Program-made: the position numbers and the translations under genes
In this document: piece after piece, positions 1 through 64,000 of the stretch
How the letters are laid out: the number at the start of each line of letters is the position of its first letter
Position numbering within the stretch: position 1 is the stretch's first letter
Notes under the pieces: generated by a model
The model's input: the letters and a program-made list of their open reading frames with translations, nothing else
What the model was told of the DNA's origin: nothing
Database searches by the model: none
Source of the DNA: Thermoplasmatales archaeon
GTDB taxonomy: Archaea > Thermoplasmatota > Thermoplasmata > Thermoplasmatales > Thermoplasmataceae
Reading direction: 5' to 3'
DNA: 64,000 bases
Assembly (NCBI GenBank): GCA_027310185.1
Contig: DAIDBH010000013.1
Span: forward strand, 1-64,000

Positions 1-85
1 TCTTCGCAGAATCAAGTGATACTCTTTCAACCTTCCATGGTGTCTTCAGTTCAAGCAGTGCAGAATATAGCTGGCATTCGTCCAT
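1..85 (-). CDS. ISL3-family transposase, N-terminus only (partial)
   Basis: Manual translation from ATG at 85 gives MDECQLYSALLELKTPWKVERVSLDSAK, resembling ISL3 transposase N-termini (LY..LL.L..PW.V..V.LD). Not in the ORF track. Confidence 0.75.
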   Translation of the reverse strand, partial: MDECQLYSALLELKTPWKVERVSLDSAK

Positions 86-140
86 GAAATTATATAACTA
101 AGAATTAGATAAAATTACCCACATGAAAGTACGAAGAGCC
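1..140 (-). mobile_element. End of an ISL3-family insertion sequence (extends beyond the left window edge)
   Basis: The minus strand from 140 reads GGCTCTTCGTACTTTCATGTGGG, a typical ISL3 terminal IR. It is followed outside by AAAATTTT (141-148), a plausible 8-bp AT-rich target site. A transposase-like ORF starts at 85. Confidence 0.8.
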
Positions 141-154
141 AAAATTTTAAAATA

Positions 155-176
155 TTTTATATATCGTAAATCGATA
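155..176 (+). promoter_or_regulatory. Putative TATA box plus palindromic operator of the padR operon
   Basis: TTTTATATA (155-163) lies about 25-30 nt upstream of ATG 188, overlapped by the inverted repeat TATCG-taaat-CGATA (162-176). Confidence 0.45.
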
Positions 177-187
177 CTGAACTAGAT

Positions 188-601
188 ATGAAAGGTGGAA
201 TGCTGAATTACTGGATAATGAAGAATATTTCAGAAAATCCTCTAAAAGGGGCTGATATTATTAAGGAAATGTCCAGAAAGTCAAACGGGAGATGGAGGCC
301 CAGTCCTGGAAGTGTATACCCAGCACTATTTCATATGGAAGAGAAAGGCTTCGTGAGAAGGGACAACGATGGAAAATATAGCATCACTGACGAGGGAAGG
401 AATGAGCTGAAGAAATACGACGACATGGTAAAAAATCTCATAGGTAGTGATAGCGTGAATGATATTCTGGAAGAAACAACGGCAAATTTGACATACATAT
501 TGGAAACCTTTGATTATTCCCAGTTCGATCTTTCAAAGATCAATGATATGAAAGCCAGGATGATGGCTGTTCTTGATAAAATAAAGGAAAGTGAAAAGTG
601 A
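188..601 (+). CDS. PadR-family transcriptional regulator
   Basis: WRPSPGSVYPAL...YSITDEGR winged-HTH signature; directly upstream of ABC genes. Confidence 0.9.
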   Translation: MKGGMLNYWIMKNISENPLKGADIIKEMSRKSNGRWRPSPGSVYPALFHMEEKGFVRRDNDGKYSITDEGRNELKKYDDMVKNLIGSDSVNDILEETTANLTYILETFDYSQFDLSKINDMKARMMAVLDKIKESEK

Positions 602-1594
602 ATGAAAGCTATAATTGAAACTCATAACCTGAGCAAGATATATAATGGCAAAATCAAGGCTGTGGATGACTTGAACATAGAAATTGGTGACGGTGAGATA
701 TATGGTCTCCTCGGTCCAAATGGAGCGGGGAAAACAACCACTATAAATATGCTTACCACTAGAATTTCATGTACAAAGGGTACGGCTATTGTTGCTGGAT
801 ATGACATAAAGAAGGATTCTCTAATGGTTAGAAAAACCATAGGAGTCGTTCCTCAGGACCTTACCGCTGATGAGGATCTGACTGGGAGAGAGAACCTGAT
901 AATGGTTTCTCAGTTTTATGATGTTCCAAAAGCGCAATATGAAGAGAGAATTGCAAAACTGCTTGAACTGGTTGACATGACAGAACCAGCGGATCGATAT
1001 GTCAGGACATATTCAGGAGGAATGAGAAAAAGACTTGAACTCATAATTGGTCTTGTTCATAACCCTAAGATACTCTTTCTTGATGAACCGACCCTGGGTC
1101 TTGATATCCAGACAAGGACGCAGATGTGGGATTATGTCAGGCAAATCCAGAAGGAGATGGATGTGACCATAATTCTTACATCCCATTATCTGGAAGAGAT
1201 TGATGCACTTGCAGACAGGGTTTCCATAATTGATCACGGTAAGGTTCTGGTTACGGGGTCCCCGGCAGAACTCAAGTCATCACTGAATGGTGATATCGTA
1301 ACAATAACTTTCAAGGAGAAGGAAGAAGCGGAGAAGATGAAAACAATGACAGGTGCTATCGATATTTCAGATTCAGGAATTAATACTGTGAGGATCAAGG
1401 TTGCAAGTTCAGATGATTCACTTCCAGATATAATCAATTTCATATCTTCCAATAAGTTATCAACTATGAAATTGACTGTTCAGAAGCCTACACTTGATGA
1501 AGTATTCCTGGAATATACCGGAAAAGATATCAGGAAGGAGGATCCGGAAGATGCGAGGAAGATGATGATGAATATGAGGAGGTTGAGGAAATGA
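602..1594 (+). CDS. ABC exporter ATP-binding subunit (DrrA-like)
   Basis: Walker A GPNGAGKT, signature YSGGMRKR, Walker B LFLDEPT, C-terminal PTLDEVFL. Confidence 0.93.
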   Translation: MKAIIETHNLSKIYNGKIKAVDDLNIEIGDGEIYGLLGPNGAGKTTTINMLTTRISCTKGTAIVAGYDIKKDSLMVRKTIGVVPQDLTADEDLTGRENLIMVSQFYDVPKAQYEERIAKLLELVDMTEPADRYVRTYSGGMRKRLELIIGLVHNPKILFLDEPTLGLDIQTRTQMWDYVRQIQKEMDVTIILTSHYLEEIDALADRVSIIDHGKVLVTGSPAELKSSLNGDIVTITFKEKEEAEKMKTMTGAIDISDSGINTVRIKVASSDDSLPDIINFISSNKLSTMKLTVQKPTLDEVFLEYTGKDIRKEDPEDARKMMMNMRRLRK

Positions 1595-2394
1595 GTGGAC
1601 TAGGCCCATTAACGGTGAGAGAACTGAAGAAGTGGTACAGGAATCCAGTATTCTTTATTACGGGTCTTTTGCAGCCATTCTTCTGGATTGCACTCTTTGG
1701 TAGTGCCTTTGATATAACAAAATTCTTCCCGCAGGCAAGCGGCCTCATACTGGATGGTGCTCCCAATTATATCACGTATATAGTTGGAGGTGTACTGACT
1801 ATTTCCTCCCTTTTTACTGCAATGTTCGCTGGGACAAACATCATATTTGACAGAAGACTTGGACCCATGGGAAGATTCCTCTCTTCACCCATCAGGAGAA
1901 GCTCCATAGTTTTCTCAAAGATTCTGTCCTCGACCATAAGGGTAATGCCTCAGGCTCTGATCCTGATTCTGGCAGCCCTGGTCATACCTAATGGCTTGAA
2001 ATTTGTGCATGGTTTTACATTTCTAGATGCGCTTGTCATTGTTGCAGCAATCATCCTTGTATCTTTCATCTTTTCATCAATATTCAGTGTGATAGCCATT
2101 CGTATGACCAACATGAATTCCATATTTGGAATAGTGAACCTAGTCAACCTGCCTCTCCTGTTTGTGAGCTATGCCATGTTTTCATCAGCAATGATGGCTT
2201 CATGGCTCTCAAATGTAGCAGCCTATAACCCTGTCTCATGGTCAGCTGAAGCAATGAGAATGGTTATCATAAATGGTAATCTTACAGGTTCACAATGGAC
2301 TCAGGTTGGACAGTGGCTGGGTGCACTGGCAATCCTTGCCCTTGGATTGTTGCTTCTAACAGCTTACCTTGCAGAAAAGGAGATCAGAGATTGA
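1591..2394 (+). CDS. ABC-2 type exporter permease (DrrB-like)
   Basis: About 6 TM segments, NPVSW motif, ATGA overlap with the ATPase gene. Confidence 0.9.
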   Translation: MSGLGPLTVRELKKWYRNPVFFITGLLQPFFWIALFGSAFDITKFFPQASGLILDGAPNYITYIVGGVLTISSLFTAMFAGTNIIFDRRLGPMGRFLSSPIRRSSIVFSKILSSTIRVMPQALILILAALVIPNGLKFVHGFTFLDALVIVAAIILVSFIFSSIFSVIAIRMTNMNSIFGIVNLVNLPLLFVSYAMFSSAMMASWLSNVAAYNPVSWSAEAMRMVIINGNLTGSQWTQVGQWLGALAILALGLLLLTAYLAEKEIRD

Positions 2395-2449
2395 AAATAG
2401 AATCCTTTTACCAATTTTTTAATAAAAATAATTTAAATCCTTTCCTGTA

Positions 2450-4012
2450 ATGTCTCCTCAATACATGAATATTTACGAAGATATACTGGGGAAGATAGAT
2501 AGTGGTGAAATTAAAACCAAAGATGATTTACAGCATCAAAAGGTTAAGCTCTCTAAAAAATATGGCCTTGACCATGTTCCATCCAATTCAGAAATCCTCA
2601 ATTCAGGATATGCAAAGGAAAATTCATTTAATCTTTTGAGATTGAAACCGACAAGAACTATTTCCGGAGTAGCAGTTGTGGCAGCCATGACTTCCCCGGA
2701 GATCTGTCCTCATGGAAGATGCATTTTCTGTCCCGGAGGAATGGAAAATAATTCTCCCCAGGCATATACGGGTTACGAACCATCTGCTCTGAGGGGCAGA
2801 ATGAATAACTATGATCCCTTCAGCATCACATTTGGCAGACTGAAGCAGCTTGAAACTATAGGGCATGATACGAGCAAGGTGGATCTCATTGTAATGGGTG
2901 GGACATTCACAGCCAGATCAAGAGAGTATCAGGAGTCTTTTGTAAAGGGGTGTTTCGATGGAATGAATGGGTTCCAGTCTGAAACACTTGAAGAAAGCAT
3001 TAAGTTCAATGAAAACGCCAAGAGACGATGCATAGGATTAACAGTGGAGACAAAACCAGACTGGTTCCTGGAAAAAGATATAAAGCTTGCACTTTCCTAT
3101 GGCACAACAAAAGTTGAATTGGGTGTACAGATAATTAATGAAGAAGTGCTGAAGATTAATCACAGGGGTCATGGTGTGAAAGAGATAGTTGAGTCTACTA
3201 AGCTCTCTCGTGATGCTGGTCTGAAAATAGTCTATCACCTGATGCCTGGCATGTATGGAGCAAGTTATGAAGATGATATGACCAGCTTTAGAAAGATAAT
3301 CAGTGATAATGACTTTAAGCCAGATATGTTCAAGATTTATCCCACTCTGGTTGTAAAGGGAACAAAACTTTACAACATGTGGAAAAATGGAGAATATAAG
3401 CCAATGGAAACTGAGGAGGCTGCAGAACTCATATTCAATTTTATGAAGGAAATGCCACCATGGATAAGAGTTCAAAGAATGCAGAGAGACATACCTGTAA
3501 AGTTCATTGACGCAGGAGTCATGAGAAGCGATCTCAGGAATATAGTTGACAGAAAATTGAAGGAAAACGGTATCAGAAGCATGGAGATAAGAGGGAGGGA
3601 AGTAGGATTCATATCGGAAAAAGATCCTGAACTGTCAATGAAAAGGACAGAATATGATGCTGGTAATTCAAAGGAAATATTCCTGTCTGTTGAGGACGAA
3701 AACAATAATATCGCAGGATACCTGAGATTGAGGCACATAAATTATGACTCATTTCTTGAAGAGACCAGAAATACGGGCATGATAAGAGAACTAAGAGTTG
3801 TAGGAAACATTGTTCCAATTGGTACACATGAGAATTCCAATTACCAGCATAAGGGTATAGGCAAGTCTTTGGTCGCTGAAGCTGAAAGGATTACAAAGGA
3901 AGAATTCAAGGAACAAAAAATTCTTGTTATAAGCGGAGTGGGGGTGAGAGAATATTTCAGGAAACTGGGATATGAGAGAGTCTCCTATTATATGGGAAAG
4001 AATTTAGGATAA
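2450..4012 (+). CDS. elp3: Elp3 tRNA uridine(34) acetyltransferase (radical SAM plus KAT domains)
   Basis: KPTRTISGVAVVA, CPHGRCIFCPGG, QHKGIGKSL, ISGVGVREYFRKLGY. Confidence 0.95.
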   Translation: MSPQYMNIYEDILGKIDSGEIKTKDDLQHQKVKLSKKYGLDHVPSNSEILNSGYAKENSFNLLRLKPTRTISGVAVVAAMTSPEICPHGRCIFCPGGMENNSPQAYTGYEPSALRGRMNNYDPFSITFGRLKQLETIGHDTSKVDLIVMGGTFTARSREYQESFVKGCFDGMNGFQSETLEESIKFNENAKRRCIGLTVETKPDWFLEKDIKLALSYGTTKVELGVQIINEEVLKINHRGHGVKEIVESTKLSRDAGLKIVYHLMPGMYGASYEDDMTSFRKIISDNDFKPDMFKIYPTLVVKGTKLYNMWKNGEYKPMETEEAAELIFNFMKEMPPWIRVQRMQRDIPVKFIDAGVMRSDLRNIVDRKLKENGIRSMEIRGREVGFISEKDPELSMKRTEYDAGNSKEIFLSVEDENNNIAGYLRLRHINYDSFLEETRNTGMIRELRVVGNIVPIGTHENSNYQHKGIGKSLVAEAERITKEEFKEQKILVISGVGVREYFRKLGYERVSYYMGKNLG

Positions 4013-4082
4013 ATGCCCTTAATATGTTGGAATATCTGGTAAAACTCATTTGATGGATGGAATATTTTTTTAAATAGTTACG

Positions 4083-4625
4083 TTAATGGTTATGTGGGTT
4101 AAAACTACAAAAGCCTCCATAATTGCAGATTAGTAGGTGGACGGAGCCACTCGACGGCATTTCTATTTCTATCTCCCATGTCCCTCTGGGAACTGGCGTG
4201 TATCCTGTGTGTTTTCCATACACGATGAAACTCCCTCTTGTTTGGTTGGGATTGCCGTTGTCCAGACAGATTACGAAGTAATTATGTGCTTCTGAGGAAT
4301 TGGAATAATTCAATGACTTGATAATTGCAAGTCCAGAACAGCTTGAGTTATATGAAAACCAGTAATTCGTGAAATTAACTGACGTCCCAATGGTATATTC
4401 TGTTATATTCTGATAATACCAATTTTTATTTTTATATGTACCTGGATTAGGTATGAAAAATGTCTTATTTGCTATTATCCTGAAGTCAGGAGGGTACTGT
4501 GCATGGGACACTGTCCTACTTTTATTATTTTGAGTGTTCTCAATATATGGTGAAAAAAAGGCAACTGAAGCAAAGAAAAATATTAATACAGTAATTACCA
4601 CCATAATCTTAATATGAAGTCGCAT
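4083..4625 (-). CDS. Hypothetical secreted or membrane-anchored protein
   Basis: N-terminal hydrophobic helix followed by an Asn/Tyr-rich beta domain with several N-x-S/T sequons. Confidence 0.7.
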   Translation of the reverse strand: MRLHIKIMVVITVLIFFFASVAFFSPYIENTQNNKSRTVSHAQYPPDFRIIANKTFFIPNPGTYKNKNWYYQNITEYTIGTSVNFTNYWFSYNSSCSGLAIIKSLNYSNSSEAHNYFVICLDNGNPNQTRGSFIVYGKHTGYTPVPRGTWEIEIEMPSSGSVHLLICNYGGFCSFNPHNH

Positions 4626-4946
4626 GCCCCACCCTAATATTTTCTTTGGATGAAAAACCGAAGTGGTTTTCTAAATGCGGAAAGATCCCCTGTCTTTCTA
4701 TGTTAATACAACGTGAATGCTGATCTATGTAATTTTCGCATTCAAACACAATTTCAAGTTTTATAGAATCCATTGATGTATGACTATAATTTAAATGCTT
4801 TAAAAAAGTTTCTACATTGAGATTAAGTGACTATTGCCCTCAATAGTTTTTTCTATTCAAATTGAACGATTTGTAATTTTTTTTATTATTCCATTATTTA
4901 ATTCTTTCTGAAAAACTTATTATAAGTTCTTTCATTGAAGACTGAA

Positions 4947-5045
4947 ATGTATATAGAGATAGAGTGGTTGATTGTACCTATTGTGATAGTTGCATCTGGC
5001 TGTGCATATTTACTCTATAGCATAATTAGAGCTGAGAAAATATGA
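4947..5045 (+). CDS. kdpF: K+-transporting ATPase subunit F (32 aa, not in the ORF track)
   Basis: MYIEIEWLIVPIVIVASGCAYLLYSIIRAEKI*: single TM helix with a KdpF-type YLxY.xxRxEK C-terminus; its TGA overlaps the kdpA ATG (ATGA). Confidence 0.85.
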   Translation: MYIEIEWLIVPIVIVASGCAYLLYSIIRAEKI

Positions 5046-6811
5046 GTTCTGGGATTACTGCGACCGGGAATTTCTGGTCAGCATTTTTTGTTAATAACAG
5101 GGTTGTTTCAGGCGTCATAATTATTGCCCTATATCTCATAATTATAAGCTTCTTCGGATATATGATTGCACCCTATATCAAGAAGTTGTATACCGGTGAA
5201 AATACAAGATTGAGAAAATATACGGATCCGATTATAAGCTTCATTGAAAAAGTTGCAGGTGTAGATAGAAATACAACTTATTCCTTCAAGGGTTATTTTG
5301 TATCACTTATAATTTTTAATTTTGTTGCCGGAATTATTTCCTTTCTCTTTCTAATTTTTCAGGGATATTTTTTCAGGGTTCCAGGACAGGATGTCATGTC
5401 TCCGAGCCTGGCTTTCAACACCGTTATAAGCTTTCTCACAAATACAAATTTACAGCATTATTCCTCTCCAACTACACTCACATACATAGATCTTACAGTT
5501 GTTATTATAGGACTGATGTTTCTTTCAGCTGGTACTGGATTTGCAGCTTCAATGGCATTTGTTAGGGGAATAATGAATGATGATAAGAAACTTGGAAATT
5601 TCTTTCACGACTTTTTGGTAGCCATATTTGACTTGATACTCCCACTTTCCCTCCTTGCTACCATATTATTAGTAATCGTTGGAGTTCCGGATACTACCTA
5701 TTCCAGTATTATAATTCACCCTTTCTTCGGAAAGATGACAGTAGATATACCAATTGGGCCTGTTGCTTCTCTGGAGGGTATTAAAAACATTGGAACAAAC
5801 GGCGGCGGTTTTTATGGAGCCAATGCAGGATATCCCTTTGAAAATCCTGACTGGATCTCCAATCTTATTGAAGTTGTTTCGTTTACAATTATTCCAATAG
5901 GCTCAATATTTGCATTGGGGCAGGCGCTGAATAATAAGAAATTTGGAAGGGTAATTTACGGTGTTATAGTTGCATTATTCATATTCAGCGCCCTTCTAAC
6001 ATTCTTTGGTGAAATATCTGGAATTCCAGCAATGGCCAATCTTGGATTCAATTACGGTGGTAACTTTATTGGAAAGGAAACTGCGATAGGTATATCTCAA
6101 AGCTCCATATTTTCCTCTGGAGCTACCATTACTTCTACTGGTGCGGCAAATTCTGCGCTGATTGATTATACACCCGCCGGTATCCTTGGTGTATTATTCC
6201 CCCTTCTTCTTAATGATCCTCTCGGTGGAGTTGGAACCGGTATCCTGAATATTTTTTCCTACGTAATTTTCACTGTGTTCATAGTTTCACTGATGGTAGG
6301 TAAACTGCCTGAAATAATGAGTCTTAAAGTCAGTGCAAAGGAGATGAAGTACTCTACTTACAGCCTTATAACCCATCCACTCATTGTTATTGTCCCAATG
6401 GGAATAGTACTTCTCCTATCACCAATTTTGATGACTTCGTTTGTAAATACGAGACCAGATCAGATAACTCAACTTTTATATGAATTTGCCTCTGCTGCTT
6501 CAAACAATGGATCTGAGATGGGTGGATTTGCCACTAACACTGCATTTTTCAATATAATTGACGGCATAATCATGCTAATGGGTAGATTTCCAATAATGGC
6601 TTTTCAACTTGTCATAGCTCAGTCCTTTGCCTCGAAAAAACCGAAAGTCCTCTATGGAAGAACTTTCGATATTGGTTCCTTTTGGTTTGGCATGATGCTG
6701 TTCTTTACAATGTTGCTCTTGGGTTTGCTTTCTTTCTTCCCAATCCTTGCAGTTGGCCCGTTATTAAGCTGGGGAAGGACATTTTCCCTGATTATTAGAG
6801 GTGTCTTATGA
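5042..6811 (+). CDS. kdpA: K+-transporting ATPase subunit A
   Basis: Selectivity-filter motifs TNTNLQHY, GTNGGGFYGAN, TSTGA and ASNNGS; GRF near the C-terminus. Confidence 0.96.
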   Translation: MSSGITATGNFWSAFFVNNRVVSGVIIIALYLIIISFFGYMIAPYIKKLYTGENTRLRKYTDPIISFIEKVAGVDRNTTYSFKGYFVSLIIFNFVAGIISFLFLIFQGYFFRVPGQDVMSPSLAFNTVISFLTNTNLQHYSSPTTLTYIDLTVVIIGLMFLSAGTGFAASMAFVRGIMNDDKKLGNFFHDFLVAIFDLILPLSLLATILLVIVGVPDTTYSSIIIHPFFGKMTVDIPIGPVASLEGIKNIGTNGGGFYGANAGYPFENPDWISNLIEVVSFTIIPIGSIFALGQALNNKKFGRVIYGVIVALFIFSALLTFFGEISGIPAMANLGFNYGGNFIGKETAIGISQSSIFSSGATITSTGAANSALIDYTPAGILGVLFPLLLNDPLGGVGTGILNIFSYVIFTVFIVSLMVGKLPEIMSLKVSAKEMKYSTYSLITHPLIVIVPMGIVLLLSPILMTSFVNTRPDQITQLLYEFASAASNNGSEMGGFATNTAFFNIIDGIIMLMGRFPIMAFQLVIAQSFASKKPKVLYGRTFDIGSFWFGMMLFFTMLLLGLLSFFPILAVGPLLSWGRTFSLIIRGVL

Positions 6812-8799
6812 ACAGTTATGCTGAAGCGGTTTTGAATGCTCTTAAGGAATTTGATCCAAGGAAACTGTACAGGAATCCTGTGATGTTCATAACAGAAATA
6901 GCACTCATGTTTTCATTATATCTCATAGTCTTTCATCAGGAATATCATCTGGAAATGAGTGGACTCTACGTACCATTCTATATTTCAGTTGTAGTGCTTC
7001 TGTTCCTTACTATTTTCTTTTCAACACTAGGAGAAGCACTTGCCGAGGGAAAGAGCAGAAATATAACTGCAACTCTCAAAAAAATGAAGAAGGAAACGAC
7101 TGGAAGAATAGTTGATGGTTCATCTGAAAAAGTTGTAGATTCCTCTGAACTGAGGAAGGGCATGATTGTAGAAGTCAGGAAAAATGAAATGGTTCCTACT
7201 GATGGAGAGGTAGCTGAAGGTAGAGGATATTTCAATGAATCTGCAATTACTGGCGAATCGAAAGCAGTGTTCAAAGTAAATGGAGACAGTGTAACGGGTT
7301 CAACAACATTTCTTGATGATAGTATTAAGATAAGAATTACAGCTAATCCGGGAGAAACATTCCTGGACAAGATGATAGAGATGGTTGAGGGATCTGTCCG
7401 GAAAAAGACTCCAAATGAAATAGCACTTTCAATTCTTCTGGCTGGCCTCACCCTTGTATTCATCGTTGTCACATCATCAATATTTCCTCTTGGAGGTTTC
7501 CTGTCAGATCATGTGAACCTGATCATTCTGGTAGTTCTCCTGATAACACTGATTCCAACAACTATCGGTGCACTCCTTCCCGCCCTGGGGGTGGCCGCTA
7601 TAAATAAGGTTTCGCAATTCAATGTAATAGCCAAAAGTGGAAGAGCTGTGGAAAATGCTGGTGATATTGATACTATAATTCTCGACAAAACTGGCACTAT
7701 TACAATGGGAGAACGTGATGCCTCCAAGATATATCCTAATAAGGGAATATCTGAAGAAGAAATGGCAAAGATCTGCTACCAGAGCTCATATTTAGATGAA
7801 ACAAGGGAAGGTATTTCACTTGTAAAATATGTTTCAGAACGTTATCGGGGCCTTGAAAATTACAAAATCAATAATGCGGAGTTCATTCCGTTCTCCTCTG
7901 AGACAAAATTCAGTGGAATAGCATACGAAGGCCATAAATTATTCAAGGGATCGCCTCACGCTATCTGGGATATTCTTGGTCAAAAGGACAATTTCATAGA
8001 TGCAATATGCGCTGAAATTTCCAGCAGAGGAGGAACAGCAATGGTACTGGTATTGGACAGCCAGGTGATTGGCGCAATAGAATTCAACGATATAATAAAA
8101 CCTTGGATAAACGAGAGAATCAAGACCATGAAAACCATGAATATCAAAACTGTCATGTGTACGGGAGATAACGAGCTTACAGCTGAATATATATCGCGAG
8201 AGGCAGGACTTGATGAATTCGTTGCAAACAGCAAGCCTCAGGATAAGTACAAAAAGGTTGAGGCAGAAAAGAATCAGCAGAGAATGGTGGCAATGGTCGG
8301 AGATGGTACAAATGACGCTCCGGCACTGGCTCTAGCAGATGTGGGTCTCGCCATGAATAATGGGACACAGGCTGCAAAAGACGCTGCAAACATGATCGAT
8401 CTTGATAATGATCCAACAAAATTGATGGATGTGATCTTCCTTGGAAAGCAGATTCTCATAACAAGAGGTTCACTGACAACATTCAGTATTGCAAATGACA
8501 TATCAAAATATTTTGTCATAATTCCGGCAATTTTTTACGCATTCCCGGCACTATCGTTCATCAATATACTTGGTTTTACCGATCCTCTGCTTGCCATAAC
8601 ATCAGCACTAATATTCAATACAATAATAATCCCACTTCTAATTCCACTTGCCATAAGAGGTGTTAGGTTCAAGCCATCAACTGTTGATGAGCTTCTGAAG
8701 AGGAATATTACCATTTACGGATTTGGGGGAGTTGTCCTGCCATTTATAGCCATTGGCCTGATCTATCATTTGCTTCTTGGGGTGGGTATTTTATGGTAA
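6808..8799 (+). CDS. kdpB: K+-transporting P-type ATPase subunit B
   Basis: NPVMF, TGES, LIPTTIG, DKTGTIT, GDGTNDAPALA, TTFSIANDISKYF. Confidence 0.97.
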   Translation: MNSYAEAVLNALKEFDPRKLYRNPVMFITEIALMFSLYLIVFHQEYHLEMSGLYVPFYISVVVLLFLTIFFSTLGEALAEGKSRNITATLKKMKKETTGRIVDGSSEKVVDSSELRKGMIVEVRKNEMVPTDGEVAEGRGYFNESAITGESKAVFKVNGDSVTGSTTFLDDSIKIRITANPGETFLDKMIEMVEGSVRKKTPNEIALSILLAGLTLVFIVVTSSIFPLGGFLSDHVNLIILVVLLITLIPTTIGALLPALGVAAINKVSQFNVIAKSGRAVENAGDIDTIILDKTGTITMGERDASKIYPNKGISEEEMAKICYQSSYLDETREGISLVKYVSERYRGLENYKINNAEFIPFSSETKFSGIAYEGHKLFKGSPHAIWDILGQKDNFIDAICAEISSRGGTAMVLVLDSQVIGAIEFNDIIKPWINERIKTMKTMNIKTVMCTGDNELTAEYISREAGLDEFVANSKPQDKYKKVEAEKNQQRMVAMVGDGTNDAPALALADVGLAMNNGTQAAKDAANMIDLDNDPTKLMDVIFLGKQILITRGSLTTFSIANDISKYFVIIPAIFYAFPALSFINILGFTDPLLAITSALIFNTIIIPLLIPLAIRGVRFKPSTVDELLKRNITIYGFGGVVLPFIAIGLIYHLLLGVGILW

Positions 8800-9449
8800 A
8801 CTGGAAGGAAATAATTAGGGTTTTCAGAGGGTCTATAATTATCACGGTGATTGTATTTGTGCTTCTGGGGCTGGTAATTCCAACAGTCACTGCAGTCATA
8901 ACGGAAAAGGTTGATCCCGGATCTGGGAATGGAAATCAGATAAAAATTAATGGTAAGGTGTATGGAAGTTATTATCTGGCACAGGCTTTCAACAAATCAT
9001 ACTTTTTCCAGCCAAGACCTTCTGCCATAGACTATAACCAATCTTCATCTGGTGCCCTTTGCTGTTCACCAAACACCAATGCATCGCTGTTGCAGCTGGA
9101 GACGAATTTAAAAGAATTCGAACAGATGAACAAGAATGTTTCAATTTCTCAAATTCCAGGAGAAGTTATAATGGATTCTGATTCAGGATTAGATCCTAAT
9201 ATCCCTCTCTCTGCTGCACTGCTGGAAGAACCAAGAGTTGCCAATTCGATCGTGTCTTTTGCGAAATCTGTAAATGTTACATTGAAACTGCGGAATGTAG
9301 GCAGTTTCCTGAACAGCACAATAAACTCAACTGAAAGACAGAATTTTCCAATATTCGGTTCATATTATGTCAACATCATGTACCTTGATGTGCAGATTAT
9401 AATATTCCTAATGAACAGTAACGTGTTAACAAACTCATCTCTTAATTAA
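8793..9449 (+). CDS. kdpC: K+-transporting ATPase subunit C
   Basis: N-terminal TM, Q.F...YFQPRPSA and SGLDPNI motifs; follows kdpB. Confidence 0.92.
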   Translation: MVNWKEIIRVFRGSIIITVIVFVLLGLVIPTVTAVITEKVDPGSGNGNQIKINGKVYGSYYLAQAFNKSYFFQPRPSAIDYNQSSSGALCCSPNTNASLLQLETNLKEFEQMNKNVSISQIPGEVIMDSDSGLDPNIPLSAALLEEPRVANSIVSFAKSVNVTLKLRNVGSFLNSTINSTERQNFPIFGSYYVNIMYLDVQIIIFLMNSNVLTNSSLN

Positions 9450-10244
9450 AACCGAGTCTGTTGGAACGTCTTTTATTATTTTTTTAATATCTGAATTTAT
9501 CCTAACGTTCGAATAACTGTCCGGTCTAACACCCAGTACGACAAAATCTGAAGAGGTGGAATAAACCCTTTGAAGTACTGAATCTCTCAGATCGCTTCCA
9601 TGTATTTCCGCAATCTCATAATCAAGTTTTAGTTCTTTCCAGATCTCTGCGTTCATCAATGTTTTAAAACCGTGAATTTTCTTTTTATCGAATGACCTCA
9701 TATCGCATAGGTAGAATTTGGCGTTGAGTACCTTTGACATGACAGCAGCCAGATAGACAGATTTACGGGTATTCAGCCTTTCACTCATGGGAACCAGGAT
9801 CTTCCTGTATGGATATGTACTCCTTTTGATGGAAAGAGAGGCAGTGGTATTCTTCGAATGCTTGATTATATAATCTCCGAGACCGCCAAATAATGACGCT
9901 GAGACACCAGATCTTGATCTGCAACTGAAAAGAACTAGATCGTAGTTCTTCGAATTCGCCTCCCTTATAATGCCCTCCTTGACATTTCTTGCACTCTGTA
10001 TCTTTGGAATAACCCTGAGTCCCTTCTGGCTGGATTCCTTATATGCCTGCATGACAACGGCGACCTTGTCACTCCATGTAACTTCCTTGGATTCGTCCTT
10101 TATTGTAAGTGCTGTTATTTCTGAGCCGAAAACCCTTGCGAAGTCACTTGCAAATTCGAAAGCCCTCCTGGAACTCTCCCCCTTTGCCATTGGCACTAGA
10201 ATTCTATCAGCCTTTGCATAATAAGAGGAAACTGAATCCATCAT
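9435..10244 (-). CDS. Tandem-domain universal stress protein (KdpQ-like context)
   Basis: Two USP repeats (RILVPM...YDLV...GGLGDYIIKHS; KILVPM...DFVVLG...PTDSVLIK); convergent on kdpC. Confidence 0.85.
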   Translation of the reverse strand: MMDSVSSYYAKADRILVPMAKGESSRRAFEFASDFARVFGSEITALTIKDESKEVTWSDKVAVVMQAYKESSQKGLRVIPKIQSARNVKEGIIREANSKNYDLVLFSCRSRSGVSASLFGGLGDYIIKHSKNTTASLSIKRSTYPYRKILVPMSERLNTRKSVYLAAVMSKVLNAKFYLCDMRSFDKKKIHGFKTLMNAEIWKELKLDYEIAEIHGSDLRDSVLQRVYSTSSDFVVLGVRPDSYSNVRINSDIKKIIKDVPTDSVLIKR

Positions 10245-10641
10245 TGATAATGTATTACATTAGCATAATAAATAGTTTTGTTTTGTATTTAAATATGAAA
10301 TATTTATAATATCTGAATTAAAACGATAAATAAAGGATATCATCAAAATAATTTTAAATTTAATACTGACAGATAGTATCATGATAACTAATAACAATAA
10401 ACTTATTTTCTTGCCTAGTTTGCTATAATTAATTATGTTAAATATAGTTATTGGAAAATATTATGTCCATAATTCTATATCTGGCACATATAAATGTTTC
10501 ATGGAATGAACATAACATGTGAATCTGGTTTATAATGTCTGTTTCTCCAAGTTTCTGAAACCAAAGATTGTAATCTATCCTGAAAAAGTTGAATGCAGAA
10601 TTTATAGAAAACATTTTCATAGGGGGTAACTTACACTTACT

Positions 10642-11121
10642 ATGCATTGCTTGATCATTCACAAAGGTAAAATCGAAGGCATGGAAGACATGGAAGAACT
10701 GGCAAGGGTTCCTTACGACGAGGCTTTTGTTGTTGACCTTGATGCAATATCACATTATCATTTTAATTTCAAGCTGTATAATGAACTTTCTAAATATATC
10801 GAATTTACCCTGATGGCATATCCATATAAGGAAAACGACCTGATGGATATAATAGTGTCAGGTGCGTCAAGGGTTGTCATAAATGATACCCTGGAAATAG
10901 ATACCATAAAGAAGTTTATCGATGTTACAGATGAACTTGTAATGCGATGTTCCGATAGCGAAAAGGCCCATATGTTTCACGGCCTGACAGGAAATATGTA
11001 TCTTTCATGCAAGATATTCGATGTTCCAGGTGTTTTTTTCTACTATGGACCATTTTTGAACAGGGGACCAAATATTATTCCACTGGAAAATTTTCCTGAT
11101 GAATTAAGGATAGACTGCTAA
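10642..11121 (+). CDS. Short HisA/HisF-related beta/alpha protein
   Basis: VVDLDA and GASRVVI motifs resemble HisA/HisF strands; only 159 aa. Confidence 0.55.
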   Translation: MHCLIIHKGKIEGMEDMEELARVPYDEAFVVDLDAISHYHFNFKLYNELSKYIEFTLMAYPYKENDLMDIIVSGASRVVINDTLEIDTIKKFIDVTDELVMRCSDSEKAHMFHGLTGNMYLSCKIFDVPGVFFYYGPFLNRGPNIIPLENFPDELRIDC

Positions 11122-11263
11122 GACTTTTCATTTGACGTCTTAATAACATGCATTTTAAGAAAGGGCATGAATGATCAGGGAACTGTATATGCATAATGCT
11201 AGATTTTTTTTCCTGAATTTATGAAACAGTAAAATAACCCAACATAATGAAGTCCTGAGATAA

Positions 11264-12166
11264 ATGGTATCCTTAGCCATACAAACAGGAGGAATTAGTT
11301 TTGAATCACCTGCAATACTCGCATCTGGAATCCTTGATGAGAATGGGTATACAATGAAAAGAATCCTGGAGGAGGGAGCAGGCGCGGTTGTTACAAAATC
11401 CATAGGAACTGAAGAAAGAAATGGCTATTTTTCACCGGTAGTAATTCCTGAAGAAACGTACCTGATCAACGCCATGGGACTTCCAAATCCCGGGATTAAT
11501 TCCTTTGAGGAAGAGATCAAAATTGCCCTCACTGCAAAAAAGCCTGTAATAGGAAGTATTTTTGCTTCAAACACAGATGATTTTCTCAAGATGGCACTGA
11601 GGATGCAGGACTTTGGAGTTAAGGGAGTAGAGCTTAACCTATCCTGCCCTCACGTACAGGGTTTTGGATCCGAAGTCGGAAGTGATCCGGTACTTGTCAA
11701 AGAAATTGTCAAGACTCTGAAAGGTACCCTTAATATTCCAGTCTGGAGCAAACTGAGCCCCAATGTTACCTCCATATCGGAGATTTCAAGAGCAGCTTCT
11801 GATTCGGATGCACTGGTCATGATCAATACCGTTAGAGCTATGGCTATTGATATTGAGGCGAGAAGGCCTGTTCTCACTAACAGTTATGGAGGCATGTCCG
11901 GTATGGCAATAAAGCCGGTTGGCCTGAGATGTGTTTATGAGGTTAGAAAAGAGACAGAAATAGACATAATAGGTGTGGGAGGTATATACAGTTACAGAGA
12001 TGCACTTGAATACATAATGGCTGGAGCATCGGCGTTTCAGGTAGGGACTGCACTGATGAAATATGGCCGTAGTATATTCAGAAAGATTTCTGATGATCTG
12101 GAGAGATACATGACAGTGAATGGTATAGGTAACTTGAAGGACCTCGTTGGGGTGGCTGTGAGATGA
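11264..12166 (+). CDS. pyrD: Dihydroorotate dehydrogenase 1B catalytic subunit
   Basis: VVTKS, NAMGLPNPG, ELNLSCPH, KLSPNV, GGMSG.AIKP, IIGVGGI. Confidence 0.95.
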   Translation: MVSLAIQTGGISFESPAILASGILDENGYTMKRILEEGAGAVVTKSIGTEERNGYFSPVVIPEETYLINAMGLPNPGINSFEEEIKIALTAKKPVIGSIFASNTDDFLKMALRMQDFGVKGVELNLSCPHVQGFGSEVGSDPVLVKEIVKTLKGTLNIPVWSKLSPNVTSISEISRAASDSDALVMINTVRAMAIDIEARRPVLTNSYGGMSGMAIKPVGLRCVYEVRKETEIDIIGVGGIYSYRDALEYIMAGASAFQVGTALMKYGRSIFRKISDDLERYMTVNGIGNLKDLVGVAVR

Positions 12167-12909
12167 TGGAACATATTGGCATAACAAGAAAGGTAACAAA
12201 TACGCCTACTGTTGTTTCACTCTATTTTAAGTGGGATGTTACAGTTCTTCCAGGACAGTTTGTAATGGTTTGGGTTCCTGACTACGGAGAAGTGCCCATG
12301 TCCCTATCTCAAACTGGAGATGAGAAATGTATAACGGTAAAGGCATATGGTGATAGCACAAGAAAATTAATACAAACCAAAGTGGGAGATGAGATATTTC
12401 TGCGTGGACCTTATGGGAAACCATTTTCCACGACACATGGAAATAAATTGCTTATCGGTGGTGGTTCCGGCATGGCTTCACTCAGACCCCTAATTGATAG
12501 GGATGCTACAGGCATCATAGCATCAAGGACCTTTGATGAGCTTCTGTTTTCTGAAGAATTTGAAGAGAAGAAAAGGATTGAGGTAACTGAAGATGGGAAA
12601 AAAGGAATAAAAGGCATAGTACTGGATGGGATAGATACAGTTAACCCGGAGGATTATGCCATGATCTATGTGTGCGGACCTGAAAAAATGCTGAAAGCGG
12701 TATATGATAAGATAAAAAATTTGAAAGTCAATGCCGAATTCTCAATGGAAAGAAGCATGAAATGTGGCATAGGACTGTGTGATTCCTGCTCAGTAAACGG
12801 CTTCCAGGTTTGCACGGATGGCCCTGTTTTCAACATGAAGCAAATAAGTGAGATGACAGAGTTTGGAACAACAAGGTTACTTGCATCTGGAAAGAGGGTG
12901 AAAATTTGA
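12163..12909 (+). CDS. pyrK: Dihydroorotate dehydrogenase electron transfer subunit
   Basis: PGQFVMVW, RGPYGK.F, GGGSG, CGPEKM, and the 2Fe-2S motif MKCGIGLCDSC...CTDGPVF. Confidence 0.93.
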   Translation: MMEHIGITRKVTNTPTVVSLYFKWDVTVLPGQFVMVWVPDYGEVPMSLSQTGDEKCITVKAYGDSTRKLIQTKVGDEIFLRGPYGKPFSTTHGNKLLIGGGSGMASLRPLIDRDATGIIASRTFDELLFSEEFEEKKRIEVTEDGKKGIKGIVLDGIDTVNPEDYAMIYVCGPEKMLKAVYDKIKNLKVNAEFSMERSMKCGIGLCDSCSVNGFQVCTDGPVFNMKQISEMTEFGTTRLLASGKRVKI

Positions 12910-12916
12910 GGGAAAA

Positions 12917-13546
12917 ATGTTAATCACGGAGAAATTTCACAGTATTCAGGGTGAAGGTACCCTAACGGGAGTTCCAATGTATTTCGTAAGAACAAATCTC
13001 TGCAATCTTAGATGCAGTTGGTGTGATACAACATATTCATTTACAGGTGGAAAGGATCAGCCAGTTGATTCATTAATTGAAGAATGCTCCACAGTCTGGG
13101 AAGATTGGATCTGTCTTACGGGTGGTGAACCACTTCTACAAAGAGACGCAGTAGAATTTGTTTCCTCCCTAACAGAGATGGGAAAGAAGATACTAATAGA
13201 AACCGGTGGATCACTTGATATTAGTCCATTCATTAAATATGATGAAACGGTAATTGACATGGATGTGAAGACACCTTCATCAGGAGAAGAAAAGAGTCTG
13301 AGGAAGGGAAACCTTGAAAAGCTGAGGGAATTTGATTATATAAAGATGGTAATCCAGAATGAGACTGACTTTACTTTTGCTCTTGAATTCCTGAAAACCC
13401 ACGAAATGAAATGTGGAGTTATTCTTCAACCTGCCTGGGGAACTCCACCAGAGTGGCTTGTTAACAGGGTTATGGAAAACAGGTTGAATGTCAGGGTCAT
13501 GCTTCAGATGCATAAAATAATCTATGGAGAAAAGAGGGGTGTCTGA
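12917..13546 (+). CDS. queE: 7-carboxy-7-deazaguanine synthase (radical SAM)
   Basis: F.SIQGEG...G.P..FVR..CNLRCSWCDT, TGGEPL, ETGG, QMHK. Confidence 0.9.
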   Translation: MLITEKFHSIQGEGTLTGVPMYFVRTNLCNLRCSWCDTTYSFTGGKDQPVDSLIEECSTVWEDWICLTGGEPLLQRDAVEFVSSLTEMGKKILIETGGSLDISPFIKYDETVIDMDVKTPSSGEEKSLRKGNLEKLREFDYIKMVIQNETDFTFALEFLKTHEMKCGVILQPAWGTPPEWLVNRVMENRLNVRVMLQMHKIIYGEKRGV

Positions 13547-14787
13547 TGGAAGAAAAAATCTTTAGTGGAAAATTCTATTACCTTGGATCTTTCCAGGAAC
13601 TTTTTGTGTACATCCGGGATGGTATAATAACAGATGTAAGAAAATTTGAGAAATCTGTCAAAAGTGAAAGGATTGATGGTGCAGTTCTTCCAGGTTTCAT
13701 GGATGCACATGTTCACTTCAGGGATCCAGGTGAAACTGAAAAGGAGGACTTCTACACGGGAAGTATGTCATCAGTCTTTGGAGGTACTACAACAGTTCTG
13801 GACATGCCAAATAACATCATACCCATAAGAGACTATAATCAGTTTGACAGGAAAAAGGCGGTTGTGAAGGGCAGATCTTTCTCAGATTATGGTTTTTATT
13901 CACTTTATGATGGAACCAACGGAGACGTAATTTCGAAAGAAAGTATTGGACTTAAGATCTTTATGGGAGAAAGTACTAACAGTACAACATTCACAGGAGA
14001 TTATGAAAAGGATCATTTTCTGGAGAGTTACAAAAGACCAGTTGTTTTCCATGGAGAAGCTGCCGAATGCCTGAGAAAGAATAGTGGCAGAGAGGTAAAA
14101 ACACTTTTAGACCACGATTTATCGAGACCAAGCTCCTGTGAGAGAGAGGCTCTCCAGACAATCTCATCACTAAAAACCGGCACAAAGGTTGCAGCCCATA
14201 TAAGCGATTATGGGAATACAGCCAATCTGGATGGAAAATTTTTCAAGGAGGTTACACCACATCACATCCTTCTCAGCGAGGAAATGCAGCTTGGAGCATA
14301 TGGGAAAGTAAATCCTCCATTGAGAGAAAGAGCAGTGATGGAAAAAACCAGGGAAGCATATCTTGGCGGGAAGTTCGATTTACTATCCTCTGATCATGCA
14401 CCACATCTTGAGAAAGATAAGGAGAGTATACAATTCGGAAAATCAGGGATAATAGGAGTTGAAACAAGAATTCCCCTGATGCTAGCCCTGATACAGAAGA
14501 AAATTCTATCGCTGGATACCCTGTTGATGACAGGTGCAGTCAGGCCAGCAGAGATATTTGGCCTGAAGAAAGGAAAGATAGAAAAAGGTTATTCCGCAGA
14601 TTTTGTTTCAGTAAATTTCTCAGACGTGGAGAAATTGAATGAGAATAAGCTTCATTCGAAACTGACTATCTCGCCATTCAATGGATTCGATGTTGTATTT
14701 CCAAGGAATGTCTACCTGGGTGGTGAAAAGGTAATTTCAAACAGAGAAATAATTGAAGACTGCCTTGGAAAGATTATTACTCCCTAA
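13546..14787 (+). CDS. pyrC: Dihydroorotase
   Basis: DAHVHFRDPG, DMPN, EVTPHH, KVNPPLR, SDHAPH; in an operon with pyrD and pyrK. Confidence 0.92.
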   Translation: MEEKIFSGKFYYLGSFQELFVYIRDGIITDVRKFEKSVKSERIDGAVLPGFMDAHVHFRDPGETEKEDFYTGSMSSVFGGTTTVLDMPNNIIPIRDYNQFDRKKAVVKGRSFSDYGFYSLYDGTNGDVISKESIGLKIFMGESTNSTTFTGDYEKDHFLESYKRPVVFHGEAAECLRKNSGREVKTLLDHDLSRPSSCEREALQTISSLKTGTKVAAHISDYGNTANLDGKFFKEVTPHHILLSEEMQLGAYGKVNPPLRERAVMEKTREAYLGGKFDLLSSDHAPHLEKDKESIQFGKSGIIGVETRIPLMLALIQKKILSLDTLLMTGAVRPAEIFGLKKGKIEKGYSADFVSVNFSDVEKLNENKLHSKLTISPFNGFDVVFPRNVYLGGEKVISNREIIEDCLGKIITP

Positions 14788-15454
14788 GGAGCTGAAAGTG
14801 CCTCATTACGTCTATCAATCCCTCTCCATAGGCTTTCTCTGATATATATTCGGCTCTCTCCTTCACAGCGTTGCTTCCATTTGATATTGTCCCGCTCATG
14901 CCAACAACTTCGAAAAGATCTGCGTCGTTGTCCCCATCGCCACAGGCAAGAGTCTCATCTTTTGAAACTCCGTAAATCTTCATCAACTCACCTGCTATGA
15001 AGCCCTTGTTCTGTCCTCTGTTCAGTATATGCTTGGCAAATCCACTATCCTGGATCACAACGTCATATTTCTTCTCATATTTTGTGAAATCATAACTGCC
15101 ATCAAGGATGAAACTTATGGAGGTCTCCCTCCAGCGGTTAGTGATGAACTCGACGGCACCCGTATCTTTCTCAATCTCCCTATAGGCTTCCAGAGTCTTT
15201 TGCTTCTTAAAGTATGTAGTTATCTTCTGGTCATAGAGTAGTATTCCACCATTTTCTCCGGCCAGCGATTCTCCTATACCAAGAATCGTCCTGACTCCGA
15301 ACATTACTGGAAGCACGTTTCCACTTGCAAGGCATATGTGCATCTCAGGGTTTGAACTCACCACCTTCCTGAGATCAATAAGGGTTTTGGGCAGGATGCT
15401 CTGATCCTTCTGTGTCATAGTTCCATCGATGTCAAGAATTAAAAGCCTGATCAT
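14777..15454 (-). CDS. HAD-IIB phosphoglycolate phosphatase (TA0175-like)
   Basis: DIDGTMT, ASGN, ENGG, NKG, GDGDNDADL. Confidence 0.88.
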   Translation of the reverse strand: MIRLLILDIDGTMTQKDQSILPKTLIDLRKVVSSNPEMHICLASGNVLPVMFGVRTILGIGESLAGENGGILLYDQKITTYFKKQKTLEAYREIEKDTGAVEFITNRWRETSISFILDGSYDFTKYEKKYDVVIQDSGFAKHILNRGQNKGFIAGELMKIYGVSKDETLACGDGDNDADLFEVVGMSGTISNGSNAVKERAEYISEKAYGEGLIDVMRHFQLLRE

Positions 15455-15493
15455 TTACAGTAATAATATTAACTTACAATTTATACGTGTCCA

Positions 15494-15781
15494 TTGAAAC
15501 CCAATAAAAACGAGGCAAAGACTGTAGCCCAGAAAAGAATAGATTATCTATATGCCCTGATGAATACTGAAACTGTGGTTCCAAAAACAGAGATAGTGAA
15601 ACAGATAGAGAAACTTTCAGTCAGATTTGATATCACTCTTTCACAGAATATTAAAAGGAGTTACTGCAAGAACTGCAAACATCCATATGAGAGCAATTAC
15701 AGATTAAGAATTAAGAAAGGCATGGTTCTCATAACCTGTTTAAATTGCAACAATATCAGGAGATTTTACATCAATCACTGA
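15494..15781 (+). CDS. rnp4: Ribonuclease P protein component 4 (Rpp21)
   Basis: A..RI.YL, KRSYCKNC...R.RI.....ITCLNC..IRR zinc ribbon; TTG start. Confidence 0.88.
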   Translation: MKPNKNEAKTVAQKRIDYLYALMNTETVVPKTEIVKQIEKLSVRFDITLSQNIKRSYCKNCKHPYESNYRLRIKKGMVLITCLNCNNIRRFYINH

Positions 15782-15998
15782 GTGTCTCAATATGAAACAG
15801 TACCTTGAATCCTTCCAGGGTTGCCTGAATCTTGTCAGCAAACCATAATGAGTCCTCTTCTGTCGCACTGTTTGCCCACTCGTAGACCATATCATGGTCA
15901 CCCATTACCGGTTTAAATCCCAGCGATCTCAGCCTGTTTATTATTTCAGAAGGTTTTGCCCCCTCGCTGGAAAATGTTACGTTTAAATATGTTTTCAT
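15771..15998 (-). CDS. Small conserved-looking hypothetical protein
   Basis: 75-aa alpha/beta ORF with ATG and natural composition (FSSEGAKPSEI..RL..LGF.P..G.HD). Confidence 0.75.
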   Translation of the reverse strand: MKTYLNVTFSSEGAKPSEIINRLRSLGFKPVMGDHDMVYEWANSATEEDSLWFADKIQATLEGFKVLFHIETLSD

Positions 15999-16055
15999 CC
16001 CAATCTCGATGGTTATCTCAAAACTCTATTTATCTTTTGGCTATATCTATCCCTC

Positions 16056-16505
16056 TCACTTCCTGGTTATCTTGATGTAATAACCAATGAAAACCAGAAT
16101 TGAAACAAGGCTCAGTACAACGCTTACTATGACAAGCTCTCCAAGGTTGTAGGATCTGTAACTGACCCTGAAATGAATCAAATCATTTGATTGCTTTAGT
16201 ATTATGTGACCTGAAGAAATATTTGAAGTATAATCATAGGGAAGAGCTATGGTATAATTGTATGTTCCGTCAGGTAAAGATATGTTCAGGTAGTAACCTG
16301 ATGATTCATAGGATTTATTGTTTATCTGAATGGTGAAATTAAGGTTTGATGGCAGACAGCATGATTGGAATACAACATAATTGGATGTCCTTGTCATGGA
16401 AGTTTCAGAAGTGGTCACATGTTGCCCTCCAGAAGCACCGGCTGTAAAGAGCGATGAAATGAGCAGTATGAGAAGCAGGGATATGATCAGGCGCTTTCCA
16501 TTCAT
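16056..16505 (-). CDS. Small surface protein with one Thermoplasmatales-type beta repeat and a C-terminal TM anchor
   Basis: Signal peptide; VVF....LPS...F.I.IN...LPDGTYNY repeat similar to those at 40820-42736; C-terminal TM followed by RK. Confidence 0.75.
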   Translation of the reverse strand: MNGKRLIISLLLILLISSLFTAGASGGQHVTTSETSMTRTSNYVVFQSCCLPSNLNFTIQINNKSYESSGYYLNISLPDGTYNYTIALPYDYTSNISSGHIILKQSNDLIHFRVSYRSYNLGELVIVSVVLSLVSILVFIGYYIKITRK

Positions 16506-16554
16506 TTATTCCTGATTAATTCCAGTCTTATTAAGAGTTATTATCTACCACCTG

Positions 16555-17754
16555 TCATTTGATCTTTTTGCTTACTATTCTGCTGTCCTTGAATGAGAAG
16601 ATATAGGCAACATCTTCACCTTCTAAATAGCTCTCTATTGTCTTTTGCTCGCCATAATAATTGGGTGAATCATAACGCAGTATCACTCTTCCGATATTTT
16701 CCCTTTTCAGAGTTTCTTTCAGTAAACCCGGTTCTACAACGGAGATTACTTCGTATGTATCACCAACAAAATCTTGGATTAGCTTATCCCCCGTGTATAT
16801 TGCCTTTCTCTTTTCTTCCCTGATAATTTTTAGATCGAGTTCATTGCAGTAATTCCCATGGAGACCAGAATAAAAAAGTGAGGCATCTGGAATGAACAGA
16901 TAGTGCATCACCTTGTCTCCGGATTCGGGTTTCATTCTATGATCAGATTTATATGAATAATTATGGTTCAGACTCGTGGCTTCAAAGGTTCTAGAGCTTT
17001 CCCCACAACTATAAAGTGTCAATCGTGATATGTTTCCGTCCACGGATAAATACTGCAGGGTGCCATGTATTTTCTTGATCTTCTCAGGATTCATAAATGG
17101 GGGAAGATCAAATACAAAACCTTTCACACTGTCTCTGTAAATATCCATAACGTGATCCGGATTTGGCTCCAGTTCCTTCATGGATCTTTCCATGGAACTT
17201 GAAGATCTTAGTGGGTCCGAGTAAATTATATCATACTCTCCTTCCCTAATTTGCAGTTTTGTTCCGTCTCCAACTTCAAACTTTGCTTTTCCAGAATACT
17301 TTTTATTGTTGATCCGGGCCATCAGGACTCTTTCCTGGCTCATATCAATCCCGTCAACCCTAGAATACATGGATAGGAATATTGAGGCCATACCAGCACC
17401 ACAGCCAAGGTCGAGAATGCTTTTGCCTTTCAGTCTCTCAGCCCTGAATTTTGCAACATTCTCTGGCGTGGAATATGATGCGGAATACGGATCCATATAC
17501 AGCTGGTCATATTTTGAATACTTATGCCTTATACTCAGCCTCGCCCTGGCAAAATCAAAAAGAATGTCAAGTTCGTTCTTCCTGGTTCCCATTTTTTTTG
17601 AAATTGACTCCTGTTGATAACCAAATGCCATTAGATTGGAAATATCATTTATTTTTCTGTTTATTGACCTTTCCAGCGCTTCATCTTTCAGAATGTTTTC
17701 AAGGAGGTCCACGCGATCAGTAAATGTTCCAAAAGAGGCACTTTTCTTACTCAC
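16555..17754 (-). CDS. Class I SAM-dependent methyltransferase, probably RNA-modifying (Tgs1-like N-terminal motif)
   Basis: STPENVAKFRAERL, motif I LDLGCGAG, motif IV IIYSDP; extended C-terminal domain. Confidence 0.8.
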   Translation of the reverse strand: MSKKSASFGTFTDRVDLLENILKDEALERSINRKINDISNLMAFGYQQESISKKMGTRKNELDILFDFARARLSIRHKYSKYDQLYMDPYSASYSTPENVAKFRAERLKGKSILDLGCGAGMASIFLSMYSRVDGIDMSQERVLMARINNKKYSGKAKFEVGDGTKLQIREGEYDIIYSDPLRSSSSMERSMKELEPNPDHVMDIYRDSVKGFVFDLPPFMNPEKIKKIHGTLQYLSVDGNISRLTLYSCGESSRTFEATSLNHNYSYKSDHRMKPESGDKVMHYLFIPDASLFYSGLHGNYCNELDLKIIREEKRKAIYTGDKLIQDFVGDTYEVISVVEPGLLKETLKRENIGRVILRYDSPNYYGEQKTIESYLEGEDVAYIFSFKDSRIVSKKIK

Positions 17755-17985
17755 TCACACTGATTGAGACCTTATAGATAAACCATGATTAAGGTAATTT
17801 CATGATGACTGCCTTTATCTAATAATACAGTATTTTCTAAGACAGATATATTTCATACGTTTAATCCATGTATAATGTTTTTTTGACGAGTAAAGACGGC
17901 ATACATAATATGGTGGTTCCATTATAAAATAAAACTTAATTGCGTGTTAGAAATCACTTACGGATATCGATGAATAACTCCGGGA

Positions 17986-19260
17986 GTGATGCTTTTGAAT
18001 TCTGAACTCAAAGTTATAAGATGGGACTTCAGAATGACTGACAATATATTGGAAAGAAAATTACAGGAAGATGATGACAAGCTTCAGGAAATGCTATCTT
18101 CTAAGGGCATAGAGAAGAGAGTGATTCTCAGGACCTGTAACAGGCTGGAGATTTATTTTCATGAAGATGCAAAATTTTCCGAAAAGGAGCTGGAAAATGC
18201 AGAAATATTGAAAGATGAACAGGCTATAAAACATCTATTAAGGGTTTCTTCAGGATTGGAATCCATGTCTATAGGGGAGCAGGAAATACTGAGGCAAATA
18301 AAGGAAGCTTTTGACCTGGCCCACAGGCAGGGAAGAACTGATAAATTTTTATCCATGATTTTCCAGAGAGCATTGAAGGTAGGCAAGGAAGTTAGGGAGA
18401 CTACTGAAATCTCCCATGGAAAGGTCTCAATACCTTCTATTATGATTGAGCAGATCGAGAAGAAGGGTCTGTTGAACAGCAGTACTATTGGCGTAATTGG
18501 AACTGGCAAAATGGCAGCTACAGTTGTAAAATACCTTAAAAAGAAACCTTCTGTTAAGATAACGATATATGGGAGGAATGAAGAAGCAGGTTCCGAGTTA
18601 TCACATCTTTTCAAGGTCAATTTCAGGAAGACCCTTGATATAGGAAATATAGTTGAAGAATGCCATGTAATTATTACAGCCACAAGCTCCAAAACTCCAC
18701 TGATCACAAGGGAGCTCATTGAAAAAATTCCCAGAAAATTACTTTTTATAGATATTTCAAACCCGAAGAATATCGAGGAAAGCTACAATAATCCCAATGT
18801 TGAACTGATAAATCTGGAGATGGCAAACCAGATCCTTCAGGAAAACAGGAAGAGAAAGGAAAAAGATATAGAAGTGGCAGAAGCTATTATTGATAAAGAA
18901 TTGAGGAAGATTTATTCCAAGCTTGCAGAGGGTGAGATTGAGGGTTATATTGCCTGCCTCTACAGTAGATCCAAGGATATACTGAGTGATGAGATCGAAA
19001 AATTTAACAGGGCAATCGAAAATGGCACAGAAGAGAGGGAAGCCCTGGAGCTGCTGGGAAATTCCATAGTGAACAAGGTTCTTGCACCAGAAACACTGAC
19101 CCTTAAAAAGATGGTAAGAGAGGGAAAAACTGAGAGTGTAAGGGAATTTCTAGATTCAGCCATGAAGTTTACCGATAGGGAATTCTATTCTTCGCCTGAA
19201 GATCATAAAGAAAGCCAAAGTCAACAAGTCCAAAATCATCAGTTATGCCAAAAACCCTGA
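17986..19260 (+). CDS. hemA: Glutamyl-tRNA reductase
   Basis: TCNRLEIY, GLESMSIGEQEILRQIK, GTGKMA, DISNPKNIE; the start may be ATG 17989. Confidence 0.95.
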   Translation: MMLLNSELKVIRWDFRMTDNILERKLQEDDDKLQEMLSSKGIEKRVILRTCNRLEIYFHEDAKFSEKELENAEILKDEQAIKHLLRVSSGLESMSIGEQEILRQIKEAFDLAHRQGRTDKFLSMIFQRALKVGKEVRETTEISHGKVSIPSIMIEQIEKKGLLNSSTIGVIGTGKMAATVVKYLKKKPSVKITIYGRNEEAGSELSHLFKVNFRKTLDIGNIVEECHVIITATSSKTPLITRELIEKIPRKLLFIDISNPKNIEESYNNPNVELINLEMANQILQENRKRKEKDIEVAEAIIDKELRKIYSKLAEGEIEGYIACLYSRSKDILSDEIEKFNRAIENGTEEREALELLGNSIVNKVLAPETLTLKKMVREGKTESVREFLDSAMKFTDREFYSSPEDHKESQSQQVQNHQLCQKP

Positions 19261-19915
19261 AATTTTTATCTTTTATATTCTTAAGAACTGGAGTGAAATG
19301 TTCATCGCTCAGTAAGGACTGGGTGACATCTGTCCCTGAGGAAAAGAAACTCATTGCTGGGGTGATTGCTATCTGGTTTTTGTCATCGTATACGAAGGCA
19401 GGAATCTTGTAAACACCGCCTATTTTATCCCTTAATACTATTGATGGATGTTCATGTCCTAATATTGTGAATTTTCTATAGGAAAGATCCTTATCACCAT
19501 GATAAATGTAGTAATTTTCTGTCTCATAGGTATCCACCTCAAGAATGCCCCGTTTGCTCAGAATGGATTGAAGGTAATTATCATGATTTCCCCTTACAAA
19601 TATCAGCTCTGTTTTTGCTGAAAAACGATCTATGAAATGGATGACATCATCCCACTCCTGTGGCAGGTTCCTCCTGAACTCCTGCTTGAAGTCTCCATTT
19701 ATGATCAACTTTTCAGGGTTGTATCTCTCAATTATCTGAGAAACTTTATCCTCAACATGATTCCTCTGTAATTTTGGGAGAAATAAACCATTGAGATTCA
19801 TTTCTTCTTCGAACCCAAGGTGAAGATCTGATATGACTGCAGCAGATATGTCTGATAAGTAAATACAGAAAAGGTCTGAGATATAAACGTTCTCCCTTAT
19901 TTCAAGGTCTTTCAA
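19169..19915 (-). CDS. Metallophosphoesterase (COG1407-like)
   Basis: SDLHLG, NGD, GNHD, HG, GHEHP calcineurin-like motifs. Confidence 0.9.
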   Translation of the reverse strand: MKDLEIRENVYISDLFCIYLSDISAAVISDLHLGFEEEMNLNGLFLPKLQRNHVEDKVSQIIERYNPEKLIINGDFKQEFRRNLPQEWDDVIHFIDRFSAKTELIFVRGNHDNYLQSILSKRGILEVDTYETENYYIYHGDKDLSYRKFTILGHEHPSIVLRDKIGGVYKIPAFVYDDKNQIAITPAMSFFSSGTDVTQSLLSDEHFTPVLKNIKDKNFRVFGITDDFGLVDFGFLYDLQAKNRIPYR

Positions 19916-20024
19916 TATTAACTAAATGCATTCCTTGATTACATAATTTTGCCTCGACTTATCTCTTTAAAATGATACCGTAAAATGGTAGCAAAATTAT
20001 TAACGCATATCTACATTTTGGGAC

Positions 20025-21506
20025 GTGGAACTCAGTCCTCAGGAATCGGCTGTTCTCATTTACCTGAAAGACAGGCAAGAGGTAAAAGAGAAAGATATTG
20101 TAATAGATAAATTATCAGATGAAAACGTAAGGGGGGCCATATCCTGGCTGGATAAGAAAGGGTTGATCATCACGAGAATCGTAGATAGTGAGGAGCTGGA
20201 ACTCACTGATGAGGGGAGGAAATACCTGGCTGAAGGATTCCCGGAGTACAGGATTTTGTCTATTCTTAAAACCAAAAAAGTTATGGGATTATCTGAGGTT
20301 CAATCAATACTTGGTCCTGTAGAATCAAGGATTGCAATTGCCCAGCTTGCAAAATTTGGCATTAAGCCCAGTAAGGGAGAGATAGAAATAAAACAGGTTG
20401 AAGATATAGAAGATAAATTATTGAAAAGAATGGAATTGCTAAAGGCAATAGATTCCAATAACACAGACCTTCCGAACAGCCTTCCTGAAGAAAGGGATGC
20501 AATCCTAAAGCGTAGTGGTATAGTTGAGAGGAGAACAAGGAGTACAAGGATCGTAAAGATCAGCGAAGCAGGCATTGAGGTTCTATCTTCCATGAAAGGT
20601 TCAGAAGACTCAATTGGCGAGCTCACAGCAGAGATGATCAGGGATGGAAGCTGGAAGAACAGAAAATTCAGGGCCTATGACCTGAACATGCCTGGAAAGG
20701 TTATCAGGAGAAATGGACTGCACCCCATGACTGTTCTCATCAATGATGTCAGGGAGATCTTTTTGTCGATGGGGTTTGAGGAACTGAAAGACCCCTATGT
20801 TGAATTTACAGGATGGAATATGGATGCACTTTTCATTCCACAGGATCATCCTGCAAGAGATATGCAGGACACATTCTTCCTCTCGACTGAGAAGAAGATT
20901 GAGCCCAATGAGGAAGACAGAAACCTGTTCAGTAAAGCTGGAAAGATCCATGAACAAGGGATCAGAGGATATTCTGGATGGAGATACGATTGGAAACCTG
21001 AGGAAGCAGAGAAACTGATGCTAAGGACCCATACAACTGCAAGTACAATGAGATCACTGCACAGGACTCCAAAAATTGAGAAGGCGGTTTTCTCTGTTGA
21101 TAAGGTGTTCAGGCATGAAAGCGTTGACTGGAAACATCTGGCAGAATTTCATCAGGTTGAGGGTGCCATTCATGCCAGGAATGCAAACCTTGGAACCCTT
21201 AAGTGGTATCTTAGGAAATTTTATTCGGCTCTAGGTTTCGATCATATTGAGTTGATCCCATCCTATTATCCGTACACAGAACCAAGTCTTGATGTTGTCG
21301 TGCAGATAGATGGAAAGGAGCTTGAAATGGGTGGCTCCGGCCTGATCAGACCGGAAGTTACGAAAGCGCTTGGACTAGAATATAATGTCATAGCATGGGG
21401 TCTAGGATTAGAACGTCTTGCCCTCCTCTATTACGGACTCAACGACCTGAGAAAACTCTATGAGAGCGACCTCGGATGGTTGCAGAACTACAGGGTCAGA
21501 CTCTGA
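20025..21506 (+). CDS. pheS: Phenylalanine--tRNA ligase alpha subunit (archaeal long form)
   Basis: NMDALFIPQDHPARDMQDTF, LRTHTT, VFRHE..D..HLAEFHQVEG, YYPYTEPS, AWGLGLERL. Confidence 0.97.
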   Translation: MELSPQESAVLIYLKDRQEVKEKDIVIDKLSDENVRGAISWLDKKGLIITRIVDSEELELTDEGRKYLAEGFPEYRILSILKTKKVMGLSEVQSILGPVESRIAIAQLAKFGIKPSKGEIEIKQVEDIEDKLLKRMELLKAIDSNNTDLPNSLPEERDAILKRSGIVERRTRSTRIVKISEAGIEVLSSMKGSEDSIGELTAEMIRDGSWKNRKFRAYDLNMPGKVIRRNGLHPMTVLINDVREIFLSMGFEELKDPYVEFTGWNMDALFIPQDHPARDMQDTFFLSTEKKIEPNEEDRNLFSKAGKIHEQGIRGYSGWRYDWKPEEAEKLMLRTHTTASTMRSLHRTPKIEKAVFSVDKVFRHESVDWKHLAEFHQVEGAIHARNANLGTLKWYLRKFYSALGFDHIELIPSYYPYTEPSLDVVVQIDGKELEMGGSGLIRPEVTKALGLEYNVIAWGLGLERLALLYYGLNDLRKLYESDLGWLQNYRVRL

Positions 21507-22770
21507 ATGTTGTTTTAAGGAAGCAAAGTGAATTCCGGTAATTGTTCTCAATTTCAGCAGCCATTTTTCCATCTTTCTTAATATATTCTCCATTGATCAC
21601 CGTATCGGTTATGGCCCCCGGGTTCATGCTGTAAATGATCTGGTTAACCATTATTTCAGGATCGGATGACTGCAGGGAGAAATGGTTTCCATCAATTATG
21701 TTGAAATCCGCTGGAGCTCCGACTTTTATTTCACCGAGATTTGGAATACGTGAAGCTCTTCCGCCATTAACTGTCAGCATCCTGAAGACATCAATTGCGC
21801 TTATCATGCCAGCATCCCACCTGCTGTTCTTTATTGAGATTGCCCCAGTTTTCGCAGATTCCAGGATGTTGAGGGAGTTGTTGCTTCCATTGCTATCAGT
21901 CCCGATAGTGATATTTACCCCGCTATTCATCAATTCTGGCACTGGTGGAGAACCTCCAGTACCCAGTTTAAGATTACTTTCAGAGTTCCAGGAAACATTC
22001 ACTTCATTCTTTCCCAGCGCCCTTATCTCGTGGTCATTCAACCACACACAGTGAGCGGCATTGAGCCTGTGACTGAGAAGATTGTTCTCGAGAAGGTACT
22101 CCACAGGGCGTTTCCCTGTTTTATCCATGAATTCATAAACTTCCTTCCTGGTTTCTGAAACATGCATGTGAAGTAGTGTGTCAAATTTTCTTGATACCTG
22201 GTCTGCCCCCTTCATTGTGTCAAGAGAAGCAACATATACTCCCTGAATGCCAATTGAAGGTTCAATAATGCTGTTTTTCCCCCCGTAATCCTTAATGAAA
22301 TTCTCTGCGTTGTCAACAGGGTCCCCTTTCTGTGTGGTGATTTCCTTATCGAGCGTATTCCAGGACAGAAAAGCCCTGATACCCATCCTGTTGCATGCCT
22401 CCCATATTATATCTTCGTCATAGTACATGTCAAAAAATGAGGTTATGCCGTTTGAAAGTAGCTCATACACACCGCAAATGGATGAATGGAGTATATCATC
22501 CGGGGTTCTTGCGCTATCAAGCTTGAACGTCTTCTCGAGAAACTTTTCAAGATTCATGTCATCCAGCTTTCCCCTGAACCTGCTCATTGCGATATGAGCA
22601 TGAGTGTTTATAAAACCTGGTATCAAGAACCTGCTGCAATCACCTGAATTCTCAGTCTCTTCAACACCTGTGATTTTTCCTCTGCTGATTTCAACTGTTC
22701 CATGCCTGAAACTGTTCAGTGAAGTATCATAATAAAAAACGTTTTCAATTATCTTGCTTGTTTCCATCAT
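21496..22770 (-). CDS. Amidohydrolase, MTA/SAH or 5'-deoxyadenosine deaminase-like
   Basis: PGFINTHAH, HMHVSET, AAHCVWL, GTDSNGSNN. Confidence 0.85.
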   Translation of the reverse strand: MMETSKIIENVFYYDTSLNSFRHGTVEISRGKITGVEETENSGDCSRFLIPGFINTHAHIAMSRFRGKLDDMNLEKFLEKTFKLDSARTPDDILHSSICGVYELLSNGITSFFDMYYDEDIIWEACNRMGIRAFLSWNTLDKEITTQKGDPVDNAENFIKDYGGKNSIIEPSIGIQGVYVASLDTMKGADQVSRKFDTLLHMHVSETRKEVYEFMDKTGKRPVEYLLENNLLSHRLNAAHCVWLNDHEIRALGKNEVNVSWNSESNLKLGTGGSPPVPELMNSGVNITIGTDSNGSNNSLNILESAKTGAISIKNSRWDAGMISAIDVFRMLTVNGGRASRIPNLGEIKVGAPADFNIIDGNHFSLQSSDPEIMVNQIIYSMNPGAITDTVINGEYIKKDGKMAAEIENNYRNSLCFLKTTFRV

Positions 22771-23626
22771 CTTCCATAATCTTTAGATGGTAATTTCCTT
22801 TTCTATCAGAGTGTTTTACTGAAAACATCACTATTATGACAATTAATGTGGTAACAAATATGGAATAGATACTGTATGGCAAATAAATCAGTAGAAAGGT
22901 GAGAATAAATGAAGCTACTGCTCCAGTTAATATGGGGTAACCGAGATATTCAAGTGATTTTTTTACCCTGTTTTCCTCAGAAAAATAGAGGTTCAGTATG
23001 AACCCAACTATGGAGACAATAAAAGTGGTAGTCAGCAGGTCAAGCACAAATGGATTTGGTTGTAACAGCAATGTTATGAATTCATATCCCTTGTAGATCA
23101 GAAGGTATACATTGAGATATATGAGTATACCTGTGAGTTCATATACCTCAAAAAAGCTGTAACCTTTGAAAACATTCAGGGCAAATGTAAGTGTTGCAAG
23201 CATATATATGGTGGATGTTGTTGAAACGACCATATAGGAAACTGTTCTTGATGTTTTTCTGGATAAGACCCCCTCAAAAAGTAATGGAAATACAATACCA
23301 GTGGAAAGAGTAAAGAAAAAAGGAGTAAAGTTCTCCTTGGTTATTGGATACCTGAAAATACCTGAGCCTATGAATGAATCATGGGTTATGAGAACAAGAT
23401 CAGATACAAGTATGTAGATAAGGATGACAATTATGGTTAGGGGATATACCCTTGATCTGTAGTCCTTTGGAGAAAAATACTTCACAAACGGCAGTACAAA
23501 AAGAAGGATGACCCATGCTTCCCAGTAAAGTCTCTCCACCGGGAATATATAAATAAAGGAGGCTATGGCAGGTGTCAGTATGAGCACGTTTGAGATGTAT
23601 ATGAATAAGTCATTCTTCCTCATCAT
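22745..23626 (-). CDS. Polytopic membrane protein of the MoxR operon
   Basis: About 9 hydrophobic segments; overlaps both neighbours. Confidence 0.8.
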   Translation of the reverse strand: MMRKNDLFIYISNVLILTPAIASFIYIFPVERLYWEAWVILLFVLPFVKYFSPKDYRSRVYPLTIIVILIYILVSDLVLITHDSFIGSGIFRYPITKENFTPFFFTLSTGIVFPLLFEGVLSRKTSRTVSYMVVSTTSTIYMLATLTFALNVFKGYSFFEVYELTGILIYLNVYLLIYKGYEFITLLLQPNPFVLDLLTTTFIVSIVGFILNLYFSEENRVKKSLEYLGYPILTGAVASFILTFLLIYLPYSIYSIFVTTLIVIIVMFSVKHSDRKGNYHLKIMEDDGNKQDN

Positions 23627-24945
23627 GCACCTCTATTACTTTCCCTTCCATTGATATAATCGGAAATGAGTGATACCAGTATCCTCTCCTTCATCACATT
23701 CCTTGCAACTATGCCAAATTTTCTGTAAAATTTGACATTGGTGTCCAGGACCTTAGTCTCGTTGATTATAAGGGCATTTCCAAAAACTCCTATGATTTCT
23801 GTGTCATGTGTATCATAAAAGCCCCTTGGATTTATGATATACATATATTCCTGCTTTTCCATTCGAAGGTCCTGTGGTAGAACTTCTTCTGTATTCTTCC
23901 CGGAATAGGGTGAAATAAGCATGAATATCATTGCGTTTTTCTTTACAGTCTTCCTGATGTACCTGTTAGCTGCTCCTATGTTGAATGTGCCGGAGGGCCT
24001 GATCTCTGCAACCTTCTTCTGAAGGTTTTCTATCGATTCACTCCTTGATGATGGCTTAATATATATCTGGTGATCGGACGAGAATATTATGTAACCAACC
24101 CTGTCCTGGTTCTTGAGCATTGTATAGGAAGCATTGATCGCGCTTGTTACCATGAAATCAAACATCCTGAGCTTTCCGTATCCAAGGTTTGAACCCAAGC
24201 TGTAGTCAATGAGAATTATGGCATCTATCTGCCTCTCCTCTTCCCATTCCTTCACAAAGAGCTCATCATTTCCTGTAAGATTATACCTGTTCCATGCAAC
24301 ATGTCTCATATCATCCGAATCGTTGTAAGCCCTGATGCCGAAGAAGTTGTATCCCTGTCCTGCCTTCCTTGAGATATGCAGCCCATTGGTGAAGATGACG
24401 TTGCTTAATCTCTCGCTTCTCTGCATGAAGGTATCCTTGGATGATGGGCCTATCCTTGCAGTACTGATCAGATCTGCAACATACTCTATAAATCCAAGTC
24501 CAAGGGCATCTGAGCATATCACCTTTAACGGTCCTACAGAATATTTACCTATTGCCTCCGGGCTAAGATAATAAGTTTTTCTGACTGTTTCTCCCTTTTT
24601 CAGGTATATACTGTCAGTAAAATCTCCTTTCAGTTCAAACACATCAGCCAGTGTGTCAAAATACTGGAAATGAAGATTCCTTCTGGATGGATTTTTTATG
24701 ATCAGCTCTGCCCTGACCATGTCTCCCTTCTTCATTTCTTCTCTTTCAAGTATCCTCCTGACTTCCAGCTGGTTCATGGCTTTAAATGTTCCGTGGTTGA
24801 GTGCCCACAGATCAGCACTTACAATGAAGATTCCACTGAGAAAGAAGAATGTCAGCATCTGGTAACCATATAAATTATAGATGTACGATTCTACAAGACC
24901 TATTGTAAGTATGGCCAGAATGCTGTAAGCTCTTTTCTTGATCAT
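23623..24945 (-). CDS. DUF58 domain protein
   Basis: Two N-terminal TMs; G..F.GIRAY...DDMRHVAWN, LFVKEWEEE, MIDAS-like IDYSLGS, QDRVG; downstream of moxR. Confidence 0.88.
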   Translation of the reverse strand: MIKKRAYSILAILTIGLVESYIYNLYGYQMLTFFFLSGIFIVSADLWALNHGTFKAMNQLEVRRILEREEMKKGDMVRAELIIKNPSRRNLHFQYFDTLADVFELKGDFTDSIYLKKGETVRKTYYLSPEAIGKYSVGPLKVICSDALGLGFIEYVADLISTARIGPSSKDTFMQRSERLSNVIFTNGLHISRKAGQGYNFFGIRAYNDSDDMRHVAWNRYNLTGNDELFVKEWEEERQIDAIILIDYSLGSNLGYGKLRMFDFMVTSAINASYTMLKNQDRVGYIIFSSDHQIYIKPSSRSESIENLQKKVAEIRPSGTFNIGAANRYIRKTVKKNAMIFMLISPYSGKNTEEVLPQDLRMEKQEYMYIINPRGFYDTHDTEIIGVFGNALIINETKVLDTNVKFYRKFGIVARNVMKERILVSLISDYINGRESNRGA

Positions 24946-25907
24946 TAAGGAGCAGGCACCTCAGAAAGTATTTCTTCAATAACCCTGAAAGCAACTTCCG
25001 TTCCGATATCAGATTCGTCAAGCATTGCCTCTGGCCTCAGGATCAACCTGTGGTTCAGCAAATACTTGCTGATGTAATACACGTCTTCTGGAACCACATA
25101 ATTTCTTCCGTGAACAAGTGCGCATGCCCTGGAGGCCATCAGGAGTTTTGCTGTGGTACGTGGACTGGCTCCCACATAAACTTTCTTGCTCTCCCTTGTC
25201 TTTCTCATGAGGTCTACCATGTATTCCTTGATGCTCTGAGAAACAAATACATCAAAAACTTCATCCCTAAGCTTCAGGATAGTATCAACATCCATGTATG
25301 TTTGTGTGCTGGCATTTCTCAATGACCTGTTAAGTATCTGAACCTCTGCTTCCCGTGTGGGATATGTCAGAATTAACCTGAAAAGAAATCTGTCCATCAA
25401 TGCCTCAGCTATGGGAAAAGTCCCTTCCTGCTCAATGGGATTTTGTGTCGCAATAACTATGAATGGTACTGGTAGCTTATGAGTGACACCCCCTACTGAA
25501 ACCTGCTTCTCCTCCATTGCCTCAAGAAGTGCAGATTGCACCTTTGCAGGCGTCCTGTTTATTTCATCCGCCAGTAATACATTGGTGAAAGCAGGACCCT
25601 CCCTGAACTCAAGTTTTCTCGATTCAAGATTGAAAATTATGTTTCCAGTTATGTCCGATGGCAGCATATCTGGAGTGAACTGTATCCTCTTGAACTGTGC
25701 CTTGAGGTGAGATGCAAATTCACTCGCCAGCATTGTTTTTGCAAGTCCTGGGACACCTTCCATTAATATATGATTATTGCTAATCAGCGAAATAAACATG
25801 AATTTCACTATTTCCTTAGAACCAACAACCTTGGATTCTATTTCGTTTCCTATCAATTCTATTGAGTTCCTGACCTTTGTAAGGTCTCCCTGCGTTAATT
25901 CAGCCAT
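24945..25907 (-). CDS. moxR: MoxR-family AAA+ ATPase
   Basis: GVPGLAKT, RIQFTPDMLPSDITG, LLADEINR, ATQNPIEQEGT, DRF, GASPR. Confidence 0.95.
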   Translation of the reverse strand: MAELTQGDLTKVRNSIELIGNEIESKVVGSKEIVKFMFISLISNNHILMEGVPGLAKTMLASEFASHLKAQFKRIQFTPDMLPSDITGNIIFNLESRKLEFREGPAFTNVLLADEINRTPAKVQSALLEAMEEKQVSVGGVTHKLPVPFIVIATQNPIEQEGTFPIAEALMDRFLFRLILTYPTREAEVQILNRSLRNASTQTYMDVDTILKLRDEVFDVFVSQSIKEYMVDLMRKTRESKKVYVGASPRTTAKLLMASRACALVHGRNYVVPEDVYYISKYLLNHRLILRPEAMLDESDIGTEVAFRVIEEILSEVPAP

Positions 25908-25911
25908 ATAT

Positions 25912-26430
25912 TTATTCCTCCTTTATTCTGCTCAGATCGAGATCTATGGTTACCTTCTGGATGGTTGCATACACACTCATGATCTCCTTGAACTCCTTTT
26001 GCATTTTTTCTGCAAGTTTCTTCTTCGTCCTCTCGCTTGCAGTATATGTTATGCGGTATTTCATTCTACGGTATTTCCTGGCTTTTCTTGTCAGGTATTT
26101 TGATAATGCCTTGATCTTCCTGGAACTGTCTTCGAGGTTAGCCTCAAAATGATCATAATCCCTACCCTGCACGTACAACATCTCCTCATTTATGTAATCT
26201 TCCGGCAATTTAAAAGTTTCCTTTTCCTGTATGAAGGTAGGTTCGGAATCTACCTTCCTTCTTAGTGCATTTATTTTTAGAATGATGAAATATACGACAA
26301 CCATCAGAACTGGTACAAGAAATACGAAAAATAACATTGGATCTGTTTCCAGCTCATAAAGAAGTTCTGTGAATGAAAATGACGGAATATTCAGGGATAT
26401 TGAAGAAAATGGTAAAACGCCTACTGACAT
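25912..26430 (-). CDS. Hypothetical single-TM protein with a basic helical tail
   Basis: One TM segment, then a K/R-rich helical region; 4-bp gaps to neighbours. Confidence 0.75.
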   Translation of the reverse strand: MSVGVLPFSSISLNIPSFSFTELLYELETDPMLFFVFLVPVLMVVVYFIILKINALRRKVDSEPTFIQEKETFKLPEDYINEEMLYVQGRDYDHFEANLEDSSRKIKALSKYLTRKARKYRRMKYRITYTASERTKKKLAEKMQKEFKEIMSVYATIQKVTIDLDLSRIKEE

Positions 26431-26434
26431 CTAT

Positions 26435-27013
26435 TTACTCATCCACGAAATAAAGTTTCTTTATGTCCATGTAATTGTAGATATCTGTTACTTCAGAGAT
26501 GATCCTGTCACCATCGATTTCATTATCCTGTGAATAGGCTGCTGGAAGATATATGTCCATTAGGAATGATGCGTATTTCTTTAAAGCCATCTCCCTCATC
26601 TGTGTATCTCCGGTACTCTTCGTGCCTATCAGTGAAGTACCAAGTGCAAGCGATACTGGATCTACGATTATTTCCTCAGTCAGGTCCTTGTTAGACTCCT
26701 TCAGAACCTTATAAATCCTTTCCATATTCGGGAGATTCCCACCAAGGTTTATATTGAAATACCTTTCAATATCCTTCTGCACATCTCTCTTTGCCTCAAT
26801 GGCGGCCTTGAGGATTTCTTTGTTTCCAACATTTCTCCTTGCATTGACAAGTGGTGGGATGTCGAGTATTGTCTTTACCCTGATCTGTGTCTCTTCCCTC
26901 ACAACCTTCTTCTTCCTGTTGAAAAAGCCTCTCTTCTTCCTCTCCCCACTTTCACCATTCAGTATGTCCTGTATCTGTTTTATTGCTTCCTGATCACTGC
27001 TTTGTTTTTCCAT
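26435..27013 (-). CDS. Hypothetical soluble protein
   Basis: 192-aa ORF with a GGAG SD-like site inside the upstream gene end; tightly packed in the operon. Confidence 0.75.
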   Translation of the reverse strand: MEKQSSDQEAIKQIQDILNGESGERKKRGFFNRKKKVVREETQIRVKTILDIPPLVNARRNVGNKEILKAAIEAKRDVQKDIERYFNINLGGNLPNMERIYKVLKESNKDLTEEIIVDPVSLALGTSLIGTKSTGDTQMREMALKKYASFLMDIYLPAAYSQDNEIDGDRIISEVTDIYNYMDIKKLYFVDE

Positions 27014-27016
27014 AAA

Positions 27017-30000
27017 TTATTCCTCTCCATTCATGTTCGCGTAATTAACGTTCAATACGCCAATGTATACATAGAAATATGTATAAAAGGAGTATGTTGA
27101 GCCTCCTAGATAAATATCAACACCAAGTTTTGCCCCGCCATTATATGAATAACTAAGATTATCGAAGGCATAATTCCTCCTGGACAGAATGCTCACATTT
27201 TTCCCGTCGATTTCCAGTCTGGAATAGTCCTGCATGTAATAATCTGTCTGGTTCTTCAACTTTACTGTCACGTTCTTTATTATTCCTGAAATACTCCCCA
27301 GATATACAGAATTATTCCAGAGATAGGTTTTATTTGCAAGCCTGCTCCCAGTTTCATTGAAAACTGTTTTCTCCATTGTGTTTGTTACGTTTATGTACTG
27401 GATATTGTATGGTGTCCTGAAATTAAGAGAGAAGTTATTGCTCTTGAAGTTGCTCCCCTCCACACTTATGTGGTAATCCATGTTAATTCCAGTCTTGTTC
27501 TTTATTACATAAAGGTATAATCCTGTCCCGTTGCTGTCAGGAATATAACTACCTTGCATCACAATATAATTGTTAAACAATGGTTCAGTGAGGTTGTATG
27601 AAAGTTTAACTCTACTTTCTACCGGTATAACCAGCCCGTAAGTAGAAACGTTCAGGTGCCTGAATTGCCCGGTGCTGTTCTCATGGGTAAAGCTTAGTCT
27701 CGCAGACACGTAATCCGTCCCCTTGTATGTGAAATTATATGAACCATATGGAAGGCCATAGGTTACAAATGTACCATTGAATTGTTCGCTTATCCTGGTT
27801 TTGATCAGTCCTATAGAGGATGTGGAGTTATTCAGGAAAAGATTTGAAACTGGCAGTTGCTCATTGAATTCCCGACCGTATTTCTTTCCAAAGTTCCTGT
27901 TAACTGTGTAATTTAGCATGTTGATTAAGCTTATATTCACATTGCTTGTCTTCCTATAATCCATGAATGCATTTACGGTTACTCCGGTTCCATCTAAAAC
28001 CTGGTTGTTTAAAGTTTTATAATACTGGCCAATGACTGAGATGTTCATTGAAAGAGAGAAGGAAGTGTTGACACTGAATGAAGGCGTCATGGTATTATTG
28101 ATGTACACTTTCTTGGAGTATACAATTCCGTTTATATACGAATAAAGAATGAATTCATTGCCTTTATTTCTGGCAAAATTACTCACTTTAACATTTATGA
28201 CCTGATGGCCCTTATTATAAATATTAGAAGAGACAGACCTATGTAGTATGCCCTCCAGATGAGTCTTATTATATCCAGGAACCCTTAAGAATGATTCTGT
28301 AAAACCTTTTCCTATGGCCTGAAGTGGCCTGGAACCAATCTGGTTTGAGGTTAGATTTTTCTGTCCGGACTGGGACTTAATTCCAAATGATTTACTGCTG
28401 TTGTAGAATCCAGCCTGCGTTACATTAACAGTTAGATTTATTTCATAATTCTGGTGGGTGTCTATGAAATAATAAAATTTGAATGATCCTACTGAAGACT
28501 GTTCTATGCTGCTGTTTACAAGCAGCCCATTTTCATACATAGTAATATCTGGATACAGCAATTTCTGCTGATTCACAAGATTAAAAGTAAATCCACTAAT
28601 TTCAAAAAACTGTCCTGGAAGAGGTTTCAATGAAATATCCGGTGTAACCGCCTGGCCACTTTCATTCTTTATGGATATGGAAACTGTTGAATACTGGAAC
28701 CCTGGTGCATATACTACCAGATCATACGAACCAAAATAGTAGGCCGGAAATGTTGCAACTCCATTCCTGCTTATGTTAGTCTGTGTGTAGTATATAGTCC
28801 CTTCAAAGTTACCCATAATCATAACGCTAAGAGAATGCAGAAGAGTCCTGTTCTGCGGCGAGTTTGGATAGAACACATTATTAAGTTGAATAGTTATGTT
28901 TTTATTTTTTATAAAGCCCTTGTTGAAATTTGAAAATGCAAGGTTGTATGATACATCTGAAAGACTTCCCTTCAGGTACCTTGAAACGTTAGAAACCATG
29001 AATGATGGTATGGGAGTTATCCCGGTGTTCCTGTCAAATGTGACCTTCGTCGGAACAAATGGATCCCTTGCCTGCACTGAAATATCCACATTACTTATGC
29101 TATGGTTCAGGTAAAATATGGAAGAATGGTTATCCAGAAATTCATAATTTGTACTTACGTAAACATAGTCAAAACCCACTGGTGCTGGTACCTGGTAGTA
29201 ACCCGAAATATTCGTTACTGTGCTCGCAAAAAATGGCGGGGTGCTGAAAAAAGTTCCAATGGTTGAATTCTGGCTTAGCAAAACCGAGCTGATGTCAATT
29301 CCACTTACCGGTTGGTTCAGTTTGTTTCTTATATAACCAGAAATCAGGTATGTTACATTTTTTAGGTTCTTCATCTTGAAATTGAGATTTGTGATCTGTT
29401 TTCCTGTAACGTTGAAAAAAAGAGGTTTTGGGGTTTCATTGTAATTCCGTTTGATAGTCAACGCAGCATACGTACCATTTTGGAGAGTAGTGTGATAGAT
29501 GGCGTTTGAATTAGAACTGCTATTATAGAAACCAAAAAAGGAAACGAAGGAAAGATTTACATTGGGAACATTCATACCAGTAATGTTGAGCGTTTTTCCA
29601 GACACATCATAAAAAGTTGCCTTTTGCAACGTTACATTTGCCCATTGGGAATTGCCTGAGAGAATGGTGAACTTGCTGAAGCCTGTATTATATCCACTTA
29701 CCTTGAAACCGATGGTGAATGAACCGTACTGCAGCATTGTAACAGAGTAATATCCCCTGCTGTTAAGTTGTGCATAAACAACCCATGGAAAATCATAAAT
29801 TGAAATTCTTCCCGTAACGGGAGTTCCAGACTTGCTTTTTACATATCCATGCAATTGAATTGTTCCATTCTGAACTGGACTCATGCTGGAACCTTTTGTG
29901 CTGAAGGCCAGCATCTTTTCCTCGTTCTGGAATATATGGGGAATCTTGATCTTCTCATATGGCTTGGCATTGTATGTTTCGTGGAATAGGGAAAGGCCCG

Positions 30001-30061
30001 TGCCCAGTATTATAGCTGCCACTATTATAACAGCTATGAATTTGGCGTTTATTTCAGGCAT
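27017..30061 (-). CDS. Large secreted or surface protein with tandem carboxypeptidase-regulatory-like beta-sandwich domains
   Basis: N-terminal TM/signal; repeated [L/V/I]xG.V....G.P modules; very Asn/Tyr/Thr-rich with many N-glycosylation sequons. Confidence 0.8.
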   Translation of the reverse strand: MPEINAKFIAVIIVAAIILGTGLSLFHETYNAKPYEKIKIPHIFQNEEKMLAFSTKGSSMSPVQNGTIQLHGYVKSKSGTPVTGRISIYDFPWVVYAQLNSRGYYSVTMLQYGSFTIGFKVSGYNTGFSKFTILSGNSQWANVTLQKATFYDVSGKTLNITGMNVPNVNLSFVSFFGFYNSSSNSNAIYHTTLQNGTYAALTIKRNYNETPKPLFFNVTGKQITNLNFKMKNLKNVTYLISGYIRNKLNQPVSGIDISSVLLSQNSTIGTFFSTPPFFASTVTNISGYYQVPAPVGFDYVYVSTNYEFLDNHSSIFYLNHSISNVDISVQARDPFVPTKVTFDRNTGITPIPSFMVSNVSRYLKGSLSDVSYNLAFSNFNKGFIKNKNITIQLNNVFYPNSPQNRTLLHSLSVMIMGNFEGTIYYTQTNISRNGVATFPAYYFGSYDLVVYAPGFQYSTVSISIKNESGQAVTPDISLKPLPGQFFEISGFTFNLVNQQKLLYPDITMYENGLLVNSSIEQSSVGSFKFYYFIDTHQNYEINLTVNVTQAGFYNSSKSFGIKSQSGQKNLTSNQIGSRPLQAIGKGFTESFLRVPGYNKTHLEGILHRSVSSNIYNKGHQVINVKVSNFARNKGNEFILYSYINGIVYSKKVYINNTMTPSFSVNTSFSLSMNISVIGQYYKTLNNQVLDGTGVTVNAFMDYRKTSNVNISLINMLNYTVNRNFGKKYGREFNEQLPVSNLFLNNSTSSIGLIKTRISEQFNGTFVTYGLPYGSYNFTYKGTDYVSARLSFTHENSTGQFRHLNVSTYGLVIPVESRVKLSYNLTEPLFNNYIVMQGSYIPDSNGTGLYLYVIKNKTGINMDYHISVEGSNFKSNNFSLNFRTPYNIQYINVTNTMEKTVFNETGSRLANKTYLWNNSVYLGSISGIIKNVTVKLKNQTDYYMQDYSRLEIDGKNVSILSRRNYAFDNLSYSYNGGAKLGVDIYLGGSTYSFYTYFYVYIGVLNVNYANMNGEE

Positions 30062-30348
30062 TAATATGCATAAAGTTCGTATCTTAATTAAGTTTTTGGA
30101 ACGATGAAAGACACTTATTTTTATCTACATATATATTTATTTAATTACAACTTTCTTCAGTCAGACATAACAATTCTATTTACATTTCTAACTTATCTGT
30201 TTCCCCTGCTGAGTCTGAATCTATATAATGGTGAAATCAATATTTATTTCCTGCTCATAAGTATTATACTTGAGATTTTTATGGCATTAGTCAGCCATAT
30301 ATATTTGAAAATTGCAAATCTATTGCGCAAACTATTTTTGATCTTTTA

Positions 30349-31239
30349 TTATTCACCAGATTGTAGATGAGGCATTTTGTCTCTAAGTGCGATTATAGTT
30401 GTTAACAGACCGCTTCCAATTAGGAATGACCCACCTGTAAGAGTAAAGGTATTGGGTACTTGTTTCAGGAATGCCAGTGCAAATATGATTGCAAAGACAG
30501 GATCGAGATAACTCAGGATAGATACTATCTGAACATTAAGGTTCTTCATAGAATCATACCAGAGGAATAGGGCCAGAACTGTTTGAACGAGAGCCGAGAA
30601 TATGGCTATATATGCGTCATTAACGCTGAATGAGAATTTTATAATTAAAATAAAGGGAAATAGGACCAATGATGAAATTAAGACCTGGAAGAATACAAGG
30701 TTTATTGGATTTACATATCTGGATGAATGTTTACTAACTATTGAGAGTAAGCCATAAGTTATTCCTGAAAGTACTGCTGAAAGTAGTCCTAAAGGATTGA
30801 GATAAAGAGTGCCCACTGACATAATCAATATTCCAGAGAATGACAAAAGTATGTTTATCAGGCTGAAGGTGCTGATTCTTTCCTTGACAAGAGGTGATAG
30901 TAATATGGCAATAACGGGACCGGAGTAATAGAATATTATGGCCTCTGAGACTGGAATAAGATTCACCGCATAAAAGAGGAAAACCCAATTTGCAGCAAGT
31001 AATAGTCCAGATAGAATGATGAATGGATCGGAGAGAAAATTATAGGTTGATCTGAGTTCTTTCCTTAAAAGGAAATAGAGCACAGCTGATGAAATTACAA
31101 CACGGAAAAAAACAAAAATTGGAGATGGAAGATATGACCATACGGCCAATACAGGGATAGAACCCCAGATTACGGTAGACAGTACAATTTCAGAAAGCCC
31201 CTTCTCTTTTTTTGAAAAATCGATCGAACCACCTTTCAA
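30349..31239 (-). CDS. DMT/EamA family transporter
   Basis: 10 TM pattern; IWGSIP, F.RV, LSYLDPVFAI. Confidence 0.88.
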   Translation of the reverse strand: MKGGSIDFSKKEKGLSEIVLSTVIWGSIPVLAVWSYLPSPIFVFFRVVISSAVLYFLLRKELRSTYNFLSDPFIILSGLLLAANWVFLFYAVNLIPVSEAIIFYYSGPVIAILLSPLVKERISTFSLINILLSFSGILIMSVGTLYLNPLGLLSAVLSGITYGLLSIVSKHSSRYVNPINLVFFQVLISSLVLFPFILIIKFSFSVNDAYIAIFSALVQTVLALFLWYDSMKNLNVQIVSILSYLDPVFAIIFALAFLKQVPNTFTLTGGSFLIGSGLLTTIIALRDKMPHLQSGE

Positions 31240-31323
31240 CTGTTATTAACTCAATAGAGTTAAATATTTAGTTCCGGGAATTTTCTTCTTTTATTAATTC
31301 CTTACAATCACCACGTATCAAAT

Positions 31324-32904
31324 TTAATTTCTTACCTTTACAGCCACGCCTTTATTTGTATTTATCATAACTTCTTGGCTCATTTTTGCAATACCGGTAC
31401 CTCTCACTGAACCATTGTGATGGATAACAACCTCATCCTCCTGTCTCACATCCTGTGTGCAATTCTTCACTCCCATTGCATAAATGCTTGCAGTAGGCTT
31501 GAAGTCGTCAATTTCCACAAGGAATCTTCCCTCTTTGATGAATAATTCTGATGCATTCTTATGTATTGTAAGCTTCCCCAGTTTTTCGTTGTATACAAAA
31601 AATGGCCTGTTTCCATCTACCAGCATGAACTGGTTGAACATCCTGTTGATCCTCAGACCATCTACAAATGGCTCTATCCAGTCACCAAACTGGTATCTTG
31701 CTATTGAAACCAGTTTTTCCTTCATGAAATCCCTTCTAACTCCTGAATTCTCACCTGCACGAATTTGAGATATTCTCTCCTTGAGCTGGTCAAACTGGTT
31801 ATCCGCACCCTTTTTCCACAGAATGAAATCATCACCAAGATTCAATCTTTCCTTTACGAACAGCATATCCTCAGGAAGGAAGAAAATTGTATTTCTATAT
31901 TGATTCTTAGATATGAATGACTTGATTGAGTTGATAATATTCTCCTTTTCTTCCAAGAACCAGTTGCCTGTTACCGGAATATCGTAGAATCCGGCAGGAT
32001 ATGTTTCTTCCAGTTCCCGTGGAACAAGGGTTATGGGAGAGGTAACAATCACTTCGTTAATATGCTTCCTGAGCGATCCAAGTGCCTCAAATATTTCCCT
32101 GTGTGATTTAGAAGTTGAATATGGTTTCCTGGCAGAGCACGGAAGGAAAAGGACGGTTTCCAGATTGTTTGGTTTCCTGTATTCCTCCAGTACGTACCTG
32201 TTGAATCTTGCGATGTCTGGTCTGTTAAGAGATTCCAATCCACCTGCTATAACTGATGCCGTGGTTCTTGGATAAACTTTCTCAAATTCTGTTGATTTTT
32301 CATCGACCAGCATCCTCATTATCTCCCTTGCCTTGGAACTTATATTCCACCTTTCCACCATTTCCATCAGCGTCATTGATTCGACACCCTTTCTCAGTAG
32401 GTATACTAGATCTTGAAGGAATTCTCCGTTTGCATTACTGCTGTCGTTCCCATTGCGGAGTCTTCCCATCATTGTATATAGTGTTCCATGTGAACCTTCA
32501 ATCTCTGCGTTGATATTGTCAAACAGATCTATTCCGAGCATGAAGAGTTGTGGGAGTAGGTAAGGATCTGAGATCCCGGGAATGTATAGAAGTTTGTCAT
32601 ATCCTACATTCTTCTTTAGTTCCAGTATGAGGTTAACTGTCTGCCTGCTTCTCTTGAGAAAGAATGGATTAATCAGTGGTATCACAAAGTTTTCTGTTTC
32701 GGCGATAATTATATTTTTTTTTCCAATGTTTATGACTCTTTTTGTTGCCTTCTCCCCCATTAAAGAGATTTGGTCTTCATTTATCTGTATTGTGTCATTT
32801 CCAATGACTAATGGAAATTCAACCTCTTTACCCTTTATATCAACGGAACCACATCTTGAATATGCAAAGAATGACTGAGACTTTATCACTGAAGGTGATG
32901 ACAT
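31324..32904 (-). CDS. arcS: Archaeosine synthase subunit alpha
   Basis: Degenerate TGT-like N-terminus (GIDLFD), LPCSARKPYSTSKSH, VPRELEETYPA..YDIPVTG.W, C-terminal PUA domain. Confidence 0.9.
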   Translation of the reverse strand: MSSPSVIKSQSFFAYSRCGSVDIKGKEVEFPLVIGNDTIQINEDQISLMGEKATKRVINIGKKNIIIAETENFVIPLINPFFLKRSRQTVNLILELKKNVGYDKLLYIPGISDPYLLPQLFMLGIDLFDNINAEIEGSHGTLYTMMGRLRNGNDSSNANGEFLQDLVYLLRKGVESMTLMEMVERWNISSKAREIMRMLVDEKSTEFEKVYPRTTASVIAGGLESLNRPDIARFNRYVLEEYRKPNNLETVLFLPCSARKPYSTSKSHREIFEALGSLRKHINEVIVTSPITLVPRELEETYPAGFYDIPVTGNWFLEEKENIINSIKSFISKNQYRNTIFFLPEDMLFVKERLNLGDDFILWKKGADNQFDQLKERISQIRAGENSGVRRDFMKEKLVSIARYQFGDWIEPFVDGLRINRMFNQFMLVDGNRPFFVYNEKLGKLTIHKNASELFIKEGRFLVEIDDFKPTASIYAMGVKNCTQDVRQEDEVVIHHNGSVRGTGIAKMSQEVMINTNKGVAVKVRN

Positions 32905-33003
32905 GCATTTAAAAAAGAGTTGCCATAATTCCAGATCAAAATGTATGTGGCTTCCATTGAATAACCCGGAATATCTATAAATATAAGGGTAGAATGTTAG
33001 ATT

Positions 33004-34083
33004 ATGGGCGTAAGCGATATTTTTAATTTTGCCAGGGAAAGCGAGGCCATTCTGATCATTAATGGCGGAGAAAATTCTCTTGATAAGACATTCCAGTACA
33101 TAACTAAGGCACCTGGAGGAGTATTTGAGGGATCGTTCATTGTTGCAAGGCCTGAGGGATCAACCATTTATACTTCTATCCTTGAGGAGGAAACAGCCAA
33201 AAGGACGGGTCTGGAAGTTAAGATATTCAAGACTCGACAGGAATATGAAACGATGATGAGAGATGGACTAAAGAAATATAACACTGTTGGACTGAACTAT
33301 GCATCTCTATCGCTTGAAAATTATAAGAATTTACTCAGGATCATTCCTGATAAGGACTTTGTTGATGTTTCAGTTTCCATAAAGGAGGCAAGAATCATAA
33401 AGGACAGTGTTGAAATTAATTACCTGAAGGAAGCAGCAAAGATTGCCAGTGATTCCATCGATGCAGTCCACCTTTCCCTTAAGGAAGGGATGACAGAGAA
33501 GGAGGTGGCAGCAAGAGTGGTATATGAAATGATGAAGAATGGTGCAGATGGACCATCCTTTTCCACAATAGTTGCCTTCGGAGAAAATGCTTCACAACCA
33601 CATTATTCTCCAGGACTGAGGAAACTGAAAAAAGGAGATGGAGTACTGATAGATTACGGCGCATTATACAACGATTACTGTTCTGATATAACCAGAACAG
33701 TCTGTTTTGGAAGAGCCTCTGAAGAGCTGAAAGAGGTGTATGAAGTTGTTTACAGAGCCCAGTCTGAATCAATGAAGCTAATCAGGGCAGATGCCAACGG
33801 TAAGGATGTGGATATAAAGGCCAGGAACGTGATTGATTCGACAAAATACAAGGGGCGCTTCATTCATTCACTTGGTCATGGGATTGGGCTGGATGTTCAT
33901 GATCACAGTGCTCTTTCCTATACTCTGGACTTTCCACTCAAGGAAAATATGGCCATAACGAATGAACCTGGAATTTATCTTCCAGGTAAACTCGGAGTCA
34001 GAATAGAGGATGATGTCATAGTGAAGAAGGACGGTTGTGAGGTTATCTCACATGGAGCAACAAAGGAACTGAAGGAGCTATGA
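33004..34083 (+). CDS. Xaa-Pro aminopeptidase/prolidase (M24B)
   Basis: IDYG..YNDYCSDITRT, HSLGHGIGLDVH, EPGIY..G..GVRIEDD. Confidence 0.92.
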   Translation: MGVSDIFNFARESEAILIINGGENSLDKTFQYITKAPGGVFEGSFIVARPEGSTIYTSILEEETAKRTGLEVKIFKTRQEYETMMRDGLKKYNTVGLNYASLSLENYKNLLRIIPDKDFVDVSVSIKEARIIKDSVEINYLKEAAKIASDSIDAVHLSLKEGMTEKEVAARVVYEMMKNGADGPSFSTIVAFGENASQPHYSPGLRKLKKGDGVLIDYGALYNDYCSDITRTVCFGRASEELKEVYEVVYRAQSESMKLIRADANGKDVDIKARNVIDSTKYKGRFIHSLGHGIGLDVHDHSALSYTLDFPLKENMAITNEPGIYLPGKLGVRIEDDVIVKKDGCEVISHGATKELKEL

Positions 34084-35630
34084 GAACAAGACCAGATATA
34101 ATGTCTCTCAGTGCCATGGTGTCCACGTCAAGCATTCATGCCTCGAGAACCGGTATAAAGGTGCTTGAGGATGGAGGCAATATAGCTGATGCTGCCATAG
34201 CAACAAGTGCTGTTCTTGCCGTGACTCAGAATAATCTTTGTGGGCTTGGAGGGGATGGATTCGCACTGTTAAGAATGAATGGAAAGATCATTTCGATTAA
34301 CAGCAGTGGTAAATCGTCAAGAAATATAGATACTGAAGCATATGTTAAGAAAGGCATGAACTCTATTCCATATATGGGCCCAATGGCTGCAATCACTGTA
34401 CCTGGTCTTGTGGGTCTCTGGGAAGAACTAGAAAAGCATACTTCAATGGATATCAAGGAATTGCTCAAATATGCCATTAAGGTAGCCAGAGAGGGATTTC
34501 CTGTAACACATAATTATGCACGATCAATTGAAGTCACCCTCAAGAGGACCAAGGACAGGAATTTCAGGGAGACATTTTCCGGCAACGGTCTTCCTCCACT
34601 GCAGGGTGATGTCTTCTTCCAGGAGGATCTTGCAACAACAATTGAATCACTGTCCAATGATGGACTGGATTCTTTTTACAGGGGGAATTTTGCTGATAAA
34701 CTTACAAAGGCTTTTAAGAAAAGTGAAGTAGTTATAGATGAATATGATCTTTCAAAACACAGAGCTATTGTTCAGGAACCACTCAAATCAATGTATGAAG
34801 ACAGGGTTGTTTATGAATTGCCACCAAACAGTCAGGGAGCCACAGTAAATTTCAACCTCAATTCTTTAAAATTCATGGGGGATGATGATCTATCCAATGA
34901 AGAAAAGATAATGAAAAGCCACCTGATAGCAAATAGATTCAGGAGGACTTACATTGGAGATCCAGAAAAGATGCCACTTCCTTCCAGTTACCTGGATGAA
35001 TCTTTCTACTGGAAAGTTGTGGATAGCCAGGGAGGTAATAATCCAGCATCAGGAAAGGATGGCGATACTACCTATTTCACCATAGCAAACACAGAGGGAG
35101 ATGCGATATCGATGATTCAGAGCAATTATACAGGCTTTGGATCTACCGTTGTTCCCGAGGGAACTGGCTTCTCCATGCAGAACAGGGGATCTTATTTTTC
35201 ACTTGATCCAGCTCACCACAATTTCCTTCAGCCTGAGAAGAGAACATTCCACACACTATGTGCAGGGATGATTGAAAGAAATGGTGAATTTGAATATTCT
35301 ATAGGCACAATGGGAGGTGACATACAGCCCCAGGTTCACGTCAACAAGATCCACGAAATGATAGATCTAGGGTTGACCCCACAGGAAGCAATCGACCTGC
35401 CAAGAATAAATATACCTGCAAACATATACGAAGAACCGGATCTACTAATATTTGAGGAAGGCGCATCATTCAGTTATGATCTGTCAAAATATTTCAAGAG
35501 GATGAGACAGACCCCCTATCTGGACAGTTCCCATGGGCATTGCCAGATAATAAAGAGAGGGGAGAATGGAGTTTTATTCGGAGGCGCAGATCCCAGAGGT
35601 GATGGCTTTGCACTATCACCATTATTTTAA
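34080..35630 (+). CDS. ggt: Gamma-glutamyltransferase family protein
   Basis: GGNIADAAIA, GLGGD, PPNSQG, catalytic GDTTYF, GTMGGDIQPQ, GGADPRGDG. Confidence 0.92.
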   Translation: MRTRPDIMSLSAMVSTSSIHASRTGIKVLEDGGNIADAAIATSAVLAVTQNNLCGLGGDGFALLRMNGKIISINSSGKSSRNIDTEAYVKKGMNSIPYMGPMAAITVPGLVGLWEELEKHTSMDIKELLKYAIKVAREGFPVTHNYARSIEVTLKRTKDRNFRETFSGNGLPPLQGDVFFQEDLATTIESLSNDGLDSFYRGNFADKLTKAFKKSEVVIDEYDLSKHRAIVQEPLKSMYEDRVVYELPPNSQGATVNFNLNSLKFMGDDDLSNEEKIMKSHLIANRFRRTYIGDPEKMPLPSSYLDESFYWKVVDSQGGNNPASGKDGDTTYFTIANTEGDAISMIQSNYTGFGSTVVPEGTGFSMQNRGSYFSLDPAHHNFLQPEKRTFHTLCAGMIERNGEFEYSIGTMGGDIQPQVHVNKIHEMIDLGLTPQEAIDLPRINIPANIYEEPDLLIFEEGASFSYDLSKYFKRMRQTPYLDSSHGHCQIIKRGENGVLFGGADPRGDGFALSPLF

Positions 35631-35786
35631 ATTACCGAAATAATGATTGCTTTGAATGATATTGACCTGGCATCTTTTAAACGCTGAAAAATAGAAAATA
35701 GTTAAGGACAGGGTAAAAGATTTCCCATAAAACATGGAGATACCTTTTCAATAAGATTAAATCCCATTTTTAACTTAAGTATATCT

Positions 35787-36773
35787 ATGCTGGACTCGGA
35801 AGACATTTCATACAAAGAAGTGAATGGGATGATCAACGAGTTCAATGATCGGAACGCTGAGTATGTTGACATTGTCCTCAGGATTTTAGACAACATTGAT
35901 GAACAGTTAAAATCAAAGAACTTTAAGGTCAGAGGATTGGAATGGAATAAATACAGCGACTGGAAATTACTGCTGCCATTTATCATGAAGGCCATAGATT
36001 ACCCTGTCTTTTCAAACAGGTTCATAAACTCATGCAGGGTGTCTTATGAAGATTATCTTGATTCCATGGAAAACAGTGAAATAGAGTCAAAATCTGCTGA
36101 ATTTGGCATATTTATCACCTATGATAGGGAGATCAATCAGTTCAAGGTACCAATATTTGAGTTCACAAAGTACTGTTCAAAAATCTCTGGGTTTGAATAC
36201 AGGCTGACCTTCCAGTCCTTTTATGGCGGTGATGTAATAATCGGCAAAAATGCTGTTATTAAAATGCTGAGGGAGTACTTCGCAGTTCAGCTAAGAGAGG
36301 AAACTTCAGGGATAGATTCAGATAGGGCAAGACAGATACTTTCCCCATTCAGTGATAGAATAGAGAAAATAAGGGCAGTTCTTCAGGAACAGAGCAAGAC
36401 TACGGATCTCGGAAGTATTGACTCATCTTGCTTCCCACCCTGTATCATTCACTTTATGAATGATATTAGAGGCGGTGTTAATTTGCCACATCTTGCAAGA
36501 TTCACAGTGGTTTCATTTCTGAACAACATTGGCATGAATGAACAGGGAATCATTGAATCATTTGGTACCGTCCCTGATTTTAGCAAAAAAGTTACAGAGT
36601 ATCAGGTCAGACACATAATTGGAGAAATATCCGGTACCAAATATTCTCCACCTAAATGTGTTACACTTAGGTCAAATCACCTGTGTTACTGGGATGATGA
36701 TGAGTTATGCCATAAAGAATTCATGACCCATCCGCTTACCTATTACAAAATGAAGAAAAAAGCTAAGAAATAG
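35787..36773 (+). CDS. priL: DNA primase large subunit
   Basis: FPPCI, NLPHLARF, PDF....TEYQVRHI.G, YSPPKC..L....LC...C Fe-S ligands. Confidence 0.92.
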   Translation: MLDSEDISYKEVNGMINEFNDRNAEYVDIVLRILDNIDEQLKSKNFKVRGLEWNKYSDWKLLLPFIMKAIDYPVFSNRFINSCRVSYEDYLDSMENSEIESKSAEFGIFITYDREINQFKVPIFEFTKYCSKISGFEYRLTFQSFYGGDVIIGKNAVIKMLREYFAVQLREETSGIDSDRARQILSPFSDRIEKIRAVLQEQSKTTDLGSIDSSCFPPCIIHFMNDIRGGVNLPHLARFTVVSFLNNIGMNEQGIIESFGTVPDFSKKVTEYQVRHIIGEISGTKYSPPKCVTLRSNHLCYWDDDELCHKEFMTHPLTYYKMKKKAKK

Positions 36774-36774
36774 A

Positions 36775-37026
36775 TTAGAGCTTTCTCTCTATCATCTTGA
36801 TAACGGTTCCTTTTTTGAGGTTGCTTTCGATGCTGTATATATTGCATTTTTCATAGGGTACCCTTGGGTAGTAACCCTCCCTGATTTCATAATCAATACG
36901 GAGTGCTTTAAGAATATCCTGTAACTTCTGGTCAGAAAATTTTTTTGCGGCTTCAACAGGTATCTTCCTGCCAAGCCTTCTACTGTTTTTTGGATTAAAA
37001 TATTGAGAGTATAATGTTACTTTCAT
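36775..37026 (-). CDS. srp19: Signal recognition particle 19 kDa protein
   Basis: LY..YF....SRRLGRKIP, YPR, K..VIK.I; coupled to rps8e. Confidence 0.88.
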   Translation of the reverse strand: MKVTLYSQYFNPKNSRRLGRKIPVEAAKKFSDQKLQDILKALRIDYEIREGYYPRVPYEKCNIYSIESNLKKGTVIKMIERKL

Positions 37027-37400
37027 AGAAGAACAGCGTTAATTACTCCGTCCTGTCCCGGTCTTGAAGTAATCCTTGCTTCGCCTATTTCCGTTACGAT
37101 AATGGTACCTTTGTTCATCAGGTTCCTCTGCACATAGTGTGGGTTTGCAGGATTCGCTTTCACTGTCTTGATCTGTGACTTTGTTGTTTTCTTCTGTTTT
37201 GAATCATATACGTTTGCAAAGTTATCATTCAATAGGGTTGCCTTCAGATTTCCTCCCCTTATCCTGAGAACTTTTCTCTGTGTTGGATTTACTCTCGTAA
37301 ATGTAGGTTCCCTACCTATTTCTGATCTCCTCTTTGCCCTGTATTGTTTGTATCTTCCACCTGTAAATTTTTTAGATGATCTTCCTTGAAATCGACCCAA
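37023..37400 (-). CDS. rps8e: 30S ribosomal protein S8e
   Basis: GRS.KK.TGG, R.RGGN.K, NPANPHYV.RN...KG, TSRPGQDGVINAVL; TTG start preceded by AGGTGG. Confidence 0.97.
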   Translation of the reverse strand: MGRFQGRSSKKFTGGRYKQYRAKRRSEIGREPTFTRVNPTQRKVLRIRGGNLKATLLNDNFANVYDSKQKKTTKSQIKTVKANPANPHYVQRNLMNKGTIIVTEIGEARITSRPGQDGVINAVLL

Positions 37401-37537
37401 TGTTCCACCTTTTTTTCCACATAGCTAAAAGGTTTTAAAGTTTTTCTATTTAAACTTGGTATGTTCAGGCTATAACAAAAGGAATAATGATCAACCCCAA
37501 ACTATGGAAAAGCAGAGAAAATAAGAATATTATTCGT

Positions 37538-38848
37538 TCAGGTAAGAGATTTTCCCCTTGTTTCAGGAGCCAGAACCATTGTGAAGCCGAATCCTATTAT
37601 CTCGAATATTGCAAAGAAAAGAAGACCATAGGTTATGTTCAACCCACTTATGAGAATCGGAAACGCGAACACTCCGAGAATGGCCCCTAATCTTGAAGCG
37701 GCGGTTGATACTCCCATAGCTGTACCCCTTATCCTTGTTGGAAATATTTCTGCTGGATACAGATAGGTTATGTTTGTTGGTCCTGTGTTATGGAAGAAAT
37801 GCATCAGTGCAAATGCAGAGAAGATCATTATGAATGGAAGCACAGAGTGGAATGATATGATGCCAAATGCAATTAGAGATATTCCAGCAAGCAGAAATCC
37901 TGTGGACTCAAGCTTCTTTCTTCCCACCTTGTCTATCGCTAGAAGGCAGACAATTGTTCCCGCAAACACTGGAATCTCTTCTAGCAGTGTTGAAATAATG
38001 GTTGCTACGTAGGATGATCCTTCCTGGATGAAAAGCGAAGGTGTGTAATTCCAGACACCGTAACTTGCAACATCGTAACAGAACCATGCTACAGAAGTGA
38101 ACAGTATCAGGCGATAAACTCCATTCCTTCCCCTCATTTCTGATTGTCCTTTTTGTACTTCTGGTGGCGAAACTCTTTCCTTTGTACTCAGCGACTTGAC
38201 CTCATTCACCACAGTTTCCGCTTCTTTCTCAGAACCATTCAGCATTAACCAATACGGGCTTTCCGGAATATTTCTCCTTGAGATAATTACAATCAATGGA
38301 ATAATCGCTCCTGTAATGTACATAATTCTCCATGAAATATCTCCAAAATTCAGTACTATGGGTATGGAGATGACATAGAAAGCAATGGAACCAAATGTCC
38401 AGGAGAATATATTGAAGACCAGCAACCTTCCTCTTGTTTTCTTTGGGGAAAACTCAGCCTGAATGGATGAACTTATGGGATAATCTGCACCGATTCCCAA
38501 ACCTGCAAGGATTTGAAATGCTACAAATTCTATGAAATTATGTGAAAGACCTGTAAGTATGAGAAAAACTGCCGTGATTAGTAAATCGTACACATAGATT
38601 CTCTTCCTGCCAAGCAGGTCCGATAGCCTTCCAAGAATTATGCTTCCAAAGAACATTCCTATGTAAATAGATGAGGCTGCTATGGATGTAATTATAGCAA
38701 TGCTCAGGAAGCTGTATTTAAGATAAATATATGCACTAGAAAATATGGATAATGCATATCCGTCCATGAATACGCCCATTGATGAGAGGATTGTTATAAC
38801 CCATATTTTCCTTGAAAGAACTACATTTTCAAAGTCGATGTTTTCCAA
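37538..38848 (-). CDS. MFS transporter (sugar porter-like)
   Basis: DGY, G.LSDLLGRK, GIGADYP, AEFSP...RG, PESP.W, DKVGRK, AEIFPT.IRG, PETRGKSL. Confidence 0.92.
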   Translation of the reverse strand: MENIDFENVVLSRKIWVITILSSMGVFMDGYALSIFSSAYIYLKYSFLSIAIITSIAASSIYIGMFFGSIILGRLSDLLGRKRIYVYDLLITAVFLILTGLSHNFIEFVAFQILAGLGIGADYPISSSIQAEFSPKKTRGRLLVFNIFSWTFGSIAFYVISIPIVLNFGDISWRIMYITGAIIPLIVIISRRNIPESPYWLMLNGSEKEAETVVNEVKSLSTKERVSPPEVQKGQSEMRGRNGVYRLILFTSVAWFCYDVASYGVWNYTPSLFIQEGSSYVATIISTLLEEIPVFAGTIVCLLAIDKVGRKKLESTGFLLAGISLIAFGIISFHSVLPFIMIFSAFALMHFFHNTGPTNITYLYPAEIFPTRIRGTAMGVSTAASRLGAILGVFAFPILISGLNITYGLLFFAIFEIIGFGFTMVLAPETRGKSLT

Positions 38849-38888
38849 TGGGTGGTCATTGCAAAATGATAATTAAACTTCTTTACCT

Positions 38889-39269
38889 CATCTTCTTTTG
38901 ATTATATTTTCAAGATTTTCTAAAATGAAATTCAATGGTGGCATAGCCCCAAATTTCTTTGTTCTCAACTTGACCATATAATTTTTCAAGGTCGGCACCT
39001 GTCTTGTTAATTTCATTTTTAATCCTGCCTTGTCCATGTTCATTACATGACATGGTATTGCCACGTAGTCTCCCTTATCAAAATAGTCTAAGGCATTATC
39101 AGGTGTGACTCTATGCTTTTAAAACCTTCTCCGGATTATGTGCCATAAATCCATCCATCTGTTTTTTAGCATTCTCCAACTCCTGCTCAATCTGGTCTTT
39201 AAATGCCTGTCTTACCTCGCTAAATTTGTATTCAGACAGAAACTCCTCCTCTTTAAGAAGTTTATTCAT
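38889..39269 (-). pseudogene. Possible frameshifted gene remnant downstream of tRNA-His
   Basis: An ATG at 39269 gives 52 aa (MNKLLKEEEF...KVLKA*). Open stretches continue in shifted frames (KHRVTPDNALDYFDKGDYVAIPC...; MSCNEHGQGRIKNE...IWGYATIEFHFRKS). Family not recognised. Confidence 0.3.
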
Positions 39270-39331
39270 TTCCTTTGCTTTATGTATTAAAAGTTTAAAT
39301 GTTGTCTTACGGTATTGAACTTTTTGCAAAG

Positions 39332-39404
39332 GGCCGGGTCCGGGAATTGAACCCGGGTCCGGGGATCCACAGTCCCCAAGGATATCCCCTACCCCAACCC
39401 GGCC
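39332..39404 (-). tRNA. tRNA-His (GUG) with encoded G-1
   Basis: G-GCCGGGT...GGGAC-TGTGGA-TCCC...GGTTCAATTCC...ACCCGGC-C; cloverleaf stems pair; CCA not encoded. Confidence 0.95.
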
Positions 39405-39502
39405 ATGTAACACTGTAATTCTTTAAGATATTTTAATCATTCTCAGCGGATCCACTTAAAATGCAGAAAAGACATATTTAAAATGTAACCATATGGGTAT
39501 TA

Positions 39503-40171
39503 ATGCTTCAACTTAATATAATTGACTCAGAGCTGGAACTCGTGCCTGAGAAAATGTGCGACGATTATCAGATCAGAAAAATAGCAAACACTAGAGACAA
39601 GAGACCAGAAGAAATGATTCTTGATTCTAACTATATGCATGGTGCCATAGATAGAGCATATCCAGGAAAATCTAATAGAATTGGAAGACCAGACATATTC
39701 TATCATCTGCTAAATGTAACACAGGATTCAATTCTAAACAGATTAGGATATCTGGAAACTGTAATTCACACAAAGAATGATGAGATCATCAGGATAAACA
39801 GTGAAACCAGGATGCCAAAGTCGTACAATCGATTTATCGGATTGATGGAAAAGCTATTGAAGAATGGAAAAGTGGAATCCCCAGATGGAAAGGCCCTGAT
39901 GTACGTGGAAAAAGGAAAATGGAATTCTATGAATCATGACGATTATGACAGGATACTGCTTTCTCCGAAGGGTAAAAAAACTAGGCCAAGTGACATATTT
40001 AGAAATAAGAATAATTACAGTGTATTCATAGGAGGTTTCTCGGAAGGGGATTTTGTCAGTCCTGTTTACAGGGAATTGGAACCAATCTCCATATTTGATG
40101 ATGAATTGACCATATGGACAGTTGGATGGGAAATAATTTCCAGTATGGAGACCTTAGAAGGGATCAGGTAG
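39503..40171 (+). CDS. nep1: 16S rRNA pseudouridine N1-methyltransferase Nep1/Emg1
   Basis: ELELVP, ILDSNY, GRPDI.YH.L...DS.LN, IHT, R.PKSYNRF.GLME.LL, IGGFSEG. Confidence 0.93.
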   Translation: MLQLNIIDSELELVPEKMCDDYQIRKIANTRDKRPEEMILDSNYMHGAIDRAYPGKSNRIGRPDIFYHLLNVTQDSILNRLGYLETVIHTKNDEIIRINSETRMPKSYNRFIGLMEKLLKNGKVESPDGKALMYVEKGKWNSMNHDDYDRILLSPKGKKTRPSDIFRNKNNYSVFIGGFSEGDFVSPVYRELEPISIFDDELTIWTVGWEIISSMETLEGIR

Positions 40172-40218
40172 ATCATTAAACCTAAAATTTATTACTATTC
40201 TAATTATAAGGGGTCGAA

Positions 40219-40291
40219 GCGGGTGTGGTGTAGCCTGGTAACACGCGAGCTTGCCAAGCTCGTGCCTCGGGTTCAAATCCCGGCACCCGCA
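40219..40291 (+). tRNA. tRNA-Gly (GCC)
   Basis: GCGGGTG...CGAGC-TTGCCAA-GCTCG...GGTTCAAATCC...CACCCGC-A. Confidence 0.96.
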
Positions 40292-40660
40292 CTAATTTTG
40301 ATGTCCGTTGATTGATCTGGGGCATAAAAGACGTTTTGAGATCGATTTTCTTTGTGAAAAAAATTTAAAGGTACGTTGTGAAATATAATAGTTAAAAATT
40401 ACTTGTTAATCCGTGATTTAGAACTGAATAGATAATTACCATATGGTCAGCATTCTGCAGGCGTCGTGTGCTCAGTTGTAAAGGCGGCTTTGAAAAGATT
40501 AGATCAATATATCTTTATGCTTCCAGATAACTAAATTGGATAGGTATTCAAGTTCTTCATACGTGCTAATGAATTTTCTGAAATTGTAGTTAATGGCCAT
40601 TTGAAATCGTATCTGGATATTTAGCTTTAAATAAACAGATGATACATTTCTTCAGTTTTT

Positions 40661-40711
40661 CCTAAATATTAGTTATGTATACACATAGTTAGTATTAAAC
40701 TAATATTTAGG
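40661..40711. repeat. Perfect 14-bp inverted repeat with a 23-nt spacer
   Basis: CCTAAATATTAGTT (40661-40674) and AACTAATATTTAGG (40698-40711), upstream of a TTTTATATAA TATA-like box (40781-40790). Confidence 0.8.
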
Positions 40712-40819
40712 TATTTCATTGATTTAACAGTATTTTTAGACCTTAATGCATTATATATTTTTTTTATAATATTTTGTGGTTTTTATATAAGGTTATAGGC
40801 TCAGGCGTCATGATTAATT

Positions 40820-42736
40820 ATGTATAAAAAACATATTAATAAAATTATAAATAAGAAAGTAATTTTAGCAATAGCAGTCTCCCTAATATTAATGGTATCA
40901 TCGAGTCTGTATGTTATTGATCAGTCCAGCAGTTTCACAGGCCCAGGTGTTACTGGTACACCATATGTATCATCTGGCCTTTACAATGTTTCCTTCACTG
41001 AGACTGGTCTAGCCAGTGGAATACAGTGGAACGTATCACTCAGTGGGTCCGCTGAAGTTTCCACAACAGGCATGATCAGCTTCCATGTGGCAAATGGAAC
41101 GCATTCATTCACTGTTGGAAATATTTCAGGATACTCAGCATCACCCATTACTGGTAGTGTTGACGTGAGTGGCTCAGCTGTGGCTGAAGCGATAGCCTTT
41201 GTTGCCATGAAGCCAGTCTCCATAGCACCAGTTGAACTTGGAACTGCAGCCCAGTATACCATACTTGCGAAGACAGGCATATCAACAACCGGAACCACAT
41301 CCATAACCGGAAATATTGGTGTCAGTCCTGCAGGAAGCACATACATTACGGGATTCTCCCAGACACTGAGCTCCACAGGACAGTATGCAACATCATCAAT
41401 GGTAACAGGAAAAATATATGCAGCAACATATGCATCCCCAACACCATCTGATCTCACAACAGCAATAGGTGACATGCAAACAGCATACACAAATGCAGCT
41501 GGAAGAGTTAATCCTGGATACGTAAATCTTGGTGCCGGAAATATAAATGGCATGACTCTTGTACCCGGGTTGTATAAATGGGGAACTGGAGTATCCATAT
41601 CCACAAGCATAACCCTGACTGGTAATGCAAGTTCAGTCTGGGTCTTCCAGATATCTGGAGGACTGACATTCGGTAACGGTGCTCAAATAATACTGAAGGA
41701 TGGAGCAGAGCCAAAGAACATATTCTGGCAGGTTGCAAGCGGTGTGTCAATAGGTACAGGCGCTTCTTTCTATGGCATAGTTATGTCACAAACTGATATA
41801 ACAATTGCAACAGATTCAAGCATGACTGGACTTGCACTCGCGCAAACAGCAGTGACCCTTGAATCCGATAACGTAGTAAACCCAACATTAGCACAGAATG
41901 TGACCGTAAAGACTTATACTATTTCATTTACAGAAGTAGGTCTTCCATCTGGAACTGCATGGAATGTAACATTAAGTGGGCGATTACTTAAATCCACTAC
42001 ATCAACAATCATGTTCACAGAACCAAATGGAACATATTCGTATACTGTAGCTTCAAGCACAACAGAACTTATTCATCCATCTACCGGAACAGCATCAGTC
42101 AACGGAGAAAATGCATATCAGGCAGTCATGTTCACATCAGCAACAGAGAAAACTTACAGTGTAAATTTCGTTGAAACAGGACTTCCATCGGGAATGCAGT
42201 GGGGGGTTTCCTTGAACGGAGCTGCTACCACAACAGTCAGTCCTGATGTTAATTTCGCTGTGCCAAATGGAACTTACTCTTACATGATAGAGGCACCGAC
42301 AAACTACGGAGCATCACCACACAGTGGATCCAGCAAAGTAAATGGAAATGATGTAAATGTATCAGTTACATTCACACTGGTGAAATACAGTGTGACATTT
42401 ACTGAGACCGGTCTGCCATCTGGAATAATATGGTATGTGAATTCAACTCTAATGGCATCATCCGGACCACAATCTGAATCCAGCTATACTATTGGCCTTT
42501 CAAACACAACCTATTCATACTTTGCCAGCTCAAATGATAAGTCATATCATGATATAAATGGTACATTCACAGTCAGTGGTCATTCAATATCTGTATCACT
42601 AAAGTTTGCAAATGACAATGTAAAGTCTGCAAGCACTTCTAACTCATATTTATACATCATTGCAGGTGTAATAGTTGTAATAGCAGCAATAGGGGCAGGA
42701 GCAGCTTTAATTATGAGGAAGAGAACTTCCAAGTAA
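40820..42736 (+). CDS. Cell-surface protein with a DUF3494 ice-binding domain and four Thermoplasmatales-type beta repeats
   Basis: PVELGTA..YTILAKTGIS...ITGNIGVSP...TGKIYAA.YA.PTP..LTTAI.DM.TAY..AAGR...TLVPGLYKW...VWVFQI...NIFWQVA...LAQTAVTL is the DUF3494/IBP-1 beta-solenoid. F.E.GL.SG..W.V repeats occur once before and three times after it. N-terminal signal, C-terminal TM plus RKR. Confidence 0.92.
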   Translation: MYKKHINKIINKKVILAIAVSLILMVSSSLYVIDQSSSFTGPGVTGTPYVSSGLYNVSFTETGLASGIQWNVSLSGSAEVSTTGMISFHVANGTHSFTVGNISGYSASPITGSVDVSGSAVAEAIAFVAMKPVSIAPVELGTAAQYTILAKTGISTTGTTSITGNIGVSPAGSTYITGFSQTLSSTGQYATSSMVTGKIYAATYASPTPSDLTTAIGDMQTAYTNAAGRVNPGYVNLGAGNINGMTLVPGLYKWGTGVSISTSITLTGNASSVWVFQISGGLTFGNGAQIILKDGAEPKNIFWQVASGVSIGTGASFYGIVMSQTDITIATDSSMTGLALAQTAVTLESDNVVNPTLAQNVTVKTYTISFTEVGLPSGTAWNVTLSGRLLKSTTSTIMFTEPNGTYSYTVASSTTELIHPSTGTASVNGENAYQAVMFTSATEKTYSVNFVETGLPSGMQWGVSLNGAATTTVSPDVNFAVPNGTYSYMIEAPTNYGASPHSGSSKVNGNDVNVSVTFTLVKYSVTFTETGLPSGIIWYVNSTLMASSGPQSESSYTIGLSNTTYSYFASSNDKSYHDINGTFTVSGHSISVSLKFANDNVKSASTSNSYLYIIAGVIVVIAAIGAGAALIMRKRTSK

Positions 42737-43426
42737 TTTAGCAGGCTGGTCCACTAATTCAATAATAAATCTATTTTTAAATCATTTTCTTAATAAAGAG
42801 TGAGAATGAATTTCTGTAATTGTTTTTTATTAATATTTTTAATTCAAATTTTATAATTTAACTTCACAATTTTTTATATGAATGCCTATGCCAGAGAGCT
42901 TGATTATGTTTTATAAGGAAACGCTATTGTTCCAATGATTTAAACGGTTATGATAGTTCATCGTTTTAAGTTCAATCTCACCAGTTATTATATGAAGGTA
43001 AATGGAAACAGACTAGACTAAATTAATTGTCAGATCTATAAAAACTGTTAACTGAGAAGTCAGTGTGAACAAGATGAAAATAAGTACAGGTAATAAGTTC
43101 AATTTAGAAAGAACCTGGGCATTACAAAAGTTACCAGGGCTATTGATATTCCACTAAATGGAACATCTTTACTTCTTTCCTCTTATACTTATTTATTTTA
43201 GAGTAGACCACTCTCATGTTGGCTGTTAATCTCTGTATTGTGGTCTAATCAAAAGATGGCCAGTTACACCTTTCAGAATGATAGGAGTTGGTTGATAACA
43301 GGAAATCGAACTTTCTTGAGCCCAAAGCTATCAAGGGTTCTGCTTGAACAGGTTTTAATTCATCTATAATCAAAAGAATTGGATTGATAATTTTTAAAAA
43401 TAGTTTAAGAAATTTTCAACGGAACA

Positions 43427-45061
43427 TCAATCAAGCAGGGCATCCGTTGACATCAGTGGTTGTTTTGGCGCAGAGAACAGTCCAATTCCCCAGAATATGA
43501 TTGCGTAGATGAACAGTACTAGATAATCATAAGGATATGGAATGAAATTTATTCCTCCAGTAGGTGTGCCTCCCAGATATGATAGTACAATCATTCCAGC
43601 GATATATATGGGAATCCAGATTGAATTTGAAAGATTGAGATTCTTAAAGTTCTTCCTGTAAGCCTGGTATAGAAACACAAGCGACCCAGCAAGTGTTGCC
43701 CCCAAAGCGTAAAGTGTTGTTGGATAGGTTGACCAATAAATCAGGTATGTGGCTATAACGAAAGCGACCAGAGACCAGAGTGTTGCATATGGTATCTTGA
43801 AAGGCCTCTCGAGATTTGGATACAATCTTCTTAAGACTGGCAGACTCAATGACGCTACGGCGAAATTTGCCACTGCAGCAACCACCACAAAATCTACCAG
43901 TGCGTACCATGACGGAAGTGGCAACAGGAAAATAATTGACATGATTACAATTATTATCAGTGAAAATACAGGTGCACCGTGCTTCGTTGTATATTTCAAC
44001 TTTTCCGGGAGCGCATCTTCCTCAGCATATCCAAACAGTATCCTGCTTGCACCTGTGAGATAAACTCCCAGTGTTCCACCGGGAGAGAATATGGCAAATA
44101 TGAAGAAGATGATTATCAGAATAGAAAGCAGACCTGCCACAGATGGACTTACGAATGAAAGATTACTTTTCATTATATCAGCAAGTGGAGAACCTAGATG
44201 TGATATTGTTGCCCAATCTCCTGCCTTAATTTTAAATCCACTAAAGTTCACAGAACCAATCATGACCACTGCCATGCCAATGTACAGTAAACTCTGTATG
44301 GCAAGAACTGCACCTATTATTTTCGGCATTGATTTTTTAGGATTTTTCACCTCCCCTGCCATATCGGCAACCTGCCTGTAACCACCAAAGGAGAAAAGAA
44401 TTCCTGAGGCTGGAATTGCAATGAATATTCCTCCAAATGAGGTCGCAAACTCAGGAGTGGTGAAATTAGATGGGTGGAAGATGAAAATTGGCAGTATGAC
44501 GATAAAAGCAACTACTATTCCTATTTTGACCCATGTTAATATATTGTTGAAAGCAGAGAACTTTCCAATTCCTAACAGATTCAAGAAGAAGAATCCAAGC
44601 AATAAAAGAACAGAAAGCAATATACCATATCCCGTCAGGACTCCAGTAGTTGAATCATACAGGAACGGAAAGTAGAACGATGCGTAGGTTGAAACTGCCA
44701 CTGCTTCAATAGCTGGAATTGTGGCAGCCCATATCAGTAGGGCCCATCCTGATAAGAATCCGCCATATGATCCATATGAATAATAAGCAACCCTTGCACT
44801 GATTCCTGACCTTGGAAACATTGCTGCGTATTCTGCAAACGGGAGTGTAACAAGGACGATGAATATCGCAGTTAGAATCCAGGAAATTATATCTGCCGGT
44901 CCTGCGTAAAGAAGACCTCCAGCAGCGGCAAAGAGAATTCCAGATCCTACTGCACCTCCTACACCGAACATTATGGCCTGACCAGTCGTTATTCCTCTTT
45001 TCAATCCAGTTTTTGTGGTTTCATAACCATCACCTGATGTGATCCCTATGTCATTTTCCAT
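43427..45061 (-). CDS. APC-family amino acid permease
   Basis: GGAVGSGI, AGPA, FAEY...P.SG, F.F.GY....AGEVKNP; about 14 TM segments. Confidence 0.92.
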   Translation of the reverse strand: MENDIGITSGDGYETTKTGLKRGITTGQAIMFGVGGAVGSGILFAAAGGLLYAGPADIISWILTAIFIVLVTLPFAEYAAMFPRSGISARVAYYSYGSYGGFLSGWALLIWAATIPAIEAVAVSTYASFYFPFLYDSTTGVLTGYGILLSVLLLLGFFFLNLLGIGKFSAFNNILTWVKIGIVVAFIVILPIFIFHPSNFTTPEFATSFGGIFIAIPASGILFSFGGYRQVADMAGEVKNPKKSMPKIIGAVLAIQSLLYIGMAVVMIGSVNFSGFKIKAGDWATISHLGSPLADIMKSNLSFVSPSVAGLLSILIIIFFIFAIFSPGGTLGVYLTGASRILFGYAEEDALPEKLKYTTKHGAPVFSLIIIVIMSIIFLLPLPSWYALVDFVVVAAVANFAVASLSLPVLRRLYPNLERPFKIPYATLWSLVAFVIATYLIYWSTYPTTLYALGATLAGSLVFLYQAYRKNFKNLNLSNSIWIPIYIAGMIVLSYLGGTPTGGINFIPYPYDYLVLFIYAIIFWGIGLFSAPKQPLMSTDALLD

Positions 45062-45232
45062 GATATTCCATAGACATCATATTACTAAAAGATTATTTAT
45101 AATGTAGTTTTATATATTTCTTAATTTTAGTGAGGTGAAGTGCGAATTAATATTGACAGACAGAAAGTGAATTTGTGTAAAATAATCGTAATCAATAAAT
45201 ATTCAATACAGATTGAATGGAGGTGAATTAAC

Positions 45233-45814
45233 ATGTTATTTTTATCCGAAGAAAGAAACACCTTAGGTGATCGTAAACGTTCAGATTTTCATTTATCATT
45301 CAATGAAGATAAGTTTCAGGATATTAACACATTAGATGATCAGGTACTGGAATCTGAAAGAACGGATTACAACAGGATATTCAAACTGGTTAAGAAGAAT
45401 GTAAAGAAATTTCTGGGAAAGGAAAGAACAGGTCTGGGACTGGCACTTTCAAATTTACCGAACACAGTTGGCGCATACTGGCAGTTGGGAGGTAATTATA
45501 TAGTCATGAATGAAACTATCGTAGGCTATATGCGGTCAGCCACGCATACAGTAAAGGAATTCAATTCCTTCCTGTTCACAATTCTTGTCCATGAATACAT
45601 CCATTCAGTAGGTTATGTGGATGAGATGGAAGCCAGGAGAATGACTGCACTGGTAACAAGGATGGCCTTTGGAAAAGATCATATTGCTGCAAGAATAGGG
45701 GCCTCGGATCTGTGGCAGCTTTATCCCAGCCTGCTTCTTCTGCCCAGTGGAGATGGAAGCAAAATGAAGATTGTAAATAACTTTGACTCGGATGCCACTT
45801 CTTACATTACGTAA
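45233..45814 (+). CDS. Small putative zinc metalloprotease (HExxH)
   Basis: GAYW..GGNYIVMN followed by ILVHEYIHSVG..DE. Confidence 0.7.
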   Translation: MLFLSEERNTLGDRKRSDFHLSFNEDKFQDINTLDDQVLESERTDYNRIFKLVKKNVKKFLGKERTGLGLALSNLPNTVGAYWQLGGNYIVMNETIVGYMRSATHTVKEFNSFLFTILVHEYIHSVGYVDEMEARRMTALVTRMAFGKDHIAARIGASDLWQLYPSLLLLPSGDGSKMKIVNNFDSDATSYIT

Positions 45815-45844
45815 TTGCTAATATCAGGTTAATTATATCATATT

Positions 45845-46939
45845 ATGAGACTTGATAATGCTATTTTTAAGGACAGAATTGAAAGACTACGCAGAATGAT
45901 GAAAGAATCTTCAATTGATGCATTTCTGATTCCTCCTGGTGCAAATTTCACGTATTTCACTGGAATGGAAGTTGAATCCATGGAAAGACTGACACTTCTT
46001 GTTGTGGATTTGCAAAATACCACAGTTGTCTGCCCATCCCTTATGAAGGAACAGGTAATCGAGGAGAGCCCTATCAGAGACATATTACCTTGGAAGGATG
46101 ACGAAAATCCTTATTCTATAACCCGTGAACTGATCATTAAATCTCAAAATATTGCAGTGGAAGGTACGCTCCAGTTCTTTCATTTATATGAGCTCAACAG
46201 GACCGTTGAGAAAGAGTTGCTATACAGGGATGACATACTTACGAAATTGAGGATCATAAAAGATGAGAACGAATTATCAGCTATCAGGGAGGCAGTAAAG
46301 AGATCTGAAAAATCTCTTGAAGTTTCCATAGAAAAACTTGTTCCTGGAATCACGGAGATACGGTTCTCAAGGATACTTGAGAATGAATTTTTCAATCAGG
46401 GCCTTTCTGGAGTTGCATTTTCAACAATCGTATCATTTGGAAAAAATGCTGCAATGCCCCATCATTCCCCTGATAATACGAAAGCGAAAGCAGGAGATTC
46501 TGTGGTTGTAGATTATGGAGGTAGGTTTGACGGTTATGCATCAGATAGCACCAGAACTTTCTTCCTTGGAAATCCAGGTGAAAGGATGCTTGATGTGTAT
46601 GAAACAGTTAAGCATGCTAACGAAGATACCAGAAACATGATAGGAAAAGATACAACATATGCAGCAATGGACGTGATCGCACGGAGTATAATCGAGAAGA
46701 AAGGTTACGGAAAATATTTCATACACAGACTTGGCCATGGACTGGGCCTTCAGGTTCATGAGGAACCTTACCTCATTCCAAAAAATGATTACAGTGTACT
46801 CAAAAACTCTGTGTTTACCATAGAGCCTGGGATTTACATAGAGAACCTGGGAGGAGTAAGAATTGAAGATACAAATTATTTCAATGGAAGCAAGTGCATA
46901 GCCTTCAATACAATGCCAAGAGAGTGTGTAATTCTATGA
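45845..46939 (+). CDS. Xaa-Pro dipeptidase (M24B), second paralogue
   Basis: VDYGG...GYASDSTRT, HRLGHGLGL.VHEEPY, TIEPGIY....GGVRIED. Confidence 0.92.
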   Translation: MRLDNAIFKDRIERLRRMMKESSIDAFLIPPGANFTYFTGMEVESMERLTLLVVDLQNTTVVCPSLMKEQVIEESPIRDILPWKDDENPYSITRELIIKSQNIAVEGTLQFFHLYELNRTVEKELLYRDDILTKLRIIKDENELSAIREAVKRSEKSLEVSIEKLVPGITEIRFSRILENEFFNQGLSGVAFSTIVSFGKNAAMPHHSPDNTKAKAGDSVVVDYGGRFDGYASDSTRTFFLGNPGERMLDVYETVKHANEDTRNMIGKDTTYAAMDVIARSIIEKKGYGKYFIHRLGHGLGLQVHEEPYLIPKNDYSVLKNSVFTIEPGIYIENLGGVRIEDTNYFNGSKCIAFNTMPRECVIL

Positions 46940-46965
46940 AGATTGACTGAAATCCACCAGCTCCG

Positions 46966-48753
46966 TTAGTTCTGGCACAGGAGTATCCTGAATCCATATC
47001 CATCCATCTCATGACGATCTGATAGACTGTTAACACTGCCTGCGATCACTTCTCCCTCCATGTGTTCAATGTTTACTGAACTTCCGGAAAGATTGAAGGT
47101 GCATAACAATTCAGTATTTTTATCTATGAAATATTTTATGTTTAATGTTTCCATGGACAATGTAGCCTCACTTCTAACACCGTAGCCCAACCGGTATTTC
47201 TTTCTAATTTCTATCAATTGCCTGTACATTTTCAAAAATTCTCGGTTATCCTTGCCATTGAGGAGTTCCCAGCTTAACCTTGATTCTATAAAGGCTTTTT
47301 CTGAGTTAGGTTCCGGTATTTCTACCTGATTCCTGAAATACGAGAATTCATCATTTCTACCCTTGCGAACCGTTTCTGCGAATTTTTGATCCTGTGTATC
47401 TATGAAGAACCAGAAATGATCTGTAGATAGAAACTCCTCACCCATGAATATCATTGGAACATAGGGAGAGAGAATATAGATCGCTCCAAACAGCAGTGAC
47501 TTTTTGTTTCCATAGTAGCTTCCATTACGGTCAGAGTTTCTTCTATTGCCAACCTGATCGTGGTTTTGAGAGAAAACGATCAGCTGCCATGGATCGTAAT
47601 CACTTATTCCAAGTCCTCTCGTTCTGTTAAGAAATCCCGAATATTCACCCCGGTAAACAAAACCACTTTCAATCGCTCTCACTATCTGCCATGATTGCCC
47701 ATAATCAGAATAATATCCCTGGTTTTCTCCAGTCAGAAATGAATGCATGGTATGATGGAAGTCATCGCACCATTGAGCATCCATTCCAAATCCACAGTGT
47801 TCAATATTGCCTATTGTCAGTGGATTGTTTGCATCACTTTCTGCTATCAATAATGGTTTCCTATTGCTTTTCCTGAAGTACCTTTCAACTTCAATCTTCA
47901 GTTCTTTCAAGAAATGAGTTGGTGAATTATCATAAATACCATGTACAGCATCAAGCCTGAGACCATCGAAACCATAAAAATCCAGCCAGTATATTGCATT
48001 TTGAATATAGAAATTTCTTACATAATCAGACCACTGGTCGTCAAAGTTCATGGCGTTTCCCCAGGGACTTTTATACCTGTTTGAAAAATAAGGCCCAAAC
48101 CTGTTCAAAACATTTCCTCTGGGACCAGTGTGATTATAGACAACGTCAAGAATTATGGAAATGCCTCTCGAGTGAACTTGCTGTATCATATTTGTAAGAT
48201 CAGATATACTGCCATATGAATTCTGGACTGCATAGGGAAACACACCATCATATCCCCAGTTTCTTCTGCCCTCAAACTGTGCAATTGGCATTAATTCAAT
48301 TACATTGATACCAAGGTCTTCAAGATGATCTAGCTTCCCTGTTATTCCATCAAAGTCCCTACTTTCACTGAATGTTCCTGTATGTAATTCATACATGACT
48401 GCATTTCTTAGATCTATGTTAACTCCCCTGTCTTTTGCATTTCCAAGATTTTCATCCACAATCGTGCTTGATCCGAAGACTCCATTTTTAAGAAATTTTG
48501 ACGCAGGATCTGGCAATCTATCTTTCCTGTTTAGTATTATGCTGTATTCCTTATCATCTTTTTCGAAGTTTGAAGAACCAGCCCATATTCCGAACTGATT
48601 TCTCTCCAGTCCCATAATTCTCCCACCGTCTATTTCAACCTCAACTTTTTCTGCAAATGGAGCCCAGACATTAACATTGATTTCCTCTCCTTTCTTCCAC
48701 AGTCCCATATCCTTATAACTCAGTTTTCTGTACTGCAAAGAATTTCTTTCCAT
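46966..48753 (-). CDS. treZ: Malto-oligosyltrehalose trehalohydrolase (GH13)
   Basis: VWAP, PDPAS, YELHTGTF, NWGYDGV, DVVYNH.GP.GN, GLRLDAVH, IAESD.N, QNHDQVGNR. Confidence 0.95.
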   Translation of the reverse strand: MERNSLQYRKLSYKDMGLWKKGEEINVNVWAPFAEKVEVEIDGGRIMGLERNQFGIWAGSSNFEKDDKEYSIILNRKDRLPDPASKFLKNGVFGSSTIVDENLGNAKDRGVNIDLRNAVMYELHTGTFSESRDFDGITGKLDHLEDLGINVIELMPIAQFEGRRNWGYDGVFPYAVQNSYGSISDLTNMIQQVHSRGISIILDVVYNHTGPRGNVLNRFGPYFSNRYKSPWGNAMNFDDQWSDYVRNFYIQNAIYWLDFYGFDGLRLDAVHGIYDNSPTHFLKELKIEVERYFRKSNRKPLLIAESDANNPLTIGNIEHCGFGMDAQWCDDFHHTMHSFLTGENQGYYSDYGQSWQIVRAIESGFVYRGEYSGFLNRTRGLGISDYDPWQLIVFSQNHDQVGNRRNSDRNGSYYGNKKSLLFGAIYILSPYVPMIFMGEEFLSTDHFWFFIDTQDQKFAETVRKGRNDEFSYFRNQVEIPEPNSEKAFIESRLSWELLNGKDNREFLKMYRQLIEIRKKYRLGYGVRSEATLSMETLNIKYFIDKNTELLCTFNLSGSSVNIEHMEGEVIAGSVNSLSDRHEMDGYGFRILLCQN

Positions 48754-48754
48754 C

Positions 48755-51328
48755 CTAATTACCAGCCTTCAGAATGAGAAAAGAACTGTTTCTCATTAAC
48801 TCGTTCATCTTAACCGCATCTTCAATTGCCACTTTTGATTGATCTACCAGGTTTACATAATTCCCATTCCATTCCCTATTCACGTTCAAAACTGTGTTAC
48901 CGTAATTCAGCGAGTTTCCTTCCTTTATTCGTGAAAAGTATCTCCCTGCTATGATTATCATTCTTTTATCATCTTTCCTTATACCGACTGTAATGGCACA
49001 TGATTCTTTTTCTCCCATTGTTTTGAGGAGTAGTATTTCGCCATCATTTATGAGTGACAGGTTGTCTTCCCTGATTTGGCTCAGTTTAGTAAATAGGTAG
49101 AGCTTGTATCCACTTTCCATTAGATTTTCCATATGCATGTAATCCTGTTGAAACTTTAATCCTGATTTAGCTTCCAGTGATCTGAAATCCACAGGGATTC
49201 TGTTGTCGGGGTCAGTAAAATGAAAATTGTAATATTCAGAACCCTGGTAGTTTGAAGTAAATCCTGGAAGCATGAATTTTAGGACAAGCATTGATATTGA
49301 ATTAAGTGCACCATACATCTTGCACATTTGGGATAATTTGCTTATACTGGAATTTTTATCATTTTCCGCATGTTCCACTATTTTTTCTGCAAATTCCAGG
49401 CATTTCTGTTCATATTCAACATTTATGTTTCTCCAGCCTGAGCCTATACCAGATTCCCTGACCGCCTTTATAATATGAGTCTGCAGAGATTTCTTATAAT
49501 CCCCATATAAACCACTGGACTTGACCGATGCAACCACCATTTGAACTATATAATAGACATGCTCATTGTGTAATTTCACTGCCATATTCCTGACAGAATA
49601 GGAATTTCGTTCCTCATCTATCACCTTCTGGAATAGATTTGGGAATTCCGCAATTACAATACCTGAGGCACGGAGGTCCTCACCATATTTTGTATCATGA
49701 GTTGCTGTCTCATTCATTGAATATATCAATTTTTTCCTGTCATTCAGGAACTCTATGAAACTTTCTACCGATACGGGCTTGTTCCATAGACTACCTCCCA
49801 CCTCATTCAGAAACACAACCGGATTGTACGCAAAGAATGCCCTGTCCTCAACGGATTTAGCCATCACAGCCCCAGAATACTCCTGGATCTGGATGAATGA
49901 ATCACTGCAATTGGGACACTTAACTTTCAGATGTTCTGATGCAACAACCAGTACAGGGTCTCCAGTCTTCATGGCTATATTTTTGAAATCTGTTGAGATT
50001 TCCTCCGTTGAATTGAGGTTTGAATAGCTCCTGTACTTTTCCATATTCCTTAGGTAGCTTTTGATGGCATGTTCCACGTCTTTTATTGAAAATTCATAGT
50101 GTTCCCCCATAACCAGTTGCTCGTAAACTTTCCAGGCCAGGTTGAGTATATCTCCTGCAAATTCTTCCTTCATGAACGAGTCCTTTAGATCGTGTACAAG
50201 GCTTTCTGCATCTTCATGTTTATTCTCAAATTTCTCCTGATCGTAGGCATAATCCTTTTGAATTTCATATATACCTTCCTGATCCGTAAAAAGTGATGTC
50301 AACTTCCAGAGAAAATCATAGCCAGTTGTCCCGTCATTCTTCAATCTCCTGCTCAGACTCTCGTTCTCAGACAGGATCTTTTCTATTATTATAAATTCTG
50401 GTTGCAGTTCTTCCTTCAGGAAGCGTAGATAGGATTCGGGATCATGTATTCCATCCAGATGATCGATTCTCAATCCAGAAATGCCATACTCTTCTATCAA
50501 TCTCTTGATTGTGCTGTGCCTAGATTCTATTACCCTGTCATCTTCTGACCTGAGTGCGATCATGTCGTTAACTGCGAAGAAACGTCTATAATTCAGAATC
50601 TTTCCAGAACTCTGCCACCATTCTGGAATTATGTTCTGCAAATCAATGAAGCTGACCAGTAAATCTTTGTTACTATTAATTTCCTTTATTATTCCCTCAA
50701 TCCTCTGCCTCATTGAATTGCTGTTATCCTCGAGAATGGCGTTAACACTCAGGAAATTTTCACCTGATCTCCTTATAATCCACTCCTTTGAACTATCGGA
50801 GCACGGAATCGTATTTCCATCAAAATCGAGAGACATATCATTCTCCAGTTTGATGCGCACTTTACCTCTTTCCAGAAGATCATTCAATGAAGATGGGAGA
50901 AATGGAAAAATGAGTTTACCGTCTTTAATGAATGGGGACTGCTTTACGTCAAACAGTCTAAGTATATCTGGATTTCCAGTTTTTATAAAATCAAGAATAT
51001 ATGTGTTTTCAAGAGAATATGCCATATGATTCGGCACTATGTCTATCAGTGTTTTCATATGGTTCTCCCTGGCCTGATCAACCATCTTTCTCAGTCCTTC
51101 CTCGCCTCCCAGTTCATCGTTGACAAATCTGAAATCAACAATATCATAGCAGTGTGTGCTACCTGCTCTTGACTTGAGAATTGGGGAAAGATATATATGA
51201 GTCACTCCTAATTTTTTTAAATATGGTATGATAGTGATAACGTCATAAAATGTAAATTGGCTGTTGAGTTGTAACCTGTATGCTAATTTAGGATACTTTT
51301 CATTCATGTATTTTGAACGCAGGATCAA
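48755..51328 (-). CDS. treY: Malto-oligosyltrehalose synthase (GH13)
   Basis: YRLQL, YLSPI...GSTHCYD, DIVPNHM, NYRRFF, GLRIDHLDG, EKIL, GTTGYDF, MAKSVED, ATHDTK.GED.R, DPDNR.PVDF; the start is more likely ATG 51307. Confidence 0.95.
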   Translation of the reverse strand: MILRSKYMNEKYPKLAYRLQLNSQFTFYDVITIIPYLKKLGVTHIYLSPILKSRAGSTHCYDIVDFRFVNDELGGEEGLRKMVDQARENHMKTLIDIVPNHMAYSLENTYILDFIKTGNPDILRLFDVKQSPFIKDGKLIFPFLPSSLNDLLERGKVRIKLENDMSLDFDGNTIPCSDSSKEWIIRRSGENFLSVNAILEDNSNSMRQRIEGIIKEINSNKDLLVSFIDLQNIIPEWWQSSGKILNYRRFFAVNDMIALRSEDDRVIESRHSTIKRLIEEYGISGLRIDHLDGIHDPESYLRFLKEELQPEFIIIEKILSENESLSRRLKNDGTTGYDFLWKLTSLFTDQEGIYEIQKDYAYDQEKFENKHEDAESLVHDLKDSFMKEEFAGDILNLAWKVYEQLVMGEHYEFSIKDVEHAIKSYLRNMEKYRSYSNLNSTEEISTDFKNIAMKTGDPVLVVASEHLKVKCPNCSDSFIQIQEYSGAVMAKSVEDRAFFAYNPVVFLNEVGGSLWNKPVSVESFIEFLNDRKKLIYSMNETATHDTKYGEDLRASGIVIAEFPNLFQKVIDEERNSYSVRNMAVKLHNEHVYYIVQMVVASVKSSGLYGDYKKSLQTHIIKAVRESGIGSGWRNINVEYEQKCLEFAEKIVEHAENDKNSSISKLSQMCKMYGALNSISMLVLKFMLPGFTSNYQGSEYYNFHFTDPDNRIPVDFRSLEAKSGLKFQQDYMHMENLMESGYKLYLFTKLSQIREDNLSLINDGEILLLKTMGEKESCAITVGIRKDDKRMIIIAGRYFSRIKEGNSLNYGNTVLNVNREWNGNYVNLVDQSKVAIEDAVKMNELMRNSSFLILKAGN

Positions 51329-51395
51329 ATAAAACAGTTTGTCACAACTTACTTATATAATGAAAAAGCCCGCATATAAAATAGGATTTTTAGAT

Positions 51396-51656
51396 TCAAT
51401 TCTGCTGGTTTCTTAACATTTCTATGGTCAATTCACCATCTTTCTCTTCAAATTTTGTGATATCCATTGCATTCTGTGCAGCCAGGGATGAGAATATGTT
51501 TCTGTCATAGGGAAACTTTTCTTTCGTGAGAAGCATTCTCCCTTCCTGACCGGGTTCGAGCTCGATTTTCATGGCCTTAAATGCACTCTTGAGATACGTT
51601 AGTGGATCACCACCGCAACTTATGTATCTATAATCCTCCTCAATCATTTCTACCAC
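51396..51656 (-). CDS. Small protein with a TusA/SirA-like pattern
   Basis: DYRYISCGGDPL...LEPGQE...EEKDGELTI follows the TusA layout (D.RG..CP.P...L.PGE); AGGTGG at the start region. Confidence 0.55.
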   Translation of the reverse strand: MVEMIEEDYRYISCGGDPLTYLKSAFKAMKIELEPGQEGRMLLTKEKFPYDRNIFSSLAAQNAMDITKFEEKDGELTIEMLRNQQN

Positions 51657-51777
51657 CTAAATTGTACATGACATGTATATCTTCAAACTGAAAGAACATT
51701 TCTAAGTTATACTTACAACATCGCCCTTTTTCCGGATGAAGACAATTTCTTTTTATCTTTTGTAGTATCATGGTGAC

Positions 51778-52713
51778 GTGCAAGAAGCAATAGTTGTTGA
51801 CGAACTTGTGAAATCTTATGATGGCAAGAAGCTCGCTGTTGACCATCTTTCTTTTAATGTCGGGAAAGGAGAAGTGTACGGCCTGCTTGGAAGAAACGGT
51901 GCTGGAAAGAGTACAACGATAAAGATTCTGACTACACTTATAGGATATGATTCAGGATTGGCAGAGGTTCTTGGCCTTGATGTTTTAAAAAATGGTACTG
52001 AAATCAGGAGGAGGATAGGAGTGGTACAACAGGAAGAAGCCTTTGATTTCACGACTGTTGAGAATAACTTCAAACTGTACGGTATGATGTGGGAATTACC
52101 AAGGGAAGAGACTAAATCAAGGAAAGAAATGCTGATGGATCTTTTTGATCTGAATGAACTTAGAAAGAAGAGGATGTACGACCTGAGTGGCGGCCAGAAG
52201 AAGAGGGTCCAGGTAGCAAGGGAATTCATGCATGACATGGACGTATTCTTCCTTGATGAGCCAACTGTAGGCCTTGATCCCATAATGAGAAGGACAATAC
52301 TGGATTATGTAAAATCCCAGGCGAAAAAGGGGATGACTGTACTATTCACAACACAGAATCTTGAAGAAGCGGACTATATCTGTGACAGGATAGGGATAGT
52401 TAATAACGGAAAGAAGGTGGCAGAGGGTACATCATCAGATCTCAAGACAAAATATGGAGCATTGAGAACGCTGAAAATTGGTTATACCTCTGAGACATCA
52501 GTAAAGAAGGAAGACCTCATCTCCGGAATTCAGGGTGGAAACATTACGGAAGTAGACATTACCAACAATGAGATCTTAGTGGTATCTGATAAGATAGAAA
52601 CCATAGTAGGAAAATTACTTCAAAACTTATCTGAAATGGGCATAAAATCTGATAAGATCATGATCGATAATCCAACTCTGGATGATGTGTTCATGAAGGT
52701 GGTTGAAAAATGA
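51778..52713 (+). CDS. ABC exporter ATP-binding subunit
   Basis: GRNGAGKS, LSGGQKKR, FLDEPT, PTLDDVF. Confidence 0.92.
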   Translation: MQEAIVVDELVKSYDGKKLAVDHLSFNVGKGEVYGLLGRNGAGKSTTIKILTTLIGYDSGLAEVLGLDVLKNGTEIRRRIGVVQQEEAFDFTTVENNFKLYGMMWELPREETKSRKEMLMDLFDLNELRKKRMYDLSGGQKKRVQVAREFMHDMDVFFLDEPTVGLDPIMRRTILDYVKSQAKKGMTVLFTTQNLEEADYICDRIGIVNNGKKVAEGTSSDLKTKYGALRTLKIGYTSETSVKKEDLISGIQGGNITEVDITNNEILVVSDKIETIVGKLLQNLSEMGIKSDKIMIDNPTLDDVFMKVVEK

Positions 52714-53489
52714 AGATACCTGCTTTCCTTCGTCTTACCATAAGAAACATAATCGTGAATATTGATATTGGAACCCTGATATTCATGTTAGGCCTACCAA
52801 CGCTCTATCTCTTTGTGATGGGGTTCATGTTCCAGGGCATTGTGACTACTGGCGTTCCACTTCAATCAGGAGGATCAGTTTCATATACAACTTTCCTCGC
52901 TCCTGGAATCATAGCACTGGAGTCCTTCACTGCAGGAAACATCGGAGGAAGCATGCTGTGGTCAGACAGGAGATGGGGGATGTTTGAAAGGATTATGGTT
53001 GGACCATTCAGGAGAATTGATTATCTTCTTGGGATAATAACAGTTTCAATAATTTTTGCGCTTGTGGGCTCCCTGATCATGCTTGGTTTTTCACTTCTCA
53101 TCCCGATCTCAGTAATTGTAACTCCAGAAAGTATACTGCTGTCGGTGTTTGCAATTGTAGTTGGAACGATGTTGTTTTCATCTCTATTCCTCATAATATC
53201 GGGATTGTCCAAGTCAATGCAGGCATACAACACGATCACAATAGTCCTGTTCTTCATGCTGGACTTTGCAAGCACCGCTTTCTATCCAATCACATCCACA
53301 ACACCCCTTTGGCTGAGAACACTTTCAGGATCAAACCCACTGAGTTTCATTGCAAATATATTGAGAGATTCTCTTATTTCTACAGTTACCTCAGGAACAT
53401 TCTTTTATGCCGGTGTGCTGCTGATAGTAATGCTGATATTTCTGGGTATTTCCCTCAGGATATACAAAAGTATCAGATCTGGTATTTAA
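52710..53489 (+). CDS. ABC-2 type exporter permease
   Basis: Y..FLAPGI, DR..G..E, FYP....P.WL..L...NPLS; ATGA overlap. Confidence 0.9.
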   Translation: MKIPAFLRLTIRNIIVNIDIGTLIFMLGLPTLYLFVMGFMFQGIVTTGVPLQSGGSVSYTTFLAPGIIALESFTAGNIGGSMLWSDRRWGMFERIMVGPFRRIDYLLGIITVSIIFALVGSLIMLGFSLLIPISVIVTPESILLSVFAIVVGTMLFSSLFLIISGLSKSMQAYNTITIVLFFMLDFASTAFYPITSTTPLWLRTLSGSNPLSFIANILRDSLISTVTSGTFFYAGVLLIVMLIFLGISLRIYKSIRSGI

Positions 53490-53620
53490 TCAACAGTTTT
53501 ATTCCAACCTCTTACAAACTATAATTTTTAAATCTTGATTCCAGCTTTATGACCTTTCCAAAATCTAAACTGTAAGGAAAAAATCCTAGAACAATAATTA
53601 TTATTTAACATGTTCAATAA

Positions 53621-53692
53621 TGGACTGGAGGGGAATTGAACCCCTGGCCTCTTCCATGCCAAGGAAGCGATCTACCTCTGATCTACCAGCCC
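53621..53692 (-). tRNA. tRNA-Ala (GGC)
   Basis: GGGCTGG...CTTCC-TTGGCAT-GGAAG...GGTTCAATTCC...CCAGTCC-A; G3:U70 identity pair present. Confidence 0.96.
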
Positions 53693-53799
53693 TATAATCC
53701 CGATAATACTTCTTTGGTATAATATTTTAGTGTTATTTAGCGTTTTATATTTGGAGTCAACCATAATCTTTAATTAATTAATTATATTAGATGTTTTAA

Positions 53800-55377
53800 A
53801 TGCCTTTATTTTCTCCTACTAAAAAAAAGGAAAAGAAACCTGTTAGAAATGTACCAACCAAGAGAGAAGAAAGAATTTCTGAAGTTCCAGCGGTAGGAAA
53901 ATACGAAATCCTTGACGAATACAATATCATACCACAGACCGTGACAGTTGAGATTTCATGGAACCCAACAAGCATGGAATCCATATATATTGCTAATGAG
54001 CCTGTTCTGTCTTCAGATGAGGAAGTCCTGCTCAAGAAGATATCAAAGAACATGGAACAGATAGTTAAAAGTTCGAAAAATCTACCCGAGGATCTATCCC
54101 AGCTAACGATTGAGAAAGTCATAGACTCATACCTGAGGGGTAGAAAGTATAAACTTAACAGAAGAACAGTGGACAAGATCAAGTATTTCATTAAGAGAAA
54201 CTATGAGGGATATGGACCTCTTGAACCTGTTGTAAGGGATCCTTTGGTTGAGGATGTCTCCTGTAATGGAGTCGGTATTCCTGTATATGTGGAGCATAAA
54301 ATACATGGCTCCCTGAAGACGAACATAGTTTTCGATAATGAAAAAGACCTTGATTCATATGTTGTCCGACTGGCACAGATGTGCGGGAAAGAAGTTTCCA
54401 TGAATGAACCTATCATAGATGGTACTTTTCCTCAAGGACACAGGATTCAGTTGACTTTCGGCAATGAGATTTCTACGAAGGGTTCTGCGTTTACATTCAG
54501 GTTATTCAGGGAATCACCATTCACCCCTGTGGAACTGATAAAGTATGGTGCGGCAACCTCTGAACTTGTTACATATCTCTGGTTTGCTGTTGAAAATCTG
54601 AAATCTGCCATCATTGCCGGTGTTCCAGGAGTTGGGAAGACAAGCACCATAAATGCAATTCTCATGTTCATACCATCAAATACAAAGGTTTTCTCCATAG
54701 AGGAAACCAGGGAAATCAACATAATGCATCAGAACTGGGTGGCAACTTCAACAAGGGAAAGTATCTATTCCACTGCCAATGGTGATTCAAAGAATCCTCC
54801 CATAGGCATGTTTGAACTTGTAAAGATGGCAATGAGGCAGAGGCCCACATATATCGTGCTTGGGGAAATAAGGGGAAGAGAGTCTTATTCCCTATTTCAG
54901 GCCATTTCAACGGGGCACACTGCATATTCAACAATTCACGCAGACTCCATGGAGACCCTTGTAAATAGGCTGGAATCAAATCCACTAAATATTCCAAGAG
55001 TACTTATCGGTGCACTTAACATTGTGATATTCAATAAATTCGTAAGGGTCGGAAGCAGGAATATGAGAAAGTTGATGGAGATTGACGAAATTGTGGGAAC
55101 AGATCAGGATTCTGGAGAGATAATGTATAATAAGGTATTTTCCTATGATTTCAACCAGAATGAACAGGTATTTTCAGGATTCAGCAAGATCCTGAACGAG
55201 ATACGGGATACTAAACAGTGGACCCAGGAAGAAATGAACTTTGAGTTTGAGAGACGCAGGGCTCTGCTGGATGGAATGGTCAAAAATAACATAACGGATT
55301 ATACGAATATTACAAGGATAATCAATATATATTATAAAGATCCTGAAACAGCAATGAAGATGGCGAGTGGTATATGA
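53800..55377 (+). CDS. Type IV pilus/type II-IV secretion ATPase (FlaI/PilB-like), copy 1
   Basis: DP.VEDVSCNG, GVPGVGKT, SIEETREI, MRQRP.YIVLGEIRG.E, TGH..YSTIHA. Confidence 0.92.
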   Translation: MPLFSPTKKKEKKPVRNVPTKREERISEVPAVGKYEILDEYNIIPQTVTVEISWNPTSMESIYIANEPVLSSDEEVLLKKISKNMEQIVKSSKNLPEDLSQLTIEKVIDSYLRGRKYKLNRRTVDKIKYFIKRNYEGYGPLEPVVRDPLVEDVSCNGVGIPVYVEHKIHGSLKTNIVFDNEKDLDSYVVRLAQMCGKEVSMNEPIIDGTFPQGHRIQLTFGNEISTKGSAFTFRLFRESPFTPVELIKYGAATSELVTYLWFAVENLKSAIIAGVPGVGKTSTINAILMFIPSNTKVFSIEETREINIMHQNWVATSTRESIYSTANGDSKNPPIGMFELVKMAMRQRPTYIVLGEIRGRESYSLFQAISTGHTAYSTIHADSMETLVNRLESNPLNIPRVLIGALNIVIFNKFVRVGSRNMRKLMEIDEIVGTDQDSGEIMYNKVFSYDFNQNEQVFSGFSKILNEIRDTKQWTQEEMNFEFERRRALLDGMVKNNITDYTNITRIINIYYKDPETAMKMASGI

Positions 55378-56348
55378 TGCATAAAAGCCAGGACATACAG
55401 ATCAAGAAGGAAAACAAGGGTAACGGCTTCCTGTCAAACCTGAACAAGAAGTTGAATCCTAAACCCGTAAAAGTGGTCATTCCAGCACCTACCATATTTG
55501 ATGTCTTCTCTGTCAGGGTGTTCGGCCATCTCGTAGAAAGATATGTTCAGACAGAAAAGATGGATGAGAGCCTTAGGAAGGCTAAAATGCCTATAGATGC
55601 AATAGAGTATTATTCCAGAGGAATAATGATAGCAGTCATATTCATGGTTGTGAGCTTTGTAGTGGTGAATATATTTTCACTGCAATTTCCTTCTTATACC
55701 TATCTATCCTTTGCATTCTGGTTCCTTGCAGTGATAGTATATTTTGCGGTCATGGCAGGATATCCGAATTCAATTGCGGGTACGCGTAGAAAAAAGATCG
55801 ATGCGGTACTGCCGCTGGCCATGGGTTATATCGCAACTATGGCCTCTGCAGACATGCCTGTTGAGAACATAATGTATGAACTTTCTAACAGTACGGAGTA
55901 TGGTGAACTGGCAAGGGAGGCAAAGAGTATAGCAGTATCCACAAGGCTTTTTGGGGAGGACATTATAAATGCAGTTAAAGACGGTGCAGCAAATTCTCCC
56001 TCCCAGAGGCTCTCAGAATTTTTCCAGGGGATAATAACCACCCTCACATCAGGCGGTGACCTGAAGAGCTATTTCAAGGATAAGGCTGTACAGTACCAGA
56101 CTGAGCTAAGCACACTTATCAAAAGGAACACAGAATCTCTTTCAGTTCTTGCTGAGAGTTATATAATTGTAGGAATAATGTTTCCGCTCATACTGATGGT
56201 CATCATAGGTACTGTAACTTCCGTTATACCGGGAGAAGGGGCGCTGACAGATACGGTGCTGTACCTGATAGTGTTCCTTATAATCCCCATTATAGCCATT
56301 ATGTTTGCGCTGATCCTTAGTAGCACCATAGGTGAGGTGGACGTATGA
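55374..56348 (+). CDS. Type II secretion F / TadC-like membrane platform protein
   Basis: R.KKIDAVLP.A..Y.A.MA, YGE...E, NSPS..L.EF..G...L.SGGDL..YF; TM helices. Confidence 0.88.
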   Translation: MMHKSQDIQIKKENKGNGFLSNLNKKLNPKPVKVVIPAPTIFDVFSVRVFGHLVERYVQTEKMDESLRKAKMPIDAIEYYSRGIMIAVIFMVVSFVVVNIFSLQFPSYTYLSFAFWFLAVIVYFAVMAGYPNSIAGTRRKKIDAVLPLAMGYIATMASADMPVENIMYELSNSTEYGELAREAKSIAVSTRLFGEDIINAVKDGAANSPSQRLSEFFQGIITTLTSGGDLKSYFKDKAVQYQTELSTLIKRNTESLSVLAESYIIVGIMFPLILMVIIGTVTSVIPGEGALTDTVLYLIVFLIIPIIAIMFALILSSTIGEVDV

Positions 56349-57199
56349 AGGGCGAAATCGGAGGAATTGAGCTAAGGTATGTGGCACTTGCAGGCTCTGT
56401 CCTGACAATATTTATCCTGTTCTTCACTGGATATTTCTTCAAGATAAATGATCTGAATCCGCTGGTTCATCCACTAACATTATCTTCCATAGCAATGGTG
56501 ATACTGTTCTTTCCATTTGGTCTTGCAGATTTTGCCAGAGTGAAGAGGATAGAGGAGGCAGAAAGAAGGCTGCCGGATTTCCTCAGGGATCTGGCGGGAC
56601 ATACAAATTTTGGAACTCCAATGTCAGAAGCCATACTCAGATCGGCTGAAAATAAGTATGGCCCACTATCCATTGAGATTGAACATCTGGCTGGAATGGT
56701 CAAGCTTGGAATACCGGTAGAAACTGCCCTGAATGACTTTGGAAAGAGACTGAAATCGCCATCAATAATAAGGGTTGGAAAGATCATAAAGAAGGCCAGT
56801 GAATCAGGCAGCAATACGTCTGATGTCATATCCCTCGTATCAAGTTTCACGACCCAGACCTATTTAATGAGGGAGAGCAGATTTGCAGATATGAGAAGTT
56901 ATTCAACCACCCTTGCAACTTCATTCGGTGTCTTCCTTTTCGTTATAGTAATGCTGGATACATTTTTCTTCCCACAGATTGCAGGTGGAGGCCTGAGCGG
57001 CGGTGGTGTGCTGAATCTTGCTTCGTCTTCCTATGGATTGATAGAAAAGCTATTCTCAGCTGGTGTCATAGTTCAAAGTGCTGCAAGTGGTCTCATATCT
57101 GGAGTTTTCAGGGATGGCAGGCTAACATCTGGAGCCATGATGTCAGGCGTGCTTGTTCTGATAAGTATAATGGTTCTTGCTGTAATAGGGGTGCTCTAA
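56345..57199 (+). CDS. Type II secretion F / TadB/C-like membrane platform protein
   Basis: E.RLPDFLRDL......G.P..EA......YG.L..E, ESG; C-terminal TMs. Confidence 0.88.
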   Translation: MKGEIGGIELRYVALAGSVLTIFILFFTGYFFKINDLNPLVHPLTLSSIAMVILFFPFGLADFARVKRIEEAERRLPDFLRDLAGHTNFGTPMSEAILRSAENKYGPLSIEIEHLAGMVKLGIPVETALNDFGKRLKSPSIIRVGKIIKKASESGSNTSDVISLVSSFTTQTYLMRESRFADMRSYSTTLATSFGVFLFVIVMLDTFFFPQIAGGGLSGGGVLNLASSSYGLIEKLFSAGVIVQSAASGLISGVFRDGRLTSGAMMSGVLVLISIMVLAVIGVL

Positions 57200-58789
57200 A
57201 TGGCGTTATTTTCCAAAACAAAGAAGAAGAAGACTAAGAAGAGGAAATTCCTCAGCAGGCAGGTTATAACTCCTGTCAGGACTGTGAAGAGGACTAACGA
57301 GGATAAGTTCTTTCAGGAATTGATACCTGGTACTGTATTCTCAAGGGTATATTTTGACAGGGGTGCTACCATATTCAGGTATGAGGTCAATGAACCTGAG
57401 GTGAGGGAAAGGGTCGCCAAATTGTATGCTAAATACAGGAATGAATTCATCGCATCCATCACTGATCCGGAAATGTATAACATAAGTGTGCTGACGAAGG
57501 AGGATGCAGTGGAACAGTTCACAAAAGCCCTGAGAATGACAAATTCATTCACGCCTGATGAAATGGACAGCCTGACATACTATGTAGAGAGGGACATAAA
57601 GGGATTCGGAAAAATAGACCCGATTATGAGGGATGCCAATATAGAGGATATTTCATGCGATGCTCCTGGTGTTCCTGTGTTCGTTTATCATAAGGCCTTC
57701 GGTTTCATTCCGACCAATATAATATATGAAGATGTTGATGAACTTGAAACCTTCGTTAAGAAGATGCTTCAGGATGTTGGAAGGCACATATCCATATCAA
57801 ACCCCATTGTAGATGCAACACTGGAGGATGGCTCCAGGATTTCTGCCTCAATTGGAAAATACATAACAAACAAGGGATCTTCCTTTACCATAAGAAAATT
57901 CAAGGAAGAACCGCTGACACCACTTGATCTAATCCAGAGATCACTATGTAACACCAGGGTGTTTGCCTATTTCTGGCTTCTTACTGAATATGGCGGGAAC
58001 GTTATGGTAGTTGGTGGGACTGCAACAGGTAAAACAACCCTCATGAACGCAATACTACTCTTCATACCAGCGCAGAAGAAGATAGTTTCCATAGAAGATA
58101 CCAGGGAAATCAATCTAGTCCACGAAAACTGGGTTCCTATGGTAACGAGGACAGGATATGGCAAGCTTGATCCTGAAACGGGAAAGAGGGCAGGAGAGAT
58201 AGATATGTTTGATCTGCTCACTGTGACCATGAGACAGAGACCCAGCTATGTGATTGTTGGAGAAGTTAGAGGTGCTGAAGCGTTCACACTATTTCAGGCA
58301 ATGTCCATTGGAAGGTATGTCTATGGAACTTTCCATGCCGACGATATTAGCACATTCATTCACAGGATGGAGTCAAAACCGATAAACATTCCAAGAAATC
58401 TGCTTCTAACACTTGATGTTGCAGTAATACTTCAGAATGTAACTGATGACAGGGGATCAAGGAGAAGAATAAGAACAATATCTGAAATAGCTGGCCAGGA
58501 CAGTATTTCAAAGGACATACTTATCAATAACGCATTCATACTCAACGAACAGTCCGATACCCAGAACTACTCCGGCTTCAGTTATGCCATAAAGAAGATA
58601 GCTGAAAAAGAGGGAAAGTTTGAGGACGAACTTGAAAAAGAGATCGATCTGAGGGCAAGGATACTGGACAAGATGATAGAGAAGGGAATTTCAAATTACA
58701 AGGACTTCTACTATATGGTAAACCAGTTCTACAAGGACAGGAGAAGGGTTTTCCAGTCTCTTGATATGACAGAAGAAATTCAGGTTTGA
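57200..58789 (+). CDS. Type IV pilus/type II-IV secretion ATPase, copy 2
   Basis: IEDISCD, GGTATGKTT, SIEDTREINL.HENW, MRQRP.YVIVGEVRG.EA, GTFHA. Confidence 0.92.
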   Translation: MALFSKTKKKKTKKRKFLSRQVITPVRTVKRTNEDKFFQELIPGTVFSRVYFDRGATIFRYEVNEPEVRERVAKLYAKYRNEFIASITDPEMYNISVLTKEDAVEQFTKALRMTNSFTPDEMDSLTYYVERDIKGFGKIDPIMRDANIEDISCDAPGVPVFVYHKAFGFIPTNIIYEDVDELETFVKKMLQDVGRHISISNPIVDATLEDGSRISASIGKYITNKGSSFTIRKFKEEPLTPLDLIQRSLCNTRVFAYFWLLTEYGGNVMVVGGTATGKTTLMNAILLFIPAQKKIVSIEDTREINLVHENWVPMVTRTGYGKLDPETGKRAGEIDMFDLLTVTMRQRPSYVIVGEVRGAEAFTLFQAMSIGRYVYGTFHADDISTFIHRMESKPINIPRNLLLTLDVAVILQNVTDDRGSRRRIRTISEIAGQDSISKDILINNAFILNEQSDTQNYSGFSYAIKKIAEKEGKFEDELEKEIDLRARILDKMIEKGISNYKDFYYMVNQFYKDRRRVFQSLDMTEEIQV

Positions 58790-60069
58790 GTGGCATCCTG
58801 TGGCAATAATCTCCCTGCCACTATTGGCAGGTAGATTGTCTGCAAGAGGATTGATATCAGTACAATGAAAGTAACATCAATTTCAAGAACAAGTCCCCAT
58901 TTTAGCAATAGAGCATTACCGGAGAGCAGTCCTATTGAGTATGGAACGGCTCCCTCCACCACAGAAACCACCCCACGGGGACCGGAAAGTGCTATGAAAG
59001 TTTTTGTTCTCCAGCTCTTTGCTGGACCCTTATTCTTTGATCTTCCCGGAGGTAATGATATGAAGACTGCCATTGGTCTTACAACAAATATAACTATAAG
59101 CGTCAGGATGAAACCCTGCAGCAGGTAACCGGTAATATCTCCTATTGTTATGAGACTCCCAACTAGAATGAAAATTATACCCTGGGCAAGAAATGAGAGA
59201 TTTTCCTGGAAGTTTGATTCCCTTGACCAGAATATGCTCTTGTCTGTAAATGTCCCGACAATGGCACCTGTTGCAATGATTGCTGGGAAGGGAGTGATTC
59301 CTATGCCATAGAGAACAGTGAGTTCAAAAAGAACCACACCAAGAAGCAGGCCAACGATGAGATTCTCAAAATTCAGGTATTTGTTGAGATATATAATCCC
59401 GAAACCCATGATAACCCCAAATACCGATGGAACTGCTATCTGGATCACCAGGAACAATGGAATGCCTCCTATCAATCCCACAGCACCGGTAACGCTGTTG
59501 AAAAGCGTTGAGTAGGATGAGCCTGAGTAGATGAATGATATTGCAAGTGTGACAAGAATAATAGCCAGTGGATCGTTGAAAAGGCTCTCCCCTATAAGAG
59601 TTCCAGAGTAATCATCCTTTATCTTGATTTTCCTGAACAGTGGGATCAGTGTTGAAGGATCTGTTGGAGATATTATTGCTCCAAACAGGAATCCAATCAG
59701 GAACGGGGCGCCTGTAAGCAGGGAAAAGAATATGCCTGCAACTACCGAGGTAACAACCATACCAACCGTATTCAGGGATATGATGTTAAGCAGGAACTTC
59801 CTTATTACCCTGAAATTTATGTTGTGGCTCTCGTAATACAGGATGATCACCAATCCAAGTATGCCAACACCAAATCCCGCGAAATCCTGAATCATATACT
59901 CTGCAAAGCTGTGATTAATGACTCCAAGACCGGGTCCAAAAAGTAGTCCCAGTGAGATCAATATTGGAATTTCTACCAGGGATACCTTCCTTGCTATAGG
60001 AATAGAAAAAGATGCTATCACCAGTAAAAGGCTGAGTTGAATGAAGTCCTTACTTTCAAATGTCAGCAT
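58780..60069 (-). CDS. CPA1/NhaP-type cation:proton antiporter
   Basis: SPTDP, GESLFNDP, GPRGVV; 12-13 TM segments. Confidence 0.9.
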   Translation of the reverse strand: MLTFESKDFIQLSLLLVIASFSIPIARKVSLVEIPILISLGLLFGPGLGVINHSFAEYMIQDFAGFGVGILGLVIILYYESHNINFRVIRKFLLNIISLNTVGMVVTSVVAGIFFSLLTGAPFLIGFLFGAIISPTDPSTLIPLFRKIKIKDDYSGTLIGESLFNDPLAIILVTLAISFIYSGSSYSTLFNSVTGAVGLIGGIPLFLVIQIAVPSVFGVIMGFGIIYLNKYLNFENLIVGLLLGVVLFELTVLYGIGITPFPAIIATGAIVGTFTDKSIFWSRESNFQENLSFLAQGIIFILVGSLITIGDITGYLLQGFILTLIVIFVVRPMAVFISLPPGRSKNKGPAKSWRTKTFIALSGPRGVVSVVEGAVPYSIGLLSGNALLLKWGLVLEIDVTFIVLISILLQTIYLPIVAGRLLPQDATQT

Positions 60070-60071
60070 TT

Positions 60072-60794
60072 CTAATCTGTTTCCGGACCCCTTGGAAGAT
60101 TTCTCTTGTGCATACTTGCCTCATACAGGGATTTAACCCGCTTCCCAACTTCGTTGTCCTGGAACCGTCCATTCCTGATGAAATAATCTACCTCCCTGTC
60201 AATTATTGAATAAGAAAAACCAAGCTCCCTCTCATCAGTCTGGTCTTTCCATAAACCTGCACTTGGAGGTTTCCGGATTATGCTTTCCGGGACACCCATC
60301 TCCGTGGATAGTTCCCTTACCTGTGTCTTTGTAAGCCCTATGATGGGTTCCACGTCGCATCCACCATCGCCGAATTTGGTAAAATAGCCCGTCACATATT
60401 CGGTCAGGTTTGTTGTTCCCACAACCATTCCGTTGTTCAAATTCGAGTAATAATAAAGCACAGTCATCCTGATTCTAGATTTCACATTTCCGAGAGATTT
60501 CATGTCCTTTATTTCTAGAAGATTGCTGAATGACTTGACTATGTTCTCTATGTATACTGTTTTTATCTCAATACCGGAAGCTTTCTCCAGGGCTATTATA
60601 TCATTTAGATCATTCTGGCTTACAGACGATTCTGGAAGGAATATGGGTATTATTTTTTCCCTGGGGATGGAACGAGCAAGCAACATGAGTACTAGTGAAC
60701 TGTCAATTCCACTGCTAACACCTAAAATTGCGGGTTTATCGTTCAGTGAAGATTTTAGAAAGTTAATTAATTTTTCCTTCTCAGATAGAGCCAT
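60072..60794 (-). CDS. nadE: NH3-dependent NAD+ synthetase
   Basis: GVSSGIDS, GNVKSRIRM, GT.N.TE...GYFTKFGDG, L.KTQV, KPPSAGLW..QTDE.ELG. Confidence 0.94.
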   Translation of the reverse strand: MALSEKEKLINFLKSSLNDKPAILGVSSGIDSSLVLMLLARSIPREKIIPIFLPESSVSQNDLNDIIALEKASGIEIKTVYIENIVKSFSNLLEIKDMKSLGNVKSRIRMTVLYYYSNLNNGMVVGTTNLTEYVTGYFTKFGDGGCDVEPIIGLTKTQVRELSTEMGVPESIIRKPPSAGLWKDQTDERELGFSYSIIDREVDYFIRNGRFQDNEVGKRVKSLYEASMHKRNLPRGPETD

Positions 60795-60873
60795 GAAAAA
60801 GATATTAACTAACCAGTTAATTAATTATCCGTTGAATTTCTATACTACAAAAATATTTCACTTATGGGAAAGA

Positions 60874-61743
60874 TCAGAAATTGAGTCTCTCCTCAATCCT
60901 GTCTATGGATGCCTTCATCATGTTGCTGAATAATACCGATGTTGTTACTGGACCCACTCCACCCGGCACCGGTGTCACAAAAGCTGCTTTGCCTGATATT
61001 GAGTTGAAATCAACATCTCCCACAATATTCCCCCCAACCTCAGTTGTACCAATATCTATGAGTGAAACACCCTCTGATATGTAACTCGCATCTATATAGC
61101 CCGGTTTTCCTATTGCAGATACAATTATATCACTTGATTTTGTAATTTCCTTCAGATTACGTGTTTTACTGTGACAGACAGTTACTGTAAAATCCTTATT
61201 CAGGAGTGCCATTGCAAGTGGTCTTCCTACTATTGTTGACCGGTTTATGATGCACACATCCTTATAGTGATCTTCACCCAGGCTCAGTATTATGCGTAAT
61301 GCTGCATCAGCTGTCGCTGGAAGGATATACGGATATCCGATCATGTTCTTTCCCTGGGATTTTATTGATATTCCTTCAATATCCAGATATTCCGGGATTA
61401 TCTGTTCTATGTAGAATGAATCCAGCCAGTATGGATAGGGTCGTTCCACTATTATTCCATCTGGATTGACCTCAGAAATTATGTTTTCCATTATTTCAAG
61501 TGGATTCCCATTTGAACCTGGTGAATTCAGGAAGAGTGGGAAAGTTTCTATTCCAAGCCTGTCAGCCTTCCGGATCTTGCTCCTTCCGTATACCTTTGTT
61601 TCTTCACTCTGCGTTGGATCTATTATGAGAAGCTTTGGTTTTCTGCCCTGTATGCTGACAAATCTCTCCACTAGCTTTTCAGTTTCCCTGTCTATGTTCC
61701 CTGAGAATGCCTTCCCATTAAAGATATCTGTTTTCATTACCAT
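60874..61743 (-). CDS. folD: Methylenetetrahydrofolate dehydrogenase/cyclohydrolase
   Basis: YxxxK (YGRSK), PAT, NRS.IVGRPL, TVTVCHSKT, IDIG, GDVDF, TPVPGGVGP.T. Confidence 0.93.
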   Translation of the reverse strand: MVMKTDIFNGKAFSGNIDRETEKLVERFVSIQGRKPKLLIIDPTQSEETKVYGRSKIRKADRLGIETFPLFLNSPGSNGNPLEIMENIISEVNPDGIIVERPYPYWLDSFYIEQIIPEYLDIEGISIKSQGKNMIGYPYILPATADAALRIILSLGEDHYKDVCIINRSTIVGRPLAMALLNKDFTVTVCHSKTRNLKEITKSSDIIVSAIGKPGYIDASYISEGVSLIDIGTTEVGGNIVGDVDFNSISGKAAFVTPVPGGVGPVTTSVLFSNMMKASIDRIEERLNF

Positions 61744-61752
61744 TCCTGCATC

Positions 61753-62838
61753 CTAATCCCATTTAATTACGCTTTTGATTTCTCCCTGTGGCTTCTTGTT
61801 GAACAGCCCCAGTTCGCCCGGGGCGAATTTATTAGTTATCATCCTGTTCAGCATGCCCCTGTGAAGTCGATTCCACTTTGAAAGATAATCCAGTGCTTTA
61901 AGGTAATGGACCTCGGCGGCATCTACAGAACCGGCTATGGTTATGTTTCTCTCAACAATAAAGTCAATGTCCTCCCCTGATAATCCTGCCTGGGGAGCTT
62001 TTCCGTTGGTTCCAAAGAGTATCAGGATACCGTTGTGGTTCATCTTTCTGAGGAACCTGAAAATTGTTGCCGGATCACCGCTGGTATCCACGATGAGGTC
62101 AAGCTTCATATCACCGGGAAACTCCGGTTCCTTTGATGTGTCCCTGAAATTAACTCCAAATGCATTGCAGAGTTCTGTGGGAATCTGGTCTATTGGATGC
62201 CTGTTGACCATGAATGTATTAAAGCCATAATCTCTTGCGAGGAATGAGTAAAGAAACGCTTCGCTACCGGTACCTATTATAAGTGCATTCTTACCATCAA
62301 ATGTTGAGTAGATATTTTCATAAATGAATCTTGATCTCACTTTATCAAAAACCTCAAACGCCTTTACGACATTCTTCGTGGGTTCAGTCAGTACTGCAAC
62401 TTCTCCAAGATCGACATCCTGAACCCTGACCAGATTGTAGTCGAATTCATTGAAAGAGTCTCTCATGAAACCGTGAAGTCCTGTGATTCCAGCTTCATGC
62501 TTATTTCCGTCTGAGCAGTTATCAGGCCTGCCTATCCTGCAGTTGGGGCAATCTCCTGGTCTTCTTACTATGGGAACAACCACGTCTCCCTTTTTGAATT
62601 TCTCCGATTTTGAATCTGTTACAATACATAATGATTCGTGCCCAATTACAAGAAAATCATATCCTTCAGGATTATATGCGAAGGAAAGTGCCCCATTCAC
62701 CATGCCCCTATCTGTACCACAAATTCCAGTCATTAAGGGCTTGAGTGAAACGTTGCCTGGTGAATCCTTGATTTCAATCTTTTCATATTTTATTCCACCA
62801 CCTGGTGCATTTGTTATATAAGCATTTACGGTCGTCAT
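61753..62838 (-). CDS. gdh: Glucose 1-dehydrogenase (Zn-dependent MDR, non-phosphorylative Entner-Doudoroff pathway)
   Basis: GICGTDR, GHES, VRRPG.C.NC.IGRPDNC, EAGI.GLHGFMR, LTEP.KNV.K, GSVDA, GEIKSVIKW. Confidence 0.92.
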   Translation of the reverse strand: MTTVNAYITNAPGGGIKYEKIEIKDSPGNVSLKPLMTGICGTDRGMVNGALSFAYNPEGYDFLVIGHESLCIVTDSKSEKFKKGDVVVPIVRRPGDCPNCRIGRPDNCSDGNKHEAGITGLHGFMRDSFNEFDYNLVRVQDVDLGEVAVLTEPTKNVVKAFEVFDKVRSRFIYENIYSTFDGKNALIIGTGSEAFLYSFLARDYGFNTFMVNRHPIDQIPTELCNAFGVNFRDTSKEPEFPGDMKLDLIVDTSGDPATIFRFLRKMNHNGILILFGTNGKAPQAGLSGEDIDFIVERNITIAGSVDAAEVHYLKALDYLSKWNRLHRGMLNRMITNKFAPGELGLFNKKPQGEIKSVIKWD

Positions 62839-62994
62839 ATATGATCAGTGTGTTATTTTTAAAAAACATTTGCCACTGAAATCCCCGTAAAAATTTATCC
62901 CCATATCAATAAAGATAAAATTAGAAATTTCGTATAATCAGAAATTTATAATGAGGTCAATAGGTTTTCCAGTTATTGAATTTTCAATACATTA

Positions 62995-63573
62995 TCAGAT
63001 CTGGTGACCCATCTTTTCCTTCTTTGTCATCAGATAGAACTTGTTGTATTCCGTCGTCTGGCTCTTTATGGAAATCCTTCCTGAAACGTTGATCCCGTTT
63101 TCTTCAAGAAACTTGATCTTTTCAGGATTGTTTGTCATAAGTTTCACACTCTTGATCCTGAAGTAATTTATCACGTCCACTGCGAATGTATAGTCTCTCT
63201 GATCTGCAGGCAGCCCCAGTTTAAGGTTTGCCTCAACGGTATCATATCCCTCTTCCTGGAGACTGTATGCCTTAATTTTATTCACCAGACCTATTCCCCT
63301 GCCTTCCTGCCTGAGATAGATGAGCATTCCATAGGGTTGCTCTCCAAGATATACAAGAGATTTCAGGAGCTGATCTCTGCAGTCACATCTCTTTGACCCA
63401 AAAACATCACCTGTCAGGCATTCACTGTGTATTCTAACAGGAACATTTTCCTTCCCTGTTACATCTCCCTTTACAATCACCGCGTTTTCATTTGGTTCGC
63501 CATCATTAAATGTGTAAATATCAAAAAATCCTGCCAAGGTTGGTAATTTGGCTTTTGCTGCTAATGTTATCAT
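62995..63573 (-). CDS. ribA: GTP cyclohydrolase II
   Basis: [59 protein letters not shown]. Confidence 0.95.
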
Positions 63574-63645
63574 TCTTCTTCATGTAATAATCACTTCAGC
63601 GTATTAAAAACTATATTTGAAAAATTTTAATATAATAGTTATTTT

Positions 63646-64000
63646 TCACTTTTCCCTGACTGAGTGTGCAAGCATCATGCCAAAATAAACTGCCACATAA
63701 TGATAATCAATCTTCATCCTCATTCCGGATTCTTCAAGAATACCCTTTAGAATCAACATGTTCCAGAAACTGTCCGGTTTACCCTTATTGACTATTTCCT
63801 GGTCAATGCTCATTACAGGATCCATTGAATTGTTCATTATGGCATTTATCAGTATCTGCTCATATTTTACTGCTTCCTCTGAATAACCGTAGGGTCCCTT
63901 TTCGGAATGTGTATGTGCCTGGTCCGCACTCAATATGATACTCACCTTTTTCGGGTAGTTTCTCACAATTTGAAACAGTATCTTCCCGAAGTCAACCAGT
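63646..64000 (-). CDS. LigB/extradiol dioxygenase subunit B-like protein, C-terminal part (5' end lies beyond the window)
   Basis: The frame stays open to the window edge (LVDFGKILFQIVRNYPKKVSIILSADQAHTH..GPYG...YFGM); S.D..H and YFG motifs of the LigB/MEMO fold. Confidence 0.6.
   Translation of the reverse strand, partial: LVDFGKILFQIVRNYPKKVSIILSADQAHTHSEKGPYGYSEEAVKYEQILINAIMNNSMDPVMSIDQEIVNKGKPDSFWNMLILKGILEESGMRMKIDYHYVAVYFGMMLAHSVREK

What the first reader, a model, noticed from the sequence alone, without database searches (positions are those of the whole stretch)
40820..42736. Membrane-tethered, stalked DUF3494 ice-binding protein built on a native Thermoplasmatales surface scaffold
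Seen: a complete-looking DUF3494 domain (about 41230-41885) sits between the first and second of four F.E.GL.SG..W.V beta repeats, with an N-terminal signal/TM and a C-terminal TM plus basic tail. It has Thr/Ser-rich strands (GVSISTSITLTG, GVSIGTGA, DITIATDS, AVTLESD). Established: DUF3494 (IBP-1) proteins bind ice, spread by horizontal transfer, and occur as tethered multi-domain proteins in cold-adapted bacteria; Thermoplasmatales are wall-less acidophiles best known from warm habitats. Inference: a foreign ice-binding module was shuffled into a lineage-specific surface protein, giving an acid-stable ice-recrystallisation inhibitor or an ice/mineral adhesin. The gene sits alone between AT-rich flanks right after tRNA-Gly, which fits recent acquisition.
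Basis: partly seen in the sequence, partly recalled or inferred. Interest (0 to 1): 0.82.

Follow-up and report, generated by a model that had tools for sequence, protein, structure and literature searches.

The report
Membrane-tethered ice-binding-type protein, acidophilic archaeon
The gene is real and encodes a cell-surface protein of an acid-mine archaeon that holds an intact ice-binding-type (DUF3494) head on a stalk of lineage-typical repeats, but the same design is already annotated in cultured relatives, so it is a new member of a known kind whose real ligand (ice or a mineral surface) is still untested.

Summary
ORF 40820-42736 (+) encodes 638 aa: N-terminal hydrophobic signal or anchor, repeat R1, a full PF11999/DUF3494 domain (E 4.3e-69), repeats R2-R4, a C-terminal TM helix and an RKRTSK tail.

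The head models onto solved ice-binding proteins (TM 0.90-0.95, 45-54% identity). Its putative ice-binding b-face is flat and made of Gly/Ser/Thr/Ala, so it is not degenerate. The repeats are a native CnaB-like surface module, found in 9 other long frames of this genome.

- The fusion is old and lineage-wide. All 44 Thermoplasmataceae-type domains form one clade.
- The design occurs in 8 of 103 family genomes.
- It is already annotated in cultured Cuniculiplasma divulgatum ("ice-binding cell surface protein", cluster 79% identical) and Ferroplasma (60%).
- Close relatives that lack the gene carry a decayed remnant of the neighbouring permease. This points to deletion in them, not recent insertion here.
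- Codon usage looks native.

The DNA occurs in runs labelled as mine-tailings, mine-drainage and microbial-fuel-cell metagenomes. RNA-library contigs cover the gene.

Function is untested. My estimate is ice binding for freeze-thaw protection at about 0.4 and a non-ice surface adhesin at about 0.35. The scan earlier noted a similar tethered DUF3494 protein in a DPANN archaeon. Interest is moderate.

The parts
40219..40292 (+). tRNA-Gly(GCC). Its 3' end is the exact left border of the segment that is variable within the genus.
   Evidence: ARAGORN and Rfam at 63.8 bits. Homology to G023 and G144 stops at 40291.
40293..40819 (+). AT-rich upstream intergenic region. It holds a TATA-like TTTATATA at 40782-40789, 30 nt before the ATG, which suggests a short or absent leader.
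   Evidence: Sequence read directly; GC 0.27-0.28. The promoter role is inferred. No similarity to the flanks of homologues in other genomes.
40820..42736 (+). CDS of the 638-aa tethered DUF3494 surface protein, stop codon included.
   Evidence: A 99%-identical, same-length cluster (P0001, 15 members) was found.
40841..40918 (+). N-terminal hydrophobic segment (aa 8-33) after a Lys-rich start. It is a Sec-type signal peptide or a signal anchor.
   Evidence: Kyte-Doolittle scan; modelled as helix 6-29 at low pLDDT. Cleavage was not testable.
40979..41212 (+). Repeat R1, a CnaB-like beta-sandwich lying N-terminal of the head.
   Evidence: Repeat profile E 3.6e-29; 40% identical to R2.
41228..41884 (+). 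DUF3494 / IBP-1 beta-solenoid head (aa 137-355) with its side helix at aa 210-227.
   Evidence: PF11999 E 4.3e-69. PDB sequence hits from E 3e-67. Foldseek TMt 0.90-0.95, rmsd 1.6-2.2 A.
41909..42145 (+). Repeat R2 (stalk).
   Evidence: E 9.0e-30. Single-domain model at pLDDT 94.2. VIA Z 8-9 to CnaB, pilin and transthyretin-like sandwiches.
42149..42382 (+). Repeat R3 (stalk).
   Evidence: E 6.4e-29.
42380..42613 (+). Repeat R4 (stalk, nearest the membrane, most divergent).
   Evidence: E 4.5e-22; alignment.
42635..42733 (+). C-terminal transmembrane helix (aa 606-635) and basic cytoplasmic tail RKRTSK.
   Evidence: helix 609-634 in the model. Tails of the R/K-K-x-x-S/T-K or RKK(K) type recur across the family.
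42737..43426 (.). AT-rich downstream intergenic region with nothing recognisable in it.
   Evidence: Only ORFs of 25-43 aa and no Rfam match. An RNA-library contig of the permease reaches 43218.
43427..45061 (-). Amino-acid permease gene (APC family), the neighbour inside the same variable segment.
   Evidence: PF13520 E 5e-40. G023 and G047 keep only a decayed ~80-bp 5' remnant of it.
40292..44979 (.). The 4.7-kb segment present here but missing in the closest genomes G023 and G047. In G144 the missing stretch is 40292-45373.
   Evidence: blastn borders at 40291 and 44980; gene-level synteny. One contig of DNA run X7 joins 40291 to 45179, but with a short side of 28.

Best explanation
The gene encodes a type-I membrane glycoprotein of a wall-less, acidophilic Thermoplasmataceae archaeon, probably a Cuniculiplasma species.

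After export, the C-terminal helix holds it in the membrane with the basic tail inside the cell. Three CnaB-like sandwich domains (R2-R4) form a stalk of roughly 10 nm. The membrane-distal end carries R1 plus an intact DUF3494 beta-solenoid.

The most likely mechanism is that the flat, uncharged Gly/Ser/Thr/Ala b-face of the solenoid orders water and adsorbs to ice. Crystals forming next to the naked membrane are then pinned and cannot recrystallise, or the cell stays in liquid veins, during freeze-thaw in cold mine waste.

Shown: the architecture, the fold, the composition of the face, the age and spread of the family, and presence in RNA libraries.
Inferred: topology, glycosylation, stalk length, and ice as the natural ligand.

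The gene is an old accessory gene of the family, gained and lost among lineages. It is not a recent import into this genome.
For: - Family membership: PF11999 at 232.8 bits.
- Similarity to proteins with measured antifreeze activity: 45-54% identity and TMt 0.90-0.95 to Candidatus Cryosericum IBPs, LeIBP, TisAFP6/7/8 and FfIBP.
- Register check: using the ice-binding-site residue ranges given for TisAFP in PMC7966756 (passages) and the gapless register implied, all six inward 'trough' residues are hydrophobic here (I154, V258, L282, V309, I327, V345).
- Face composition: the 12 outward sheet positions read GSGSGTGSDTAT.
- Key positions: T152 and T346 sit where T20Y and A214Y cut TisAFP7 activity by 60% and 50% (PMC7966756).
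- Comparison across the family: these 12 positions are 89% T/S/A/G in the 44 Thermoplasmataceae domains and 70% in 185 other DUF3494 domains.
- Glycosylation: none of the 13 N-x-S/T sequons lies on those positions.
- Distribution: patchy, as expected of a niche gene. It is in 8 of 103 family genomes and 4 of 20 genera, with up to 4 matches in one genome.
- Ecology: C. divulgatum grows down to 5 C and was detected in Svalbard mine-drainage enrichments (PMC7285479, passages). Ice-covered acid ponds exist (PMC10050440, passages).
- Maintenance: the ORF is intact in every homologue examined.
Against: - No activity has been measured for any member of this clade.
- The same design is present in cultured Ferroplasma (cluster of P0007, accessions AGO61431.1 and ARD84348.1). 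As I recall, these come from a warm mine and a bioleaching reactor.
- The window's own DNA is found in runs labelled microbial fuel cell, mine tailings and mine drainage, none of them labelled cold. RNA-library contigs from a fuel-cell sample cover 40911-42733 with no differences. If that is transcription, it occurs without ice.
Raymond 2024 (PMC11645318, passages) states that DUF3494 proteins occur in non-freezing habitats, where they may bind minerals.
- The ice-binding-site positions are not more conserved than the rest of the domain within the clade (mean entropy 0.77 against 0.70 bits).
Confidence: 0.4

Rival explanations
1. Non-ice surface adhesin. The same flat beta-solenoid face binds another ordered, hydrated solid in acid mine waste, such as a sulfide or iron-sulfate mineral or a biofilm matrix. 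The stalk presents it so that the wall-less cell attaches to particles or streamers.
For: - Adhesin-like build: the stalk domains match Gram-positive pilin CnaB domains, SdrD B repeats and the SlaB S-layer stalk (VIA Z 7.4-8.7).
- Habitat labels are mine tailings, mine drainage and fuel cell.
- The design is present in cultured Ferroplasma and C. divulgatum.
- RNA-library contigs from a fuel-cell sample cover the gene.
- Raymond 2024 (PMC11645318, passages) and PMC12337378 (passages) both say DUF3494 proteins of non-freezing habitats may bind other substrates.
- The clade has its own fixed b-face residues where other DUF3494 domains vary: G280, T283, G308 and T328 against Q/E, D/N, Q and V/A.
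Against: - I know of no experimentally shown non-ice ligand for any PF11999 protein. The passages I read in PMC11645318 and PMC12337378 only suggest that such substrates may exist, and I ran no search aimed at this question.
- The face is as small-residue-rich as those of proven IBPs, or more so.
- The gene is absent from 95 of 103 family genomes that share the same habitats, which is odd for a general attachment function.
Confidence: 0.35
2. Another role for a rigid acid-stable module: a structural part of the glycocalyx, or a cell-cell recognition protein, for example towards DPANN partners that carry DUF3494 proteins of their own.
For: - The protein has very few charged residues, no Cys, 27% Ser+Thr and 13 sequons, as expected of acid-exposed glycoproteins.
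- A Micrarchaeota MAG holds a 59%-identical domain (L072).
- The scan earlier noted a tethered DUF3494 protein in a DPANN archaeon (e1-5046013).
Against: - A structural coat protein would be expected in most genomes, not in 8 of 103.
- Nothing links the gene to partner organisms.
- This is speculation from co-occurrence only.
Confidence: 0.15
3. One reading: a foreign ice-binding module was recently shuffled into a native protein, and the gene was recently inserted at tRNA-Gly in this genome.
For: - The gene lies directly 3' of a tRNA gene, and the closest genomes lack it.
- In G011 the homologue also follows a tRNA-Gly, anticodon CCC.
- GC3 is 0.309, the lowest of 43 ORFs in the window (mean 0.404, SD 0.040).
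- Homologues sit in unrelated contexts in five other loci.
Against: - One clade holds all 44 family domains (FastTree 99; IQ-TREE SH-aLRT 95).
- Head and repeats have a similar GC3 (0.32 against 0.28-0.34), and the RSCU distance is 0.411 against a mean of 0.395.
- The clade has half the charged residues of other DUF3494 domains (0.050 against 0.096), which implies long residence in acidophiles.
- G023 and G047 retain a decayed permease 5' remnant, with ATG changed to ATA and two 2-bp gaps. Their lack of the segment is therefore a deletion.
- No att repeat, integrase or transposase was found.
Confidence: 0.1

Closest known systems
Annotated homologues in cultured Thermoplasmataceae: 'ice-binding cell surface protein' of Cuniculiplasma divulgatum (SJK84579.1, 638 aa) and 'ice-binding family protein' of Ferroplasma (WP_009887486.1, 631 aa)
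   Same: Same length class and same order of parts: signal, R1, DUF3494, repeats, TM helix, basic tail. Their clusters are 79% and 60% identical to the window protein. They fall in the same clade in the domain tree.
   Different: A different species-level sequence. The genomic place of those genes could not be compared. They carry only automatic or submitter names: I found no paper that discusses them and no functional test.
SfIBP_1 of Shewanella frigidimarina (PDB 6bg8), a DUF3494 domain with tandem beta-sandwich domains proposed as an ice adhesin
   Same: A DUF3494 head combined with tandem beta-sandwich domains on a cell-surface protein. 6bg8 is matched at E 1.9e-20 by sequence and at TMt 0.81 by fold. 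Raymond 2024 (PMC11645318, passages) describes Big domains in bacterial DUF3494 proteins as suspected ice-adhesion aids.
   Different: Only 29% identity in the head. The sandwiches here are not Big or Pfam domains but a Thermoplasmata-specific repeat. The anchor is a C-terminal TM helix in a single archaeal membrane. The host is an extreme acidophile without a wall. That SfIBP_1 is lipid-anchored is recalled, not checked.
Soluble single-domain DUF3494 IBPs with measured activity: Candidatus Cryosericum IBPs (9lhn, 9li0), LeIBP (3uyu), TisAFP6/7/8 (3vn3, 7dc5, 5b5h), FfIBP (4nu2, 4nu3)
   Same: Same fold, with rmsd 1.6-2.2 A for the best of them, TMt 0.89-0.95 and 43-54% identity. The span has the same length and aligns without gaps to 4nu3. 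The b-face is flat and rich in small residues.
   Different: Those proteins are secreted single domains from cold-habitat organisms. This one is tethered and flanked by repeats. It has no Cys and about half the charged residues. It comes from acid mine waste.
Anchored DUF3494 proteins of other archaea: PGF-pre-PGF type (P0039, P0111), Lokiarchaeia (P0065), and the DPANN case e1-5046013
   Same: They are the nearest outgroups of the head domain in the tree. Several also end in a TM helix plus basic tail or a sorting signal.
   Different: They have other stalk domains (PF13205 Big_5 or none) and lack the F-x-E-x-GLP-x-G-x-x-W repeat.

Membership tests
PF11999 / DUF3494 (IBP-1) domain family | Profile match above Pfam's gathering score over the whole model | tested here: met
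   232.8 bits against 28.7, model positions 1-207 of 208. It is the only copy in the genome.
PF11999 / DUF3494 (IBP-1) domain family | Triangular discontinuous beta-solenoid braced by one long alpha-helix | tested here: met
   AF2 model with helix 210-227 beside the strands. Foldseek TMt 0.90-0.95 and rmsd 1.6-2.2 A to 4nu3, 9li0, 3uyu and 5b5h.
Functional ice-binding proteins of the DUF3494 fold | Flat b-face of small or hydroxyl residues over a hydrophobic trough, free of bulky or charged side chains | tested here: met
   The trough is I154, V258, L282, V309, I327, V345. The outward positions read GSGSGTGSDTAT, 11 of 12 being T/S/A/G. The register is taken from PMC7966756 and the equal-length alignments. 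It was not checked on coordinates.
Functional ice-binding proteins of the DUF3494 fold | Measured thermal hysteresis, ice shaping or recrystallisation inhibition | not testable with these tools
   Needs recombinant protein and ice assays.
NCBIfam NF045625 IBP_CFB (equivalog, Bacteroidota-type IBP) | Score above the curated equivalog cut-off | tested here: not met
   195.5 bits against a cut-off of 400. It is a relative of that equivalog group, not a member.
Tethered DUF3494 'ice adhesin' design (SfIBP_1 type) | DUF3494 head plus tandem beta-sandwich domains plus a membrane anchor | tested here: met
   Four sandwich repeats, a C-terminal TM helix and a basic tail. The sandwich family and the anchor type differ from the bacterial examples.
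Thermoplasmata surface-protein repeat (no Pfam model) | ~80-aa unit with F-x-E-x-G-L-P-x-G-x-x-W, recurring in long exported proteins of the lineage | tested here: met
   19 matches in G000, of which 15 lie in 9 other frames. Found in 11 of 201 genomes sampled over the phylum: f1 6/6, f5 1/1, f9 3/3 and other families 0/190.
tRNA-targeted integrative element / genomic island | Integrase gene and a direct repeat of the tRNA 3' end at the far border | tested here: not met
   No such repeat in 39300-45200. None of 11 neighbouring proteins is an integrase or transposase.

The most novel reading that the evidence does not exclude
In this lineage the DUF3494 head is not used for ice at all. It recognises a crystalline mineral or biofilm surface of acid mine waste at pH 1-2. 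That would be the first non-ice ligand shown for the family as far as I know, and it would explain why DUF3494 proteins abound in non-freezing habitats.
Probability: 0.3. Interest if true: 0.65.

Novelty: new member of a known kind. Interest (0 to 1): 0.36.

Why it matters
If the head binds ice, this would be an ice-binding protein built to work at about pH 1-2 on the bare membrane of a wall-less cell. That is a natural test of how naked membranes survive freezing, and a source of an acid-stable recrystallisation inhibitor.

If it does not bind ice, the clade is a clean system for finding what DUF3494 proteins do in the many non-freezing habitats where they occur. It has cultured hosts and natural presence/absence variants. 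This is an open question stated in PMC11645318.

Either way, the result corrects the idea of a recent island. The family is an old, repeatedly lost accessory gene of Thermoplasmataceae.

Tried and rejected
- **att-type repeat.** I looked for a direct repeat of the tRNA-Gly 3' end downstream of the gene and found none. Only short chance repeats and the protein's own repeats appear.
- **Mobile-element genes.** None among 11 neighbouring proteins.
- **Shared flanks.** Similarity between this locus and five homologous loci stops within about 50 bp of the CDS. The one exception is about 100 bp of weak (60%) alignment upstream in L049. No transferable unit can be drawn.
- **The search for related loci with the single protein.** It returned one distant repeat protein only.
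- **Metagenome scan with alignment A1.** None of the 79 loci matched query residues beyond 431, so it gave no context for stalked forms. The genome scan named only two stalked loci among 80.
- **Pfam on the repeats.** Nothing usable. Foldseek on the single repeat gave no hit at E <= 0.001. VIA-align gave only middling Z of 7-9, which shows a common sandwich fold and no function.
- **Gaps in RNA cover.** RNA-library contigs of X10 do not cover the intergenic stretches 40305-40907 and 42918-43118. Missing cover in contigs proves nothing, so I do not count this as evidence of transcription.
- **Joint in DNA run X7.** It runs from 40291 to 45179 and has a side of only 28 letters, so it is weak.
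- **Rfam on 39000-46000.** Only the two tRNAs.
- **Small ORFs in the downstream spacer.** Nothing notable.
- **Conservation of the ice-binding site within the clade.** It does not stand out from the rest of the domain (0.77 against 0.70 bits), so conservation does not single out that face.
- **Earlier notes of this scan.** None near this place.
- **AF2 coordinates.** They were not available to scripts. The faces were therefore assigned by sequence register, not geometry.
Full report
**1. What is there**

The window holds one long ORF at 40820-42736 (+), 638 aa. It lies 527 bp after tRNA-Gly(GCC) at 40219-40292. An amino-acid permease gene at 43427-45061 on the other strand starts 690 bp beyond it.

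Pfam finds one family, PF11999 (Ice_binding/DUF3494). The match covers residues 148-352 and positions 1-207 of the 208-position model, at E 4.3e-69. NCBIfam's Bacteroidota equivalog IBP_CFB scores 195.5 bits, below its cut-off of 400.

The motif F.E.GL.SG..W.V occurs at aa 59, 370, 450 and 527. Hydrophobic segments lie at aa 8-33 and 606-635, followed by RKRTSK. The protein has 13 N-x-S/T sequons, 27% Ser+Thr, few charged residues and no Cys.

**2. Structure**

An AlphaFold2 model built on 33 family sequences has mean pLDDT 76.8. It is low only in the two terminal helices and the linkers.

Foldseek places the head on solved ice-binding proteins:
- 4nu3: TMt 0.94-0.95, rmsd 1.7 A, 53% identity.
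- Candidatus Cryosericum IBPs 9li0 and 9lhn: 52-54% identity.
- TisAFP8 (5b5h), LeIBP (3uyu), TisAFP6 (3vn3) and FfIBP (4nu2): 43-48% identity.

By sequence these chains score E 1e-41 to 3e-67, and 4nu3 aligns over 219 residues without a gap.

A single repeat, modelled on 37 repeat sequences, reaches pLDDT 94.2. It is an eight-strand sandwich. Its matches are CnaB and pilin domains, SdrD B repeats, transthyretin-like domains and the SlaB stalk of the Sulfolobus S-layer, at Z 7.4-9.2. Foldseek finds no hit at E <= 0.001. That is a common stalk fold and carries no functional message.

Pfam has no model for the repeat.

**3. The binding face**

PMC7966756 (passages read) gives the ice-binding-site ranges of TisAFP: 19-25, 38-45, 123-129, 147-153, 174-180, 192-198 and 210-216. 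It also gives six inward 'trough' residues, and two mutants, T20Y and A214Y, that lose 60% and 50% of activity.

TisAFP chains align to query 137-353 over spans of equal length, so I used an offset of 132. In that register:
- All six trough positions are hydrophobic: I154, V258, L282, V309, I327, V345.
- T152 and T346 sit at the two mutated sites.
- The 12 outward sheet positions read GSGSGTGSDTAT.

For comparison, the active chimera 4nu3 reads G T T N N N A T G N A T at the same places. I read this off the printed alignment.

Across 44 Thermoplasmataceae domains these 12 positions are 88.7% T/S/A/G. In 185 other DUF3494 domains the figure is 70.1%. The face is therefore not degenerate.

Two cautions apply. 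And within the clade the site is no more conserved than the rest of the domain (0.77 against 0.70 bits).

**4. The repeats are native**

A profile of the repeat gives 19 matches in the window's genome. Four lie in this protein and 15 in nine other frames of 149-1678 aa.

Among 201 genomes sampled over the phylum (G000 included), it is found in 11: 6 of 6 other sampled genomes of the family, 1 of 1 of family f5, and 3 of 3 of family f9. It was found in none of 190 genomes of the other families, at E <= 1e-6.

**5. How old and how widespread is the fusion**

A search of 5.8 billion proteins gave 4409 hits among the 8000 candidates scored. Of the 120 listed, about 40 have the same plan: signal, often R1, DUF3494, one to six or more repeats, a TM helix and a basic tail.

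Named members of their clusters (identities) are:
- 'ice-binding cell surface protein [Cuniculiplasma divulgatum]' (SJK84579.1, 638 aa), in the cluster that is 79% identical.
- 'MULTISPECIES: ice-binding family protein [Ferroplasma]' (WP_009887486.1; AGO61431.1, ARD84348.1; 631 aa), in the cluster that is 60% identical.

For the domain tree I cut the head domain from 229 of 243 proteins. Fourteen without a match of at least 180 positions were dropped, mostly repeat proteins that lack the head.
- In a FastTree tree, all 41 rows with the repeat motif plus three more Thermoplasmataceae-type rows (P0060, P0064, P0094) form one clade of 44, support 99.
- An IQ-TREE quick search (LG+C20 PMSF) used 100 rows: the 44, the 30 nearest others and 26 random others, with 129 others left out. 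It gives the same clade with SH-aLRT 95.
- The nearest outgroups include an Altiarchaeia protein, two PGF-pre-PGF proteins, a Lokiarchaeia protein and a Methanoperedens protein. The donor was probably another archaeon. This is inferred, since most rows are unnamed and the tree is unrooted.

Among species-representative genomes, PF11999 is found in 6 of 151 of the order and 8 of 103 of the family. The hits fall in 4 of 20 genera, with up to four matches in one genome. Many of the genomes without a match are incomplete.

**6. The locus**

The closest genomes, G023 and G047, have a flanking EMG1 gene that is 86% identical. They align up to 40291 and again from 44980, and so lack 4.7 kb that holds this gene and the permease.

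The point where homology resumes lies inside the permease's first 27 codons. In G023 and G047 that stretch has ATA for the ATG and two 2-bp gaps. It is a decayed remnant, so these genomes lost the segment. The window's genome did not recently gain it.

Other genomes of the genus differ again:
- G144 lacks 40292-45373 and carries an 88%-identical permease fragment on another contig, next to tRNA-Thr.
- G098 has unrelated genes after the same tRNA-Gly and two homologues elsewhere.

The five homologous loci examined share no neighbours with this one. In G011, however, the gene again follows a tRNA-Gly, anticodon CCC. Similarity between loci ends at the CDS.

No att repeat, integrase or transposase was found.

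The gene's GC is 0.418 and its RSCU distance from the window's other genes is 0.411 (mean 0.395, SD 0.086). Its GC3 of 0.309 is the lowest of 43 ORFs (mean 0.404, SD 0.040). Head and repeats have a similar GC3.

The clade's domains have half the charged residues of other DUF3494 domains (0.050 against 0.096), which fits long residence in acidophiles.

**7. Habitat and expression**

Twenty listed runs from seven studies hold the 3.1-kb stretch or a part of it. They are labelled mine tailings, mine drainage, microbial fuel cell, sediment or plain metagenome. Six may be the source of the assembly.

In an RNA library of the fuel-cell sample, two contigs of 691 and 1186 letters cover 40911-42733 with no differences. 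This fits transcription but does not prove it, and depth cannot be compared between genes.

One DNA contig of X7 joins 40291 to 45179, which is the island-less form. Its shorter side is only 28 letters.

**8. Literature**

Searches for Thermoplasmatales, Cuniculiplasma or Ferroplasma with 'ice-binding', and for DUF3494 with 'acidophil', found no paper that discusses these proteins. The hits are reviews or reference lists.

- Raymond 2024 (PMC11645318, passages) states that DUF3494 proteins occur in freezing and non-freezing habitats and may bind minerals in the latter.
- PMC12337378 (passages) calls the family 'ice-binding and substrate-binding'.
- PMC7285479 (passages) reports growth of C. 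divulgatum down to 5 C, an optimum of 37 C and detection in Svalbard enrichments. Its cold-shock proteome used strain S5, and the passages found do not mention this protein.
- PMC10050440 (passages) lists ice-covered acid ponds among cold acidic habitats.

Supplements were not read.

The scan itself earlier noted a tethered DUF3494 protein in a DPANN archaeon (e1-5046013). I did not test that note.

**9. Verdict**

The feature is real. It is a membrane-tethered, stalked DUF3494 protein, one member of an old accessory family of Thermoplasmataceae that databases already label as ice-binding.

The head keeps every sequence and fold feature of active ice-binding proteins that I could test. I therefore rank ice binding first, as protection of a wall-less cell during freeze-thaw in cold mine waste, at about 0.4. 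A non-ice surface adhesin ranks close behind at about 0.35. The reasons are that the design also sits in cultured Ferroplasma and Cuniculiplasma, that the DNA is found in runs with no cold label, and that the family is common in non-freezing habitats.

Noticed in passing
window 40979-41212, 41909-42613; weak copy at 16197-16376 (-); G000 contigs C1, C7, C12, C13, C17: An ~80-aa surface repeat (Y-x-V-x-F-x-E-x-G-L-P-x-G-x-x-W ... NGTYSY) has no Pfam model. It folds as a CnaB/transthyretin-like sandwich (pLDDT 94). It gives 19 matches in this genome and was found only in families f1, f5 and f9 among 201 genomes sampled over the phylum. It would merit a family definition.
   Followed up: partly
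window 40292-45232: The site just 3' of tRNA-Gly(GCC) is a variable spot in the genus. This genome has the IBP gene plus a permease. G023 and G047 have a decayed permease remnant. G144 has nothing there. G098 has unrelated genes.
   Followed up: yes
L045 (G144:C10) 4984-5812: An 88%-identical copy of the window's amino-acid permease sits next to tRNA-Thr(CGT) on another contig of G144 and is cut by the contig end. The permease too seems to move between tRNA-adjacent sites.
   Followed up: no
window 37538-38848 (-): An MFS sugar-transporter gene lies between the S8e and tRNA-His/EMG1 genes. It has no counterpart at the syntenic place in G144.
   Followed up: no
L050 (G011:C1) 8583-10992: In a genome of another genus the homologous gene again lies directly downstream of a tRNA-Gly, here with anticodon CCC. 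The spacers share no similarity beyond the tRNA itself.
   Followed up: partly
P0045: A protein with the full Thermoplasmataceae design (repeats at 51 and 360, TM helix, tail MRKKK) is filed under a Leptospirales MAG. Because it has the Thermoplasmataceae-type repeat and groups inside that clade, it is probably a binning error in a mine-waste metagenome.
   Followed up: no
window 45233-45814 (+): A conserved 193-aa ORF has no Pfam match. Orthologues are present in G023, G047 (85% identical) and G144 (59%).
   Followed up: no
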